Assembly (NCBI GenBank): GCA_016839585.1
Contig: JAEOTZ010000074.1
Coordinates: forward strand, 1-62,083
DNA: 62,083 bases
From: Promethearchaeota archaeon
GTDB lineage: Archaea > Asgardarchaeota > Lokiarchaeia > Sigyniarchaeales > SOKP01
Direction of reading: 5' to 3'
A model generated the notes under the pieces. That model did not search any database and had not been told where the DNA came from. It saw only the letters and a program-made list of their open reading frames with translations. This document shows positions 1 through 62,083 of the stretch, one piece after another. The position numbers and the translations under genes were made by a program. How positions within the stretch are numbered: the stretch's first letter is position 1; each line of letters starts with the position of its first letter.

Positions 1-504
1 ATAAGTATAAAAATCATCAATTTGCATAGGAACTGAAGTTGACCAATCAGTTCCAGTATATTGATCATAACATTCATATTTCCATAATTTGGCATCCATT
101 TCATTAAAATCAGAATAACCGTAGACTCTATATACTTCCATTTCAGCAGCCGCAGAGGCTAAAAGCGCCATAAGGCCCTCTGAAAATTGACTTAAATCTA
201 AATCATCTGAATCACCATCAAGAAGATCAGATAACATATCAAGTAAATCTTCCAAATCTTCTGGAGAGATATCTGAAACATTAAAATCTTCCCAAGGGAA
301 GTAGGGGGTTAATGGTGGAGCATCCTCATCTTCTTTATCTTCTATTGAATCGTTAAAATCGTGTCGTTGAGTACCAAATAATAAATTTAATAAAACTGTC
401 GAGAAGGCAAACATGGAGATCAACAAAATAGCAATTAGAACAATACCCATTACTCTTTTCTTGTCGATCTTCTTACCTAAGATATCCTCTCCTATTACTG
501 ACAT
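1..504 (-). CDS. Partial (3'-truncated by window edge) membrane-anchored protein with acidic extracellular region
   Basis: Own translation from ATG at 504: MSVIGEDILGKKIDKKRVMGIVLIAILLISMFAFSTVFINLLFG..., open to the window edge; one N-terminal TM helix followed by a D/E-rich segment. Confidence 0.75.
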   Translation of the reverse strand, partial: MSVIGEDILGKKIDKKRVMGIVLIAILLISMFAFSTVLLNLLFGTQRHDFNDSIEDKEDEDAPPLTPYFPWEDFNVSDISPEDLEDLLDMLSDLLDGDSDDLDLSQFSEGLMALLASAAAEMEVYRVYGYSDFNEMDAKLWKYECYDQYTGTDWSTSVPMQIDDFYTY

Positions 505-911
505 ATTAAATTAAAATAAGTCTTATCATTAACTAAATAGAGTTAGAATATTAATCAAAATTATTATATATATAATTTTTCACATAATAATTTAAATTAT
601 TAGATAAATTACAAAATTGTATTTGAATCAAAATAGAAAAATTTTAGAACTTTTTTACATTATATAAATGAGAACTAAGCTTTTAAAATTAGATTGTAAA
701 CTATAATAATCTTATAGAATTTAGTGTTCTGAATTTATTAAACAAGAGGATTTAGAAAATTAAACTTAGCTCTTTAACAAATTATATTAAGAAATTTTTC
801 TCTTTGTTAAAAGGATTTAATAGAAATATCCTTGTAAAAAATATTCTAAAAAATGTAAAATAATATACTAATTCAGACCATTTAACATTAAATATTTGTC
901 TATTCTCTTTC

Positions 912-1718
912 CTAGAATTCAAAACCACACTTAGTACAGACGTATTTCTTTGCGTAAGTTGGTTTAGGAATGTAGCTTATGATTCTTGTTTTATCTTCCA
1001 CCTCCTTCACAGCAAAACCTGACGCTCCACAGCTAGGACACACTCTTCTTCCTGTTCCCACTGGCACAGATGGACTAGGAGTTGGTGTTGTAGAGGGAGA
1101 AATAGAAGGAGTTGTTCCATAGCTGGGTGTAGGAGTTTGAGAGGTTATTCCTTGAGCTAAACTAGATGGCATTACTGCTTTAGGTTCTTTTAATTCTTCA
1201 ATACGTTTCTCTTTATAAGCTAATTCTTCTTGTAATTTTGTAATTTGACCTTGTAATGGACCAATTTGCTGTTGAAGCATTGAATTATGTTGTTGTAATT
1301 CTTGAACTTGTTGTTGTAGTCCTGGAATCTGAGCTCTTAATTGAGCATTTTCATTATTTAAATGATTAACTTGATTTTGATAAGCTTCTGCTGAAGTTTG
1401 AAGTGATTGGAGTTGACTGGTTAATCGAGTTACTTGATTATTTTTTTCGGTAAGTTGAGCCCTAAAATTAGAAATTTCAACACTCATTTCATTCACCTGG
1501 CCTAATACAGCGTTATAATCCTCTTGTGAAGGCCCAACTGGAATACTGGGGGTGGACTCATAGGTAGGCATTAAAGCTGGTTGTTCATAAGAAGGAGGAG
1601 GGGCTTCTAAAGGAGGGGGCGTCAAAGGTGGGGTTGCTGAAGGTGGTGGCATTGAGGGAATTCTTGGGGGACCACGTTCTTCTTCTTCTTCGTCATTTCT
1701 ATCATTTTCATATGACAT
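912..1718 (-). CDS. Proline-rich / coiled-coil protein with C-terminal Zn ribbon
   Basis: PPP tracts at the N-terminus, Q-rich heptad coiled coil, CPSCG...CTKCG at the C-terminus. Confidence 0.8.
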   Translation of the reverse strand: MSYENDRNDEEEEERGPPRIPSMPPPSATPPLTPPPLEAPPPSYEQPALMPTYESTPSIPVGPSQEDYNAVLGQVNEMSVEISNFRAQLTEKNNQVTRLTSQLQSLQTSAEAYQNQVNHLNNENAQLRAQIPGLQQQVQELQQHNSMLQQQIGPLQGQITKLQEELAYKEKRIEELKEPKAVMPSSLAQGITSQTPTPSYGTTPSISPSTTPTPSPSVPVGTGRRVCPSCGASGFAVKEVEDKTRIISYIPKPTYAKKYVCTKCGFEF

Positions 1719-1832
1719 AATAATCCTCTATATATAATTCTTTAATTTTTACTTGCTTATGTAATTTAAATATGGTGTACTATGTTTATAAATTATAGCA
1801 CAAACATAAGTATAAAAAAGTCTTTAAAAATA

Positions 1833-2921
1833 CTAAAAACAATTCCAATAAGGATTTAACTTTTTTTTCATAGCAGGTATCAATTTTTCATTAACGTAAG
1901 TTAATAATTCCTTGTTTGAGGTCCTAGATTCTTCTTGAATAAGATTTTCATCTTCATCATTAAGAACCTTAAGACAATTATAGACAGCTCTTGCTTGTTT
2001 ATCAACCTCGTACCCACCTTCCAAAGTTATTAATATTCTATCATTCGAGTATTCTTTTGCGATTTCTTTGATTCTTTTTAAATAATTAGCTGGACCTTGA
2101 ATGGTCCATCCCATATTCGTTAATGTATCTGTCCAATGGGTATCAAATCCTGCTGATATAAGTATAAATTCTGGTTTAAATTCCTTACACACTGGTGAAA
2201 TTATTTCATCAAAAAATGTAATAATTATATCGTCAGCTGCTCTTGGTGGCATTGGAAAATTAATTATTTTACCTTCACCTTTCCCAGAGCCAATTTCACC
2301 TAAAAATCCACTCCCAGGATATAAAGTTCTTCCATCTTGATGAGAACTAAACATTACTACTTCACCATTTTCAGAACCATTATAAAAAATATCCTGAGTT
2401 CCATTTCCATGATGACAATCCCAATCTACTATGGCAATTCTCTTAAAACCCTTTTCTCTAATAAGATATTCTGTTGCGATAGCTATATTGTTAAAAATAC
2501 AAAATCCAGCACATTTATAAGAATTTGAATGATGACCTGGGGGTCTAACTGCGGCAAAAGCATTTTTTATATTACCTTCTAGAATTTCATCAGCAGCTTG
2601 AAGATTTCCCCCAACAGAAAATAATGATGCTTCATACGTTTTACCTGATACTGCAGTATCCATATCAAGGTATTGAATATTATTTGTTTTTTCAGCTAAT
2701 TGACTAACCTCACAAACTTCTCTAATTAGACTATCTTCGTGTACATATTTAATTTGATCTAAAGTTGCTTTTCTTGGTTCTATTAATTTAAAATTTGGGT
2801 CTTCAAGAACATTCTTTTCTTTTAAGAAATTCATAATCTCTATAAGTCTCAAATGGCTTTCTACATGAGTGCCAATTCGATGCTCTAGATAGATATCATC
2901 ATAGACTATGCCTGTTGTCAT
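1833..2921 (-). CDS. Histone deacetylase family (HDAC/AcuC) protein
   Basis: RPPGHH, GFCIFNN, DWDCHHGNGTQ, SAGFD and LEGGY motifs. Confidence 0.95.
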   Translation of the reverse strand: MTTGIVYDDIYLEHRIGTHVESHLRLIEIMNFLKEKNVLEDPNFKLIEPRKATLDQIKYVHEDSLIREVCEVSQLAEKTNNIQYLDMDTAVSGKTYEASLFSVGGNLQAADEILEGNIKNAFAAVRPPGHHSNSYKCAGFCIFNNIAIATEYLIREKGFKRIAIVDWDCHHGNGTQDIFYNGSENGEVVMFSSHQDGRTLYPGSGFLGEIGSGKGEGKIINFPMPPRAADDIIITFFDEIISPVCKEFKPEFILISAGFDTHWTDTLTNMGWTIQGPANYLKRIKEIAKEYSNDRILITLEGGYEVDKQARAVYNCLKVLNDEDENLIQEESRTSNKELLTYVNEKLIPAMKKKLNPYWNCF

Positions 2922-3037
2922 TAATTCCCACCTAAAACTTTAACTATATAATTCTTTTTTTTAATATTTTAAAATTTAATTCTTTTAATATTTAAATATA
3001 TAAACTTAAAAAATTTTTTTCATAAATTTAATTATAT

Positions 3038-3562
3038 ATGAGTGAGAACAAGAAATATTCTTTAAAAGTAATTATCATTGGAGAACCAGCTGTTGGAAAA
3101 ACAAGTTTAGTCAAAAAATTTGTATCGGGGCAATTTTCAAAAGATTATCGTTCAAGTATCGGAACTAATATATTTACAAAGCAAATTGATTTAAAAAAAG
3201 ATTCTAAAGCATCTATTCAATTATGGGATATTGCTGGACAGGAACGCTGGGTAAAGATGAGACATGTCTATTATAGAGGTGCTAAGGGCGTAATAATCGT
3301 TGGAGATTTAACAAGAAAAAATACATTCGATCAAATAGAAGAATTTTGGATTCCGGATATTAAACAGTATTGCTCCAAGGCTCCAATTATTCTTCTTGCT
3401 AATAAAAATGATTTAAAAAAAGAATTAAATGAAAAAGATATTTCATTATTAAGTGAAAGAATTAATTCGACATCTGTGTTATTAACATCCGCAAAAACAG
3501 GAGAAAATGTGGAAAAAGCTTTTAAATTAATTTCTGAACATGCTGTAGAAATTTTTCGTTGA
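3038..3562 (+). CDS. Rab-like small GTPase
   Basis: G1 GEPAVGKT, G3 WDIAGQE, G4 NKND, G5 SAK; YYRGA (RabF4-like); no C-terminal prenylation cysteines. Confidence 0.93.
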   Translation: MSENKKYSLKVIIIGEPAVGKTSLVKKFVSGQFSKDYRSSIGTNIFTKQIDLKKDSKASIQLWDIAGQERWVKMRHVYYRGAKGVIIVGDLTRKNTFDQIEEFWIPDIKQYCSKAPIILLANKNDLKKELNEKDISLLSERINSTSVLLTSAKTGENVEKAFKLISEHAVEIFR

Positions 3563-3650
3563 ATTTCAATTATGAAATTTACTTTTCCATAAATAAATAT
3601 TATTTCCTATTAATTTCATTAATAAAAGTACAAAATGAGATGTGTTTCTT

Positions 3651-5777
3651 TTATTCTTCCTTATTTGTAAATTTTATATAGTTATTTCTTGGTTCATACA
3701 GAGTTCCTTCTTTAATAAGCTCATCTATAGCATTTTCTATAAATTTCTTATCTAAACTTTCCTCTAATTCTAAAATTGGAATTACATTGTCTCTCTCAAG
3801 TGCTTTCCAATTGTTTTCTTCGGAAATTTCTTTAAGTCTGCTCATTAATGTTTCTAATTTATTAAGATTACTTCGTGATTGTCCAACAAAAATTCTATCC
3901 ATATCAATCTTTCCAGTAGTTTCGTCATAACCAGTATCTTTTAAATATCTTTTAAATGGTTTAATTATTTCTTCTACATCCTCTTTTAATACTTTATTTC
4001 TTAAAGCCATTTTTGCATAAGATTCACTCAATCTAACTAGAGCATCTAAATTTCTTGCTAAGATTGAAATAATCGCATCTTCACTGTCATATCGACCACG
4101 TAATTCTAAATAGAATTCTTTTATCCTTTCTTTGGCTTCATCAGTTAAAACAGGATTAAAAGTCCTTTTAGCATGCTTAACATATTTTTTTAGGAGATCC
4201 CTTGGAATGGGTGCTACAGCCAGGTTTTCTTTTTCATAAGATTCTTCTGGTCCTATCATCGAATTTTTTAAGATAAATTCAGCCATTTGAGCATCATCTG
4301 CGCGATCAGGTCTATCAATGACTACAAAAATTAAATCAAAACGAGATAGAAGAGATGGTGGTAAGCGAATGTTTTGAGTAGGAGTTTTATATCTATCATA
4401 TCTTCCAGAATGAGGATTTGCTGCAGCAATGATAGCAGTTTGAGCTTTCAATGTTGCTACAATCCCCGCTTTTGCTATACTTACCGTTTGTTGTTCCATT
4501 GCCTCATGGAGTGCTGATCTATCTGCAGTATCCATTTTATCGAATTCATCAATAGCAGCAATTCCGCCATTAGCCAAAACAACAGCCCCAGCTTCTAAAT
4601 TCATTTGTCCTGTATCAGAATCTTTAATTACAGCTGCAGTTAAACCAACAGCTGTTGAACCTTTTCCAGAAGTATATAATCCTCGTGGAGATACTTCTAT
4701 TAGACTTTTTAAGATTTCAGATTTTCCCGTTCCTGGGTCTCCAACAAATAAAATGTGAATATCACCTCTTTTATATCCTCCCCCAGGTCTTTTTCTTCTA
4801 GTTCCTCCAAATAAACATAAGGCAGATGCTAATTTAAGATCATCTCTTCCATAAATAGTAGGAGCGATAGAACGAGCTATTTTTTTTTGGATCATTGGCT
4901 CTTTTGAAAGACTCTCTATTTGTTTTCTATCTTCTTTTGAAAGTTCTACAATATCTTCACTTTTATCTTCTGGATCTATAAAATTGATATCAATAAAGGT
5001 CTTGAATAAAGTTGAGTTATTACTTTTAGTTGATTGAGCTAATACAGATTTAAAAATTCCCATAATTTTAACTCTATCCCCTGGTTTAACAGTATCAACT
5101 AAATTGTATGTTAATATTGCTTGAATTGATCTTGGAATTCTTCCAGGGGGTAAATCTTCAGGAATTTCTTGAATCATAATACTTTGCCAGTCAATGAATT
5201 CAGATTTCTTTGATATAAGGCGGAAATCTGATTGTGCTTTAGCTTTACATCGCTGGGTTATGCAAAATTTGGGCCATTTTATTCTTGAGGTTAACTGAAT
5301 TATCTCAAATTGAGCTCCACATATTGTACATTCAAATACTGCTTTCATTAGTTTTGGTCTTATCGTTGAACTTCTTACTAAAATACCTTTCGACCAAATA
5401 AGATTGTCAATATGTTTTGCTCTTAATCCTCTTAAAGGAATTGTTAATAGACTTTTTGGATCTTTAGTTGTTATTCTTACAAAATATTCTTGAGGGGTCA
5501 ATTTTGCACCTTGAAATTTTAATACATTTTTAAAGGCTTCAATAGCATCTTCTAATAAAGCTTCCGGATCATTTTTCAACATATTAGCAATCTGAGGGTC
5601 AAAAGCTAATAAATCCTCATATAATATAATTAATCTATTCCCTCCTTTAGAAAAAATTTCATTTATCTGATCTTGATATTTGTATATACCAGGTTTATCT
5701 TGAAATAAACGATAAAAATCATCAAAGCGCTGAACCTTATTAATTGGAGGAGTAGGACTTGAGCTAGGGGTTGTCAC
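3651..5777 (-). CDS. mcm: Replicative DNA helicase MCM
   Basis: Zn finger CTIC...C...C, Walker A GDPGTGKS, IDEFDKM, SRFD arginine finger, C-terminal winged helix; GTG start. Confidence 0.97.
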   Translation of the reverse strand: MTTPSSSPTPPINKVQRFDDFYRLFQDKPGIYKYQDQINEIFSKGGNRLIILYEDLLAFDPQIANMLKNDPEALLEDAIEAFKNVLKFQGAKLTPQEYFVRITTKDPKSLLTIPLRGLRAKHIDNLIWSKGILVRSSTIRPKLMKAVFECTICGAQFEIIQLTSRIKWPKFCITQRCKAKAQSDFRLISKKSEFIDWQSIMIQEIPEDLPPGRIPRSIQAILTYNLVDTVKPGDRVKIMGIFKSVLAQSTKSNNSTLFKTFIDINFIDPEDKSEDIVELSKEDRKQIESLSKEPMIQKKIARSIAPTIYGRDDLKLASALCLFGGTRRKRPGGGYKRGDIHILFVGDPGTGKSEILKSLIEVSPRGLYTSGKGSTAVGLTAAVIKDSDTGQMNLEAGAVVLANGGIAAIDEFDKMDTADRSALHEAMEQQTVSIAKAGIVATLKAQTAIIAAANPHSGRYDRYKTPTQNIRLPPSLLSRFDLIFVVIDRPDRADDAQMAEFILKNSMIGPEESYEKENLAVAPIPRDLLKKYVKHAKRTFNPVLTDEAKERIKEFYLELRGRYDSEDAIISILARNLDALVRLSESYAKMALRNKVLKEDVEEIIKPFKRYLKDTGYDETTGKIDMDRIFVGQSRSNLNKLETLMSRLKEISEENNWKALERDNVIPILELEESLDKKFIENAIDELIKEGTLYEPRNNYIKFTNKEE

Positions 5778-5935
5778 AAAAAATCACATTAATTTTTTTT
5801 ATATAGCTAAATTATACTTGATTATACTTGAATATTAGGACATATTTTATTAAACAGTAAACAATTGGATATAAAAACTCTGGGCTCTCGTCTGAATTAT
5901 TAAATTTTTATATTTTCTATCAGAAAAATAGTTCT

Positions 5936-8900
5936 TTAGCTCTCTTTTAATTGATATAAAGTTTCACATAAAATTGGATCTTGAGTCATTTCACATCTTG
6001 CTTTGAGTAAAGGAATAACTCTTTTTTTGATATTTTTATCTCCATATTTAACAGTTCGACCTAAAATTAAAGCTATTGATTGTTGGGTTTCTAATGATCT
6101 TTCAGCACTAAGATTTTGTAGGAGCTTTGATAAAATTTTATTAATTCCTACATCTCGAATTATATTAACCAAGATATTAACTATACTAGTTCTTACTTCT
6201 TTTGATTTATCTCCTAATAAATCAACTATTATATCGAATAATTCCTCAATTTGATCACTATAAATTTTCAATAATCTCGTTGATGCTTCTCTCACGTTAT
6301 AGTCTTTACTTATAAAATTCTTTGATAATTTTTCGAAAGAGAGATGTGATGCATTAACTTCTTCTATATTCGATAACATCTTCAACGCAGTTCTCTTGAC
6401 CCAATTTTCTTCATCATCAAGTAGATAAACAAGTTTCTCTATGGCTTCTTCTTTATTTTCAATATAATCAATAATATTCCCCAAGCTAGAGGCTGCTGCT
6501 TCTCGAACTATCCATTCCTCATCAATCAAAGCAGTATTAATTAAAGAATCAGTTGCTAATGATGGATTTCTTTTACCTACAAAACCTAAAATCCTTGTGC
6601 TTGTTTCACGTATAAATGAATCTTTATCAGAGAGAAAGTTAATAACATTACGAACTGGAATAATTTCTGGTGAATTTTTAGCAATTTCCAACAAAGATTT
6701 AAATAATGTAATTTTTACTGACGACTCTTGCTCATTGATAGCTTGAAAAATTTCAGATATTAAAGGTTTTAATAAAAAAGGATTTCTTTTGGCTATAATT
6801 GAAATGATTTTTGAAGCTTCTTTTTTAACTTGACTATTTTTATCTTTCTGTAATAGTGTGATAAACGGTTTTATACTAAGTTTTTCAATATATTCCTCCT
6901 CTAGACCCTCTAGGGAAGCAATAGCATTAAGTCTTATATCATCATCTTCATTTTTTAAGTAATATAATAATTTTGGAATTATGTTTTTTGGATCTATTTC
7001 TGCTATCCTAATAATTGTTTTTGATATAATACCCTTTGTAAGAAATTTTGCAGCATCTGGTATTTTAATTAAATTTGTTAATATTGAATCTTGATTTACT
7101 TGAGATTTTTCAACAAGAATATTTGATATATTTTTTTTTAATTGCTCATTATCAAATTTTATAAAAATCAATAAAGTTGTTAATATTTTTTCTGGATTAT
7201 ATCTCCATAATTTACCCAGAAGAGATAAAACACTATTTAGAATTTCAAAATTATTCGGGTCAATCTTATCAATAATTGTATCAAAATTTAATAATTTCGG
7301 TTCCTCATTAAAATATTTCTCGAGAGCTGTAATTGAAGCATTTCTTACATTTTCATTTAAATCAGTAATTCCATCTAAAAATGGTGATAATGGAATCTTA
7401 TATTTTTTAAAATTTCCAATCTGGCTAAAAACTTCAAAGACAGAAGCTCTCACTTCACTATTGGGATCCTTCATTAAAGGGGAAAGTATAGATATAAATT
7501 TTTTATCTATATCTTTTACTTTATAAGATTTTATGGTTTTTATTGCTGCTGCTCTTATTTCCTTATTAATGTGAAATAATTTATTAAAAATGATGCTAAT
7601 GGGTATTTTAACAGAAGATAATGATAAAATATTAAGTATTTCTACTTGCACTTGATAATTTGGATCTTCAATTAATTCATAAATATTTAAATTTTGAATT
7701 AATTCATCCTTATTTTTAATTATTCTATTAAGTAGCTTTAAACTTAATATTTTTGTACGCCATTCTGAATCTTCAACAAGGTTTAAAATCAATTTTTTTG
7801 GCAAATTACCTATAAAATCTAAATCAGCATTCAAAAGTGATCTTAGAATAGGTATAATTTTATCGTAATTTGGAGATTCTAAAGTTTCTTTTATCCAGGG
7901 TATTATTAAATTCGGAACATCTTTTTCTAATTGGACTAAAATTTTATAGCATATTCTCCTTGAATTCGAGTTATAATCACAAATACCGTCTAAAAGTAAA
8001 TATTTATATTTCCAATCATTGAGATCTATCTCTGTTTTTAGTGGAATTCTTTCAAACATTAAAAGGATTGTTTCTTCTGCATATTTCCTTATTATAGAAT
8101 TCTTATCTTTAATAAAAGTAAAAAGAGGGATAGGATCAAAATTTTGACCACACCCACTAATTTTTGAATATTTTATATTATACTTAAATTCACTTTTCGT
8201 AGATAAAAAGAAATATGATGTAAAAAGTATTAGCGCAATTTCTTCTATTAATGCCGCCCAGGTAAACATATGATATTTTGGCACAATTTCTCTGGTGATT
8301 GACCAGTAATTAAAACTATTGGATAATCTATTAATATTAACAAGTATAAAATTCACAAAAACATTAATACCTATAGCTGCCATTAAATATGCAGCAAAAT
8401 ATATATCAATTCCTCTATATTTGATTTTTCTACCCCAAAAGCGAGTAAAATATCCAATGATGCCAAAGAATAAAGTTACATATACAAAATATGAAGACAT
8501 TGTTGATATTGCAAGTGATCTAGTAAAGAAAAAAGCAATTGTCTGAATCATAGAAATCCAAGCCCATACAAAAACAAATAACATAAAACCTAAAATGATA
8601 TAAGGCTTGGGATTTGAAGTGAATTGTTTCATTCCTCTTTTACTATCTTCAAAATTCAGAAAGATTGATCTTTTTATGTCTGGTATATGATAAAACTCAT
8701 TTGAAATTCCCGCTATATATCCTTTAGTTCCGTAGTGTACTATAATTATAAGAGGATATGCGAGTATCCAAGAAACCCATATCACCATGAATGGTAAGCC
8801 CGAAAGAACCAATATAATCGGGGGTAGAATTAAGAGCAAATATAATATTATTGCCATAAAAAATGATTTTATCTTATTTTCAGATCTATTAATGATTTTA

Positions 8901-9241
8901 TTACCAATTAATTTATGAAATGGGGTAAGACCCTCGTCAGATTCTTTGCTAAGAGCGATGAATAAGAAATCAATTAGGGGGTAAAAGGATATATAAATTA
9001 AACATACTGAAAATGGTATAAGAAGTGCTAGCGGATGAACTGCATCAGTAGCGAAAATAAAACCCATTGCAACAACGACCAAAATCGCTATACCAAAAAT
9101 GAGTCCATATAAAATGCATTGAACTCGATCTATGTTGCTGAATTCTCCTTTTTTTACTAGGGCTACTTGTCTATATATTAGGAAAAACCCAACTAGGAAA
9201 AAACCTATAAATAGTATTAACAAAATAATTTCTATTAGCAA
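5936..9241 (-). CDS. Multi-pass membrane protein fused to a long HEAT-repeat solenoid
   Basis: About 8 hydrophobic segments in the first ~350 aa, then repeated 'LxDxxxxVRxxA' HEAT motifs to the C-terminus. Confidence 0.85.
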   Translation of the reverse strand: MLIEIILLILFIGFFLVGFFLIYRQVALVKKGEFSNIDRVQCILYGLIFGIAILVVVAMGFIFATDAVHPLALLIPFSVCLIYISFYPLIDFLFIALSKESDEGLTPFHKLIGNKIINRSENKIKSFFMAIILYLLLILPPIILVLSGLPFMVIWVSWILAYPLIIIVHYGTKGYIAGISNEFYHIPDIKRSIFLNFEDSKRGMKQFTSNPKPYIILGFMLFVFVWAWISMIQTIAFFFTRSLAISTMSSYFVYVTLFFGIIGYFTRFWGRKIKYRGIDIYFAAYLMAAIGINVFVNFILVNINRLSNSFNYWSITREIVPKYHMFTWAALIEEIALILFTSYFFLSTKSEFKYNIKYSKISGCGQNFDPIPLFTFIKDKNSIIRKYAEETILLMFERIPLKTEIDLNDWKYKYLLLDGICDYNSNSRRICYKILVQLEKDVPNLIIPWIKETLESPNYDKIIPILRSLLNADLDFIGNLPKKLILNLVEDSEWRTKILSLKLLNRIIKNKDELIQNLNIYELIEDPNYQVQVEILNILSLSSVKIPISIIFNKLFHINKEIRAAAIKTIKSYKVKDIDKKFISILSPLMKDPNSEVRASVFEVFSQIGNFKKYKIPLSPFLDGITDLNENVRNASITALEKYFNEEPKLLNFDTIIDKIDPNNFEILNSVLSLLGKLWRYNPEKILTTLLIFIKFDNEQLKKNISNILVEKSQVNQDSILTNLIKIPDAAKFLTKGIISKTIIRIAEIDPKNIIPKLLYYLKNEDDDIRLNAIASLEGLEEEYIEKLSIKPFITLLQKDKNSQVKKEASKIISIIAKRNPFLLKPLISEIFQAINEQESSVKITLFKSLLEIAKNSPEIIPVRNVINFLSDKDSFIRETSTRILGFVGKRNPSLATDSLINTALIDEEWIVREAAASSLGNIIDYIENKEEAIEKLVYLLDDEENWVKRTALKMLSNIEEVNASHLSFEKLSKNFISKDYNVREASTRLLKIYSDQIEELFDIIVDLLGDKSKEVRTSIVNILVNIIRDVGINKILSKLLQNLSAERSLETQQSIALILGRTVKYGDKNIKKRVIPLLKARCEMTQDPILCETLYQLKES

Positions 9242-9344
9242 TTTTTACACTAATTTTTTCAGTCTATTAGTATATTAATATAAGTTTTAATTTTCTAGTT
9301 CTAAATTGTTTAGTATATAAAATTATATTAATTTATTAGATCTG

Positions 9345-9914
9345 GTGAAAATTATATTGGAAAAAGTTGAAAGCCAATTAAATGACTCCCTAAATAGGAT
9401 AAATTTTATGTTTATGAATGAAGAATTAACTATAGAGTGTATAAAAAGTTTTAAAAAATTTTCCTTTTTAGGAGAATCATTTGGTCCATTTGAGAAGGGA
9501 AACAAATATAGGTTAAAATTGTTCTCAGCGATTCCTTTTATTGAAAATAATATTATAAAAGTAGCTTCAAATGAAAAATGCGATAATATTGATGTGCAAA
9601 GATTTGCTATTGATGAACGCGATGATCAAAAACTTATTTTTAGAGAGAATAATTATTTTCTTTATAAAATAAAGAAATTTAGAATTTTCTTGGAAAAGGA
9701 TATTAAAGATAAAATCAAACCTCCTTTAGATTTAGATAGATATAATTCTTATATGTCAAATATTATTGATAGTCGATTATCAAAACTCTTAAGATTAGCA
9801 AAGGCGAAGTTATCCTTAGATGATGAGAGAAGATTAACAAGTTCAGAAATAATACTATTTAGACATTTATATAAGTTTATTAAAGTGTGGAGAAAATTTT
9901 ATTTAACTCATTAA
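9345..9914 (+). CDS. GINS complex subunit-like (Gins23/Psf2-3 type)
   Basis: N-terminal B-domain-like FGPFEKGNKYRLKLFSAIPF and helical A-domain-like IIDSRLSKLLRLA; close to mcm. Confidence 0.6.
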   Translation: MKIILEKVESQLNDSLNRINFMFMNEELTIECIKSFKKFSFLGESFGPFEKGNKYRLKLFSAIPFIENNIIKVASNEKCDNIDVQRFAIDERDDQKLIFRENNYFLYKIKKFRIFLEKDIKDKIKPPLDLDRYNSYMSNIIDSRLSKLLRLAKAKLSLDDERRLTSSEIILFRHLYKFIKVWRKFYLTH

Positions 9915-10588
9915 GAAAATTTTACTTCTCTTGTTCCATAATTTTTAAAATATTCTTCTATATGTATTGCAATATCCTTATCTATCGTTAAATTTGGTAA
10001 TAAATCTACTGCGTTACTCATCGCATAATATTTGACATCCTCTTCGCGTATTACTTCTTCTACACTTTTTCCATCATCCCTTAGTTCATTTCTGTTAGTT
10101 ATGCCAATAGCAGCTATTATATCAACTTTAATTGCCTTTATGTTTTGAATGCTTGTTATCAAAGATCCACCTGTTGTTGTTACATCCTCAATAACAATTA
10201 CTTTTCCTTTTGGCATCCCTAGAAAAAATCTATCCTTTGGTTCACCATGATCTTTTAGTTTACCTCTTCCCATGGGTAAATTATAGATTCTAGTATGATA
10301 ATTCTTTTGCTTTTTTGCCCATTTAAATTGTGTAATAATCCCAATTTTACTGGCTCCCTCAGGTACTCCATAAAAACAATCAGGTTTTAAATTAAGACTT
10401 CCCACAAATGAAATTATATAATCAGTTAATTTATCAATTAAATTTACATCCTCAGAAATATTTCTCCAATTTATATAAAAATAGGAAAGCCTATTAGATT
10501 TTAATCTTATTGGTTCCTTAAAGAATCCAATTACTTTATTAACGATTATGAATTCATAAAATTTCTTTTTCTCTTTATCCCAATTCAT
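9911..10588 (-). CDS. pyrE: Orotate phosphoribosyltransferase
   Basis: LKSNRLSYFYIN, KDHG, PRPP-binding VIEDVTTTGGS. Confidence 0.88.
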   Translation of the reverse strand: MNWDKEKKKFYEFIIVNKVIGFFKEPIRLKSNRLSYFYINWRNISEDVNLIDKLTDYIISFVGSLNLKPDCFYGVPEGASKIGIITQFKWAKKQKNYHTRIYNLPMGRGKLKDHGEPKDRFFLGMPKGKVIVIEDVTTTGGSLITSIQNIKAIKVDIIAAIGITNRNELRDDGKSVEEVIREEDVKYYAMSNAVDLLPNLTIDKDIAIHIEEYFKNYGTREVKFS

Positions 10589-10599
10589 AAGTAGTAAAA

Positions 10600-11124
10600 C
10601 TATTCCTTTAATGTTAAATAATCTTTTCTTGCTTTCGCATATTCTTCAGCGTTAATTTTTCCAGCTAAGAATTCTTTTTCTTTTTCTCTCATAACCCTCC
10701 TTTTTTGAGCTAATTTTTTCCTTCTTTCTGCTTTAAGGAAATTATTTGAAATATTCTTAGCGATACTTACAATATCTTTATTTTTTTTGTTAATTAAATT
10801 TTCTAAATAAGGTTTGATTGGGATTACCATTTCAATGTTTTTGTTGGAAAGTTCTTCAATTCGAATTAATGCGAGAATAATCTCTTCCTCATTTTCACCT
10901 TCTAAAACACTCATCATTCTTGGAATTGCAATATCTTTTGTTATATCGTTAAGATATTCTTCAATTTCCTTTTTTATTTGGGGATCTTTATAACTATCTA
11001 ATTTCTTACTACGTATATACTCAACAAAAATAAGAGGTAATTCAATTGGCCAATCTTGCATTTTTTCTTTATCGATTAATTGAATAATTCCACCATCTTT
11101 TTTGTGAAAAATTCTTATATCCAA
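10600..11124 (-). CDS. Hypothetical protein (short helical/HEAT-like region, SHOCT-like C-terminus)
   Basis: ORF overlapping the end of top6A; C-terminal GKINAEEYAKAR resembles a SHOCT motif. Confidence 0.65.
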   Translation of the reverse strand: MDIRIFHKKDGGIIQLIDKEKMQDWPIELPLIFVEYIRSKKLDSYKDPQIKKEIEEYLNDITKDIAIPRMMSVLEGENEEEIILALIRIEELSNKNIEMVIPIKPYLENLINKKNKDIVSIAKNISNNFLKAERRKKLAQKRRVMREKEKEFLAGKINAEEYAKARKDYLTLKE

Positions 11125-12302
11125 TCACCTGTTGTTAATTTTTCTGGAAGGTACGTATTGGTAAGAAACTCAAAACCATGTTGAGAAAGAGCCTGAATTT
11201 CTGCTTTTTTCTTTAGTTTGAGAGCTAGGCTTAAATCAAGTTCCCATTGTTTATTCTTTTTAACAAAATCTTCTTTTAATAATTCTTTTGTTCTTTTAAC
11301 ATCCATAGGTTTCATAGGAAGTCTGACTTCTTCTGGAATTTTGTATTTATCAAGATCTCTTGTTAAAACTCCAAGTAGTTTAATATTGGGGGTCGCTAAA
11401 AAAGGTGATTCATAACTTAGTCTTTTTGAACCTCTTAAATATACACTATGAATATAATGTCCATATGGATCACTATCTACTAGACTAAAAACAGGTAAAT
11501 TTAATTCTTTACTTAAGCGTTTCAAAAACATGCGTGTTGCAATATCAGCAGCTCCTTTTGCTGTAAGGATAATACATGGATACTTCTTCCAAAACCTATC
11601 TTCAGCTAAACGTATCATTGCTGCGTCTTTTTCCACTACTAATATAAATTCCGCATCTGATTCTATTATTTCTATATTATCGAGCATAGGCGATACCATC
11701 CAACCACCGCTACCTAATCCTTCTAGATCGATTATATCATTTCGATCCCTTATTCTAAGTCTTCCAACGCACATACCCTTAGCAGATGCAACTATATGAG
11801 TCGAATTTCTTGTTGTATATAACATTGCAGCAACATCTTCAATACTTTTATCACTGTTCTTCTGTTCTGTAAATAATTTTACATCGGTATAGAATATTTC
11901 CCTTTTAGTAGCATGTATATCTTTAATTAATAGCTCATTTACGATTTCAAGAACTCTCATTAATCTTGTTAGATCTGCTACACTAGTAAGTGAATGAAAT
12001 TGCTTTTCTACTATTTGTTCACCTAAAAGCAAAAGATCATTCTCTTCATCCCAAATTATATTAGAACTCGTTCTAGCTGGAAGTTGGATAGATGGGCGAC
12101 CTGTATTGTAAATTTTTGTAATAGTATTATCTACTATTGTGTATAATCTTTCAAGAGTCTCGTTTCTGTTAAGATCATCAATCTTTACCGTCCCTTTTGG
12201 AAGATCAATAGATTTTTCTTCTTTCTCTTTTTGTAAATATAAGTTAAATAATTCTCTAGCTGCTTTTAATTCCTTTTTATCATTTTTTTCTTTTTTAGCC
12301 AT
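11115..12302 (-). CDS. top6A: DNA topoisomerase VI subunit A
   Basis: TKREIFY catalytic Tyr region, VVEKDA, TOPRIM DSDPYG, KAEIQAL. Confidence 0.96.
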   Translation of the reverse strand: MAKKEKNDKKELKAARELFNLYLQKEKEEKSIDLPKGTVKIDDLNRNETLERLYTIVDNTITKIYNTGRPSIQLPARTSSNIIWDEENDLLLLGEQIVEKQFHSLTSVADLTRLMRVLEIVNELLIKDIHATKREIFYTDVKLFTEQKNSDKSIEDVAAMLYTTRNSTHIVASAKGMCVGRLRIRDRNDIIDLEGLGSGGWMVSPMLDNIEIIESDAEFILVVEKDAAMIRLAEDRFWKKYPCIILTAKGAADIATRMFLKRLSKELNLPVFSLVDSDPYGHYIHSVYLRGSKRLSYESPFLATPNIKLLGVLTRDLDKYKIPEEVRLPMKPMDVKRTKELLKEDFVKKNKQWELDLSLALKLKKKAEIQALSQHGFEFLTNTYLPEKLTTGDWI

Positions 12303-12321
12303 GATTAATTAAATAAAAATA

Positions 12322-15300
12322 TTATTTTAATTTCCAATGTTTTTTACCCATTTTAAGGTCAACTAGAATTCCTCCTTTACGCTCTAGCTCTTTGAGTTTT
12401 AACTGAAGGTATCTAGCATCCATCATATCCTTAATTTTCAATTTGAATATCAAATGTTTTATTGTTTGCCATTCACCAGATAAAACTTCTAAAATTCGTT
12501 CTGTTGTAATAAGAGGTAATGTTTTTTGAATTGTTTTTGGTTTAGATATAACTCGAGGTTCAGGTTTGACTGCTTCTACTACTGCTTCTGTAATTGGTTT
12601 CTCTACTAGAGGTTTTTCTTTAAAGGATTCTTGTATAATTTTGATGAGATCAGCCTTTCGTACTTTAGAAGATATATTTATTTTATTTTCTAAACAATAT
12701 TCCTTAAGTTCTTTTATGGTCCAATTATTTAGAGTTTTTTCAGAATAAATTACCTTTTTGGGCTTAACTTTTTCAACAATTGGTTCTATCTTAGGAGGTA
12801 TTACCTCTTTTTTAATTTCTACTTCCTTGGTTTCTATTTTCTTGGGTTCTTCTTTCTCTATTTCTTTCTTTTTAACTAGTGGCTTTTCCAATTGAATTTT
12901 TTCTTCAACAATAGGTGATGGTTTTCTACCAATAGCGTTTTTCATTAAATCTTCTAATTCCTCTCTGGCAACCTTTCTACCATATTTACCATCACCTTTA
13001 GAAGTTATATTATATAAACTTTTAACGAAGATTGGTATATATTTTTCAATTAAACTTGCTCTTTTTTCAGTTCTATGTATACTTGCTCTTCTATTAAGGT
13101 AGATTCGTAGTTTTCTTCCTATAGCTTCAAGACAATATTTTATTTCTTTAATTAAGTCTTCATCATCTGCTAAGGCATTTTTTGATTGAGATTTAAACAT
13201 TAAATGGACAAATGGACCAGAGACATTAACTAATAATTTAATTGGTCCTTTAGGTAAACTATTATCATAAGTATCTAAATTATAATTCTTCCAATTAACT
13301 GATTGTACAGCTTTAGTAATAGCACAATCGGCACTATCTCTTAATTTTGGTGTTCTATTTACAAATCTTGATAAAACATCTCTAGATCGTTTAGGGATTT
13401 CAATGTTTTTTGAATAAGCCATTACAGCTTCGACAACATAGGCTAAACCTTTTCCACTAGTGGGATCACGTGTTTCTGCTGCTACAAAATCATCGTCTAT
13501 TGTATAATTTTCAATAAAATATTCAAAAACATCAGAATAACTTTGAATTGAATCATCTTCTGGAATTATAAGAATTTCATCTATATTTTGCTTAAATTGT
13601 TGAAATTCTAGACTGTCATCTTTAATATCAATATTTGCTAAAATGTTTGAGTCTAAATCAGCAATTTCTCCATAATCTACAGAGATCTCTTCCTTAACTT
13701 TTTGATCTTCTTTTTCTAAAGCAAATTTCTTTTCTTCACTTAATATGGAGGATGTTTGGCTAATCTCGTCTACAGGAATGTCAAAATCATCTAGATTTTC
13801 TGAAATCCTTAATCCTAATTCCTTAATTAATGTATTTTCCAAAATGGAATCACCTACTGGAATAGCTGTATCTGTAGGTGGTGCCATATATTTTATTGAT
13901 TTGAAAGAAAGGAAAAGCGAATTAAACTGTTCTCTTGTCAAATCAGAAGGTTTTGCTTTAGAAATTTGAACTTCACTTACTAAATCCTCAAAATCACTTC
14001 TATTTTTAAATTTTTTTAATTCAATTAATCCTTCTTTAACATTTTTGAAAAGAATGTTAAGTTGATCTTTAATGTTTTCTTTTTCCTTCTTAATTCCTTC
14101 AATATCAATTAGAAAATGTTTAATTCTTTTTTCTAAATTTTTTATTTCTTTTTTTGTTTCTACTTTTTCAATACGATTATTAAGTTTTTTTATCTCTTTA
14201 TTTATTTTCTCATAATCTTTATCAAAAGTATTATATTTTGAAATTAGATCCCAATATTTTTTTCTTAAATCATCTGATTCAACTTCATAAATTATTAATT
14301 TATCTCTTGGTTTATCAGAACGACCATAAACTCTCTTTTCGTTTCTAAAATAATGAATTTTATCTGTGTGTTTTTGTGTCCTAGTAACAAATCCATCTTT
14401 TAGAATTAGGAGCTTTAAATTATCTTGTAAATCATTTTCAGCCTTATCAACAATTTCTCTAGCTGTTTTTGGACTAATTCTCACAAAATTATCTTGTAAG
14501 AATGAAGAAATAGTTTTCTTTTCTGTTTTTGTAATTAAATCTTGCAGATCACCAATATTTACTGATGATGGGTGAGATTTGGCATATTTAGGTTTTCGTG
14601 GAAAAGAAGAAGCTAATCTTCGATACATCTTTTCCTTGCCGTATGGATCAATATACATAATTGTAATATGAGGATTCATGAATGCAGTTTCTTCGATATA
14701 TTTTTCGACATAACCTCTAATATATTTTACGTTTAAATAGTTCAGTTTTATATAAGTTCCATGGAGGAAGGCACTGTCAATATCTGTTGGATGAATCAAA
14801 TACTTTTTCTCATTTTTAGATGTTGTAAAAAATTCAGTAACAGTAGCATAGATATTATCCATTGATTTTGAAACAGCAATAACTGGTTTTCCTGTAGTAT
14901 TTTGCGCATCACTAAAAGCACTCGGCGCACCAAATCCTTGACTTCCCCTCGTTTGTTTTAATTCCAATGATTTTGAGGAGGCAAGATATTTCCCAAATTT
15001 TCGTAAATCAATTTTAGACATTCCTGTACCATTATCAAAAATTTCAAAAGTGTAGCTCATTACATTTTTCTGACTTATTTCAGATGTCAAAAATGAAGGA
15101 GCTTCAAATTCTCTCATACGAACAATTACGATAGGTTCTACATCAATGATATTTTCAACTGGTTTAATAATTTCTTGCATATCGTCAATAATTCTTTTAA
15201 CTTCCTCCTCCACCTCTAACTCTTCTTTTTCACTGATTTCTCCAGATTCCTCTAGCTTCTCTTTTGATTCTTGAATAATTGATTCTTCAGATTCAATAGA

Positions 15301-15621
15301 TTCTAAACCTAACTCTTGCATCAATGTGTGTTTTGCTTCATTGTTTAAATGCTGAGTTTTTTTTTCCTCTTTAGCTGTTTCAACAATTGAAAATTTTTCT
15401 AAAAATAGTTCTTGATCTAAGGAGAATTTAATCTTTGAATCAAGTTTTTCTAATTCTCTCCATTGAAAACCTTCAATTGCGTCAAGGGCATTATCAATAA
15501 ATTCTGCGCAATATTGTACATGCTTCCAATAACCAAACTCAAAACCAACTAGTTGAGTTCGCTTACGCATATACTCTGCGATTGTTCCTTGCTTAATCTT
15601 TCCCTCTTCATCTTTAGTAAT
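12322..15621 (-). CDS. top6B: DNA topoisomerase VI subunit B with large insertions and C-terminal extension (probable ATT start at 15621; first ATG at 15570)
   Basis: GHKL motifs EFIDNALDA, DNGTG, RGSQGFG; RFVNRTP transducer; the frame stays open upstream of the ATG and encodes the conserved KQGTIAEY segment. Confidence 0.92.
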   Translation of the reverse strand: MTKDEEGKIKQGTIAEYMRKRTQLVGFEFGYWKHVQYCAEFIDNALDAIEGFQWRELEKLDSKIKFSLDQELFLEKFSIVETAKEEKKTQHLNNEAKHTLMQELGLESIESEESIIQESKEKLEESGEISEKEELEVEEEVKRIIDDMQEIIKPVENIIDVEPIVIVRMREFEAPSFLTSEISQKNVMSYTFEIFDNGTGMSKIDLRKFGKYLASSKSLELKQTRGSQGFGAPSAFSDAQNTTGKPVIAVSKSMDNIYATVTEFFTTSKNEKKYLIHPTDIDSAFLHGTYIKLNYLNVKYIRGYVEKYIEETAFMNPHITIMYIDPYGKEKMYRRLASSFPRKPKYAKSHPSSVNIGDLQDLITKTEKKTISSFLQDNFVRISPKTAREIVDKAENDLQDNLKLLILKDGFVTRTQKHTDKIHYFRNEKRVYGRSDKPRDKLIIYEVESDDLRKKYWDLISKYNTFDKDYEKINKEIKKLNNRIEKVETKKEIKNLEKRIKHFLIDIEGIKKEKENIKDQLNILFKNVKEGLIELKKFKNRSDFEDLVSEVQISKAKPSDLTREQFNSLFLSFKSIKYMAPPTDTAIPVGDSILENTLIKELGLRISENLDDFDIPVDEISQTSSILSEEKKFALEKEDQKVKEEISVDYGEIADLDSNILANIDIKDDSLEFQQFKQNIDEILIIPEDDSIQSYSDVFEYFIENYTIDDDFVAAETRDPTSGKGLAYVVEAVMAYSKNIEIPKRSRDVLSRFVNRTPKLRDSADCAITKAVQSVNWKNYNLDTYDNSLPKGPIKLLVNVSGPFVHLMFKSQSKNALADDEDLIKEIKYCLEAIGRKLRIYLNRRASIHRTEKRASLIEKYIPIFVKSLYNITSKGDGKYGRKVAREELEDLMKNAIGRKPSPIVEEKIQLEKPLVKKKEIEKEEPKKIETKEVEIKKEVIPPKIEPIVEKVKPKKVIYSEKTLNNWTIKELKEYCLENKINISSKVRKADLIKIIQESFKEKPLVEKPITEAVVEAVKPEPRVISKPKTIQKTLPLITTERILEVLSGEWQTIKHLIFKLKIKDMMDARYLQLKLKELERKGGILVDLKMGKKHWKLK

Positions 15622-15895
15622 TTTAGGCGCACTCTATTGTATTGTTATTCTATAATTTTTTAGTATTTAATTATAAATATATAAACAATTATTACTGAAT
15701 TAATTTTTATTGTTATTTAATATTAGATATAGAATCTTATATCTTAAGTTTCTGTTATCTTCTTATAGTTTAATTGTTCCTTCACTTTTTAAAGAAATTG
15801 AACAAGTATTTAAATATTTTCTTTAAGTTGAAAATTATAAAAAGAGAGAAACTTATATTTAAGAACGCTTAGAGTTAAAGATAGCAGAATTAACT

Positions 15896-17176
15896 TTAGA
15901 GATCTTTAATTCTGTAAGCTTCTAAAGCAGCATCAATTATTTTTGAAGCTATGTATCGTTTTGTATTTTTTTCAACATGAGTTATATGTTTTAATTTATC
16001 AATAATAAAAACTTCATTATCCTTACTTGCAAAACCAATATCATCTCTTCCAATGTCATTAGCAACAATCATATCAATCTCTGATTTTTTAAGGCGTTCG
16101 TATGCACGATTTATTAATTCACTTTTTGAAACATTAGTCTCTGCTTTAAATCCCAGTATGAATAGGTTATAATCTTTCCTTCTAGCAACGTCAATAATTT
16201 TTGGTGTTAACATCATATTTACTTGTAAGCTTTGAACATTATCAGATGATATTTTACCTTCAATATATTCTACTGGTTTATAATCACTAATAGCAGCAGC
16301 AGAAATGAAAAAATCATAACTATTATAAGCTAACTCATCTTTAACTGTTTTTATAAAATCTTCTGTAGAAACCACATGAAGAGTTTTAATGTATTCTGGA
16401 ATTTTTACCATACATTTCCCTGCTATTAATAGTACATCAGCTCCCCGTGCAGATGCCTCCTTGGCTAATTCTATTCCCATCCTCCCTGAAGACCTATTTG
16501 ATACGAAACGAACCGAATCTATTGCTTCTCTGGTAGGTCCTGCTGTAATCAAGACTTTCTTTCCTTCAAGATCTTTTTTAGCTACTAATAAATCAATTAC
16601 TCGATCAATTACATCGTCAATTTTAGCTATTTTTGCTTTTCCTTCAGAGATCCTTGGAGCTAATATATCTAAACCTGCCTTTCTTAATCTTTTTTCATTT
16701 TTTGCCAAAATTGGGTGGTTATACATGCTTTCATGCATAGCTGGAACAATTACAATTGGTAAGGATGAACCAAAAGCTGTAGAAACCACTGTTGTTACAG
16801 GTGTATCATCAATCCCATTTGCTATTTTTGAAATAGTATTTGCAGTTGCCGGACATACTAAAATTAAATCTGCTTTTCCCACACCTCTAGGTCTTTCTCC
16901 TGCTAAATATACATGTTCTACTGCACCTGTCAATTTGGTTATAATTGGATTACCTGTTGCCCATTCCATTAAAGCGGGATTTATTAATTCTGCAGCAGCT
17001 TTAGACATAACACAAATTACTTCAGCACCAAGTCTCATGAGTTGTCTTGCAATAATTGGAGCTGAAATAACTGCTACAGAACCTGTTAAACAGAGACAGA
17101 TCGTTTTTCCTCGGAGAATAGTGCCTTTACTTTCAACAATATCTTTTGATGGGTGCTGGAAATTACTGTTTTTCAT
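15896..17176 (-). CDS. coaBC: Phosphopantothenoylcysteine decarboxylase/ligase
   Basis: PATANTISK, PAMH, TAGPTRE, NRSSGRMG, AAISDY, GFKAET motifs. Confidence 0.96.
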   Translation of the reverse strand: MKNSNFQHPSKDIVESKGTILRGKTICLCLTGSVAVISAPIIARQLMRLGAEVICVMSKAAAELINPALMEWATGNPIITKLTGAVEHVYLAGERPRGVGKADLILVCPATANTISKIANGIDDTPVTTVVSTAFGSSLPIVIVPAMHESMYNHPILAKNEKRLRKAGLDILAPRISEGKAKIAKIDDVIDRVIDLLVAKKDLEGKKVLITAGPTREAIDSVRFVSNRSSGRMGIELAKEASARGADVLLIAGKCMVKIPEYIKTLHVVSTEDFIKTVKDELAYNSYDFFISAAAISDYKPVEYIEGKISSDNVQSLQVNMMLTPKIIDVARRKDYNLFILGFKAETNVSKSELINRAYERLKKSEIDMIVANDIGRDDIGFASKDNEVFIIDKLKHITHVEKNTKRYIASKIIDAALEAYRIKDL

Positions 17177-17351
17177 ATGCTAATTATTTTATTTGTTTAA
17201 TATCACTTAAACTTTCAGATTGTATCTAATATAAACTTATGCATAATATATAAATTATGATATAAAAAGATCAGTCATTTCAATTCGCTTCTGTTTAAAT
17301 CTAAAATCTAACAGATATATTTTAAAAAAAAATATTGATATTACCAACCTT

Positions 17352-19697
17352 TTATTTTTCATTCTTTACATTTAATTTTAATTTTTTGGCATATTCAATA
17401 AATTGGTTGAATTTATCTGGCTTAAAAATTATTTTACCTTCCATATTTAAGATTTTTAAAAATTTTTTCCCATAATATGTTTTACTAATTTCTGAGACAT
17501 CATGCAGTTTCTCTTTCTTATGATATAGTTGAATAATTTTTGAAGATTCAAATTCTTCTTTTCTAATTTTAATGATTTCATTAGAATACTTAAAAAAGGG
17601 AGTATTTCGCAACTTTTTCAAATTAAAAATTATAGTACTACCAATTTCTCTTTTATCCAAAATTTTTTTTATATAAGTATGAGCCTTATTCAAAAATTTT
17701 GATTTAAATTCTTCTAATTTAATATCTTCATCAAGTAATTCCTTTATTAATTCAGGATAAGGTAAATCTAATCCTGCTAATTCATTGGTTAAATTCAGTA
17801 TTATTAAGATTTGACTAGATTTTATCTCATAATTTGTTTTTAATTCGTCAAAAACAGATTCTTTTTCTTTAAGAATAAAATTAAATAAAAATTCTTTGAA
17901 ATCTTTGATAAATTGATTATAATTTGGTATAAATATTTTATTTGGATTATCAACTACAATATCAATAGCATGAAAGGGACTAATTTCTTTATTTAATACA
18001 TTTTTTACGAGAGAGAGTGGATAATATCCTTCTATAAAAGGCATTCCCCTAGAAACACTTTTAATTCCATCTTTAAATGAACATTTTGTAATTATATTAA
18101 TGGTTTTAATAATATTACCCTCAATTTTAGTAGGAGTTTTTTTACAATAACAAAGATCAAAAGGTTTTAAATCGTGAAATAACGGATTATTTTGGTCTGG
18201 GATAATTATTTGATTCCCATAAGCATTAACAATACTGCCTTGAATTGGTTTACTTGCTAAATCCCATTCAATTATCATTACGTCATTTGAGTATTTCTGG
18301 TCAATATCATAGCCATAATCTATACTTTTACTTAATAAAGAAAATCCATTGAGTGATTTTATTTCATAATTATCTATTTCTCCCCAAAATTGTTCTCTAT
18401 AATAGTTTACATCTGGAAGATTACTTAGATCGTCCAAAAACAATTCTTTTATAATAAAATAATTAATCCCAATTTCTGAGGATTTTATAATTCGTTCATC
18501 TATTCCAGAAAATCCTATTCGAGAAATTATATAATAATATACTGGATTTTTTAAATTATCATCGTCGTGAGTAACTCTATATGTATTTCTTATTTTTCTG
18601 AATTCGCCTTTAGATCTCTTAATATTGTATTTTTCTATTAAAAGCTTTAAATATGCAAATTTTTTTATGTATACTTTTTTCTCTAATTCTTTTATTTCCT
18701 CCTTATATTTTTTATATTCATCGTAGAATTTTTCTTTAGGAATTTTGATGATTTTAAATTGTTCCTTTAATAATTTCAATTTTTCAATAACACAGAAATT
18801 ATCAATTTCGGAGAAAAAATAATTTAGTAAACTCTCTCTTAAAGATTTAAGTTGATCTGGTGTTGGTATTTTATTGAAACTAGGATCTAATTTTATTAGA
18901 TTTTCAAAATTTTTTTTTATGAAATATATTGAAAAATATTTATCATTAAAATTTGTACTATTAACTAGTTTTTTTAACTTATTTCTGAAGGGTAATTCAT
19001 ATAAAATTCTGTTAAATTCTAAAATTTTATCTATAGATTCAATAATTCTTAGCAGATTAAAAAAAGAATAATTAGAAATGCAAATCATAAATCGTTTAAA
19101 TCCTTTTTCTAAATAATCGGTATGCTTGACAAAAAACGTTGCTATTTCATTTTCATAACTATATCTTAAAAATTCGAAGAATTCGATGAATAAATTATTT
19201 TCTATCGAATTTATTAAATAACTTTCAATGATTTCTTCGCTTTCAAATTGGTTGATAATTGCTTTATTTAGGTAACTTAAAGCTTCAACACAATTATTAC
19301 TTTCAAAACAAGTATTTGCTAGTAATAAATAATTTTTACTTTTCTTCTTTGATCCAAAATCTTCTGAAGTTAATAAGTAGTTTTCTAGATTTTCTAAGAT
19401 TTTTACAGCAAGTGAATTCTTAATGATCATTAGTAGTTTTATTAAATGAACACATACTTTTTCACTTCTTTCAGAATGGATAAGAAATAAGGGACAATCA
19501 TGAAAAATTTCACCAGTTTTCTCATCAATAATAAGGTGGAATTCTCTTTCATTATCTAGAACTATACTCCTTATTTTTATTGGCTCTTCCCTTAAATAAA
19601 TAATGTTAATTTTGTTATTTGGAAAATTGAATGATTTTTGGTATAATTTTTCACCGAATTCGTTGATTATTTTCTTTGAAAGAGATGAAGTTGTCAT
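17352..19697 (-). CDS. SWIM-type Zn finger protein with helical repeats
   Basis: HDCP...CVH motif near the N-terminus followed by a TPR-like helix; last gene of the MoxR-vWA run. Confidence 0.6.
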   Translation of the reverse strand: MTTSSLSKKIINEFGEKLYQKSFNFPNNKINIIYLREEPIKIRSIVLDNEREFHLIIDEKTGEIFHDCPLFLIHSERSEKVCVHLIKLLMIIKNSLAVKILENLENYLLTSEDFGSKKKSKNYLLLANTCFESNNCVEALSYLNKAIINQFESEEIIESYLINSIENNLFIEFFEFLRYSYENEIATFFVKHTDYLEKGFKRFMICISNYSFFNLLRIIESIDKILEFNRILYELPFRNKLKKLVNSTNFNDKYFSIYFIKKNFENLIKLDPSFNKIPTPDQLKSLRESLLNYFFSEIDNFCVIEKLKLLKEQFKIIKIPKEKFYDEYKKYKEEIKELEKKVYIKKFAYLKLLIEKYNIKRSKGEFRKIRNTYRVTHDDDNLKNPVYYYIISRIGFSGIDERIIKSSEIGINYFIIKELFLDDLSNLPDVNYYREQFWGEIDNYEIKSLNGFSLLSKSIDYGYDIDQKYSNDVMIIEWDLASKPIQGSIVNAYGNQIIIPDQNNPLFHDLKPFDLCYCKKTPTKIEGNIIKTINIITKCSFKDGIKSVSRGMPFIEGYYPLSLVKNVLNKEISPFHAIDIVVDNPNKIFIPNYNQFIKDFKEFLFNFILKEKESVFDELKTNYEIKSSQILIILNLTNELAGLDLPYPELIKELLDEDIKLEEFKSKFLNKAHTYIKKILDKREIGSTIIFNLKKLRNTPFFKYSNEIIKIRKEEFESSKIIQLYHKKEKLHDVSEISKTYYGKKFLKILNMEGKIIFKPDKFNQFIEYAKKLKLNVKNEK

Positions 19698-19703
19698 TAT
19701 CTT

Positions 19704-22193
19704 TTAAAATCTTGAATTTATTATTTCAGAGATTAATCTGGGAAATTCATTATAATCTTTAATGGTTAATAACTGGCCCCCGGCTATTTTCACCATTTTT
19801 TTAGCTTCTTTAAGATTATAAGACTCTTCAGGACAAACTAAAATGAAATTGATACCCAATGAACGAAAAATTCTCAATTCCTCAATAGCTTCTCGAAGAT
19901 CAAAAACCTCTGCGTCTGTGAATAGCACGTTTAATTTTTCACGTGATTGCGCTGCTTCTTTAAATTGTTTTCTTGCCCATTCCAATGCACTTTGAATTTT
20001 TGTCCCTCCCTGTGCTTTAACGCTTAGTAATTCGTCAGCGAGTTTTTCTAGATCTATTTTTTGGGTCATTTCCTTTAATACATGAGTATTTGATTCGAAA
20101 AAAGTGATTGCAAGCTCATCCTTACGTAAACCATAACATAACATAGTTATGCAGATGCTCATATATGCTAATTTATCACCACTCATAGAACCGCTTATAT
20201 CTAATTCAAAACAAGCGCTTCTAAGACCTTTTGCGGTCTCAAAAACAAAGAAATCATCATACTGTATGTGGTCTAATTCTTTACCCTTCTCTAAAATGTT
20301 ATATACGGTTTCTTCTAGATCTATATTTTCAAAATCATCTCCAATTGAATAAGGTCTTACAATATTTATAGGAATAGGTCCTGTTGTTGCGCTTCCTAAT
20401 CGTGCTCGTGAGTAATATATGCCCAAGTCAATTAACATCTTTTTTGCCAATTCTTTAACTTTTTGTTTTGTTTTTTCTGGCAAGTCTCTACGATGAATAA
20501 ACCATTGTTTAAGTAAATTTTCTCCACTCCCAGCAGATAAGCATGAAATCATTTTATCTTGACCTTCTTGACCACCAATTTGGGAAGCTCCTTTTAAAGC
20601 TTCACTTAAATTGAAATTACCAAGAGCACCTAATGCCTCTCTATTATCTGAAGCTAAAGCACTAGCAATAAGCTCTTTAATCCTTTCATAATTCAATTGA
20701 TCTTGAATTTGATTCATCAAATTACTTAAACGTTGAAAATCAGCTTGATTCTTTTCGACTAATTTCTTTAACAGCTGATAATTTGGTTCTATTAATTCAT
20801 AAATTTCATCTTCAGACATATCAAGTTCTTTTCCAATTCTTTTTATATCCTCTGATTCTGGGTTTAGACCTATTTTTCTCAAAAATTCAGTTGCATTTCT
20901 TAGTTGAGAAGGTGTTTCACAAGATTCTAAAGTTAACGAAGTTAGATCTGGGAGTTGTTGAGCCATCTTTTGACTACAATGCATATTTGCACAACTATTC
21001 ATAAGTTGCTGTAATTGGTGGGTTAAAGATTTAAATGCCTCAAACTTCTTATTTTGATTTGATGCATCAGATATTGCATTTTGAAGAGCTTGATTAAAAA
21101 GAGAATTCCAAGATTTATTTGCAAATGCACTTTTAGTTAAGGTTTCTAAGGAAAGATTCATTTGAGAAATTTTATTTTGTTCATTTAATTTATCTAATAA
21201 TGAGGTTCTGAGATTTGTACCAAAATACTGATCCAATGAGTTAGCTAGATTAAAATTATGTTCAAATGTATTAGTTTGTAAAGAGTTATTTAATATATTT
21301 TCTAGATTAAATTTAGGGGTTTCTCCTAAGTTTTTTGCTGCACTAAATAATTGATCTAAATTATTTATGTGATCTTGAAGTTCATTTTTCAAATTTTGAA
21401 GATTATCTTTTGGAATAGCATTAGTATCATTTAAATATTTTAATGTTTGTAATAAATCCTCTAGATTTCTCGAGTTAAGTAAGTTATTTAAATCATCAGA
21501 AATATCTTGACTGTCAAGAGCTTTACTTGTAATTTTTTCCCATGAGCGTTTTGATTTTTCTTGTATCAAATCATTCAAGCCTAAAGAATCACCCGCTTTT
21601 AAATCTTTAGGATCTAACGAATTTATTTTTTGTATTAACCTTTTTTTCGCTTCTTCTAATAATTTATCTAAAGAAGTTATTTCCTCTTTATATAACTCTG
21701 AATCATCATTAAAGAAATTAAGAGCGGATTTATAAGGCTCTTCATCCCTTTTTTGATTCAACTCATCGAAAAACTGCTCTAATTGTTGGATAACATCTGT
21801 ATCAACTGATTTAGTTAGTTCAATTTCATCAATTAAATCCTGAAGTTGATCTAACTCTGTTTTTAAATCAGGACTTATCAATTCTTCTCCAATTTCATTA
21901 ATTTTATTTTCATCGAAAAAGGATTTCATTAAGTTTTTTTTATATTTTGGAAACAGGATCTCAAAAGCAATATCTTTTGCTAATTTTTGATTGTCTGGAA
22001 ATGAAGTAACTGAACTAATTTCAATGAAATCATTTGGAGTAACTGATCCCTTACGATAATATCTCGAAACTATTAATTTAGGTATAGATAATACTTGTCT
22101 TGAAGATGGAATTTGTACAATATCGGGATGATTCCTCATTCTCCTAATAAATTCAACAGCAAATTCACATGGATTCTCAGGAAAAATCCCCAA
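19704..22193 (-). CDS. vWA domain protein (CoxE/ViaA-like partner of MoxR)
   Basis: MIDAS DISGSM, GGT and FTDA motifs at the C-terminus; RPYSIGDD...IDLEET linker. Confidence 0.9.
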   Translation of the reverse strand: MGIFPENPCEFAVEFIRRMRNHPDIVQIPSSRQVLSIPKLIVSRYYRKGSVTPNDFIEISSVTSFPDNQKLAKDIAFEILFPKYKKNLMKSFFDENKINEIGEELISPDLKTELDQLQDLIDEIELTKSVDTDVIQQLEQFFDELNQKRDEEPYKSALNFFNDDSELYKEEITSLDKLLEEAKKRLIQKINSLDPKDLKAGDSLGLNDLIQEKSKRSWEKITSKALDSQDISDDLNNLLNSRNLEDLLQTLKYLNDTNAIPKDNLQNLKNELQDHINNLDQLFSAAKNLGETPKFNLENILNNSLQTNTFEHNFNLANSLDQYFGTNLRTSLLDKLNEQNKISQMNLSLETLTKSAFANKSWNSLFNQALQNAISDASNQNKKFEAFKSLTHQLQQLMNSCANMHCSQKMAQQLPDLTSLTLESCETPSQLRNATEFLRKIGLNPESEDIKRIGKELDMSEDEIYELIEPNYQLLKKLVEKNQADFQRLSNLMNQIQDQLNYERIKELIASALASDNREALGALGNFNLSEALKGASQIGGQEGQDKMISCLSAGSGENLLKQWFIHRRDLPEKTKQKVKELAKKMLIDLGIYYSRARLGSATTGPIPINIVRPYSIGDDFENIDLEETVYNILEKGKELDHIQYDDFFVFETAKGLRSACFELDISGSMSGDKLAYMSICITMLCYGLRKDELAITFFESNTHVLKEMTQKIDLEKLADELLSVKAQGGTKIQSALEWARKQFKEAAQSREKLNVLFTDAEVFDLREAIEELRIFRSLGINFILVCPEESYNLKEAKKMVKIAGGQLLTIKDYNEFPRLISEIINSRF

Positions 22194-22197
22194 ATAT

Positions 22198-23139
22198 TCA
22201 ACCTCCGAGGGTTTTATGAATAATATTTTCTATAATGTTTTCAACTTTTACTCCAGGTTTGGGTTTAATACTTCCTAATAATACGTGTTTGGCTATGTCA
22301 GAGAGGTAAACATATACAGATTCTTTTTCTTCGGCTTTTTTTTCTTTTTCCAAGAGTCTTTTTCTACCTAACATCTTTGCTATTGCAATTCCAGCCCTTA
22401 TTGATGCTGGAACTTCAATATCAATTTTATTATGTCTTGTTTCTTTAATTATTGAATATATTAATTCTAATTCAGATTCTTCTATAATGAAATGTTCTGG
22501 TAAATTAATCCTAATAATATCTAATTCAGTAGACTTATCAGGATAAGTTAATTTAATCCAAACCTTAATTCTATCTTTTAAAGCTTCAGATAATCGATGA
22601 GTCCCTGAAAGTTCTTCAGGGTTCATAGCACATATGAAGAAGAAATCGTTATCGGCTTTAATTCGTCCAAGGTGAGGTATACTGATTGAAGCTTCTTCTA
22701 AAGGTTCTAATAAAGTATTTTGTGAATATTCAGTTGCTCTATTAATTTCATTTGCGAGAAAAGTGCCTCCTTCTAACATTGCATTAAGTAGAGGTCCAGG
22801 ATTAAATGCTTCTAATACAAAACCTTTTTTCAATGTTATAGCAGGATCAAATGATCCTATAAAATGTGATGGTTTAATGCTTTCATCCATTGTTAGCCAA
22901 TTAAAACTTTTATTTTTATTTTCTCTAGCTCTTAAACTTGCAAAATATCTACATAATATGGTTTTTCCTACACCTGGCGGTCCAACAAGCGCGGGAAATA
23001 AAGTTGTTGCCTCTGCATCTCTCAATAATTCAAGTGCTTTACCATATTGTCCTGAAAGAACGATATCTATTTGTTCTTCGGAGATATCTTTGATAAGTCG
23101 TTGATTGAATAATTCCTCGAATCTTTCTTTATTTATCAT
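22198..23139 (-). CDS. MoxR family AAA+ ATPase
   Basis: GPPGVGKT, Walker B FLANEINRA (D to N change), NP...LSEALKDR. Confidence 0.92.
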   Translation of the reverse strand: MINKERFEELFNQRLIKDISEEQIDIVLSGQYGKALELLRDAEATTLFPALVGPPGVGKTILCRYFASLRARENKNKSFNWLTMDESIKPSHFIGSFDPAITLKKGFVLEAFNPGPLLNAMLEGGTFLANEINRATEYSQNTLLEPLEEASISIPHLGRIKADNDFFFICAMNPEELSGTHRLSEALKDRIKVWIKLTYPDKSTELDIIRINLPEHFIIEESELELIYSIIKETRHNKIDIEVPASIRAGIAIAKMLGRKRLLEKEKKAEEKESVYVYLSDIAKHVLLGSIKPKPGVKVENIIENIIHKTLGG

Positions 23140-23292
23140 TTTAGATCAAATTGAATTTTGAAAACATAGATGTTTTTATTACATGAATATTAAGTGTTAG
23201 ATAATATAAAACTTTAAAGTTAAATTTAAAAAAGAAAATAACTCAATTTTGTTATTAAATCATTAATTTCCTCTTATTTTCTTAATATTTTT

Positions 23293-24000
23293 TTGATTTT
23301 AATGCATAATTTTTCTTTAAATAGACAGAATAAAAATAATAATGGATCTATAAAAAATAACAGAAAGGATAAAGTAATGATAATTAATAATCCTTATATT
23401 TCAGAATACGATGATGATATTGATTTATATTCGATAGAATGTTATGAGCGAATTAACGAATTATCAAGACAATTACGCTCATTTCTTAACTATAAAAAAG
23501 CTGTAATTCAATTTAGATTTTCAAAATTAAAAAAATCTGATATAACACTTAAGAATAATCTTATTAAGAAATGGGAGGGAAAACTTTCTTCATTAATTCC
23601 TCAATATGTATCAAAATTGAAAATAATAGGTGTAAAAGAAGGAAATGTAGCAGAAAGGATTCTTATTCTCTTAGAAAAAGTTCGGACTCAACCAAAAAGT
23701 TATGAAATAAATCTCTTAAAGGAGATAAGAAATCTTGGAAGTAAAATTTGGGAAATAATCCACGTCCTTTCGGAGTTAGATATTTATCATCAACCCCATT
23801 TGTTAAAGGTTGTAATTCAAATTGCTGATACATTATGTAGAGCTGAAAGCACCTTTTTTTCAATATTTTCGGACTTTTATAACGAATTAAAACTAAATTA
23901 CATACAATTAGAAGAAGAACTATCGGGATTACTCCAAACAAATGAGGAATATCAAATCAAACGAGAGAGAAAAAAGGAACGGGTGAAAATAAAAGAATGA
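23293..24000 (+). CDS. Hypothetical helical protein (true start probably downstream of the ORF-track start)
   Basis: Long ORF whose stop overlaps the next gene's start (ATGA). Confidence 0.6.
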   Translation: MILMHNFSLNRQNKNNNGSIKNNRKDKVMIINNPYISEYDDDIDLYSIECYERINELSRQLRSFLNYKKAVIQFRFSKLKKSDITLKNNLIKKWEGKLSSLIPQYVSKLKIIGVKEGNVAERILILLEKVRTQPKSYEINLLKEIRNLGSKIWEIIHVLSELDIYHQPHLLKVVIQIADTLCRAESTFFSIFSDFYNELKLNYIQLEEELSGLLQTNEEYQIKRERKKERVKIKE

Positions 24001-26588
24001 CCGACTCATATATACAAGTAAGCAGAAAAACTGTTAAAGAAGATCGTGTCGCTATATGCCCATATTTCGGGTGTATGCATCTTGAGAAGGTAAAACCATT
24101 AAAATTTGGTTTCATCGGAGGTCGTAAATATCCAAAATGCTCGAAACACAAGATTTACTTAGTTTTTGTAGATGAATTCATCGGAAACTTTATTCAAGCG
24201 ATTGAAGCCTGTTTAAATGATATTTCAGGCCTACCTCCAGATGATTTGATTATAGAAATTAAGAATTATGCCCCCAATAGTCTAGAAGCCTTTATCAATA
24301 GTTGGATATATTGTAATCCTGTAGGAAGAGGAGCCCAAATTGTCTCGCATTACATGGAAGGTTTATCAAGAGGCTACATAAAACTATTAAGTAGAAAACA
24401 AAGAAAAGCTATTCAGCATGGTAGTAACCAAAAAAAGCGTTATGATATATTACGATTTGGATTAAAAAAAATTGCAGATGAATATAGAATTTTTTTACAA
24501 AATCTACGTAAAGAATCTGAAGAACGACAAAAACAACAGAACTCGTACTTTTTATCAGAGAAAGTGCGATATATTATTCATACTTGGTTAAATAGCTATT
24601 TAAATACAATTCAGCTCTCAAATGAGAAAGGGAGTAAAGATAAAATACAACCTAAATCTCTTGTAAAACTCAAAGCTGAATATGATAAGATTCTCCACAT
24701 TGGAACTTGTACATTATTAATTGGTAAATCTCCAGAAATAGTAATTAAAGGAATTTCTGCGTTTGAACTTTTCTCAACATATCATGAATTTCTTAAGGCA
24801 GGATTATGCAGAAATTTAATGGGTGAAGATATACAAAGAGCAATAAGAGTTAATTCTATCAAAGAAGCTGATTTAGAGCGAAAAAGTTTAATCACTCCAG
24901 TAGAATTAGAAAGTATATCTAATTATATTAAGTTAAATATCAACTCGGAAGAGTTTTTATTGTCAGAATCTGAGATTTTAGAGGTTTTAAGTTATTATCT
25001 TGAATTAAAGCGTTCCAAGATAATGTCAAATGATTTTGATCCCGATAAATTTAAACAACAATTAGAATCATTATTGAGTGGTCCGATTGAGAGATTAAAT
25101 TTGCCTAATGAATTCTATATTAGACTTGGGGGGAAATTATATGGTCATAGGAAGATTTTTTCAATAAACCAGAAAATAGCACTATTTCTGGGGCAATCTA
25201 TAAATTATTTGAGACTATCCGAAAAAAAAATCAGTTTTTCATCCATAGAAAGTATGAGTCTAAATTTAATTGAAAAGAGGGCACTTTTTCAAGCTTCAGA
25301 TCAGAAAAATGTTGAGGATGCACTTAATTTAATGAAAAAATACTCAATATACAGACTTCAGAATGAAAGTGAAATAAGATCCTTATTTTTATCATTATCA
25401 AATCTTTTTAAAGATGTATTTAAATTGGAAACCTTTAGTGAAAGAGAGTTATCCAGACTTCTATATGGGAATCCTAATAAATTCAGTTCATTTTATGTGA
25501 CAAATCGTCAAAATGAAATCGGAGTATTATTCGAGTTAGAATATAGAATATCAAAATTAATAGAACATTTCAAGGAAGATAAAATTGAAAGTATAGTTAA
25601 TGAAACGGGATTGAAATTACTCATATCCAAGTCTAAAACATTAATTAGATTTTATTTACTCGAAAAGGGTTATATCGTATCAAAAGGATGGAGAACCTTT
25701 CATTTTCTATGGGATATGTCTTATGCTAAAGCTGATGATGTAGACTTAATTAATATGAAGGGGAAAATAAATATCATCTTTCAGTTAGAAAGATTCAATC
25801 CAATGAGATTAAGAAAAGGATCTATACTTTCAAGAAATAAAATTGTACAATTTAAAAAAATCGTTAAACAATTTAAAAACACCCAATCTAAAACCAAATT
25901 TATGGAAACCTATAAATTTTATAAGAATTGGATTGGAAATATGTATGAGACGTTAGGAAGGTCGCGATATATAGGTAGATTATCACATGATATAATTGAA
26001 AAAGTAGTAGAAAGATTTTTACTTGATAAAGATAAGCAAATCCACGTAGAATCTGAAAAAATGATTAATTATCCTCAATCAAAACATCAAATTGATAACA
26101 TATTTAACTGGGTAAGAGAATACTTTAAAGAGGATATATTAATCAAATCGAATGTGCAAAATCTCTCCCATTTTCCTGCAAAAATTAAGAAAATATGTGT
26201 AGATTATACAATAGTTACTGATCCTAATAATTTAGGTCATGCAGTTAATAAAATTTATAAAAATTATCAAAGTGATGAAAATTATTTACTTATTGTGCTT
26301 TATGGACCAATGAATGTTATTTCAATACAAGATATAAAAGATAGTATATTAGAAGCTGATAAGTGTCCGTATAAAGAACATATCAGTATCTTAGCCATCC
26401 AAGAGTTTATCAATTTTATTAGATTAAAAAATAATGCATTAGTTCACTTAAATAATCTTCAGCAACGAGTAGAAGAGGCAATAAAATCCTATGATTATTT
26501 AAAGAAATTTGAGAATTTTTATGATAATTTTGATTATGATAATAAAGCGAAATTATTGCAACCAAAAGTTACTGATTTCTCAAAATGA
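23997..26588 (+). CDS. Zn-finger protein with putative C-terminal PD-(D/E)XK-like nuclease domain and PIP-box-like tail
   Basis: CPYFGC...CSKH at the N-terminus; GRLSH..IE...E...QIDN...VDYT in the C-terminal part; ends QPKVTDFSK. Confidence 0.55.
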   Translation: MTDSYIQVSRKTVKEDRVAICPYFGCMHLEKVKPLKFGFIGGRKYPKCSKHKIYLVFVDEFIGNFIQAIEACLNDISGLPPDDLIIEIKNYAPNSLEAFINSWIYCNPVGRGAQIVSHYMEGLSRGYIKLLSRKQRKAIQHGSNQKKRYDILRFGLKKIADEYRIFLQNLRKESEERQKQQNSYFLSEKVRYIIHTWLNSYLNTIQLSNEKGSKDKIQPKSLVKLKAEYDKILHIGTCTLLIGKSPEIVIKGISAFELFSTYHEFLKAGLCRNLMGEDIQRAIRVNSIKEADLERKSLITPVELESISNYIKLNINSEEFLLSESEILEVLSYYLELKRSKIMSNDFDPDKFKQQLESLLSGPIERLNLPNEFYIRLGGKLYGHRKIFSINQKIALFLGQSINYLRLSEKKISFSSIESMSLNLIEKRALFQASDQKNVEDALNLMKKYSIYRLQNESEIRSLFLSLSNLFKDVFKLETFSERELSRLLYGNPNKFSSFYVTNRQNEIGVLFELEYRISKLIEHFKEDKIESIVNETGLKLLISKSKTLIRFYLLEKGYIVSKGWRTFHFLWDMSYAKADDVDLINMKGKINIIFQLERFNPMRLRKGSILSRNKIVQFKKIVKQFKNTQSKTKFMETYKFYKNWIGNMYETLGRSRYIGRLSHDIIEKVVERFLLDKDKQIHVESEKMINYPQSKHQIDNIFNWVREYFKEDILIKSNVQNLSHFPAKIKKICVDYTIVTDPNNLGHAVNKIYKNYQSDENYLLIVLYGPMNVISIQDIKDSILEADKCPYKEHISILAIQEFINFIRLKNNALVHLNNLQQRVEEAIKSYDYLKKFENFYDNFDYDNKAKLLQPKVTDFSK

Positions 26589-26923
26589 ACATCTTTAAAC
26601 AACGAATATAACAGACTATCAATACTTAGGCATTCACTAAATGTTTTTGTCGGATCAACACCCAAAGTCAAGGAATTATTAATCTTAGGAGATATTTTTA
26701 TATATTTTGACGTTTATACATTAGATAAGGATTCAAAAATTAAATAAATCATTTTTTAATAAAAAACTGGGAAACTCCTATGTTTTTAAAATATAAAGTG
26801 AATTGTATTGGTTAAAGGAAGAAAAAATTATTTCAAAACAATTAATAATGATTGGTACAATATTTCTAATCATAAAATAACTATGCAAATAACTACATCA
26901 AAGATGAAAAACAAGAAGAAATC

Positions 26924-27760
26924 ATGATAGAGCCTTATTTTAAAGACAGAGATTTCACTTTATATCTTGGAGATACTTTGGAAATCCTCAATCAATTTGA
27001 TGATACAAAATTTGATTTAATATTTGTTGATCCTCCCTATTTCTTGTCGAGTGGAGGGATTACGTGTTCATCAGGTAAGATGGTGTCAGTTAATAAAGGT
27101 GAATGGGATAAATCTAAGGGTTTCGATGAAGATATTATGTTTATTGATTCTTGGTTAAAAGCATGTAAGAAGGTATTAAGGGAAAATGGATCTATTTGGA
27201 TTTCAGGAACTTTGCATGTTATCTATAAAGTTGGATATTTGCTAGAAAAAAATAGTTATGATATTATTAATGATATAATTTGGTTTAAACCCAATGCCCC
27301 ACCGAATTTATCATGTAAATATTTTACTCATAGCCATGAAATAGTTTTATGGGCTCGTAAATCTAAAAAATCATCTCATACTTTCAACTATAAAAAAATG
27401 AAAATATGGAATAACCCAAAAGATAAATTAAAAAATAAAGATAAACAAATGAGAAGCGTTTGGTCAATTCCATTGATTCCTAAGGAAGAGAAAGAATTTG
27501 GTAAACACCCTACCCAGAAACCATTAGAATTACTAAATAGAATAATTTCATCTTCTTCAAATAAAGGGGATTGGGTTTTAGATCCATTTGTGGGGTCTGG
27601 AACTACAGGAGTTGTGAGCAGCGTTTTAAATCGTAAATTTATTGGAATTGATGCAAATAAAGAATATCTGGATGTAGCCATTAAAAGATTTAAAGATAAA
27701 AGAAAAAAAGAACTCTTATTTTCTTCTGAAAAAAAAAATCATTTAATGAAATTTATTTAA
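26924..27760 (+). CDS. Beta-class DNA adenine methyltransferase, DpnA/M2.MboI-like (probably GATC)
   Basis: DPPYFLSSGGITCSSGKMVSVNKGEWD, HPTQKP, DPFVGSGTT; motif IV precedes motif I. Confidence 0.9.
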   Translation: MIEPYFKDRDFTLYLGDTLEILNQFDDTKFDLIFVDPPYFLSSGGITCSSGKMVSVNKGEWDKSKGFDEDIMFIDSWLKACKKVLRENGSIWISGTLHVIYKVGYLLEKNSYDIINDIIWFKPNAPPNLSCKYFTHSHEIVLWARKSKKSSHTFNYKKMKIWNNPKDKLKNKDKQMRSVWSIPLIPKEEKEFGKHPTQKPLELLNRIISSSSNKGDWVLDPFVGSGTTGVVSSVLNRKFIGIDANKEYLDVAIKRFKDKRKKELLFSSEKKNHLMKFI

Positions 27761-27878
27761 ATCTTTTAAATTCCAGAAATTCTGTGATAGAATATAATAA
27801 AAACGTTTATTAAATAAAGCAATTATATTTTTAATTAAACTTATTATACTGAATGATTGATAAAAATTGGGGATGTGA

Positions 27879-30251
27879 ATGCAATTAGAACAAAGTTCTT
27901 ATTATAATGAACGGATTTTACGAATGAAAGACAAAATGGTAATGCAACCACATGAAATTTGTATAGAAAGAGCTAAATTATTTACTGAATCTTATAAAAA
28001 AACTAAAGGAGATCCTTCAGCTATTCGATTTGCGAAAGCTATGGACTATTTATTATCAAATATGACAATTAAAATTTGGGAAGATGAGTTTATAATTGGA
28101 AATCGATGCACTAAATTTGTGGGAACTCCATTATACCCTGAGGTTCGAGTGGATACAATTGAATTAGATTTAGAACTATATAGTACACGTGATGTTCAGA
28201 GATTCTTATTATCTGAAGGAGATAAGGAAATTTTAAAGAATGAAATTATCCCATACTGGAAGTCCGAGGAAACCACAGTAAAATCGAGATTTGATTCCTA
28301 TTTAAGTCCTAAATTATATGATTTGATGTTAATGATGCTTTATATTGTAGATGTAAACATCACAAATGGAATGGGACATTTTTTTCCTGGACATGAAAAC
28401 GTGTTAAAAGAAGGATTTGAGGGCTTGATTCAGAAAGCAAAAACTAATTTGAATGATGTTGCTAATAATAAAGAAGAAGTTAATTTCTTAAATTCTGTTA
28501 TCATCGTTTTAAATGGAGCTAAAAAATTAATAAATAGATTTTCTGTTTTAGCAAAAGAAATGGCAGAAAATGAGCGAAATCCTAATCGAAAAAAGGAACT
28601 CAATGAAATTTCCTTAATTTGTTCTAATATTGCAGTTAATGCTCCAAAAACATTTAAAGAAGCACTCCAATTAATTTATTTCACCCACATTATAGCTGGT
28701 TTAGAAGATGGAGGATTTGCTATAAGTGTTGGAAGGCTAGATCAAACCTTATATCCATATTATATTAATGATAAAAAAACTGGCAAGATTACAGATGAAG
28801 AAGTACAATTTCTTGTTGAATGTTTTTACATCAAACTTTCGACTTTATGGAATTATGTTCTTCATAAAGGAATTATCGCTGGAGAGGGTCCTCCAATAGC
28901 AGAAAATTTAACCATAGGAGGAATTGATAAATTGGGTATTGATGCGACAAATGAATTATCTTATCTATTACTTGATTCATATGATCATTTAAAAACTATC
29001 CAACCAGCTTTTTCTATTCGAGTTCATGAAAAGACCCCAGATAAATTATTAATAAGAGCTGGAGAAGCAATCAAATCTGGAACTAGTATGGCCTTATTTA
29101 ATGATATAGTTATGATTCCAGGGTTACATCAACTGGGATATTCTCTTGAAGATGCTCAAGAATATGCTCCCATAGGATGTGTAGAGCCTGCACATCCATA
29201 TAAATCCTTTGGGTGTACTAATGCAAGTCAATTAAATATAGTAAAAGTTTTAGAATTAACGCTCAATAATGGAACTGATATGTTTACAAAAAAGAATTAT
29301 GGGGTTGAAAATACGAAGAAAATCAATTCATATGAAGATTTATGGGACAATTTTGCAAATCAACTTAGATTTTTTATGGACTCTATGGTTGAAACAATGA
29401 ATTCTCTTGAGAGAGCAATCGCTGAACTTAATCCCCAACCCTTTCTATCAGCTACTACAGACGATTGTTTGGATCGAGGTCTTGATATAACAAGTGGAGG
29501 AGCAATTTATGATTTCACAACAACTCAACTAATTGGTTTAGCAACAGTTGCAGATAGTTTAGCAGTTATTAAAAAAATTGTATTTGAAGATGAACTTCTA
29601 TCATTTGAAGAATTAATTCAAATGCTATTAAAAAACTATAGAGGCATTTATAGAGGAAAAAAAGGGGAAGAATGGAGACAAATTTTTATTAATAAGGTCC
29701 CTAAGTTTGGAAATGATAATGATTATATTGATTCAATTGCTTATGATGTTGCAAAATTATTTTGTGATGAGCTATTGAATTATAAGAATTTTCGTGGAGG
29801 CAATTATAATCCTGGAATTTACTCTACATCTTTTCACCTAGCATTAGGTGTGTTTACAGCAGCTTCTGCAGATGGTCGGAAATCAAGGGACCATTTATCG
29901 AATGGGGTTGGTCCTACGAATGGAATGGATAAAAATGGTCCTACAGCAATTCTTAATTCTATTATGAAACTAGAAAATGAGTTAATGACTAATGGAAATT
30001 CAACGATTTTATCTTTTCATCCTAAAACAATGAAACCCCAGATATTTCTTTCAGTCATACGCACATTTTTTCAACTTAATGGCGGATATCATATTCAATT
30101 TAACGTAATTGGTAAAGATACTCTATGTGATGCACAAAAAAATCCTGAAAAATACCCTGGCTTAGTTGTAAGAATTGCAGGTTATCCTGTCCTTTTCAAT
30201 GAATTATCTCAAACCGCCCAAGATGATATAATTGCTCGAACTGAGTATTAA
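27879..30251 (+). CDS. Glycyl radical enzyme (PFL2/dehydratase-type)
   Basis: GRLDQ, active-site IGCVEP, glycyl-radical loop VRIAGY. Confidence 0.93.
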   Translation: MQLEQSSYYNERILRMKDKMVMQPHEICIERAKLFTESYKKTKGDPSAIRFAKAMDYLLSNMTIKIWEDEFIIGNRCTKFVGTPLYPEVRVDTIELDLELYSTRDVQRFLLSEGDKEILKNEIIPYWKSEETTVKSRFDSYLSPKLYDLMLMMLYIVDVNITNGMGHFFPGHENVLKEGFEGLIQKAKTNLNDVANNKEEVNFLNSVIIVLNGAKKLINRFSVLAKEMAENERNPNRKKELNEISLICSNIAVNAPKTFKEALQLIYFTHIIAGLEDGGFAISVGRLDQTLYPYYINDKKTGKITDEEVQFLVECFYIKLSTLWNYVLHKGIIAGEGPPIAENLTIGGIDKLGIDATNELSYLLLDSYDHLKTIQPAFSIRVHEKTPDKLLIRAGEAIKSGTSMALFNDIVMIPGLHQLGYSLEDAQEYAPIGCVEPAHPYKSFGCTNASQLNIVKVLELTLNNGTDMFTKKNYGVENTKKINSYEDLWDNFANQLRFFMDSMVETMNSLERAIAELNPQPFLSATTDDCLDRGLDITSGGAIYDFTTTQLIGLATVADSLAVIKKIVFEDELLSFEELIQMLLKNYRGIYRGKKGEEWRQIFINKVPKFGNDNDYIDSIAYDVAKLFCDELLNYKNFRGGNYNPGIYSTSFHLALGVFTAASADGRKSRDHLSNGVGPTNGMDKNGPTAILNSIMKLENELMTNGNSTILSFHPKTMKPQIFLSVIRTFFQLNGGYHIQFNVIGKDTLCDAQKNPEKYPGLVVRIAGYPVLFNELSQTAQDDIIARTEY

Positions 30252-30338
30252 TCTCATTTTCATTTAATATTTAAGAAAAATAATAAAAAATTTTAGTTAT
30301 TCTGATTTTTAAAATATAAAAATAGAATAATTATCATT

Positions 30339-30440
30339 GGGCCTGTAGATCAGTGGAAGATCGCTTGATATAAATTCATAATGAATGAATTTACATGTAT
30401 CGCATTCAAGAGGTCGCGGGTTCAATTCCCGCCGGGTCCA
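30339..30440 (+). tRNA. tRNA-Ala(CGC) with a 30-nt intron (30370-30399) at position 32/33
   Basis: Acceptor stem GGGCCTG/CGGGTCC with G3:U70; D arm GATC/GATC; anticodon stem CTTGA/TCAAG with loop TT-CGC-AT after splicing; T arm GCGGG-TTCAATT-CCCGC; BHB motif at the junctions. Confidence 0.92.
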
Positions 30441-30473
30441 TTCTATTGAATGACTATCTAAAAAGGCTTAATA

Positions 30474-33074
30474 ATGGAAAAAGAAAGCAATTATCCAAAA
30501 AGATTTAAATTTAAAGAAGTTCAAGAAAAATGGATGAAATTTTGGGAAGAAAATAAAATATACGCTTTTGATAAAGCTCGAAATGATGAGATTTTTACTA
30601 TTGATACACCACCTCCATTTGTTAGTGGAGTCTTACATATTGGGCAATACCTCAATTATGCTTGGATCGATTTCGTTGCACGTTATCATAGAATGAAGGG
30701 CGATAATGTGTATTTTCCACAAGGTTGGGATTGCCACGGGCTTCCTGTTGAACTTGCAGTTCAGAAAAACTACGGAATCTCAAAAGATGATAGAGAAAGC
30801 TTCTTAGAGAAATGTAAAGAGTGGGTAGAAAATAATATTGAAAATATGACAAGACAATTAGATGAATTAGGATATTCTACCGATTGGAAATATGTTTATA
30901 GGACTATGAATAATGATTATAAACGAAAAGTTCAACTTTCTCTTTTAGATTTCTATGAAAAAGGTTTACTTTACCGAGAAAAATTCCCAATTCATTTTTG
31001 TGTTAATTGTGAAACATCCGTTGCTAAAGCAGAAGTGGGTTATAAGGAAGAAAAAGGAAAATTATGGTATATAAAATTGTCAATTGTAGGTAGAGAAAAT
31101 GAATTTGTTACTATAGCAACAACACGCCCTGAATATATGGAGGCATGTGTTGCTGTAATGGTTAATCCTAATGATGAACGGTATTATGATCTTTCTGCTG
31201 CTGAAATAGAAATTCCCTTTACGAATCGTACTGTAAGAGTTTATATGGATAATACAGTTGATATGAATTTTGGTACTGGTGTAGTTTATGTTTGTACTTA
31301 TGGAGATGAGATGGATATTAAATGGAAAATTGAATATGATCTAGATGAGATAACAATTTTTACTGAAGATGGTCATATGAATAAAAATTCTAAATATCAA
31401 GGCTTAAATATTATGGAAGCTCGAGAACAAATAGTTAAGGATCTTGATAAAGAAGGGTTAATAGAAAAAATTGAAGATTATGAACATAATTTAATAATTC
31501 ATTCGGAACGTCCGTCTTGTAGAAAACCTATAGAATATCTACCAGTATATCAGTGGTTTATAAATGTTAAAGACTTTAGGGATGAAATTATCGAATCTGG
31601 AGAATTAATGAAATGGTATCCTGAAAAACAAAAACAAAGATTAATAGATTGGGCAGAAGGTTTAGATTGGAATTGGGTGATTTCACGTCAGCGTGTGTTT
31701 GGTACTTCTATCCCATTTTGGTATTGCAAAGATTGTGATGAAATTATACCACCAATAAGGGAGGATTTACCATTAGATCCTGTGAAAGTTTTACCCCCAG
31801 TTAAAGAATGTCCTAAATGTAAAAGTAAAAATATTATTGGTGAAAAAGATATTTGTGATTGCTGGGTTGACTCTAGCATTACTCCATTAGAAATATCAAA
31901 TTGGAAGGAAGATGACGATTTTTTTAAGAGGGCTTATATGGATGCTAAAGTTCATCGTCCTCAAGGATATGAGATTATACGTACTTGGTTGTTTTACACT
32001 TTGTTTCGCTGTAAAGTTTTAACTGGAAAAGCTCCTTTTTATGAAGCAATGATTAATGGAATGGTTGCCGGTCCAGATGGAAGACATATGTCAAAAAGTC
32101 TTGGAAATTACATTGCGCCAGAGGAGGTTATGCCAGAATTTGGTACTGATGCAATTCGATATTGGACAGCAATGGGTTCTTTGGGTGATGATTATCCTTT
32201 TGAATTTACTTGGATAGATCTTCAAACAAAACAACCTATGTCAAATGAATTTATTTTAGCAGAAAGACAAAAGCTTCTAGAAAGTAAATTTAATAAGAAA
32301 TATCGGAGAAGATTTGAACAATTAATTGGTGCTTCAAGATTTTTAACTAAAATCTGGAATGCGTATAGATTTTTGTATTTAAATTTAAATAAGATAAAAA
32401 TCACAGATATTGAAATTAATACTAAGGATTTATCGGCGATTGACACCTATTTCTTTTCAGAGTTTAACAAAAATTTAGATTTGATTACGAATTATTTCGA
32501 TGGATATAATTGGCATGGGGCCACGATGATTTTACGTACTTTTTTTTGGAATGAAATTTGCGATAATTATATTGAAGCAATAAAGCATAAATTTTATTCT
32601 GAAGACAAACAAACAAGAGAAATTTCTCTAAAGAATGCCTTAAACCTTTTTTACAGATTACTAAACATTTCTTCTGTTATAATGCCATTTATTTCAGAAG
32701 AAATATATTCAATTCTTTTTAAAAAATACACAAATCTAAAATCAATTCACTCAGAAAATTGGCCAAAACCATACGAAAATATTTCAGAAGAATTAGCTGG
32801 GAGAGGCAAATTAGGTATTGAAATAATGAAGTTTCTAAGAATGAAGAAATCAAAACTTCAAATACCGTTAAATCAAGAAATTTCGAAAGTATTCATTTTA
32901 ACTGAAGAAAATCAGATGAGAGCCCTTAAAAACTTAAAAGAAGATATTAAAAATACAATTAGAATAGATGAATTAAAGATAATCGATAAATCATTGGAAA
33001 ATTCTATTAAAGAAAAACCAGATCTAAAACAAGAAGTTAAAGAGTTAAACATTTCGGTTTATATTTTTAAATAA
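30474..33074 (+). CDS. valS: Valine--tRNA ligase
   Basis: IDTPPP, HIGQ (HIGH), GWDCHGLP, ATTRPE, WVISRQR, HMSKS (KMSKS). Confidence 0.93.
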   Translation: MEKESNYPKRFKFKEVQEKWMKFWEENKIYAFDKARNDEIFTIDTPPPFVSGVLHIGQYLNYAWIDFVARYHRMKGDNVYFPQGWDCHGLPVELAVQKNYGISKDDRESFLEKCKEWVENNIENMTRQLDELGYSTDWKYVYRTMNNDYKRKVQLSLLDFYEKGLLYREKFPIHFCVNCETSVAKAEVGYKEEKGKLWYIKLSIVGRENEFVTIATTRPEYMEACVAVMVNPNDERYYDLSAAEIEIPFTNRTVRVYMDNTVDMNFGTGVVYVCTYGDEMDIKWKIEYDLDEITIFTEDGHMNKNSKYQGLNIMEAREQIVKDLDKEGLIEKIEDYEHNLIIHSERPSCRKPIEYLPVYQWFINVKDFRDEIIESGELMKWYPEKQKQRLIDWAEGLDWNWVISRQRVFGTSIPFWYCKDCDEIIPPIREDLPLDPVKVLPPVKECPKCKSKNIIGEKDICDCWVDSSITPLEISNWKEDDDFFKRAYMDAKVHRPQGYEIIRTWLFYTLFRCKVLTGKAPFYEAMINGMVAGPDGRHMSKSLGNYIAPEEVMPEFGTDAIRYWTAMGSLGDDYPFEFTWIDLQTKQPMSNEFILAERQKLLESKFNKKYRRRFEQLIGASRFLTKIWNAYRFLYLNLNKIKITDIEINTKDLSAIDTYFFSEFNKNLDLITNYFDGYNWHGATMILRTFFWNEICDNYIEAIKHKFYSEDKQTREISLKNALNLFYRLLNISSVIMPFISEEIYSILFKKYTNLKSIHSENWPKPYENISEELAGRGKLGIEIMKFLRMKKSKLQIPLNQEISKVFILTEENQMRALKNLKEDIKNTIRIDELKIIDKSLENSIKEKPDLKQEVKELNISVYIFK

Positions 33075-33101
33075 AATAAATTTGTCCATATCAAATTTTT
33101 A

Positions 33102-33917
33102 TTATTCTTTATTTTCTCCTGGTTGTTCATTTTTTCCTTCTTCCTCAACTCCTAACTGGGTGACCATAGCTTTTTTCAATTGACTTATATTTTTTGGTAA
33201 CCCAAACATATCAGCATATTTATCAGTAGTAGTTAATTCTTGAGATCTTCCTTTTTTTACTGCATTTACGAACCCATTATCAATAAGATATTTTACATGT
33301 TCATAAGCTCCAGTTCCTCTTAATTTTACTACTGTTGATTTTAATATTGGTTGCTTTAAAGCTATTACAGTCAAAGTTCTCAAATAACGTTCTGCAATAG
33401 CTCCACCTTTAGCAAATTTTGAGACTTTTTCCGTATATTCAGGTCTTATCTGCATTTGATACCTATCCCCAATTTGTGCTATTATCAAAGCAGTGGAGCG
33501 ATCTAAATAATCAAATGCTATTTCATTGGTTAATTCTTCCACTTCTTTTTTAGGTAATTCTAATTTTGTTGATAGTTCTTCAATATTTAAAGGTCGACCA
33601 GCGGCATATAAAGAAGCTTCAATTAGATTTCGATGAAATTCTCTTACCTGCCTTTTTAATAATTCTTCATCCAATTCATCAACTTCTATAGATTCTTCTT
33701 CAATAGAATCTTCTTCTTCTATCATCAAAAGTTCAGTATCACTTTCATCTATTTCTTCAATAATCTTGTTTTCAGAAGCAACCTCAGATTCTCTATTAAT
33801 CTTTTCAGTTTTGGTAGTTTCATCTAATTCCTCATCAAGATCTTCAGAAACTTCTTCTATATCTTCAATAGGTTCTTTATCTAAATTATTATCTAAATTC
33901 TCGTTAAAATTATTCAT
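33102..33917 (-). CDS. scpB: SMC-Scp complex subunit ScpB with acidic N-terminal extension
   Basis: IEASLYAAGRPL, TLTVIALKQPI, LRG, TTDKYADMFGL. Confidence 0.93.
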   Translation of the reverse strand: MNNFNENLDNNLDKEPIEDIEEVSEDLDEELDETTKTEKINRESEVASENKIIEEIDESDTELLMIEEEDSIEEESIEVDELDEELLKRQVREFHRNLIEASLYAAGRPLNIEELSTKLELPKKEVEELTNEIAFDYLDRSTALIIAQIGDRYQMQIRPEYTEKVSKFAKGGAIAERYLRTLTVIALKQPILKSTVVKLRGTGAYEHVKYLIDNGFVNAVKKGRSQELTTTDKYADMFGLPKNISQLKKAMVTQLGVEEEGKNEQPGENKE

Positions 33918-33944
33918 ATTAAAAATTTTTAATTTTTAATTTTA

Positions 33945-34943
33945 CTATCTAGTAATTACAGAAATATCTTTAAAATCTTCATTTTGAGATAAAGTCAATT
34001 TATTTCCAGTGGATAAAAACATTAATGCTAAAAACATCCTTACTAAGGCAAATTTCATGCCAATATCACTTTCTTCTTCAGTTTTAATAATGTCGGTCAA
34101 GTTATAAAAACTAGTTGGTTTACTGTTTAAATCAATTGTAGCTTTTATACGATTGAGCCATGATTCGTGTAATTCTTCAATTGTTTGATCTTTTCCACTG
34201 ATATGTTTTAAGAGTTCCCTTGGTAATTGTGCTTTAGATTTCATTTGTATTCTTTGTTGCTTTAATTCTTCCTTTCTCATTTGTCTTCTTCTTATTTTCT
34301 CCTTATTTTGCATTACTTCTATGATTGCTGATCTCATTGCATCAAATAATTCATCTTTTGTAGCTATTTGCATTTTAGGTTGTATAGGTTGTGGCAATGC
34401 TTTTGGAATGGATCGAGCATGTCTTTCTCTAAATTTTTTTAACTCTTCCATTTTCTGTATTTGTTCTTCTTCTCTGATAATGCTTGAAATTTTATAATGA
34501 TGCAAACTTGCTGATGTTTTAAGTGCAATACCAGATATTTTATAATTAATTAAATTCTCGTGAAGCATATTGTCAAAAAATTTATCAACTAAACTAGCCA
34601 AATCATAAAATGCAATTTCCGACTCTTTTGCCAACTCAGGATCTAATAAACTTGAATAGGGTGGCTTTTGCCAAAATTTCAATTCCATCTTTTCTTTTCT
34701 TAATAAAGCAAGATCCTCTTCTTCATCAAATCCAGCAACTAGTTCTTCTTCAAGTTCTTCTGGTTCTTGAGACCTATCGACAAATTCAGGATGAGAAACA
34801 ATTTTTTCGAGTAATTCGATAATATCTTTCTTTTTAGACTTTGATGGTATTTTAATATTATTCTTATTAGCGAATTCTCTTAATTCCTTTACTGTCCATT
34901 GAGTAAAATTAAATTTATTCTGTAAATCTTGCTTTTCTGATAT
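33945..34943 (-). CDS. scpA: Kleisin ScpA-like protein with N-terminal HEH/Rho-N-like domain; probable ATA start
   Basis: ISGIALKTSA and C-terminal VRMFLALMFL...LSQNEDFKDI; lies between the smc remnant and scpB; frame open 85 codons upstream of the ATG at 34688, up to an ATA preceded by GGTGA. Confidence 0.8.
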   Translation of the reverse strand: MSEKQDLQNKFNFTQWTVKELREFANKNNIKIPSKSKKKDIIELLEKIVSHPEFVDRSQEPEELEEELVAGFDEEEDLALLRKEKMELKFWQKPPYSSLLDPELAKESEIAFYDLASLVDKFFDNMLHENLINYKISGIALKTSASLHHYKISSIIREEEQIQKMEELKKFRERHARSIPKALPQPIQPKMQIATKDELFDAMRSAIIEVMQNKEKIRRRQMRKEELKQQRIQMKSKAQLPRELLKHISGKDQTIEELHESWLNRIKATIDLNSKPTSFYNLTDIIKTEEESDIGMKFALVRMFLALMFLSTGNKLTLSQNEDFKDISVITR

Positions 34944-34949
34944 TTTTTC

Positions 34950-34954
34950 TCACC
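34950..34954 (-). promoter_or_regulatory. Shine-Dalgarno motif GGTGA for scpA
   Basis: GGTGA lies 6 nt upstream of ATA at 34943 and 3 nt after the stop codon of the smc remnant. Confidence 0.6.
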
Positions 34955-34957
34955 TTT

Positions 34958-35083
34958 TTAATTTTCTGTAATGGTTGGCTCAATATCTTCAAGTTCTAAA
35001 AGCCTTTTAGCTTCTTCTTCTAAATCGACACTAAAGATATCGGTGATCCCACTTTGTTGCATTGAAACTCCATAGATTCTATC
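34958..35083 (-). pseudogene. smc: Stranded 3' fragment of smc (41 codons plus stop)
   Basis: Translates DRIYGVSMQQSGITDIFSVDLEEEAKRLLELEDIEPTITEN*; the first 32 aa are identical to the C-terminus of the intact SMC (48435-48554). Confidence 0.93.
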
Positions 35084-35338
35084 TAGTTTCTTAACTATAA
35101 ATTATTCTCTAATCTTTTATTTATTTATCTATAATGTGATGATATTATTCTACCCTTAAAATTTTTAATAGATCATTATTAATCATTTAAAAGTAAAATA
35201 ACTAATCTATTTACTTTTTTAGATGTTAAGGTTATTTTTAGGATTAGTATTTAAAGAAAAAATTCGACCCATCATTCTCATTATTTTTCTTTATATATGT
35301 TGATTTGAATTTTATGTTCAAAAAAAAAATGATCAAAA

Positions 35339-35671
35339 ATGGTAAAATATTACAAACATAATAAGATAATAAAATTATGCACTGTCCTTGGAGCACTCTT
35401 AGCATTTTTATATTGCTTTTTTACTTTATTAAACACTAATAGTATTACTATATGGCCCATAAGTTTCAGTATTAACGGAGTTAATGGTATTATTATTGGA
35501 ATGATAGCCGCTACCTTAACATTTCTAGTTACAATGAAACCTGATGATCCCCTACCATGGCATTGGCTTACCCTTATTGTATTTGGGGTACTACTTTTCA
35601 TTTTCTGTCACATTTTACCTGGTATCTTGGTCTTTATTGGTGCAATTATAGGTATAATAGATGAAATTTAA
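35339..35671 (+). CDS. Small multi-TM membrane protein
   Basis: Three to four hydrophobic helices in 110 aa. Confidence 0.7.
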   Translation: MVKYYKHNKIIKLCTVLGALLAFLYCFFTLLNTNSITIWPISFSINGVNGIIIGMIAATLTFLVTMKPDDPLPWHWLTLIVFGVLLFIFCHILPGILVFIGAIIGIIDEI

Positions 35672-35686
35672 AAGGTGATGTAAAAA

Positions 35687-38600
35687 GTGAAAAGAGTTCA
35701 AAAAGTTTTATTCTGTTTTTGTTTTCTAGTGTGTATCAGTTCAATATTTTCGATAGAGGGAAGTTTAGGTCAAGATACTCGATTTCGACAAGAATTTATT
35801 CAAAATGAACAGATTGATACAAAAGATGAGATCAATAACAAGCCGATCCTCTCTTCTTCAAAAACCAACTACGAAATAATTCAAGAGATATTTTCAGCTA
35901 AATTATCAGATTATTCCTCGTTAGGATATTTTCCGCAAGTATATGAACCATCCTTACAAGCAACATTTTACGCACTTTATATATATAAAGTCATTGAACA
36001 ATTAGATCAGATTAGTTTTAATGATACAATAGAGTTTATAATGTCCTATTATAATAATACTACAAATATATTCTATGATAAGTATGCATATAGATTTTTG
36101 GATACTGATTTCTCACGTACATATTATTCTCTTTCTACGCTTCTTGAAGTTAATTGTTATGCAATCTTATCCTTAGGTATTTTAGATAGGTTAGATTTAA
36201 TTGATAAACAGAAGTCAATCGATTTCATTTGGAGTTGTTACAATCCACTCTCAAGCGGATTTATTGGACAACCCTATGATGTGGATTTAGAGGATTCATT
36301 TAAAATTTCTACTATGGATAACACATATTTTGCAGTTATGACACTAGACTTGTTAATGGATGACTGGAGTAGTTATACAGTTAAGAAAACTGAGGTAATA
36401 CAATATATTAATGACTTACAAGATTCAGTAAGTATTGATTGGAAATATGGAGGATTTTATAATGATAACAATAATACATTTGACAGTTTGACTCCTACAA
36501 AAGACCCCAGCCTTCTTTCTTCTTACTATTGTATTAAAACTTTAGAAATTTTTGAATTGGGAGATACAATTAATAAGATAAGTTTTCATCAATTTCTCGA
36601 TGAGTTATACATTATCAATGAAAATTATTTTAAAATGTCTAAGCTGGATCATAACTATACAAATATTGTTGCTACTGCAATTGGATTAGATCTTTCTTTA
36701 ACGACAGGATATTCAAATATAGATCAAAATGCTGTGACTAACTTTATTTTAAACCATAGAAATCATCTTAACATATGGGATTCCTCAACAACAGTAGCCA
36801 TGTATGAGTTAATCGACACATTCCAGATTATAAGGTCTTTAAATTCCACAGGTGCAATTTCTACCTTCAGTTCTTCCGAAAAGACTCAAGTTGCTAACGC
36901 TGTCAAAAATTTTTATCAGTTTAAGGGCTTTTCACTTACTTCTAAAGAATATACATCTCTAAAGCTTAATAATACAATTGTATCATCATTTCAATTGTTT
37001 GATCGAATTTCAGATTTAGATATACAAAATCTTTATTTAGTCATAAAGGAATGTTTTAGGCAATATGATTATCCTGAATATTGGTACGGATTTATAGATT
37101 ATATAAATGCTGATCCTTTGAAACCTGGTTTTCGGTCTCATCCTATTGAATACTATAATATAGGACATCGTAATTATATTACCGAAATTGATATGGTAAT
37201 GACTTTTAAATCGCTCTTTTTTGCCTTAGATTCAATGAATAAGCTATTTAAATTGGATGACTTTAATGGAGAATTTGGACTAGAAATTCTGATTAATGAT
37301 ATTATACAATCACAGTTTCTAAGCGATTCTTATCCAGAATATTACGGAGCATTTTTACCAATGCGTGGAAACTCCTTCTTTTCATATGAAAGCCAAATAA
37401 AGAAGATATTCTTTAAATATTCTTATTATGCCATAAAATCGTTAGAAGTACTAGTTAACCATCTGAATTTAGGAAATATTGTTAATTTATCTTTTAATAA
37501 AGGAGCATTATATGGATACATTGAAAGAAATATCATTGAAACCTCCTCCACACTCTATTTTGATCCAAAATACACTTCCAATGTTGATATTATCTTAGAA
37601 AATACTTATTATATGATCTATATTTTAAAAACACTGGATCTTTATGATTTAAACAGTCAAAAGATCGAAGAATTTGTACTCCAAAACATAAATTATGATA
37701 ATATAGACAATATCTATTATTCTTATAAAATTTCAGAAATCTTGAACTTAGAAATTGATTTTAACTTTGAACTAACGGGGGATTTAGTTAATTTACTATA
37801 TTCAGAGGATTTGAAAGAGTTTTATATAAGCTCCGATTGCGAAATGATTAACCAAGAGATTTTTCTCTGGATATGTGAAATGGCGAAAAATAGTGAATTA
37901 AAATTTATATGCGAATATGATGAATTGATTAACTTAGGAAGTGTCAATACCATTTCAACATCTTTTCGTAATCTGATTCTATCTAACTTTGGTCCATATA
38001 CTTCTGTTAAATTCGAAAGCTCTCAATTTGGTGTCTTAATCCTTGAGAGACAATTCGATAATACCTATCAAGTAAATTTAATGATTCCAGAAGATCCTAA
38101 CTACTATCCTTATGTTGAGGGGGATATAAAGGTATATGAAGGATCAAGAGTAATTGGTCAGACATCGGTATTCTTTCAGACTGAGTTTGAACAAATTGTT
38201 AATTATACAATTTTAAAGAATAAGGAATGGATTAAATTTGAAATAAACATATCTCGGAAATTCAACTCAGGATTTCAACCAGTTTATAATTCAACAGTAT
38301 CTATTGATATTATCAAAGATGACCAAGATCTTGTAACTTTAAATTTCAGTCGTAAAGATTACATAAGTTATTCTAAATTTACTTTAACCTATGGATACAA
38401 TGGATTAGGAAAATACTTTTTTAATATTATTATCATTGATGATTATTTTCCAAATGGTCAAAATATACTATCATACCTACAAACGATTTCAGAACCAGAT
38501 CCATTTGAGCTTAAAGTTAAAGGACCAATCTTAGCAGGTTTGAGTGTAGCAATATCAGCTACTTCAATGGTCGCAATAGTTAAAGGTGGAAGATGGGTTA

Positions 38601-38725
38601 AAGGAGAGAGAAAAAAGGAAAAACAAAGAGATACCAGTGAAAAAATTGAGAATGAAAAGCAAAAAAAGGATTCTAATGAAGAAATTAGTGATCTAAAAGA
38701 ATCAGCCTTTAAAGACTGGAATTAG
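35687..38725 (+). CDS. Secreted, C-terminally anchored protein with prenyltransferase/squalene-cyclase-like alpha-barrel repeats
   Basis: Signal peptide; repeats such as ATFYAL, SSGFIG, NTYFAV, YGGFY, SSYYCIKTL; C-terminal TM helix and charged tail. Confidence 0.7.
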   Translation: MKRVQKVLFCFCFLVCISSIFSIEGSLGQDTRFRQEFIQNEQIDTKDEINNKPILSSSKTNYEIIQEIFSAKLSDYSSLGYFPQVYEPSLQATFYALYIYKVIEQLDQISFNDTIEFIMSYYNNTTNIFYDKYAYRFLDTDFSRTYYSLSTLLEVNCYAILSLGILDRLDLIDKQKSIDFIWSCYNPLSSGFIGQPYDVDLEDSFKISTMDNTYFAVMTLDLLMDDWSSYTVKKTEVIQYINDLQDSVSIDWKYGGFYNDNNNTFDSLTPTKDPSLLSSYYCIKTLEIFELGDTINKISFHQFLDELYIINENYFKMSKLDHNYTNIVATAIGLDLSLTTGYSNIDQNAVTNFILNHRNHLNIWDSSTTVAMYELIDTFQIIRSLNSTGAISTFSSSEKTQVANAVKNFYQFKGFSLTSKEYTSLKLNNTIVSSFQLFDRISDLDIQNLYLVIKECFRQYDYPEYWYGFIDYINADPLKPGFRSHPIEYYNIGHRNYITEIDMVMTFKSLFFALDSMNKLFKLDDFNGEFGLEILINDIIQSQFLSDSYPEYYGAFLPMRGNSFFSYESQIKKIFFKYSYYAIKSLEVLVNHLNLGNIVNLSFNKGALYGYIERNIIETSSTLYFDPKYTSNVDIILENTYYMIYILKTLDLYDLNSQKIEEFVLQNINYDNIDNIYYSYKISEILNLEIDFNFELTGDLVNLLYSEDLKEFYISSDCEMINQEIFLWICEMAKNSELKFICEYDELINLGSVNTISTSFRNLILSNFGPYTSVKFESSQFGVLILERQFDNTYQVNLMIPEDPNYYPYVEGDIKVYEGSRVIGQTSVFFQTEFEQIVNYTILKNKEWIKFEINISRKFNSGFQPVYNSTVSIDIIKDDQDLVTLNFSRKDYISYSKFTLTYGYNGLGKYFFNIIIIDDYFPNGQNILSYLQTISEPDPFELKVKGPILAGLSVAISATSMVAIVKGGRWVKGERKKEKQRDTSEKIENEKQKKDSNEEISDLKESAFKDWN

Positions 38726-38951
38726 AATGTAGATCTTTCAAAATAAATTTCATAAAATTCGAAATTCTTTATTCTCTTGAATTAGATAAATCGATTTAGA
38801 CATCTTTAACATATAAATATGCTTTTTACTTTCAGTAAAGGTATCATACATCTTATTTAATCCACCCATCTTTTTCACATCATCATAAATATTAAATATT
38901 CAATGATAATCTTCAATTATAATAAAGACAAAATAAAAAATTTGATCTCTA

Positions 38952-41900
38952 ATGAAAGGGAGAAATATTACTATAATCTTTATCTTTTTTTTTATTTTAT
39001 CTACTAATCTATCATTTCCATTCAAGTGCTTAAATTCTAATGGAAATAATATCAATTTGATAAATAAGATCGATTTAAAAAATAATGGTTATTGGAATCT
39101 CACGGGAGCGAATATTTTCATTGATGACCTTGATCCTTCAAGAAACTGGTCTTATACAGCATCTCAGTATGATTGGTGTTCGGGTTCTGGTACTTGGAAT
39201 GAACCTTATATAATTGAAAACGTTACGATTGATGGTCAAAATACTGGAAGTTGTATTACCATTAAAAATTCTAATAAATTTTTTAAAATTAATAATTGTA
39301 CCCTCTATAATTCTGGTTCATTAAACACAAGAATGGGTATTAAATTAGAAAATGTTGAAAATGGATTGATAACAAATAATAGTTGTTATCTGAATGGTAA
39401 TGGAATATATGCATTATTGAATAATAATATAACAATTATGCAAAATAATGCATCAAATAATGCTTATAGTGGATTCCATTTCAACGGAAATCAATCACGA
39501 GTGACTAATAATACTGCATCATATAATTCTTATGATGGGATATCCCTTTTTTCATATAGTCGTGATATCATTGTGTCAAATAATACAGTAAGCTATAATG
39601 GAAGAAGCGGAATAAACTTATATAGTAGTGATAAAAGTGTTATAGCAGATAATTTAATTAAATATAATGGCTATGGAATCTATTTATATAGAGATTGTGA
39701 TAATAATAATTTAACAAGAAATAAAGTTTTTCACAATAATAATGGAGGAATAGTTATATTTGCATGCTTCTATGAGACAGCACAAGATAATATAATTTCA
39801 GAAAATATAATACACCATAATGGTGTTGCAGGTATTCGATTAGAGGGGGTATATGAGGATGATTTTTATCCTAATATAGAATGTTATAGAAATATTGTGT
39901 ACAACAATGAAATTGTTGATCATACATATGGAATATTCATAAAAAATTACGCTATTGAAAATGTGATTTTTGGCAACAATATCTCCCAAAGTTCATATAA
40001 TGGGATATATATCCGATTTGGTAGTGAGTTGAATTTAATTTATGAGAATCGTTTGACAAGTAGTACTTATGAAAACGCAAAAGATAATGTAGGAAATAAT
40101 TATTGGGATAATGGTATTATAGGGAATTATTATGACGATTATCAAGGAAAAGATGAAAATGATGACGGAATTGGAGATACTCCCCATAATATAGGTGGTT
40201 TAGGAGGAAGCGTAGACCATTTCCCTATCTGGGATGACGGAGATGATATTCCTACTCTTATTAATATAATTAAGCCGATTAACAATACATTTTTTGGAGT
40301 TATTCCACCAAATTATGAAGTGCTAATAGATGCTGCAGATTTAGATACTTCTTGGTATACTTTAAATGATGGAATAAAGTACATTTTCACTACTTCGACA
40401 GGAATCATAAATCAGAGTGCATGGGATGCATGTGATAATGGAACGGTGAAAATAACATTTTTTGTAAATGATACTGCTGGTCATTTAGGATCTAAAGAGG
40501 TTTATGTCTACAAAGATATTTATTTTCCAAACATTACAATTATCTCTCCAAAGAAAAATCAATTATTTAGTCATGAAACAATTGAATTTGGGGTTGTAGT
40601 TGACGAGTCGAATTTAAATTCAATTTGGTACACATTAAATGGTGGTCCAATATACTTATGTAATGAAACAACTGGGATGCTTAATAGTGAAGCATGGGAA
40701 AGTTGTGGAAATGGTTCAGTCATTATACGCTTCTATGCAAATGATTCAGCTGGAAATGTTGATTTAAGTGAAGTCATAGTCCGTAAAGATGTTGAAAGTC
40801 CTATTATTTCAATCATATCACCCACTTCTTTTCAATTATTTGGAAACAATACTATTGATTTTGAACTTACTATTGATGATGGAAATTTAAATACTACATG
40901 GTATACTTTAGATAATGGGTTGAATAACTATACATTTTTAGGCACATTAGGGATAATTGATCAAGATGCATGGGACGCTTGCGACAATGGTACTGTTACT
41001 CTAGGTTTTTATACTAATGATACTGTAGGGAATATCGCTTTTAAAGAAGTTATAGTGAGAAAAGATAATATTAATCCAGTCATTAATATTATTAAACCAG
41101 AACCATATGATACCTTTGGAAATTCTACTTTTTCTTATGAGATTCATATTGATGAAGCAAATTTGCATTCTATATGGTATTCTTTTAACAATGGTATCAA
41201 TAATTATTTTATAAATCAATCCATGGGGATTATTGATCAAGAATTTTGGGATCTGTTTGGAAATGGAACAGTAATCCTTTCTTTTTACGTTAATGATTCT
41301 GTAGGAAATTTAGGGTTATCTCAAGTAATGATTAGAAAAAATATATATGCTCCTGTTATAGTATTTGACTTTTCTGATACATATTTAAATACAACTACAC
41401 CTGAATATTATCATAAAGGCTTAGAAGTATCATGTGAAGTTCTAAATTATACTTCTCTATTATGGGTTTATCTTTGTGAAAATTCTAGTGGACTAATGGA
41501 AAATCGTTCTATGATTTATTTAGGCAATGGAATATGGACATATACAATCGATATTACAGCATTAGAATGGAAAGATCAATTTAGTTTTTACTTTCTTACT
41601 AAAGATATCTTAGGATATAGTGGTATCAATAATAATTTTACCAATATGTATACGATAAAAATACATGATTTTCAAGTTCCAATTATTACTATTAATTCAC
41701 CAATCACAAATGAGTTATACGGACTTCAAGCACCAACATTCGATATAGATATAAATGAATTATATCTTCAAGAAAAGTGGTACTCATTAAATGGAGGTAA
41801 TAACATAACGTTTACGACAGAAACTCAATTTGATCAAACTGAATGGAACAAAATAGAGAATGGTACAGTTCTAATTATTTTCTATGCTATAGATGAAACA

Positions 41901-42320
41901 GGAAATATGAATTCGAGTAAAGTTATCGTAAGAAAAGATGGATATCTACCAGATATTATAATCAATTCTCCGATGGATATGCAAAAATTTGGTAAAACTG
42001 CTCCAGATTTTAACATATCTATAATTGAAGAAAATTTTGTCTCTGCATGGTATACCATAGAAGGTATTGTAGGAATTTTTAATTTTACTGGATTGACTGG
42101 TACAATCAATCAAGATGCGTGGGATAATGCACCTGAAGGAGAGATAACCATAACCTTTTATGCTATAGATGGAGCAGGGAGTACAGGGAGTGAAAGTGTT
42201 GTTGTCATAAAAAGCATCCCTAGTACTGGTCCAGTAATTCCAGGATATAATATATTCCTTATACTTAGCGTTCTTTCAGGTTTTACAATCCTATTGAATA
42301 AAATAAAAAAGAAATCGTAA
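38952..42320 (+). CDS. Cell-surface protein: NosD/CASH right-handed beta-helix, Ig-like repeats and Loki-CTERM-like tail
   Basis: GI.L...NN.I..N repeats; GNYYDDYQGKDENDDGIGDTP; about 6 WYTLN...NGTV...NDxxGN repeats; IPGY-TM-KKK tail. Confidence 0.85.
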   Translation: MKGRNITIIFIFFFILSTNLSFPFKCLNSNGNNINLINKIDLKNNGYWNLTGANIFIDDLDPSRNWSYTASQYDWCSGSGTWNEPYIIENVTIDGQNTGSCITIKNSNKFFKINNCTLYNSGSLNTRMGIKLENVENGLITNNSCYLNGNGIYALLNNNITIMQNNASNNAYSGFHFNGNQSRVTNNTASYNSYDGISLFSYSRDIIVSNNTVSYNGRSGINLYSSDKSVIADNLIKYNGYGIYLYRDCDNNNLTRNKVFHNNNGGIVIFACFYETAQDNIISENIIHHNGVAGIRLEGVYEDDFYPNIECYRNIVYNNEIVDHTYGIFIKNYAIENVIFGNNISQSSYNGIYIRFGSELNLIYENRLTSSTYENAKDNVGNNYWDNGIIGNYYDDYQGKDENDDGIGDTPHNIGGLGGSVDHFPIWDDGDDIPTLINIIKPINNTFFGVIPPNYEVLIDAADLDTSWYTLNDGIKYIFTTSTGIINQSAWDACDNGTVKITFFVNDTAGHLGSKEVYVYKDIYFPNITIISPKKNQLFSHETIEFGVVVDESNLNSIWYTLNGGPIYLCNETTGMLNSEAWESCGNGSVIIRFYANDSAGNVDLSEVIVRKDVESPIISIISPTSFQLFGNNTIDFELTIDDGNLNTTWYTLDNGLNNYTFLGTLGIIDQDAWDACDNGTVTLGFYTNDTVGNIAFKEVIVRKDNINPVINIIKPEPYDTFGNSTFSYEIHIDEANLHSIWYSFNNGINNYFINQSMGIIDQEFWDLFGNGTVILSFYVNDSVGNLGLSQVMIRKNIYAPVIVFDFSDTYLNTTTPEYYHKGLEVSCEVLNYTSLLWVYLCENSSGLMENRSMIYLGNGIWTYTIDITALEWKDQFSFYFLTKDILGYSGINNNFTNMYTIKIHDFQVPIITINSPITNELYGLQAPTFDIDINELYLQEKWYSLNGGNNITFTTETQFDQTEWNKIENGTVLIIFYAIDETGNMNSSKVIVRKDGYLPDIIINSPMDMQKFGKTAPDFNISIIEENFVSAWYTIEGIVGIFNFTGLTGTINQDAWDNAPEGEITITFYAIDGAGSTGSESVVVIKSIPSTGPVIPGYNIFLILSVLSGFTILLNKIKKKS

Positions 42321-42476
42321 ACCATTTTTTTTCCTTTTTTTGCTTCCATTTTTATTACCTACATTTATTGAATCCAAAACTCAAGTCAATTTTTCTTCTT
42401 TTTTTTTACTTTTTGTTTACTTTTTATGTCTTTATGAAGATAAAAAACATAATATAAATAATTTAAAAGTTGAATT

Positions 42477-44729
42477 TTGAAAATTAAATATTTTAGAGAA
42501 ATCAATAAAAAGTTCTTTCTAATTTTATTCATTAATTTTTGCGTTATATTACTGTTATTTCATAATAATAATTTTTATGTAGATAACCAGAAAAAAGGCG
42601 TCCTAAATTCATCAAATGTACTTGGAGATGATGATAGAGTAAGAATCACTCCTACAACCTCTTATCCCTGGAGTAAAATTGTAAAATTACGTATAACTTG
42701 GGGAGGCTCGAATTATATTGGTTCAGGCGTGATAATCGATAAAAATCATGTACTCACTGCTGGACACTGTGTATATCAAAATTCTCTTGGAGGATGGGCT
42801 GAATCAATAAAAGTTTCTCCAGCTATTGATAATGGAAATGAGCCTTATGGGTATGCTTGGGTGATTAACATGCGTACGTATACTTATTGGATAGAAAGTC
42901 AATACACTCAATATGATTTCGCTCTCTTAACCCTAGACCAAGATATTGGTCTGCAAACAGGATGGATGGAAATTTATTCAGGTGAATCATCTGATCCAGT
43001 TTATAGAGGAGATCTTAATATAGCCGGTTATCCTTACGATTTAGATAATGGACAAAATATGTACTGGTGCTATGAAAGTGGACGGATTGCTACTGAAAAT
43101 AATCACTGGTATTATTTGGATACAGAAGGAGGTATGAGCGGTTCTCCTGTTTGGTTCGATGATGGAACTAATAAATATATCCTCTCAGTTCACACGTGTG
43201 GCAATGATGGTTCGGGAAGTAATCATGGAACCACGATAAATCAAAATAAATTATATGCCATTAATAATTGGATCTTTGTGGAAGAAACATCTATTGATAA
43301 ACCTGATTTAGCCTCTGGAACCAATGATTTTGCCAGTTTTAATACAACGATAGTTGGAGCAGGGATAACACCTTTTAAAACTTGGTGTGATGTTCATAAT
43401 GTAGGAACAACCCCATCAGGTTCCTTTATTATTTCATATTATGCTTCAAATGATACTATTATTTCAGAGGAGGATTATCTACTTGGGATTGCACCTATAT
43501 CTTCAATTTCTCCTACAAAATATAAAAGTTCAAGTTGGTCCGGGATTTTTCCTGAAAATGTGCCAAGTGGAAGATATTACATTGGTAGAATTCTAGACAT
43601 TAATAATAATATCGATGAATTCAATGAAAACAATAATATAAACTATATATCACCTACCAAGATTTTAGTTGATGCTACTCCTCCATTAAATCCTACATCA
43701 TGCATACAATTAGAAGGCTCAACACAGAATAATGTATGGCAAGGTTCGGTAAATGATCCTTTCTTCAGCTGGGATGGAGCTTCAGATGTTCATACAAATG
43801 TTGCAGGTTACTATTATTATTGGGGACCTGATCCTAATGGAACATCCACTAATTTTATCACACCTTCAAGTTACGATCCACCGGCAGTTAGCTCAGGTAT
43901 ATATTACCTGCGAGTTAAAACTCAAGATGGTGTTGGAAATAATGCAACGTGGAAAACTCTCTATATTTTTAAGTATGATGATACACCACCTCTAAATCCT
44001 ACCATTTGTAATCAATTAGAAGGATCGACAAAAAATAATATATGGCAAAATAAGGTAAATGATCCCTTTTTTAACTGGAGTGGGGCTTCTGATACCCAAT
44101 CTAATATAGCAGGATATTATTATTACTGGGGACCTGATATTAATGGAATATCATCTTCATTTACTTCATTAAATAGCTTGGATGCACCAATAGTTAGTTC
44201 AGGAACAAATTATCTAAGGATTCGAGCAAAAGATAACGCAGAAAATAATGCATCATGGATTACCCTTTACACTTTTAAATTTGATGGAATAGTACCTTTA
44301 AACCCTTCAACATGCGATCAATTAGCTGGCTCTACTCAAAACGATGTTTGGCAAGGCTTAGTAGATGATCCTTTCTTCAATTGGAGCGATGGGCTAGATT
44401 CTCACTCAGGTGTAGCTGGATACTATTATTATTGGGGTACTGATCTTAATGGAACATCCAATAATTTTACTATACATCCCATTTTTAATCCTCCAGTAGT
44501 GGAAACAGGAGTTTATTATCTAAGAATCCGCACAAAGGATAATGCAGGAAATAACGCATCATGGACCACGCTTTATATTTTTAAGTATGATGAGAGCTTA
44601 AGTAGTGTAGATAATAATTCAAATCATAGTTCTATAATGAAAAGTATCTTTATATTTGAAGTATTCGTAATTATTGCTCTTATTTGTTTGGTATCAATAT
44701 ATCAATTTAAAAAGCGCTTGAAGAGTTAA
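42477..44729 (+). CDS. Membrane-anchored trypsin-like (V8/S1B-type) serine protease with CARDB-like domain and three tandem repeats
   Basis: TAGHC, YDFALL and GMSGSP catalytic triad; DxNNxIDEFNENNN; C-terminal TM helix. Confidence 0.88.
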   Translation: MKIKYFREINKKFFLILFINFCVILLLFHNNNFYVDNQKKGVLNSSNVLGDDDRVRITPTTSYPWSKIVKLRITWGGSNYIGSGVIIDKNHVLTAGHCVYQNSLGGWAESIKVSPAIDNGNEPYGYAWVINMRTYTYWIESQYTQYDFALLTLDQDIGLQTGWMEIYSGESSDPVYRGDLNIAGYPYDLDNGQNMYWCYESGRIATENNHWYYLDTEGGMSGSPVWFDDGTNKYILSVHTCGNDGSGSNHGTTINQNKLYAINNWIFVEETSIDKPDLASGTNDFASFNTTIVGAGITPFKTWCDVHNVGTTPSGSFIISYYASNDTIISEEDYLLGIAPISSISPTKYKSSSWSGIFPENVPSGRYYIGRILDINNNIDEFNENNNINYISPTKILVDATPPLNPTSCIQLEGSTQNNVWQGSVNDPFFSWDGASDVHTNVAGYYYYWGPDPNGTSTNFITPSSYDPPAVSSGIYYLRVKTQDGVGNNATWKTLYIFKYDDTPPLNPTICNQLEGSTKNNIWQNKVNDPFFNWSGASDTQSNIAGYYYYWGPDINGISSSFTSLNSLDAPIVSSGTNYLRIRAKDNAENNASWITLYTFKFDGIVPLNPSTCDQLAGSTQNDVWQGLVDDPFFNWSDGLDSHSGVAGYYYYWGTDLNGTSNNFTIHPIFNPPVVETGVYYLRIRTKDNAGNNASWTTLYIFKYDESLSSVDNNSNHSSIMKSIFIFEVFVIIALICLVSIYQFKKRLKS
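43670..44590 (+). repeat. Three ~306-bp intragenic tandem repeats in the protease gene
   Basis: PLNP...CxQLxGST...DPFFxW...AGYYYYWG...YLR...NNAxWxTLYxFKxD occurs three times. Confidence 0.9.
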
Positions 44730-44892
44730 AAACTCAGGTAATTAAATTTTTTTTAACATTATAATCACTTAGATTATATTAAAGATAAAATGTAGAATAA
44801 ATTTTTCATACAAGAAACTTTTTATATGAATTATTAATATGACGTCTTGATAAAGTAATTAAAGTCTAAGTTATCAGATTTTTTGAATTAAA

Positions 44893-45585
44893 ATGATTGA
44901 AAAGACAAGTCAATCAAATAGAAATGAAGAAGATCCACCCTCTGTAGAGAATAAACAAAATAAGGAGCAAAAAGTCTTCGATGATAAAATCATTAAAATT
45001 AGTGATTCATTGATGAAAACTTATGTAATAGGAGGTTTATGTCTTACTTTTCCCGGATTTTTAATATTATTCATCTTTCTTTTTAGATTCTCACAGGAAT
45101 TTGAAACACCTCAATTAATTTTTACTGTTTTATTTATAGGGGGGTTTCCCATTATTACAATATTGATTTTTTATTTCATTAAGGGTCTAAGAAATTCTAC
45201 ATTTATTATGTCAGTTAATAAACTTGAGTTTTTTGCCAATAAATTTTTATTTTTAAGATTATATTGGACAGAAATTGAAAAAATAATAGTACAAAAAGAG
45301 ACATTTAGAAGACCTGTGAGTAGATATACTCTCTCATTTACTGCTTCGGATTCTGGTTATTCTTTAAACTTTAGTGGTGAAAATCTAGATAGAATCATTA
45401 ATCTCTGGTGTTTTCCTTTTAGTAAAAAAAAACAAAACGCAATTATAGATGGATTAGACAGATTTTCACAGAGACATAATAAAAAATTAATTTTAAAGAA
45501 TAAAATTGAAGATTTATATGATTATAATAAGTTACCATGTGAAGAAATCAATAATTTCATGAAATTACATAAGAAGAGAGTTTAA
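44893..45585 (+). CDS. Two-TM membrane protein with soluble C-terminal domain
   Basis: Two hydrophobic helices followed by a beta-rich segment (LYWTEIEKI, bPH-like). Confidence 0.7.
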   Translation: MIEKTSQSNRNEEDPPSVENKQNKEQKVFDDKIIKISDSLMKTYVIGGLCLTFPGFLILFIFLFRFSQEFETPQLIFTVLFIGGFPIITILIFYFIKGLRNSTFIMSVNKLEFFANKFLFLRLYWTEIEKIIVQKETFRRPVSRYTLSFTASDSGYSLNFSGENLDRIINLWCFPFSKKKQNAIIDGLDRFSQRHNKKLILKNKIEDLYDYNKLPCEEINNFMKLHKKRV

Positions 45586-45718
45586 GTATTGAAGAGAATA
45601 ATTCAAATCATAATTTTATAACAAAAATTATCTTTTTGGAAGTTTTTATAATTATTGCTCTTATTTGTGTAATATCAATATATCAGATTAAAAAGCGCAA
45701 AAAAAGATAAAAATTCAT
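45573..45718 (+). repeat. Diverged direct repeat of the protease gene 3' end (copy of 44589-44737)
   Basis: Translates EESLSIEENNSNHNFITKIIFLEVFIIIALICVISIYQIKKRKKR*, versus DESLSSVDNNSNHSSIMKSIFIFEVFVIIALICLVSIYQFKKRLKS* in the intact gene. Confidence 0.88.
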
Positions 45719-45810
45719 AATGTTGATTTCTTTAAGGAATGTATTTTTTTCATTGATTTCTTTTTTTTAAACTCTTTTTCTTTAAATATATCTGATAAAA
45801 TTAAGATCAA

Positions 45811-48402
45811 ATGGTTGAAAAAAGTTCTAAAAATAATTTCCCTAATCGCTGCAAATTCTGTGGGTGGAAATTTCCGAATGAATTAGTTGAAAGAATTAAT
45901 AAGAATAGTGATTTTCTATTTTGTGAACTCTGTGGTGCTGAAGTTAGATATAATAATGTGAAAAATCAAGAAAATGATGAAACTATTGAAAGTAAGAGTG
46001 ATAATGATCCAGGTGGCAGCATTGATAAATCAAAAAGTTCCCCTTGGAAACGATTCTATGAAACAATAAAGAATTTCATAATTGAAAATGAAGAGGGAGA
46101 AATTCAAGAAGGTTTAACTAAGAAACAAAGGGAACAAATTTTTAGAGTTTATAAAAACCCTGATTTTCCTCAAATTTTCAAAAGTAACTTTATTATTGTC
46201 TTTGCGCGAATTACTTATTTTGAGTTAAAAAAGCTAAAGAGCACGGCACATCTAAGGAATAGTAAAAGGAATTTAACAAAAGCTGAACTTAAAACTTTAA
46301 CAGAACGCCTTTCTCCAATTGCTAAGAAGGATATTAAAGTTGAATTCTTAAAAGACCTACATAAAATATCCCAAAATGATTTTAAGAAAAGGTTGAAAAG
46401 ACTACAAGTTAAATTGAAATCAAGCTCAACTTACTATCATGATTTCATCACCTACATTCAATGGCTTATAACAATTATCGCTAAAATCGTTTCAGAACTG
46501 TGGGATAATACAAATCTCCCCAAATTTGAACAAACAATACTTGAAGATTTAAAAAATTACTTTTACACCAAAAATAATATAAAAAATGATCCTGAAGAAA
46601 ATTTAACTGATAATATTTTAAAAGATGATTTTAGAAAAAATAATTTTGGGAAATTCTGCCATGTGGTAGTTGAGTATATTAAGAAGAGAATAGGGATTTC
46701 TAATAACAGATTTGACGAATATTACATACACATTAAAGAAAAGGGGCTTAATAATGAGGAGATACTTGAAGATGTTCTTTCAGACGATACCCTAACTAGA
46801 TTTCTAAAAATTTCAAATATTGATGCCCAAATTGACGATAGGTATATTAGCTCTAAGAATAGAAATAAGACTAAAAGAATTATACAAATCATTGCTCTTT
46901 TATTATTAAAATGCCCCAATTATCATTGTGTTGTTGACAATTTATCACGAATTGGGATAAGTTCTAAAACTAAGCAAAAATTAAGTAAACAAATGGCTAG
47001 AAAATCTGTTAGAAATTTTTTGAACAAGTTTCAAAAATTATATCCGCAAGTTGATCTTCAAAAATGGCTCCCGAAACCAAAGGAGAAATATACTCTTGAA
47101 TATATTAAAAACCTAGTAAAAGTAGTCAGTATAGAAAGAATAGGAGTAGAGGGGGAATTAATAGAACCTGAAACTGCTCAAAAATTTAAAGCTTTGAAAA
47201 ATAAATTGAGTTTAAAACCGGGTTCAGTGCCTTTAAAAGTTAAGTGTAGAAAATGTGGGGGGGTATTAAAAACTATGGGAAAATATCTCGAACGGGGAGA
47301 TTGGCCATGTAAATTATGTTTAGGATATATATATTCTTATAAAATGCTTAAAAGCGCAGTAAAAATGGTAAGTATTGAGAAAACATCTATTGAGGGTAAA
47401 TTGTTATGGCCTTCAAATGAAAATGATTGGATCAAGTATATATATAATCCAAATAGAAAATCTAAACCAAGTAGAATTCGATTAACGGTTCAATGTGGGT
47501 CCTGTGGAAACATATGGCACCCAGAAGCGCGAGCAGTAGTGCAGGAGAGACAGTGGTGTAAAATATGTAGTTGGAATGTGTTAACTTATGAAAAACTTGT
47601 ATTTTTAGTAGAATCTGTAGGATTAAATAAAACTGGAGTTAAAGGGATTTTAATCCGTCCTGAAAACGAAAACAAATTCAATGAACTTCTCAATAATGCT
47701 AGGAATATAATTGAATCTCTAAATATTAGTAAAAATAACCCCCGTTATAAAGGGTTGCAGCCAAAAAGATTAGGAATACAAGTTAAATGTGGGTTTTGTA
47801 AAAACCCATTTTCTACAAATGCAGAACGTTTGATTGCAAATAAATTTTGCCCTAGATGTTCATCTGGGGAGTATGAACAGATAATTTGTTGGTATGCTTC
47901 AAAAATCTTTAGTTATATTACAAAATCTAAATTAATTTTTCCAAAAGTACAATTAAGCAAAGTAATTAACAGTTTTGATAAAAATCGTTATTCACAAGAG
48001 GAACTAAATGCTATTGAAAACTTAATTAGAAAAGGGGGAGGCCATATTGATGGATATGAAAAATTTACTCTAGAATATAGTTGGTTAAAATTGGGCATTG
48101 AATATCAAGGGGAATACCATTATAAAGTTAAAAAATATTTAAATATGACAGATATAGATTTGGAATATCGTAAATTATTAGATTATTTAACAAAGGATCT
48201 TTCTGAACAGAATGAAATAATTTTATTAATATTTCCTTATTATGTTGATCCTTATATGCGGCATCCTAAAAAGATACAGAAATTTATTATTAATGAATTC
48301 GAAAGGTTAACTAATATTGATATAAAAAAGTATAATATTCCTCTATTCGACCACAGAACTCCAGAATTTGGCCAATATCGGTTAGATAATTATCTTAAGT
48401 AA
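45811..48402 (+). CDS. Zn-ribbon-repeat endonuclease, EDxHD/Vsr-like (homing-endonuclease-like), with PIP-box-like tail
   Basis: N-terminal CKFC...CELC; three repeats each ending in CxxC...CxxC; GEYEQ...IDGY...IEYQGEYHY...D; ends QYRLDNYLK. Confidence 0.72.
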   Translation: MVEKSSKNNFPNRCKFCGWKFPNELVERINKNSDFLFCELCGAEVRYNNVKNQENDETIESKSDNDPGGSIDKSKSSPWKRFYETIKNFIIENEEGEIQEGLTKKQREQIFRVYKNPDFPQIFKSNFIIVFARITYFELKKLKSTAHLRNSKRNLTKAELKTLTERLSPIAKKDIKVEFLKDLHKISQNDFKKRLKRLQVKLKSSSTYYHDFITYIQWLITIIAKIVSELWDNTNLPKFEQTILEDLKNYFYTKNNIKNDPEENLTDNILKDDFRKNNFGKFCHVVVEYIKKRIGISNNRFDEYYIHIKEKGLNNEEILEDVLSDDTLTRFLKISNIDAQIDDRYISSKNRNKTKRIIQIIALLLLKCPNYHCVVDNLSRIGISSKTKQKLSKQMARKSVRNFLNKFQKLYPQVDLQKWLPKPKEKYTLEYIKNLVKVVSIERIGVEGELIEPETAQKFKALKNKLSLKPGSVPLKVKCRKCGGVLKTMGKYLERGDWPCKLCLGYIYSYKMLKSAVKMVSIEKTSIEGKLLWPSNENDWIKYIYNPNRKSKPSRIRLTVQCGSCGNIWHPEARAVVQERQWCKICSWNVLTYEKLVFLVESVGLNKTGVKGILIRPENENKFNELLNNARNIIESLNISKNNPRYKGLQPKRLGIQVKCGFCKNPFSTNAERLIANKFCPRCSSGEYEQIICWYASKIFSYITKSKLIFPKVQLSKVINSFDKNRYSQEELNAIENLIRKGGGHIDGYEKFTLEYSWLKLGIEYQGEYHYKVKKYLNMTDIDLEYRKLLDYLTKDLSEQNEIILLIFPYYVDPYMRHPKKIQKFIINEFERLTNIDIKKYNIPLFDHRTPEFGQYRLDNYLK

Positions 48403-48434
48403 ATTCTAGTAAAAGGATTCTTTCTATACTTTTT

Positions 48435-51400
48435 TTAAATAACAGTACTTTCTTCTTCCTCTAATTCTAAAAGTCGCTTTGCCTCTTCCTCTAGATCTAC
48501 ACTGAAAATGTCTGTTATCCCACTTTGTTGCATGGAGACACCGTATATACGGTCTGCGTTAACTATATTCTCTTCACGATGGCTTATTACGAGGAACTGG
48601 GCTTGTTTTGAGAATTCACGTATCTGCATTGACACCCTATGGACGTTCGGCCCATCCAAGGCGGCATCAATCTCATCCATAATGTAAAAGGGTGCTGGAT
48701 AAAATTCTTGCACGGCAAAAATAAATGAAAGTGCCACGAGTGTTTTTTCACCCCCACTGAGAATTTCCAGACTTGAAATTTTCTTCCCACGAGGTCGAGC
48801 TTCGATGCTAATCCCTCCTTCAAAGGGTTTATCAGGGCGATCTAGGATCATTTTAGCCGAACCACCGGGACTAAGCTTCTGGAAAATTCTACTGAACTCT
48901 CTATTTATTTCATGGTAAGCTTTCATGAAGGTTCTTGTCTTCTCAAGTTCTATTTTATCTATTGCGTCTAAGATCGCCTTGCGTTCACGTTGAATAGTCT
49001 GTCTTCGCATATCTATCTCGTCGAATCTCTCTTTTACGGCATCATATTGTTCAATGGCTTTTAAGTTGACTGGTTCAAGAGCTTTTTTCTTCGTTGTTAC
49101 GTCCCCAATATCTGATTGTAATTCAGCTTCTGTTAAATCCTCAGTAACAGGAGGGAGTGCCCCATATTCTTTAGATCTCTGGAATAGAGTCTCTATTTGA
49201 TCAGTACAAATTATTTTTTTAGCTTCATAATTATTTATTTTAGCATTTTCCATAGAAAGATCTGATTTTAAATCATTTAAGATTTTTTGATATTGCTTTT
49301 GCTTTCTCCATGATTCGTCCTTTTTCAGATTGAATTCATCGATTTCTTTTTGTTTTACATCCTTTTTTCCATTTTCACTATTAAGTTGTTGCTTAAATTT
49401 TTCTAGTTCTTCTAAAATTGATTCTATTTGTTTTTCAGTATCTTTAATATCTTGATTTAATTCTGAAATTTTTTGTTCTCTTTCCTTATTTTTGTTTAAC
49501 TCATTAATTTGGCGTTGATATTTCTGTAAATCCTTATTTAATTTATTTAATTCTTTTTGAGCTGCTTTTTGTAATTCTACTTCTTTTGTTTTTTCATTTC
49601 TCAAGGAATCTATAGTCTGTTGTTTTTGATCAACATTTTTTTGAATTTCATCTACTTGAGAATTGAAATTTTCAATATTGTTAAGACAGAGTTCAATTTT
49701 ATTATTAGCATCTATATTCTCTTTCTTAATATCTTCAATTGAATTAATAATTCTCATCACATTTTCAAGTGCTCTTAGACGATCCATTGTATCTTCTAAT
49801 GACTCATTTTCCTTGTCTATTTGTTTTCTTAAACTTTCTGTTTTTTCCCAAAATTTTTCTTTTTCTAAAATTAATGCTTCAATTTTGTTTTGTAAGGTAT
49901 TTTGTTCTGTATGAATTTGATTTATGCTTTCTTCTGTATTGATAATTGAATTTTTCTTTTCCTCAATAATAATATTTAACTTTCCTATGTCAGAATCAAT
50001 TTCTGTAATATTTTCAAATAAATTTTGGATTCCGTGCAATTCTTGAAGATTTTCTCTTAAGTCTTCTAATTCTTTTTGTTTTTTATCAATATCATCTTGA
50101 ATCTTCGAAATATTTTCCCAGTAAGTATCTTTTAGTTCTTTTAATTTATTTATCTCAATTTCTAATTTTTCTGTTTCTTTTTGCTTCTCATTGACTAATT
50201 TCTTTCTTTCTTCAATTTCTAATTCAGAATTTTTAAATTTTTCATTTAATTCCTTATTTCTTCCATTAATTTCTTCAAGTCTTCTTGTTAATGTTGACGA
50301 GGTTTCTGAATTATGTTTTTTTAGAAGACTTAATTCTGACAATTTTTTCTCCGCACTATTAAGATCATCTCCTTGTGATTTAATATTTTCAGAGATATCT
50401 TCTAGTTGCTTATATAAATCTTGACTTTTTGACAATGTTAATTTTCTTAATGAAATATAGACATTTTCAAGAATTTCCATTAAATCCTGTACAAAGCTAT
50501 CAAAAGTTGAGGTTGATTCTTGTACTTCTACATCAGCAGATTCTTTAACTCTATTAATTAATTGATCAATTGTTGAATCTGCATTATCAGTAAATAATTT
50601 TAAAGTTCGGAGGATGGAATTTAACGTGTATGACATTTCAGAGGATTGTTCAGTATCCTCACTAATCCCCTCAACACTTTTCATGATATCTACAATATCT
50701 AGAATAAACTTTTTGAAATCTTCAGCAGAGGTCTCAATTGCTTCTGCATTTGATAATTGGATGTTACTTTTAATAGATTCAACAGAAATGTTAATATTTT
50801 GAGTGAGCATATTTAAAATTTGAAGAATTCCCGTTATATCTCTGGTATTTTTCTCATATTCTTCTTCAGAAGATTCTATTTTTTCTAATAAACTATCTCT
50901 TTCCTTTGTAAGTTCTTCTAAACGTCTTTGAATGTTCTGACTTTTAGAATTAAAATTTTCTGTATCTTTTTCTATTTTTGATAGATTACTATTTAGAGAA
51001 TTAATTTGCACTTCTGAATTACCCTTTTCACGCTCTAATTTAGTTAATTCTTTTTTAAAAATTTTTAATTCTGTATTGATATTATCTATTTTTGCATTAT
51101 TATCATGAATTTCTGAATCAAATGAATATTGTTTCATCTTTAAAAGTTCTAGATTTTGTTCATTACTCCTGAATACTGAGTTTTCTTTTTTCAAAGCTGT
51201 TTTTAATTCACTCAATTGTTTGTTAATATTTTCATTTTCTTTCAATAAACCCTTTACAACTTCTTCTGTGTCTTTACCTTTACTTAAATCTCTAATTTTA
51301 TTCTCAAAAGATGCTTTTTTATCATTTAAATCTTGGATTGTATTTCTATTCATACTAATTTCAGTATTCAATGATGATAATGTAGATTGTAGAAGAACTA

Positions 51401-52883
51401 ATTTTGAATTTAGTTGGTTTTTTTCTTCTTGAATGGCATTAATGTTAGTTTCTAACTCTTTTTGTTTTTGATTTTCTTCATTGTTTTTAGTTTTTAAATC
51501 TTCAATCCTCTTTCTAATTTGTTTTTCAGTCTTTTTTGCCTCATCAATAGCTTCATCTATACTTTCAGCTTCTTGTTTCAATTTATTCAATTCAGTTTCT
51601 AATTTAATTTTCTTTTCTTCATTCTTTTTTATACTTTCTCTAAGAAGCTTTATCTGGGTGTTATTTGATGAGATGTTTTGTTGTACTTTTGAAATTTCCG
51701 CTTTAAATTGTGATTTTTCATCCTCATTATTTTTAATTTTTATATCAAATTCAGATTGATTTTGTTGTCTTCTTTCAATTTCCTTTTTAGCTGCTTCGAG
51801 GTGATTTTCACACTCAGAAATTTGACCAGATACATCTTGAATTAAAGAATCATAAGTTTGTCCTTCCTCAAGTACCATTAGTAAATTCTCTAAATTTTTT
51901 ATTTCTTGTGTCAATTTATCTATTGATTTTCTAGCTAAATCTAAAGTAGTTTGACTTGAAGATAATTGTGTCTTTAAATTTGTTATGTTTTCGTTTACTT
52001 CTTCTCTTTCCTTTTCTCTATCAGTAATCGTTTTCTGAATGTTCTCCATAACTAATGATTCTTGTTTCAGGATATCTTCTTGTCGAGAGATCTTTTCTTT
52101 AAGTTCTTCAATAATTTTTGAAGATTCTTCGACCTTTTTTTCTAATTCATCTTCTTCTTCTCGTAATTTTGAAATTTTTAAAGCAATTAATTTTGAATTT
52201 AAGAAATTTATTTGTTGATCTAATTCTTTCCAAGCTAATGCATCATTTTTTTCTTTTTCAACTTTTTTAAGCTGAGCAGAAACTTCTTTGAAAATTGCTT
52301 CAAACTGTCCTAAATCTCTTTCTGCTTTTTCTAACTCTTTTAAAGTGGAATCTTTCATTTCGTCATATTTCTGAAGCCCAATTAATTCTTCAATGAATGA
52401 TCTTCTCTCCTCTGCATTCATATGAGTTAATTCAACAATTTTACCTTGAAGTACGAATTGGTTACTACCATCTGGATCTACATTAGCTGCTGCTAAAGCA
52501 TTGAGAATCTGTTGGCGAGTAGATTTTTGACCATTCATTTTATAACCCCCACCACCACCTTTTTTAATAGTTCGTGTTATTTCGAATGTATCGGTACTCC
52601 CGGGAAAAACATTTTCTGAATTATCAAAATACATTGTCACAGAAGCTCTTGTCGAGGGATTTTTTCCTTTAGCACCAGCAAAAATAAGGTCTTCCAAACT
52701 TTTTGCTCTCATAGTCTTCTTACTTAGTCTGCCTAAAGCAAAACATAATGCATCTATAATATTAGATTTCCCAGCACCATTTGGTCCAACAATACATGTG
52801 AAACCACTTGAAAATTTGATTGTTACTGTTCGTTCTCCAAATGATTTGAAACCAGTCATAGAGATTTTTTTAATATATGTCAA
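48435..52883 (-). CDS. smc: Chromosome segregation protein SMC
   Basis: GFKSF, GPNGAGKSN, VLQG Q-loop, LSGGEK signature, MDEIDAALD, ISH; long coiled coils; TTG start. Confidence 0.97.
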   Translation of the reverse strand: MTYIKKISMTGFKSFGERTVTIKFSSGFTCIVGPNGAGKSNIIDALCFALGRLSKKTMRAKSLEDLIFAGAKGKNPSTRASVTMYFDNSENVFPGSTDTFEITRTIKKGGGGGYKMNGQKSTRQQILNALAAANVDPDGSNQFVLQGKIVELTHMNAEERRSFIEELIGLQKYDEMKDSTLKELEKAERDLGQFEAIFKEVSAQLKKVEKEKNDALAWKELDQQINFLNSKLIALKISKLREEEDELEKKVEESSKIIEELKEKISRQEDILKQESLVMENIQKTITDREKEREEVNENITNLKTQLSSSQTTLDLARKSIDKLTQEIKNLENLLMVLEEGQTYDSLIQDVSGQISECENHLEAAKKEIERRQQNQSEFDIKIKNNEDEKSQFKAEISKVQQNISSNNTQIKLLRESIKKNEEKKIKLETELNKLKQEAESIDEAIDEAKKTEKQIRKRIEDLKTKNNEENQKQKELETNINAIQEEKNQLNSKLVLLQSTLSSLNTEISMNRNTIQDLNDKKASFENKIRDLSKGKDTEEVVKGLLKENENINKQLSELKTALKKENSVFRSNEQNLELLKMKQYSFDSEIHDNNAKIDNINTELKIFKKELTKLEREKGNSEVQINSLNSNLSKIEKDTENFNSKSQNIQRRLEELTKERDSLLEKIESSEEEYEKNTRDITGILQILNMLTQNINISVESIKSNIQLSNAEAIETSAEDFKKFILDIVDIMKSVEGISEDTEQSSEMSYTLNSILRTLKLFTDNADSTIDQLINRVKESADVEVQESTSTFDSFVQDLMEILENVYISLRKLTLSKSQDLYKQLEDISENIKSQGDDLNSAEKKLSELSLLKKHNSETSSTLTRRLEEINGRNKELNEKFKNSELEIEERKKLVNEKQKETEKLEIEINKLKELKDTYWENISKIQDDIDKKQKELEDLRENLQELHGIQNLFENITEIDSDIGKLNIIIEEKKNSIINTEESINQIHTEQNTLQNKIEALILEKEKFWEKTESLRKQIDKENESLEDTMDRLRALENVMRIINSIEDIKKENIDANNKIELCLNNIENFNSQVDEIQKNVDQKQQTIDSLRNEKTKEVELQKAAQKELNKLNKDLQKYQRQINELNKNKEREQKISELNQDIKDTEKQIESILEELEKFKQQLNSENGKKDVKQKEIDEFNLKKDESWRKQKQYQKILNDLKSDLSMENAKINNYEAKKIICTDQIETLFQRSKEYGALPPVTEDLTEAELQSDIGDVTTKKKALEPVNLKAIEQYDAVKERFDEIDMRRQTIQRERKAILDAIDKIELEKTRTFMKAYHEINREFSRIFQKLSPGGSAKMILDRPDKPFEGGISIEARPRGKKISSLEILSGGEKTLVALSFIFAVQEFYPAPFYIMDEIDAALDGPNVHRVSMQIREFSKQAQFLVISHREENIVNADRIYGVSMQQSGITDIFSVDLEEEAKRLLELEEEESTVI

Positions 52884-53071
52884 AATAGATCTCCAATTCT
52901 TCGTTTATTATTAAAAAGATAGAGTAATTCCATCTTTATATATATATTAGACATTATAAAAAAAAAATCTGATTGATACTTTCAATTTATCTTACTAGTT
53001 ATTTATTAAAGATTTTTTCGAAAAAGTTAAGTACACAAAGGTATTATTTTTTTTAGAAGAATAAGTTAATT

Positions 53072-54319
53072 TTACTCATTAAATATCGCATCTACTATAG
53101 CTTTTAGGTGTTTGGGGTTTAGTACCATGAAGAAAGAATCGTAATTTGAAGTATTATTTAATAAATACGGTTTCTTTTTGATTTGATTTCTTTTTGAACC
53201 ACTTAAAATCCCAAAACTTAGCAATCTTTTAATTAATTCGTTGAACTCATTCAAACTTTTTTTATATTCTAAAGATTCACAAGAAATATCATATAATTCC
53301 TTTAATTCATTCAAAGGGATATAATATTTCAACTTTCTCAAGAAATAGTTTGATAAATTGTCAAAAAATATTATTGTTAAAAAATCTTCTTCAGAAACAT
53401 AATTTAGAATGCTAAATTCATCAGAGATCTGAATTGAATCGAATTCTTTTTGGCATATATCTATTATTTCAAAATTTTTGAGATTTTTCTTATCTATTAA
53501 TAACGGGTATATCTCTCTAAGTATTTGAATGCCTTTTCCTGGTACAGGTACATAATGTTCACAAATTAGATCTGTTATATATCTAATTAATTCCTTATCT
53601 ATTTCATGAGTAAATGTCAGGGATACTCGTTGCTTAAGAATAGAGTATAATTCATTATAGCTAAAAAATTCTAATCTTTTTTTTAGATCAAATTCGCTTA
53701 ATAAATCTAAAGTAGAAGGTTTTAAAATTTTATTTACAGTAGAAATCAATGTTATATTTGTTTCTTTTCCAAAATGCAGAAATTTCTTATAGATTTCTGG
53801 CTGCAAACATTCAATATTATAAAATAAAAAGAAAAGATTACAATTTATTTTTTTACATGCTAATTTAATCATATTCCATAAATGAGAAATCTTTGATGTT
53901 AAAATTGAATTAAAATTGAAGTTAAAATTTAAAAAATGATTTAATTCGGTTAATATTGAAAACATTAAATCCTCAAGAGTTTTTTCTTTACAGTCAATAC
54001 AGATTTTATGAATATTAGTTAATTCCTTATTTTTAATTAATAGATCTTTCAAGACTTTATTAACAATGACTTTTTTACCGATTCCTTGAACTCCTTGATA
54101 CAATATATTAAGATAAAATTTATCTGAAATTGAATCATTTAAAATGGAATATAATGATTTTTCTTCTTTTTCTCTATATAATAATTGAGGGGGTACATAA
54201 TTTAGATCAAAAATAGCTTTTGGTCCAACATATTCATTAATATTGTTTGAGTCAACAATCATTTTTGTTATTGAGTTGAATTTTAGCTTTATATCTATGA
54301 CTATATATTTAAACCCCAC
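53072..54319 (-). CDS. Divergent Cdc6/Orc1-like AAA+ protein (start may be the ATG near 54262)
   Basis: FDLNYVPPQLLYRE, GVQGIGKK, FFSYNELYSILKQR, C-terminal winged helix; Walker motifs degenerate. Confidence 0.75.
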   Translation of the reverse strand: MGFKYIVIDIKLKFNSITKMIVDSNNINEYVGPKAIFDLNYVPPQLLYREKEEKSLYSILNDSISDKFYLNILYQGVQGIGKKVIVNKVLKDLLIKNKELTNIHKICIDCKEKTLEDLMFSILTELNHFLNFNFNFNSILTSKISHLWNMIKLACKKINCNLFFLFYNIECLQPEIYKKFLHFGKETNITLISTVNKILKPSTLDLLSEFDLKKRLEFFSYNELYSILKQRVSLTFTHEIDKELIRYITDLICEHYVPVPGKGIQILREIYPLLIDKKNLKNFEIIDICQKEFDSIQISDEFSILNYVSEEDFLTIIFFDNLSNYFLRKLKYYIPLNELKELYDISCESLEYKKSLNEFNELIKRLLSFGILSGSKRNQIKKKPYLLNNTSNYDSFFMVLNPKHLKAIVDAIFNE

Positions 54320-54398
54320 CCACAGAGTGTGGTGATTAAAAGTAAAATTAAAAATTTAATGAGAGAAAAGAAGAGAGTTGTTATGTAGCGAGTTGGTT

Positions 54399-55355
54399 TT
54401 ATTCAAAACTTTCTAATAAATTCTTTAGATTTGTAGCTAATATTGGTAGATATTCATAGGACTTGTTTTGAATTTTTTTATTTAAACAAAGTGCTATAAG
54501 ATATAATCTATCATTGTTTATTTCTAATTTTCTTAAAAAAATTATACCTTCTCTAGATTGCGCGTCTCTAGATTGCTCTAAGCTATTTTGAGGAAATTCG
54601 ATATTCGTTATTATATCTTTCGTATCAATATCCCATTCTTCTAATTTTTCCAATGCATTTGTTAATCTGGGAGCAATGGCTTCACAAATTTCCTGATAAG
54701 CTTCATTGGTAGCTCTACTTGCGATTATGAAGCAGTTTTGATCCAGAAGAAGAGTAGAACTGGTGTATGTTTTACTCATATAATCTCTTAACAAAGATTG
54801 AAGTAATTTTGATTTCTCAGTAGCAGAGAATACTCCATCTGAAAATGCTTTTAATAAGCTAGAATCATCATAAATAGAAGTCCTATAAAAAGAGTATTTT
54901 AGATTTTTAATTATCGATTTTATTTTATTTTCTAAAAGGAGTATATTATCTTTCATTTCCTTTTTATTTTTGATGTCAGGGTCATATTTATGGAATAGGA
55001 TTAATAATTGAAAGTTATCGGGATGATTATCTATAACAATATTTATAATATCTTTAAGATAAATTAGTGCCTCATCAAATTTATCTTGGTTTTGTATATC
55101 AATTACATAAAAAATTGATTGCATTTCAGTAAAATATTTACTTTTATTGTCTAAATATATCTTTCTATAACGCTTTTGACCACCTAAATCCCAGCGTGTA
55201 GTAGAGATGCCTAAAAGCTTGTTAGTATGTGATGTTCTTTTTGCTTTGATAGTAGGGGCAATTGATGTTAGTAAACTGAACTTTTTATCTAATACTAATA
55301 AAATTGAGGTTTTTCCCGCATCTTCAAGGCCACACAACAAAATCTTCATATCCAA
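54399..55355 (-). CDS. Rag/Arf-like small GTPase with C-terminal roadblock-like domain
   Basis: GLEDAGKT, APT, WDLGGQ, HKYD (Rag-type G4), TSIYD; C-terminal LLLDQNCFIIAS. Confidence 0.85.
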   Translation of the reverse strand: MDMKILLCGLEDAGKTSILLVLDKKFSLLTSIAPTIKAKRTSHTNKLLGISTTRWDLGGQKRYRKIYLDNKSKYFTEMQSIFYVIDIQNQDKFDEALIYLKDIINIVIDNHPDNFQLLILFHKYDPDIKNKKEMKDNILLLENKIKSIIKNLKYSFYRTSIYDDSSLLKAFSDGVFSATEKSKLLQSLLRDYMSKTYTSSTLLLDQNCFIIASRATNEAYQEICEAIAPRLTNALEKLEEWDIDTKDIITNIEFPQNSLEQSRDAQSREGIIFLRKLEINNDRLYLIALCLNKKIQNKSYEYLPILATNLKNLLESFE

Positions 55356-55450
55356 AAAAAACCACTCTCCTATCTAGTTAAAACATCAAAACAATGTTAT
55401 ATAAGAACGCAATATTAATAATTTTTAGAATTGTGTATAAAATAAGCAAC

Positions 55451-56272
55451 TCAGCTATTTACATTTTTCACTTTAATTTTATTTTTTTTAATTTTTTCCT
55501 TAAATCGAATTTTCCTTAATTTTTCTGGAAAATCTAAATCGATATCGTCAAAAATATAACCATTTAGATTGGAAGGACCTTCAACTATTTTAAGTTTCGA
55601 TGGTGAAACATTTCCCTTAACAAAAGAAATTATTTTGCTTTTCCCAATAAATTTCCTTCTGAAAAAAGTTCCAAAAGTATTACAAGCTGCAATAGGAATT
55701 CTATTTTCAAGAGAGCGCGCTTTTAAATAAGTATCCCAATTATCCATTCCTTCCAGTCTTATTTGAGTGGGAGAAAGTAAAAGATCAGCACCATTCTCAG
55801 CAGCTAATCTAGGTGTTTCAAAAAAAGCCATATCAAAACAAATAAGGATTGCAAAATGATACAAATTTTTAATTTTAAATAATTTTAAAACCTTTCCTGG
55901 TTCAAATTGTCCTCGTTCATAAGAATAGAGATGAATTTTATCTTGGCGACCTACTTCTTCACCTCTTTCATTAAAAAAATAGCATGTAATATATGGTTTT
56001 TTTAAATTATCACGTTTCTCCCATATTCCTCCTGATATAATGTTTATATGATATTCATTAGCTAAATTTTTAATAAATGAATAATCATCTCCTCTTTCTT
56101 TTTGGAAATTTTTAGCAGAATTTGAATAAACAGGTACCCATCTTTCAGGTAGACATATAATGTCACAATTATTAGTTTCGTCTAACAAACTTTTTATTAA
56201 TTCTTCTACTTCAAAATAACAGTTCTTTCTACTTTGAAATATTTTGGGTTGAATACAAGCAACTTTAATCAT
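55451..56272 (-). CDS. Carbon-nitrogen hydrolase (nitrilase family)
   Basis: E-K-C triad: CLPE, DKIHL, ICFD. Confidence 0.92.
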   Translation of the reverse strand: MIKVACIQPKIFQSRKNCYFEVEELIKSLLDETNNCDIICLPERWVPVYSNSAKNFQKERGDDYSFIKNLANEYHINIISGGIWEKRDNLKKPYITCYFFNERGEEVGRQDKIHLYSYERGQFEPGKVLKLFKIKNLYHFAILICFDMAFFETPRLAAENGADLLLSPTQIRLEGMDNWDTYLKARSLENRIPIAACNTFGTFFRRKFIGKSKIISFVKGNVSPSKLKIVEGPSNLNGYIFDDIDLDFPEKLRKIRFKEKIKKNKIKVKNVNS

Positions 56273-56289
56273 ATTTTTCTTTCAATTTT

Positions 56290-57033
56290 TCATTTGTTAT
56301 TTATTTCAATTATTAAATCAAAAATTTCATTCAAATTTGATATTTCATAATTAGGTATTAATTCATTAGAAATTTTACTCCCTTTTTCGTATGTATCATA
56401 TTTACCTCCCCGATGAATATAAATAGTATAAATACCATTTAAACGAGCCGGAACAATATCTCTATCTATTCGATCTCCTATATAAATAGTTTCTAAGCCT
56501 TTTACACCAAATTTCTTTAAGCAGTAATCAAACAATTTTGGATTTGGTTTCTTAATTCCGATTTCATCTGATATAACTACTAAGTCTATTAATTTATCAA
56601 TCTTAAGCCTTAATATTTTCTCGTATTGTTTAATGGGGATACCATCACTTATTATAGCAGTTTTAATTCCCATACTTCTTAATTTTTCCAAACAAGGTTT
56701 TACATCGTCATATAATTTTATGGAATCAATTTTTTCTTGATGATAAGCTATTACAGCAGCAGCAATATATTTATACTTATCATTACTGGATATTTTATAA
56801 TTTTCAAATTCATTTAATCGTCGAATAAAGTAATTGTAATGTTTAGAAAAATTAGATCCATATTCTTTTACAATATCTTGGATTTTTTTAATAGCCTCCG
56901 TTCTATCAATTTTTAGACCTAAATCTATCATTGTATCAATTCCTTTTATTCTAGCTCTTTCAGAAAGGGCAGTTGAATCAAACAGGCAATCATCTAAGTC
57001 AAATCCAACTAATTTAATTTTATTATTGATCAT
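56290..57033 (-). CDS. HAD-superfamily hydrolase
   Basis: FDLDDCL, KPNP, IGDRIDRDI motifs. Confidence 0.92.
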   Translation of the reverse strand: MINNKIKLVGFDLDDCLFDSTALSERARIKGIDTMIDLGLKIDRTEAIKKIQDIVKEYGSNFSKHYNYFIRRLNEFENYKISSNDKYKYIAAAVIAYHQEKIDSIKLYDDVKPCLEKLRSMGIKTAIISDGIPIKQYEKILRLKIDKLIDLVVISDEIGIKKPNPKLFDYCLKKFGVKGLETIYIGDRIDRDIVPARLNGIYTIYIHRGGKYDTYEKGSKISNELIPNYEISNLNEIFDLIIEINNK

Positions 57034-57233
57034 AATATTAAGTAGAAATTTCCTTTATGTTTTAGAAAATCAATATAATAAATTGATTCTATTTATTACT
57101 AAACTATTGTTAATAGATGTTTAAATAAGATAAATTTATTTATCTTTAAGAATATATAATCTTTAATATTTAATTTATTTTGAGTTATTACACCTTAAAA
57201 TAACTGTATTGTTTGTAAAAAGAAAAAACATCC

Positions 57234-58358
57234 GTGGAGATTCATTATTTGAAAACAACCGTCACGCTTTCTTATTTCCATAGGAAGATTGGACCCTTAA
57301 TATTCTATTCATATCCCAAAGATACGTTAGAGAAGGAATTAGAAGTCAAAATAGCTAATATTATGGACCAGCAATTTAATGAAGGCTTTTTTACACACTC
57401 TTTTGAAAATTTAAAATCATTGAATTATTATTTTGAAATTCATTCTGATTGGGCTCGTGGTAATAAGGAGATGTTAATGTTTTCAATAATACTTGATCAA
57501 CAAATTGCGCCTTCGATTGAAGAAATTATAGCAAATTTGTGTACAGAATTTTCTGAAAGTTTACAATCAAATGAGGAGATTTTTACAGGTTTTTATATAA
57601 ATGAGAAAGACTATCATGAAGAAGATGTTGAAAAGATAACGAAAAATAATTCTTTAATAAAAGCATGGGTAAAGAACTTATATTGGGCAATAATGGAGGA
57701 AACACGAGAAAAAACTGAAGAACAGAAAATAGCAATTCTAATAAATAATCAACATATATTTAAAACCTTAGAAAAACTCTCAAAAGGTCCTGTAGAACTG
57801 GAAGAACTAAGAGAATGGTTTATTGAAAATTTTCCTGATAAGGAATTCGAAGAAATAATCAATACATTGGTTGAGAAGCAAATTCTTATTATAAATCAAA
57901 TTGGTTTAGTAGAAAAGTATGTACTTCTCTTAAAAGAAGTAAATGCTGAGAGAATTCCACCTGATAGCGTAATAGAATATATTGATGACAAACCAGAGTT
58001 AATAGATTTGCTACTTCCAAAAGTTCAGGATTTTTTTAGTGAATATGAAAAAAAGAAAGAAGGAGAGCTAAAAAAAGATTCCTACATCTTATTTCAAATA
58101 ATGGCAGATTCTAAAAAGTATAATATTCTTTCTGAATTGCGCAATAGTTTAATTTCAAGAGATAAATTACCTAAAAAATCTTTAGATTCTCTAATGGAAA
58201 ACATAGAATATTTAAAGGAATATGATGTCATCGAAGAGTTAAATTATAATAATGAACGGTATGTTGTTTTAAAAACAAATCTACGTATAACTACTGCCTT
58301 TCCAGAATGGATGAGAAAATTATTACCAAAAGAATCCAAAAAAGATAATTCTAAATAA
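57234..58358 (+). CDS. Longin/uDENN-domain protein (FLCN/NPRL2-like) with C-terminal winged-helix-like repeats
   Basis: LSYFHRKIGPLIFYSYP; YFEIHSDWARG motif; start may be the TTG at about 57249. Confidence 0.7.
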   Translation: MEIHYLKTTVTLSYFHRKIGPLIFYSYPKDTLEKELEVKIANIMDQQFNEGFFTHSFENLKSLNYYFEIHSDWARGNKEMLMFSIILDQQIAPSIEEIIANLCTEFSESLQSNEEIFTGFYINEKDYHEEDVEKITKNNSLIKAWVKNLYWAIMEETREKTEEQKIAILINNQHIFKTLEKLSKGPVELEELREWFIENFPDKEFEEIINTLVEKQILIINQIGLVEKYVLLLKEVNAERIPPDSVIEYIDDKPELIDLLLPKVQDFFSEYEKKKEGELKKDSYILFQIMADSKKYNILSELRNSLISRDKLPKKSLDSLMENIEYLKEYDVIEELNYNNERYVVLKTNLRITTAFPEWMRKLLPKESKKDNSK

Positions 58359-58379
58359 GCTTTCAATTCAGGATGAAGA

Positions 58380-58634
58380 ATGTCTAATGAAGTAGAATCA
58401 TATGATGACCTGAAATATCTCTTAGGATATATGGGGATTGAGATATTACTCGCCATTGATAAAGGAGCAAAGATCTATGAAACAATTAAATTGTTTTCTG
58501 GTTTGCCAATTTCATGTATTAAAGGGAGAGTACCAGTTTTACGTGATTTAAAATTGATTAAGAAGATTAATGGAGAACACTTTTTAACGGAAAAAGGAAT
58601 TAAGTTCAGGAGAGAGATAGAGAAGGATTTTTAA
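58380..58634 (+). CDS. Small winged-helix protein
   Basis: LxxLKLI...FLTEKG winged-helix wing motif. Confidence 0.7.
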   Translation: MSNEVESYDDLKYLLGYMGIEILLAIDKGAKIYETIKLFSGLPISCIKGRVPVLRDLKLIKKINGEHFLTEKGIKFRREIEKDF

Positions 58635-58652
58635 AAGAATTCACAAAACAAT

Positions 58653-58735
58653 AGAGAAAAAATCAGATTGGGGCGACAAGAATCATCACTATGAGAAATA
58701 GTTCTATTTGTCATGAGATCATCATTTTTCTTCTC
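58653..58735 (-). ncRNA. Candidate C/D box sRNA (guide for the 23S rRNA Gm2251 equivalent)
   Basis: Box C ATGATGA (58725-58719), C' GTGATGA (58689-58683), D CTGA (58666-58663); A/U-rich terminal stem; guide TGTCGCCCCAAT is complementary to the P-loop UGGGGCGGCA. Confidence 0.6.
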
Positions 58736-58780
58736 ATAATATGATATTAATGTTATAATTCTAATAGTTCTAAACCTAAT

Positions 58781-59293
58781 TTATTTTTTTTTAGTTTTGT
58801 TTCTCCCTGTATTTCTTTCTTTTTCACTATTTCTCTGTTGGGTAAAATTTCTAAATTTTCTTTCATAATACCCAGATTCTTTGAAGCCTCCATGCTCCTC
58901 GATTAACTTTTTTAAACCCTCTTTTTTTAATATTTGGCTTTTAAATAATTTATATTCTTCTTTAGATATTTCTTTTCTTCTTAATAGATAATCTAAGATC
59001 TCAATAGCCTCATCATCATTAGTACATCTTCTTATAAAATCAATGGTTTTTGGGTTATATAATTCTTCTGGATAATAGTTATTTGAATTTTGGACTATTT
59101 CTTCAAATTCTTGTTCAATCTTGAAGTTTACTGAATCAATTTTTAGCAACTTTTTACTTTTAGAGACTTCTGACATTAAATGTGGAAGATATTCATCTAA
59201 TTCAATTTTATCATATGATATTTTAAATCCATTTTTATCCTTTATTCTTGCTTTTTTAAATGGTTTCTTTTTTTTTATTTCTTTATCTGACAA
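58781..59293 (-). CDS. DUF2095-like archaeal protein
   Basis: YNPKTIDFIRRC..DEAIEILDYL..RKEIS...GYY. Confidence 0.75.
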   Translation of the reverse strand: MSDKEIKKKKPFKKARIKDKNGFKISYDKIELDEYLPHLMSEVSKSKKLLKIDSVNFKIEQEFEEIVQNSNNYYPEELYNPKTIDFIRRCTNDDEAIEILDYLLRRKEISKEEYKLFKSQILKKEGLKKLIEEHGGFKESGYYERKFRNFTQQRNSEKERNTGRNKTKKK

Positions 59294-59490
59294 TTAGCTT
59301 CCACTTATATATAAATTTTCGAATATATATGTTTAAAATAATTTATTTAAAGTATTAAATTTATTTTTAGCAGGATTAAACAAAAAGGCTAATCACTGAT
59401 AGAGTATTTTTTAAAAAATTATAGAAATGATAAAGTTAATTAATTTTTATAAATTTTAAAAGTTAAAATATACCAAGAGTGGTTTGAACG

Positions 59491-60075
59491 TTGAAGTCTG
59501 GATACAACTATGTAAAAGAGACTTTTGAGGAACATGAAAAAGGATATAAAACACCATACTGGAATCGTGGAATTGAATATCGAAAGGGTAAATCAATTCA
59601 AAGAGTCGAAAAACCTACTAAAATTCATCGCGCAAGAACATTAGGTTATAAAGCAAAACAAGGATATGTGGTTGTTCGAGCCAGAATACGAAAAGGAAGT
59701 ATGCATAAAACACGTCCAAAGCGAGGAAGAAAACCGAGAGCGATGGGTGTTTCAAAGTATACTACTGGTAAAAATTTGCAATGGATTGCTGAAGAACGTG
59801 TACAACGTAAATACCCGAATATGGAAGTTTTAAATAGTTACAAAGTTTATTCTGATGGAGGACACTGGTATTATGAAGTGATTTTAGTAGATCCCCACCA
59901 TCCTGTAATCAAATCAGATCCAAAAATAAATTGGATTTGTACTTCCGCTCATAAAAAAAGAGTGACACGAGGTTTAACTTCTTCAGGAAAAAGAGCTAGA
60001 GGGTTACATAAAAAAGGATGGGGTTCTGAAAAAACACGGCCTAGTATTAGAGCAAATAAAGGTCGTGGTAAATAA
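59491..60075 (+). CDS. rpl15e: 50S ribosomal protein L15e
   Basis: RARTLGYKAKQG, IAEERV, EVLNSY, EVILVDP, RGLTSSG. Confidence 0.97.
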   Translation: MKSGYNYVKETFEEHEKGYKTPYWNRGIEYRKGKSIQRVEKPTKIHRARTLGYKAKQGYVVVRARIRKGSMHKTRPKRGRKPRAMGVSKYTTGKNLQWIAEERVQRKYPNMEVLNSYKVYSDGGHWYYEVILVDPHHPVIKSDPKINWICTSAHKKRVTRGLTSSGKRARGLHKKGWGSEKTRPSIRANKGRGK

Positions 60076-60097
60076 CTAGATTATATAGTTCTGTTTT

Positions 60098-60901
60098 CTA
60101 CAATGAATTTACTGAAATAGTCATCCCACCATCTAAAATGATATTATGGCCAGTTATATAATCTGAAGCAGGTGAAGCTAAAAATAAAGCGACATCAGCA
60201 ACTTGTTTTGATTCTCCGATTCTGTCTATTGGAAGTTTAACATTTCTTCTTCTCATAAATTCTCGTATAAATTCAGGATTATTCTTGTACATAGGTGTTA
60301 AAAATAAACCTGGACAAATTGCATTCACTGCAATATTACTTGATCCAAGTTCAAGAGCCCAAAGCTTTGTGAAGGCAATTAGAGCTGCCTTACTTACACT
60401 ATATATCCCAATATATGGATTAACGCCGCATTCTGTACCTGCACACGAGGCTATATTAATAATTTTTCCTGCTATAGGTTTGAAATCTTGCTTACTCATT
60501 TTTCTATAAAATGCTTTTGTAACATTCCAAGCACCTTTAACATTTACATCCATGACTTTATTATAAACTTCTTCTTTTGTAACAAGTGAAAATGTACCCT
60601 CTCTAACGCCTGCATTATTAACTAATAAAAACAAATTATCAAACTTTTCAAAAACTTTTTTTCTCATTTCTTTAACTTGATTAAAATCAGAGATATCTGT
60701 TTTAGCTAGTAACATTTCCACATTATAGGTTTTTAAGATGATTTCTCGTGTTTCTTCAATACTTTCAAGGTTTATATCATTTAATACTAAATTGGCACCT
60801 TTACTTGCAAATGCTATTGCCATTTCCCGACCAAATCCACTACCAGCCCCAGTAACCAGAGCTACTCTTCCTTCTAAAAATTTTTCACTCATAATACTCA
60901 C
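60098..60901 (-). CDS. Short-chain dehydrogenase/reductase
   Basis: TGAGSGFG, NNAG, YSVSK motifs. Confidence 0.93.
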   Translation of the reverse strand: MSIMSEKFLEGRVALVTGAGSGFGREMAIAFASKGANLVLNDINLESIEETREIILKTYNVEMLLAKTDISDFNQVKEMRKKVFEKFDNLFLLVNNAGVREGTFSLVTKEEVYNKVMDVNVKGAWNVTKAFYRKMSKQDFKPIAGKIINIASCAGTECGVNPYIGIYSVSKAALIAFTKLWALELGSSNIAVNAICPGLFLTPMYKNNPEFIREFMRRRNVKLPIDRIGESKQVADVALFLASPASDYITGHNIILDGGMTISVNSL

Positions 60902-60904
60902 ACC

Positions 60905-62083
60905 TCATTTTCCAAATAGACCTTTATTCTTCTTATAGAGACCAAGGAACTTCATTGCAGGGGGTGTTTCAAAGGCAATTTCAACATCAAGGACTGCTGG
61001 TTTTTTAGAATCAATCGCACGCTGTAGAGCAGGTTTAATATCTTCAGGTTTTGATATTTTTTCAGCATAACATCCAAAACCTTTCGCAATTTCGGCATAA
61101 TCAATAACCGGAAAATCCACATCACAATATCTTTTTTGGAGGTTATTTTTTTGATGACTCTTTATCATACCCCAAGCACAGTTATTTCCAATAACTATGA
61201 TTATGGGGAGATTTAATCTTACAGCTGTTTCTAATTCTTGTACAGTAAACAAAAAGCTACCATCTCCGGTTATACATACTACAAGCTTATCTGGTTTTGC
61301 CATTTGGACACCAATAGCATAAGGGATTCCTGTTCCTAAATGACCCATTGACACAGAACGGAAAAAACTTCTTGGAGGACGATTTTTATGGTTGATTTGA
61401 TCCATTGTGAATACGAATATATCACCACCATCAATTACTATCTGAGTATCAGGAGGGATATAATCTAAAACTTCAAATACAAATCTTTGAGGTTTCATAG
61501 GTAATTTTTCTGATTTTAGCATTTTCTGAATTTGTAAATCATCAATTTTTCTGATCTCTTGCAAATAGTCATTCCATTCAGACCATTCCGTAATTTTTTC
61601 TTTAGGAAGCCTTTCTTCCATCTCTTTCAATAGCTGTTGGATAACAACCTTAGCATCTCCTATGATACTTACTTCAACGGGTCTATTTTTACCTATTTCT
61701 TTAGAATCGATATCAACCTGAATAATTTTTTGATCTTGATTCCAAAATGGTGGAGCACCATAAAGTAATGGGTAACCCCATCTACAACCAAGAGATAAAA
61801 CAACATCTGCTTCAGAAGCAGCCCTTCTATAAGCGCTAGCGGTCAGTTTAGAACCAATAAAAGTTTTTTTATCTTTTCCAATTGTACCTACACCATTAAA
61901 AGATGTTGCTGTGGGTATCATATAAGTTTGAGATAGTTTATGTAAGTCATCATAACCTTCTGAAGCATTTACTCCGCCTCCTGCTATGATTATTGGCTTT
62001 TTTGCAGCCTTTAAAATATCAATTGCTTTTTTGATAACCTCTGGATTACCAGCAGGTCGATTAAAAGCTCGATATTTTTCTGG
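60905..62083 (-). CDS. Thiamine-pyrophosphate enzyme (acetolactate synthase / 2-hydroxyacyl-CoA lyase-like), 5'-truncated by window edge
   Basis: GDGSF...NN TPP-binding motif, IQVDID; frame open to the window end (KKPIIIAGGG). Confidence 0.92.
   Translation of the reverse strand, partial: PEKYRAFNRPAGNPEVIKKAIDILKAAKKPIIIAGGGVNASEGYDDLHKLSQTYMIPTATSFNGVGTIGKDKKTFIGSKLTASAYRRAASEADVVLSLGCRWGYPLLYGAPPFWNQDQKIIQVDIDSKEIGKNRPVEVSIIGDAKVVIQQLLKEMEERLPKEKITEWSEWNDYLQEIRKIDDLQIQKMLKSEKLPMKPQRFVFEVLDYIPPDTQIVIDGGDIFVFTMDQINHKNRPPRSFFRSVSMGHLGTGIPYAIGVQMAKPDKLVVCITGDGSFLFTVQELETAVRLNLPIIIVIGNNCAWGMIKSHQKNNLQKRYCDVDFPVIDYAEIAKGFGCYAEKISKPEDIKPALQRAIDSKKPAVLDVEIAFETPPAMKFLGLYKKNKGLFGK

Follow-up and report, generated by a model that had tools for sequence, protein, structure and literature searches.

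The window analysed here, 62,083 nucleotides of one contig from a Promethearchaeota archaeon, raises the question of how smc came to be separated from scpA-scpB by a block of genes on the opposite strand, with a second smc end left in front of scpA. We consider it likely that the block is a WHO-like homing element, carried in neither an intron nor an intein, and not a cleave-and-rescue element. We also judge it probable that the functional unit consists of a free-standing gene for a Vsr-like nuclease and the foreign smc 3' end upstream of it.

Between smc and scpA/scpB, which are on the reverse strand, lie five cargo ORFs and the nuclease gene, all encoded on the forward strand (Table 1). A first-pass annotation of the sequence had described this anatomy correctly: 13,352 bp (its 13.3 kb of opposite-strand cargo) lie between the smc stop and a 41-codon smc remnant, which abuts the ribosome-binding site of scpA (35083-34958, GGTGAG), and the nuclease gene converges with smc, leaving 32 bp between the two stops (48402 and 48435). 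It had also seen no integrase or transposase, and no ORF of the island carries such a domain; the sole PF00589 gene of the whole genome is on a different contig, with none linked to the island. smc is a single open frame, and the nuclease gene lies outside any intron or intein.

Table 1. Features of the smc-scpA-scpB locus and of the island within it (positions in the window).
Feature	Position	Strand	Remarks
scpB	33102..33917	-	PF04079, E=1.6e-33
scpA	33945..34940	-	ATA start; directly after smc remnant
Displaced native smc end	34958..35083	-	41 codons and stop; open from in-frame ATA at 35098
Conserved non-coding right end of island	35100..35170	-	33-nt motif
110-aa membrane protein	35339..35671	+	Travels with 1012-aa gene
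1012-aa alpha/alpha-toroid membrane-anchored protein	35687..38725	+	PF00432; 90% nt to G075:C41
1122-aa surface beta-helix (NosD-like) and Ig-repeat protein	38952..42320	+	PF13229, PF05048
750-aa surface trypsin-like protease	42477..44729	+	PF00089, PF13365, PF07705; CARDB/Ig domains, C-terminal TM
230-aa membrane protein	44893..45585	+	No family
Nuclease gene	45811..48402	+	863 aa, intact frame, convergent with smc
N-terminal module of nuclease	45811..46598	+	aa 1-263; Zn ribbon and helical domain
Three CxxC...CxxC Zn-ribbon units	47245..47859	+	Precede catalytic domain
Catalytic domain, predicted Vsr-like	47860..48402	+	E689, D747, E764, H770, D791
smc	48435..52883	-	1482 aa, intact; Pfam SMC_N, E=1.4e-38
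Replacement tail	48435..48770	-	Codons ~1372-1482, signature motif to stop; last 7 residues unique
Candidate target zone	48555..48686	-	Codons 1400-1443, Walker B/D-loop to H-loop; predicted
Older GC3-rich tract	48771..49136	-	Codons 1250-1372; in sisters too

The 41-codon piece is the native smc end, with 97.6% identity to the native tail of G089, a sister genome with an empty site, and 99.2% to the remnant in G075, a sister that carries an island. The tail now on smc is a foreign allele. At the nucleotide level, smc of this window's genome (G000) is 96.8% identical to that of G089 over codons 1-1371 and 72.5% over codons 1376-1443, and identity to both sisters collapses at codons 1372-1392. 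The new tail as a whole has 72-75% identity to that of G089, and over codons 1393-1475 it has 69% identity to the G075 tail; it is unique, and not the one of G075. smc is a chimera of a native 5' part and a foreign 3' end, in which the replaced tract comprises the last ~105 codons and starts at ~48,770-48,740 (codon ~1375). The first-pass annotation had set this boundary at 49,200, too far into smc: codons 1250-1372 are 98-99% identical to those of G075 and of the empty G089, with a GC3 of 0.30-0.33 in all three genomes, and are probably the scar of an earlier event, separate from the present insertion.

Over residues D1444-E1475 the two tails share 32 identical amino acids while 21 codons differ, all synonymously, just as the first-pass annotation had counted. 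Its term 'recoded' was overstated. Between the tails, 10 of 30 degenerate codons match, against the 14.8 expected for two unrelated alleles under this genome's codon usage (P about 0.025); the new tail is a foreign allele whose synonymous sites are saturated or slightly beyond saturation. Designed recoding was considered for the all-synonymous differences and dismissed: each copy derives from a working smc tail, 10/30 is only slightly under the expectation for unrelated alleles, and other tails are not under it.

The native version of codons 1400-1443, where GC3 and amino-acid variation peak, is absent from this genome. Native codons are missing on both sides (1376-1443 in G000, 1376-1415 in G075), and the loss of codons ~1376-1443 is as predicted by two-sided homologous repair. 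In other genomes the remnant starts at L1409 (L1409-1410 in G004, G008, G017, G075 and G101) behind a common non-coding element; the remnant in this window is shorter than those five. The 33-nt motif of this element has 0-6 mismatches in G000 and the same five genomes, and no second copy elsewhere in G000. It is a possible promoter that probably restores scpA-scpB transcription. No further decayed smc tails were detected within islands at E<1e-3.

The nuclease has CxxC pairs at aa 479/500, 562/583 and 660/680, and its residues E689, D747, E764, H770 and D791 are invariant among 12 homologs. The model of the catalytic domain (pLDDT 83.8) suggests a Vsr-like fold, superimposing on Vsr (1cw0; Z 8.4, rmsd 3.8, 129 aligned) and on I-Bth0305I (3r3p; Z 7.6, rmsd 3.8, 98 of 98 aligned), although RAP domains tie with these matches (Z 7.7-9.0). 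In a sequence-order comparison, made without superposition, the E, D, H, D order is that of E170, D196, H213 and D222 of I-Bth0305I, with different spacing. The protein departs from two near-invariant alignment positions, K151 and C155. Foldseek with the catalytic model gave no match at E<=0.001, a PDB sequence search gave nothing clear, and PHROGs gave no match; no LAGLIDADG or Hint domain and no NUMOD repeats were detected in the nuclease. The N-terminal module also occurs on proteins with different C-termini. It has 82.8% nucleotide identity to a gene on contig C33 of the same genome and 76.6% to the nuclease of the G075:C41 island, and in both cases the similarity ends at 46559-46598. Its matches in the Atlas are TFIIB-like (0.88-0.89) and serve as leads only.

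Comparison of smc-scpA loci showed both empty sites (59 empty smc alleles were scored) and cargo that differs among related genomes. Members of one nuclease clade, called G017-type here, abut the smc 3' end in all 12 testable cases, from four genera, and are found nowhere else; two of the 12 are pseudogenes. This count excludes G138, whose two genes end on different contigs, and G093, which has no smc hit; G138 was entered as nuclease-adjacent in the GC3 and tree comparisons. The clade gives weak CapR and DUF4379 matches. The linkage of nucleases to replaced smc tails anticipated in the first-pass annotation is seen in this clade, of which the window's own nuclease, 27% identical to it, is not a member.

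Separate trees of the smc 5' and 3' segments, also proposed there, are discordant, and the segment has spread horizontally. G000, G075 and the empty G089 are tight sisters on codons 1000-1249, but for codons 1376-1443 the AU test rejects a tree that unites them (p=0.0009). In the 3' tree the G075 tail groups with another genus and the G000 tail with the G008 island allele; pairwise AU tests (G000+G089; G008+G020+G078) were not significant on 204 columns. GC3 at codons 1376-1443 is 0.365 in nuclease-adjacent alleles versus 0.25, with kin that are not independent, and shows no difference at codons 1100-1249. Variants of the D-loop, A1408Q among them, turn up repeatedly in different genera, including in empty 'scar' alleles, again among kin that are not independent. 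In the same genome, two further gene ends (of lpdA and of a VWA gene) have been replaced beside nucleases, with native remnants identified against G089.

We propose that the nuclease would cut a sensitive smc allele within the ATPase-head codons ~1376-1443. The left break end would recombine with the donor smc near the signature motif (~48,770) and the right break end with the donor's displaced tail or scpA. All DNA between these arms would be copied, and the recipient would gain a resistant tail, the nuclease and the intervening cargo; it would lose its native cut region, retain its own last codons as the remnant before scpA, and regain scpA-scpB transcription from the conserved right end. 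Copying of the island by homologous repair had been suggested in the first-pass annotation, and this core agrees with the empty sites, the native remnant and the foreign tail; its wording of class, recoding and boundary does not stand. We lean slightly towards the enzyme of this window, rather than an earlier smc-specific one, as the driver of the last event.

The cargo is 89-90% identical to the G075:C41 island (88.9% at the nucleotide level for the protease gene), which in that sister sits at the DGGGP synthase gene, a site that is empty in G000; the 1122-aa beta-helix gene is absent from the G075:C41 block. Together with the match of the N-terminal modules, this means that the cargo need not have come by smc homing. 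With a nuclease so unlike the smc-linked clade and cargo so similar to an island elsewhere, the island is a mosaic, which may have been built by repeated rounds with different nucleases, by island loss through recombination between the two tails, and by cargo exchange via the shared N-terminal module. The island carries no DNA-transfer genes.

An alternative that we regard as possible, though doubtful, is that a G017-type nuclease founded the locus by homing, and that the present nuclease and cargo arrived later as a passenger block that does not cut smc. The right-end element is common to G017-type islands, the cargo and the N-terminal module (77%) resemble those of the G075:C41 island at its other site, and the nearest intact relatives of the nuclease (37-44% identity) lie beside genes other than smc. 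However, the adjoining smc tail is unique, the catalytic half is just 29% identical to the G075:C41 enzyme, and in another metagenome (L138) a decayed, 81%-identical copy of the nuclease end lies beside a decayed smc tail (0 of 2000 shuffles). Apart from that piece, no close ortholog was found among 135 family genomes or in one metagenome scan, nor among 5.8 billion proteins in a near-length search. This alternative invokes the same homing mechanism and differs only in the driving enzyme.

We also speculate that islands of Loki-type Asgard archaea belong to a general system that works without integrases, in which a block of surface cargo ends in a gene with the N-terminal module; this is a tentative idea. 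Swapping of the C-terminal nuclease, with a matching foreign gene end, might conceivably retarget the block to smc, DGGGP synthase or other genes. The window could then be a product of such retargeting; its enzyme would be a second cutter of smc, unrelated to the first, with a site in codons 1409-1443, a suggestion we make with reserve. Arrival of this second enzyme might also have selected for deletion of codons 1409-1443 from the older remnant.

Recombination independent of the nuclease, homologous or homology-facilitated, with the smc head as an anchor and nucleases as frequent passengers, is unlikely. The highly variable cargo would fit, as would some smc-scpA inserts in other genera that have neither nuclease nor remnant, and at other sites this genome has duplicated tails with no recognised nuclease nearby. 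Yet one nuclease clade adjoins smc in every testable genome and nowhere else, and the divergence is greatest in the best-conserved motifs, where a passive anchor would have preserved similarity.

Bacterial islands integrate at icd, prfC or tRNA genes, with an attP that carries the replacement 3' end. Site-specific integration of this kind by a tyrosine recombinase acting in trans is improbable here, although the fixed remnant start at L1409 and the conserved non-coding arm could form an att site and every genome has an Xer-like recombinase. No recipient DNA is lost in a single crossover, yet native codons 1376-1415/1443 are gone; the foreign tract begins 35 codons upstream of where the remnant does, and the left zone has no word longer than 9 bp in common with the right end. 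The constant convergent nuclease and the foreign patches in empty alleles would be left unexplained. PF00589 searches of the G000, G004, G008, G017 and G023 islands, and of the two G075 island contigs, turned up no tyrosine integrase.

Still less probable is a toxin-antidote drive, in which cells or chromosomes that have a naive smc are killed or disabled by the nuclease, and the element maintains itself or gains ground with no copying into the break. The resident tail does differ from the native one, and smc-scpAB is expected to matter for chromosome organisation. The element nevertheless lies within its own target with homology on both sides, and its patchy presence among sisters points to repeated gains. 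Killing may be a side effect of the element. In addition, the rescue that defines ClvR is unlinked and resistant to gene conversion (PMC6442612).

Misassembly of the smc loci of two strains, named in the first-pass annotation as a possible refutation, can be practically discounted: this is a metagenome-assembled genome and strains with other alleles appear to co-occur, but the longest exact repeat between the island locus and the rest of the genome is 42 bp, both junctions are spanned by contigs from another study's run, X5 (nuclease to tail, 46571-48749, with 29 differences; remnant, 35045-35640), and other genomes show the same anatomy. X5 and X6 contigs fork at 48742. Contig depth in both is lower over the island than over smc/scpA (~10-13 versus 30-40 in X5), a hint of mixed alleles and no more, since depth does not give the fraction of cells. 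In G089 a contig break begins precisely at the position of this window's remnant junction; no island end was found in that genome, and the coincidence stays a hint. A split smc in G021 was rejected as a scaffold gap.

If cleavage holds, tail-replacement homing, tested so far only in yeast, arose again in archaea. It would have done so with an unrelated nuclease fold, and homing would have come to carry kilobases of surface and defence genes, a means of gene acquisition in Asgard archaea missed by integrase-centred surveys. Homing would also require two chromosomes to come together in the same cell with sufficient frequency, and smc ATPase motifs would be exchanged between species and genera; Asgard phylogeny and studies of eukaryote origins make use of smc. 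The sister trio, with the naive G089 and with G000 and G075 carrying different nucleases and tails, allows a cleavage comparison to be designed directly. Our literature search, which covered few subscription papers, found no published description of homing in Asgard or Loki archaea or of such an element in archaea.

Among known systems, integrase-dependent islands have an integrase gene at their end, which is present neither here nor in five related islands (PF00589 search for the relatives); instead of conserved recipient DNA and a duplicated att core, we find that codons 1376-1443 are lost and that the shared word is <=9 bp. ClvR, a synthetic drive, combines a cutter with a divergent, presumably immune copy of an important gene and linked cargo, as here, but it is located apart from its target, brings a complete rescue gene and owes its spread to the death of non-carriers (PMC6442612). 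In this island a partial rescue is fused in place within the target, and the element appears to copy itself, for which reasons we replace the initial 'cleave-and-rescue' label by the matching WHO precedent (PMC7282813).

Phage homing endonuclease genes and HEG-islands (Barth, Dunham and Seed 2023, PMC10055350) likewise have nucleases at exchange boundaries beside essential genes, and Zn-ribbon repeat arrays, but their donor is supplied by phage co-infection (PMC10055350); the displaced native gene end as second homology arm marks the present island. The EDxHD prototype I-Bth0305I shares the Vsr-like fold and DNA-binding repeats N-terminal to the nuclease (PMC3239194). Enzymes of its type are intron- or intein-encoded, with 266 aa and NUMOD repeats (PMC3239194), whereas this one is free-standing, with 863 aa and Zn ribbons, and its Q-to-H spacing is four residues instead of five. 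In fungal mitochondria, free-standing nuclease ORFs at atp6 and cob lie between the full gene and a C-terminal duplicate (e.g. Endoconidiophora resinifera, PMC6279837), but these are organellar, with LAGLIDADG or GIY-YIG enzymes and no protein-coding cargo block (PMC6279837).

The closest parallel, in which tail replacement beside a nuclease is already known, is given by the WHO elements at yeast FBA1, where the nuclease lies downstream and the gene 3' end is swapped for a divergent allele (PMC7282813; 10.64898/2026.08.13.744650), and the FBA1 fragments have a common start, located at the WHO cut site (PMC7282813). Both systems place a free-standing nuclease downstream of a conserved gene whose 3' end is replaced by a divergent allele, and leave the old 3' end downstream, starting at a common position. 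In both, empty and filled alleles coexist, several divergent nucleases occur at one target, phylogeny is discordant and amino-acid variation is found near the site, and some members relocate to other genes, taking kilobases of DNA along. The differences are that the present element resides in an archaeal chromosome, without meiosis; has a Vsr-like nuclease with Zn ribbons, where WHO enzymes are LAGLIDADG, intein-like and HO-related; is convergent with its gene, with 3-37 kb of intact cargo genes; has a conserved non-coding right end that supplies the remnant with a start codon; has no tandem nuclease cluster in this window; and has a cleavage activity that is a prediction. The element is no member of the WHO family but probably works like one.

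The replacement of the smc tail in the window, with displacement of the old gene end, is real. As the first-pass annotation described, smc is split from scpA and scpB by 13.3 kb of opposite-strand cargo: 13,352 bp of plus-strand genes lie between smc and a remnant of its native end, and the last of them encodes a nuclease convergent with smc. The two tails are identical in all 32 amino acids over residues D1444-E1475, and a recount again gave 21 differing codons, every change being synonymous. Misassembly, raised there as an objection, can be set aside: the longest exact repeat common to the island and the remaining genome (G000) is 42 bp, a source-study contig covers 46539-49796 with zero differences, and both junctions, nuclease-tail and remnant, are crossed by contigs from an independent study (X5). 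A domain search of the island ORFs agreed with the earlier reading in detecting no integrase or transposase domain, and the sole tyrosine recombinase of G000 is on a different contig. The adjoining scpA starts with ATA, and its N-terminus (34940-34690) is extended by ~85 residues that include a helix-extended-helix-like motif and are retained in relatives.

Features of the smc locus and further duplicated gene tails in G000
Feature	Position	Strand	Remark
smc	48435-52883	minus	
Remnant	35083-34958		41-codon copy of smc end; abuts scpA and scpB
Nuclease gene	45811-48402		863 aa; last gene of island; stop 32 bp from smc stop
Cargo			110-aa membrane protein, 230-aa membrane protein, alpha/alpha-toroid protein, beta-helix/Ig protein, surface protease
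Duplicated tails	C20:11096-11197; C53:2453-2536; C67:18792-18914; C90:26814-26882		

Two close sisters, G089, with an empty smc-scpA site, and G075, with an island at smc, share ~97% of nucleotides with G000 over smc codons 1-1371. Sister identity falls away at codons 1372-1392, and the X5 and X6 sample contigs fork at 48742; the replaced piece therefore comprises ~105-110 codons, beginning at the ABC signature motif and running to the stop. Against the native G089 end, the remnant shows 97.6% identity and the tail now on smc 72.5% (codons 1376-1443) and 75% (1444-1474), and native codons 1376-1443 are absent everywhere in the locus. The GC3-rich codons 1250-1372, which had prompted an island boundary at 49,200, are 98-99% common to both sisters and are older than this replacement, so that boundary is withdrawn. 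The two tails match at 10 of 30 degenerate codons, with 14.8 expected for unrelated alleles under G000 codon usage (P about 0.025); other tail comparisons are at synonymous saturation, not past it. The tail earlier termed recoded does differ synonymously from the native one, but is best called a foreign allele. In G089, the ends of C84 and C73 (L105, L106) overlap by 77 bp at an assembly break starting exactly at the window's remnant junction, a hint of a second allele in that sample.

Empty sites and variable cargo, which the first reading proposed to look for, are found in related genomes. Among the 22 same-genus genomes first examined, smc and scpA are contiguous in 17 and separated by islands of 6.5-37 kb in five; these differ in cargo, and each has a nuclease convergent with smc beside its stop. 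Nucleases of one clade (G017-type; 62-74% identical where intact) occur in 14 of 135 family genomes and abut the smc 3' end in 12/12 checkable genomes from four genera, two as pseudogenes. The window enzyme is only 27% identical to this clade. The remnants of G004, G008, G017, G075 and G101 begin at L1409-1410 (ATG or TTG is the start in four of them) and follow a non-coding element also present at 35100-35170 in the window; the tested ones among these islands hold no PF00589 gene. GC3 is higher in nuclease-adjacent alleles at codons 1376-1443 only (0.365 vs 0.25; 14 vs 59 alleles, kin not being independent), and amino-acid changes concentrate at codons 1400-1429; A1408Q, one of them, is seen in two genera. 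Several empty alleles (G002, G005, G012, G019 and others) carry the same foreign patches, which is what loss of an island, or conversion that leaves the island out, should produce. In trees, G000, G075 and G089 form a tight group on codons 1000-1249; on codons 1376-1443 their grouping is rejected (AU p=0.0009), but two-genome tests are not significant. Elsewhere, the reading frame of G006:C1 smc is interrupted near codon 878 by a frameshift or stop, and an apparent insertion in G021:C180 smc was a scaffold gap.

The window nuclease consists of an N-terminal Zn-ribbon and helical module (N-module), followed by three Zn-ribbon units and then a catalytic domain in which E689, D747, E764, H770 and D791 are invariant among 12 homologs. 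NCBI labels a homolog of the nuclease as Promethearchaeota. In structural comparison, the catalytic model (pLDDT 83.8) resembles Vsr (Z 8.4), RAP domains (Z 7.7-9.0) and a homing endonuclease, I-Bth0305I (Z 7.6); the enzyme is Vsr-like without being one of the EDxHD members carried by introns or inteins. Its nearest intact relatives (37-44%) adjoin other genes. On a metagenome contig, a decayed piece 81% identical to the nuclease end precedes a convergent decayed smc tail (0/2000 shuffles), which suggests that this lineage, too, was once smc-linked. Relatives end convergently against a RuBisCO-like gene (L107:9067-12043), a Zn-dependent dehydrogenase (twice; L108, L146) and a ClpB-like gene (L125:4766-8958), possibly further targets. 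In at least seven genomes (L131-L137), nucleases of a related clade lie at a single fixed place and converge with a conserved 207-aa gene.

Parts of the island recur elsewhere. Identity to a 14.7-kb island of G075 (C41:92793-107400; L118, L119) is 89-90% for three cargo genes and 77% for the N-module; that island adjoins the DGGGP synthase gene and has a third kind of catalytic domain, and its site is empty in G000 (C86:2841-2852). A G000 C33 gene with another C-terminus shares 83% identity with the N-module, the likeness stopping at 46598, and related cargo blocks are present near valS in G005 and, in G004 and G060, at smc. The island is therefore a composite: its right end is smc-type, its cargo block is mobile and its nuclease is chimeric. 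The N-module heads several further G000 proteins (C33:5815-7869; also C5, C75, C78), and Atlas leads for it are weak pointers to TFIIB-like proteins.

Other genes of G000 have replaced ends. At lpdA (C59:8053-33275; L120, L121), a divergent tail faces an HNH-type gene of 1203 aa, which is convergent and lies 7 bp from the lpdA stop. Cargo spanning 23.5 kb, with a HerA-like gene, Cas6 and Csm6 among its genes, comes next, and after it a remnant of 78 codons with an ATG, 90-93% like the native G089 end. Fragments of lpdA tails also occur in G003 (two), G023, G100 and G019. In a mirror case, a VWA gene (C47:177489-178996; L074:10490-11997) has a synonymously divergent 5' end preceded by a 366-aa Vsr-like nuclease of the same superfamily, and its native first 24 codons, matching G089, are stranded after a MoxR ATPase; the site is empty in G089 and holds a different insert in G075. 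Four more short duplicated gene tails (table) lie 0.4-4 kb downstream of their own genes, with no recognised nuclease.

Integration by a single crossover would explain neither the loss of native codons nor the foreign tract that lies upstream of where the remnant starts. Both would follow from two-sided repair as in WHO, the yeast homing element at FBA1, and homing of this kind is the probable origin of the island. Once the WHO nuclease has cut a sensitive allele, the break is repaired through the host gene on one side and through the displaced fragment on the other; the recipient then has a chimeric, resistant gene together with the nuclease, and its own old end has become a new fragment (PMC7282813). 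By such a route, a sensitive smc allele would be cut and repaired through smc and the displaced fragment, and the recipient would gain a resistant chimeric smc and the nuclease, its old end becoming the remnant. That the window's own enzyme drove the last event is a reading we favour slightly. We infer cleavage, its target, immunity, the action of the right end as a promoter and the route taken by DNA between cells.

In the portions of the literature consulted, including Asgard mobile-element surveys, no description of such an element was found. What the window adds is two sisters, one naive and the other carrying a different nuclease and tail; a second lineage of nuclease at smc; and evidence for movement of cargo between targets. 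Cleave-and-rescue, the class first proposed, is not the appropriate one (PMC6442612). WHO elements are engaged in an arms race (10.64898/2026.08.13.744650); the smc island has the same anatomy and would work like a WHO element, yet it is not a member of that family.

Follow-up and report, generated by a model that had tools for sequence, protein, structure and literature searches.

The GC-rich third codon positions at the end of smc in this Promethearchaeota genome are, judged from allele comparisons, probably a two-layer recombination mosaic at a hotspot of nuclease-bearing islands between smc and scpAB, and not a segment inherited vertically with the body of the gene. The evidence for the mosaic is comparative and comes from metagenome-assembled genomes, in which G000 denotes this genome, the other G labels denote the genomes of relatives, and L labels denote metagenomic alleles. 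Its first layer, as these comparisons show, is an island-type smc tail that travels with its island, becomes the live 3' end of the gene, and strands the AT-rich native tail beyond the island. The second layer would be an older GC3-raised tract that is fixed in the species and was most likely produced by earlier, longer conversion tracts or by enrichment in situ. The GC3 step exposed a smc-scpAB hotspot in the Promethearchaeota (Loki-type Asgard archaea), at which islands of different cargo and different smc tails replace each other among near-identical genomes – a rare natural case in which the ATPase-head C-terminus of an essential chromosome-organisation protein is swapped between species.

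The GC3 step within smc

In the window, by which we mean the whole 62,083-nucleotide stretch of DNA that was analysed, smc lies at 48435..52883 on the minus strand, where the ORF list and translation give 1482 codons plus a stop from a TTG start as listed; its orthologues in 30 relatives are 1484-1513 codons long. Sliding 60-codon windows gave GC3 values of 0.10-0.27 over codons 1-1230 and of 0.30-0.45 from codon 1231 to the stop, and G/C-ending codons made up 201/1230 and 89/252 of the two parts, respectively (Fisher p = 9e-11). The best single change-point fell at codon 1259-1260, at about positions 49106-49109 of the window, and separated a GC3 of 0.16 across codons 1-1258 from one of 0.37 across codons 1259-1482. 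The whole raised tract, as delimited by sliding GC3 and change-point analysis, covers 48438..49109 (minus strand), and both of its parts differed from the smc body when taken alone (codons 1259-1381: 44/123 G/C-ending, p = 1e-6; codons 1382-1482: 39/101, p = 6e-7). The C-terminal part of the SMC head was separated from the N-terminal part by GC3 only, and not by GC1 or GC2.

The size of the step is unusual for this genome: 250-codon windows genome-wide had a mean GC3 of 0.20 (sd 0.043, 99th percentile 0.33), and the smc change-point ranked second as a within-gene shift among the 1313 genome ORFs of at least 300 codons. A sequence-only reading had reported the shift from hand counts of G/C-ending codons. 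These counts were reproduced (0.43 for codons 1381-1440, at 48564-48743, and 0.18 for codons 1-60), and the shift, when computed, is significant by Fisher test. Its onset, which had been placed near 49200, does lie far upstream of the 126-bp duplicated part of the gene.

The island and the stranded native end of smc

The native operon order is smc-scpA-scpB, with scpA straight after smc in 13 of the 17 congeners whose locus was examined. Here, smc is separated from scpA by 13.3 kb of genes on the opposite strand, and these form an island (35084..48434) located between smc and a stranded copy of its native end. This copy, the duplicated part to which the sequence-only reading referred, is a 5'-truncated native tail of 41 codons plus stop at 34958..35083 (minus strand), directly upstream of scpA (33945-34934, minus strand; assigned by synteny and carrying an N-terminal extension) and scpB (33102-33917, minus strand; Pfam ScpB), which together span 33102..34934. 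The stranded tail carries the native ending ...LELEDIEPTITEN, whereas the ending of the live smc, ...LELEEEESTVI, is non-native. Scans against Pfam, NCBIfam and PHROGs showed that the island cargo consists of surface or secreted proteins (alpha-alpha toroid, beta-helix, trypsin/CARDB), and no integrase family was found on any island ORF in these scans. The cargo is AT-rich, as had been stated from the sequence alone, with a GC3 of 0.19-0.24 for the island genes, the nuclease gene described below included.

The same layout, with an island that separates the gene from a stranded copy of its 3' end, was found in G004, G008, G017 and G031. In G004, G008 and G017, the island measures 6.5-17 kb and the remnant beyond it about 74 codons, while the G031 island is spread over two contigs; across all four genomes the remnants are ~73-76 codons long and start near smc codon 1409. 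The stranded tail in our genome is an almost letter-for-letter match to the G031 remnant where both overlap, and the GC3 of the remnants is mixed, ranging from 0.23 to 0.49. Furthermore, alignment of the right ends of the islands revealed a motif, TTTTAAGG..TATCATCA..TATAG..AAATAAA, which covers ~110 nt plus an ATG before the remnant and is common to the G004, G008, G017 and G031 islands despite their unrelated cargo. In our window it lies at 35084..35215 (minus strand), located by the right-end alignment and the G031 sequence, and it is present as a single copy in the genome. The motif is possibly an outward promoter for scpAB.

The island gene closest to smc (45811..48402, plus strand) is convergent with it, with 33 nt between its end and the smc stop, and encodes an 863-aa Zn-ribbon protein. 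Its C-terminal 223 residues (641-863; 47731-48399, plus strand) form a predicted Vsr/EDxHD-like PD-(D/E)xK nuclease domain, recognised from an AF2 model with a pLDDT of 91 and from structural alignment. VIA-align matched this model to Vsr (1cw0; Z 8.5, rmsd 3.1, 112 residues aligned) and to I-Bth0305I (3r3p; Z 7.7), with 98/98 residues of the catalytic domain of the latter aligned. Residues G127, H130 and D151 of the domain were invariant in 39 homologues, and D107, E124 and K154 were at least 90% conserved; the modelled domain is built on a Vsr-type alpha/beta core in which acidic and histidine residues are conserved. It had no match in Pfam, so that its membership of a sequence family is putative, and Foldseek with the domain returned weak restriction-enzyme matches only, while a profile search of solved structures gave nothing useful. 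The N-terminal module of the protein is elsewhere fused to LAGLIDADG domains; its own model was mediocre (pLDDT 64) and gave no recombinase-like or informative fold match (best Z 6.2). A large Zn-finger protein with the same nuclease domain abuts the smc stop in six islands (this genome, G004, G008, G017, L073 and G031), the L073 homologue being encoded right after smc. Two other ORFs of the window, of 863 and 866 aa, were considered as kin of the 863-aa ORF and proved unrelated, one of them being a valyl-tRNA synthetase.

The replacement tail and the tract upstream of it

The smc genes of G000 and G031 are ~98% identical at the nucleotide level to about codon 1375-1381 and then only 67% identical to the end, and the two genomes carry different islands, with surface proteins in G000 and AAA_23/AAA_15 ATPases in G031. 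An island-free allele of the same clade, L092, in which scpA adjoins smc, has an AT-rich end (21/94 codons G/C-ending), and the last 74 codons of its smc are 97.3% identical to the G031 remnant. Thus, the remnant corresponds to the displaced native tail, and the empty allele is still circulating. A third kind of smc end is present in L091, also of this clade; L091 and L092 come from the metagenomes Ga0209635 and Ga0209536. The three island-type alleles of the G000 clade all depart from L092 at codon 1381/1382, and G012 and G005, which belong to other clades, switch at the same codon. Occupied alleles (G000, G031) and the empty allele (L092) therefore coexist while being 97-99% identical upstream. 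The island-linked replacement tail, codons 1382-1482 (48438..48740, minus strand), was delimited by its divergence from G031, L091 and L092 at codon 1382 and by AU tests, and has a GC3 of 0.39-0.44. For the end segment, these tests rejected the pairing of G000 with G031 (p = 3e-4) and that of G008 with G005 (p = 5e-5), although each pair has 100% support in the tree of the smc body. Together, these comparisons indicate that the live 3' end of smc belongs to the island and changes when the island changes, and the long recombination tract that had been offered as one explanation of the shift is supported for the last ~100 codons.

The tract upstream of the replacement tail, codons 1259-1381 (48741..49109, minus strand), behaves differently. 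It is 97-99% identical in G031, L091 and L092 and is raised in G000, G031, L091 and the island-free L092 (36-42/120 G/C-ending codons each, with 36/120 in L092); being shared with L092, it was not caused by the present island. In L092, the expectation that alleles lacking the island would also lack the rise therefore held for codons 1382-1482, where its end is AT-rich, and failed for codons 1259-1381, which are thus uncoupled from the island. A tree of codons 1262-1375 conflicts with the body tree, though weakly (AU p = 0.03) and maybe because it is pulled by base composition, and a rare serine-codon swap in this tract is shared with lineages of another clade. The upstream tract fits an older recombination tract, with weaker support than the tail. 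Its G/C-ending positions are barely common to G000 and G004 (odds ratio 2.5), which suggests that they accumulated independently.

We also compared GC3 with island presence in 16 congeners and 55 scored metagenomic alleles, 332 such alleles having been found in all. Raised tails occurred in 7/16 congeners, and the remaining 9/16 were flat and island-free. The length of the shift varied among island-bearing genomes: it spans ~205-225 codons in G000 and G004, whereas in G008 and G017 it starts at codons 1401-1403, near the remnant start at ~1409, and covers ~81 codons, roughly the duplicated part. Partial GC3-raised blocks were present in the island-free G002, G005 and G012. Among the metagenomic alleles, GC3 in the body, the next-to-last 151 codons and the last 74 codons was 0.22, 0.32 and 0.37, respectively, in those with an island (n=16), compared to 0.21, 0.26 and 0.27 in those without one (n=39). 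The excess over the body was 0.14 with and 0.06 without an island for the last 74 codons (Mann-Whitney p = 2e-4) and 0.10 with and 0.05 without for the preceding 151 codons (p = 8e-4), and the significance of both differences is overstated since the species and alleles compared are related. Raised tail GC3 thus accompanies the islands and is not confined to island-bearing alleles. Some island-free alleles whose tails are raised resemble excision scars in their sequence: L074 ends in ...LELPDV+EPTITEN, a chimeric end that joins a G031-like tail to the native one, and G012 retains only a block at codons 1381-1405.

Causes of the GC3 rise and comparison with known systems

At synonymous sites, the island-type tails have lost the A/T bias of the host and use the four bases near-uniformly. 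Where the native consensus at a 4-fold site is A or T, 28% of the sites are unchanged in these tails, 27% carry the other A/T base and 45% carry G or C. In protein sequence, native tails share 97-99% identity throughout the genus, and island-type tails are 85-94% identical to native ones, with changes that cluster at codons 1401-1402, 1420-1426 and 1431. Island-type tails thus evolve faster at the protein level, and represent a fast-evolving allele class derived within the genus. Given the low GC3 of the island genes and the absence of a GC3 rise in scpA, the enrichment is limited to the smc arm of the locus.

Our leading guess for the cause is GC-biased repair of heteroduplex. The smc tail would have to pair with recipient DNA at each transfer, while island-specific DNA would never pair, and it is only in the pairing arm that GC3 is raised, the changes themselves being unpolarised. 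Biased repair would best fit the near-uniform base use, the faster evolution of the tails, the confinement to the smc arm and the few G/C positions common to G000 and G004. A symmetric recombination-driven bias should, however, also lift the GC3 of scpA, and the flat scpA speaks against biased repair in its simple form. The mixed GC3 of the remnants is another point against our reading. Among possible causes we would place biased repair ahead of selection for divergence from a nuclease target, and an unsampled donor last of the three. If biased repair were true, the locus would let GC-biased conversion in archaea be studied as a clean natural experiment.

Divergence from a target would mean that, in island-free chromosomes, the AT-rich native tail of smc is cut by the island nuclease and that the island brings a synonymously recoded tail that cannot be cut; in an AT-rich genome, such recoding necessarily lifts GC3. 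Consistent with this, all islands examined have a gene with a Vsr/I-Bth0305I-like domain right beside the tail, island presence is polymorphic between close relatives, and the left junction at codon 1381/1382 is recurrent (G000 clade, G012 and G005) and leads into a shared block (CTC GTG GCx CTC TCx ...) that occurs in 11 species genomes. A search of viral contigs for a free element did not find this recoded block. The EDxHD enzyme I-Bth0305I has a footprint of ~60 bp and loses cleavage only after several simultaneous substitutions (PMC3239194), so that multi-site recoding would be needed for immunity. However, the shift spans 670 bp, which is ten times this footprint (PMC3239194) and far above any known target, and L092, which is island-free, has an equal shift in the upstream 120 codons. 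Furthermore, simulations of tail against remnant, which covered G031, G017, G004 and G008, gave codon differences equal to the expectation from tail composition (33/57, p = 0.50, in G031; p = 0.96 in G017), and in G004 and G008 tail and remnant were more alike than chance. The unchanged class of 28% at 4-fold sites is not below random, and the density of differences does not peak where the native tail is most conserved, at codons 1390-1399. Selection for synonymous divergence, which the sequence-only reading had offered as one of two causes, is thus not supported by any of these comparisons, and we consider it unlikely that nuclease immunity explains the raised tract, although immunity is possible for a short shared block, codons 1382-1392, beside the recurrent junction. 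Equally doubtful is an extended form in which island-type tails would be rescue copies, recoded synonymously and partly non-synonymously, that make the carrier immune to its own nuclease while island-free alleles are cut and converted. Such a natural cleave-and-rescue drive on an essential condensin gene would leave the resistant recoded alleles of G002, G005, G012 and L074 as the debris of an arms race, and if nuclease immunity were true, the locus would be a natural gene-drive-like system.

Two further explanations place the origin of the G/C-ending codons either outside the lineage or in the gene itself. The tail might have come, with or without the island, from a relative of higher genomic GC and might not yet have drifted back to AT-richness. 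Island-type tails do use CGN arginine and GCG/TCG/CCG codons, which are rare in the host, and GC-richer smc genes exist, with a GC3 of 0.3-0.95 in relatives of the same order and of 0.39 along smc in the metagenomic lineage L118. Such a donor is nonetheless improbable: the GC3 of the cargo and the nuclease gene is host-like, none of ~100 alleles matched the G000 end by more than 82% of nucleotides, the best match being in a genome of low GC, and the tails retain residues specific to the genus, with a protein identity to other genera that is no higher than for native tails (0.77-0.87 for island-type tails vs 0.84-0.86 for native ones). The earlier view that a GC-rich donor does not simply account for the shift thus stands. 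Alternatively, the conserved C-terminal ATPase head might intrinsically favour G/C-ending 'accurate' codons, like the highly expressed or conserved genes of the genome. Other top GC3 change-points indeed fall within actin, RNA polymerase A' and A'' and unknown ORFs, with no nuclease relative detected on these contigs, and island-free alleles taken together show a small tail rise (0.26-0.27 vs 0.21, p = 2e-6). An intrinsic preference is, however, largely refuted and very improbable, since nine congeners with tail proteins 98-99% identical are flat (GC3 ~0.2), the equally conserved N-terminal head has a GC3 of 0.18, and the end of the related island-free L092 is AT-rich. The recombination mosaic at the smc/scpAB hotspot remains our preferred reading of the tract, with the biased repair discussed above as our first guess at the cause of its composition.

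The layout resembles that of e14 and phage 21 in E. coli icd, where the element supplies the live 3' end of the gene with mostly synonymous differences and the native end is stranded as an icdC pseudogene, and where loss of e14 leaves a chimeric icd with a run of synonymous changes (PMC13626634). As in icd, an essential gene has in its 3' end an element that supplies the live end and strands the native end across the island, and the chimeric ends of L074 and G012 are like those left by e14 loss. Unlike e14, which uses a site-specific integrase, the islands described here have no integrase that we found and carry a homing-type nuclease gene in that position; furthermore, the shifted tract reaches ~125 codons further than the ~74-codon duplication that the intact remnants of relatives display, and many smc tail alleles circulate among species. 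A GC3 signature has, to our knowledge, not been described for icd. A local GC3 step within a conserved gene of a very AT-rich genome can mark an end supplied by an element, even after the element has been lost.

The free-standing homing endonucleases Seg and Mob of T4-like phages carry out intronless homing, during which flanking markers are co-converted. The smc locus shares with them a nuclease gene beside a conserved gene, presence/absence polymorphism, and replaced flanks of varying length. It differs in that it resides on the cellular chromosome of an Asgard archaeon and not in co-infecting phages, and in that the unit, whose nuclease is predicted, includes a duplicated gene end along with as much as 17 kb of cargo. 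I-Bth0305I itself is encoded in a group I intron of a phage recA (PMC3239194). The predicted domain aligns over all 98 residues of its catalytic domain with the acidic and histidine residues conserved, whereas the 863-aa protein is free-standing and has several Zn ribbons and an N-terminal module. Among Asgard mobile elements, HeimM2 of Heimdallarchaeum sits between a 16S rRNA gene and a tRNA gene and encodes a homing-endonuclease homologue that was proposed to be co-opted for site-specific integration (PMC8813620). The smc islands are similar to it in being Asgard mobile elements with a homing-endonuclease-type gene, and differ from it in replacing a gene end and in the codon shift, neither of which is reported for HeimM2.

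Finally, we searched the rest of the genome for comparable cases. The sequence-only reading had proposed a scan for other GC3-shifted gene ends beside similar nucleases, and none that is convincing was found near the paralogues on contigs C33, C78, C5, C75 and C47. Duplications of gene termini were detected genome-wide on C59, C65, C20, C82, C7, C47 and C54, and GC3 rose only at C65. The architecture of the smc locus recurs on C59 and C47 with little or no GC3 shift, so that replacing a gene end does not automatically bring about such a shift. On C59, a convergent 1203-aa ORF with HNH-like motifs comes after a pyridine-nucleotide oxidoreductase gene, and a copy of the last 78 codons of the oxidoreductase gene lies 23.5 kb away. 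On C47, the nuclease domain has a 366-aa paralogue, which is located between a gene and a 24-residue copy of that gene's N-terminus.

A conserved right end and variable cargo in the smc islands

A right-end motif of ~110 nt is conserved ahead of the stranded smc tail (window 35084-35215, minus strand). The copy in the island of the congener G031 lies ahead of its smc remnant (L090:2340-2470), and the other copies were found upstream of the respective remnants in loci L046, L039 and L048. Although the cargo is unrelated among the five islands, this motif is kept, and in 5/5 islands it is followed by an ATG and then by the stranded smc tail. It also contains a TATA-like element, TTTTAAGG. The motif may act as an outward-facing promoter and so maintain expression of scpAB.

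Two AAA_23/AAA_15 ATPases are encoded on the G031 island, an alternative at the same smc site (L090:2883-12544), together with an AAA+ protein and a histone-fold protein; this gene content looks defence-like. Inside the window island we observed a nested duplication, in which the end of a trypsin/CARDB gene is present at 44581-44736 and, 984 bp downstream, at 45565-45717 (82% identity), with the two copies enclosing a single small gene.

Amino-acid replacements in island-type smc tails

Island-type tails repeatedly carried replacements at smc codons 1401-1402, 1420-1426 and 1431 (window about 48590-48683), including VIKEFAS to QIREFSK, LLKEISD, VIQEFSK and others, and M1431L; native tails are 97-99% identical genus-wide. 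The recurrent replacements could reflect relaxed or diversifying selection on the C-terminus of the SMC head.

Similar layouts and GC3-raised genes elsewhere in the genome

Contig C59 (L172, L173) carries a second island built like the smc island. There, a convergent 1203-aa ORF (9557-13168) comes after a pyr_redox dehydrogenase gene (8053-9549), and the last 78 codons of the dehydrogenase gene are duplicated 23.5 kb downstream (33042-33275). The ORF contains HNH-like motifs, and one of its regions shares 36% identity with the protein next to smc in G031. On contig C47 (177489-180340; L060), the Vsr-like nuclease domain has a 366-aa paralogue, which lies between a 474-aa gene and a copy of 24 residues from the N-terminus of that gene (92% identical); this arrangement is the 5'-end counterpart of the smc-island layout.

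The sole other duplicated gene end with a GC3 rise in this genome belongs to a radical-SAM gene on contig C65 (352-2285; L171), which is just 3.1 kb long. A 38-codon stretch near the gene's end has a GC3 of 0.53, and its diverged copy, a remnant ~80 bp beyond the stop, has a GC3 of 0.32. GC3 was also raised in the 3' ends of RNA polymerase A' and A'' (0.38-0.43) and was high in an actin homologue, at 0.29 in the first 200 codons and 0.54 in the remainder (C61 27659-31810 and C10 15964-17109 for these genes together). High GC3 in these genes may represent an expression-linked preference for G/C-ending codons in this AT-rich genome.
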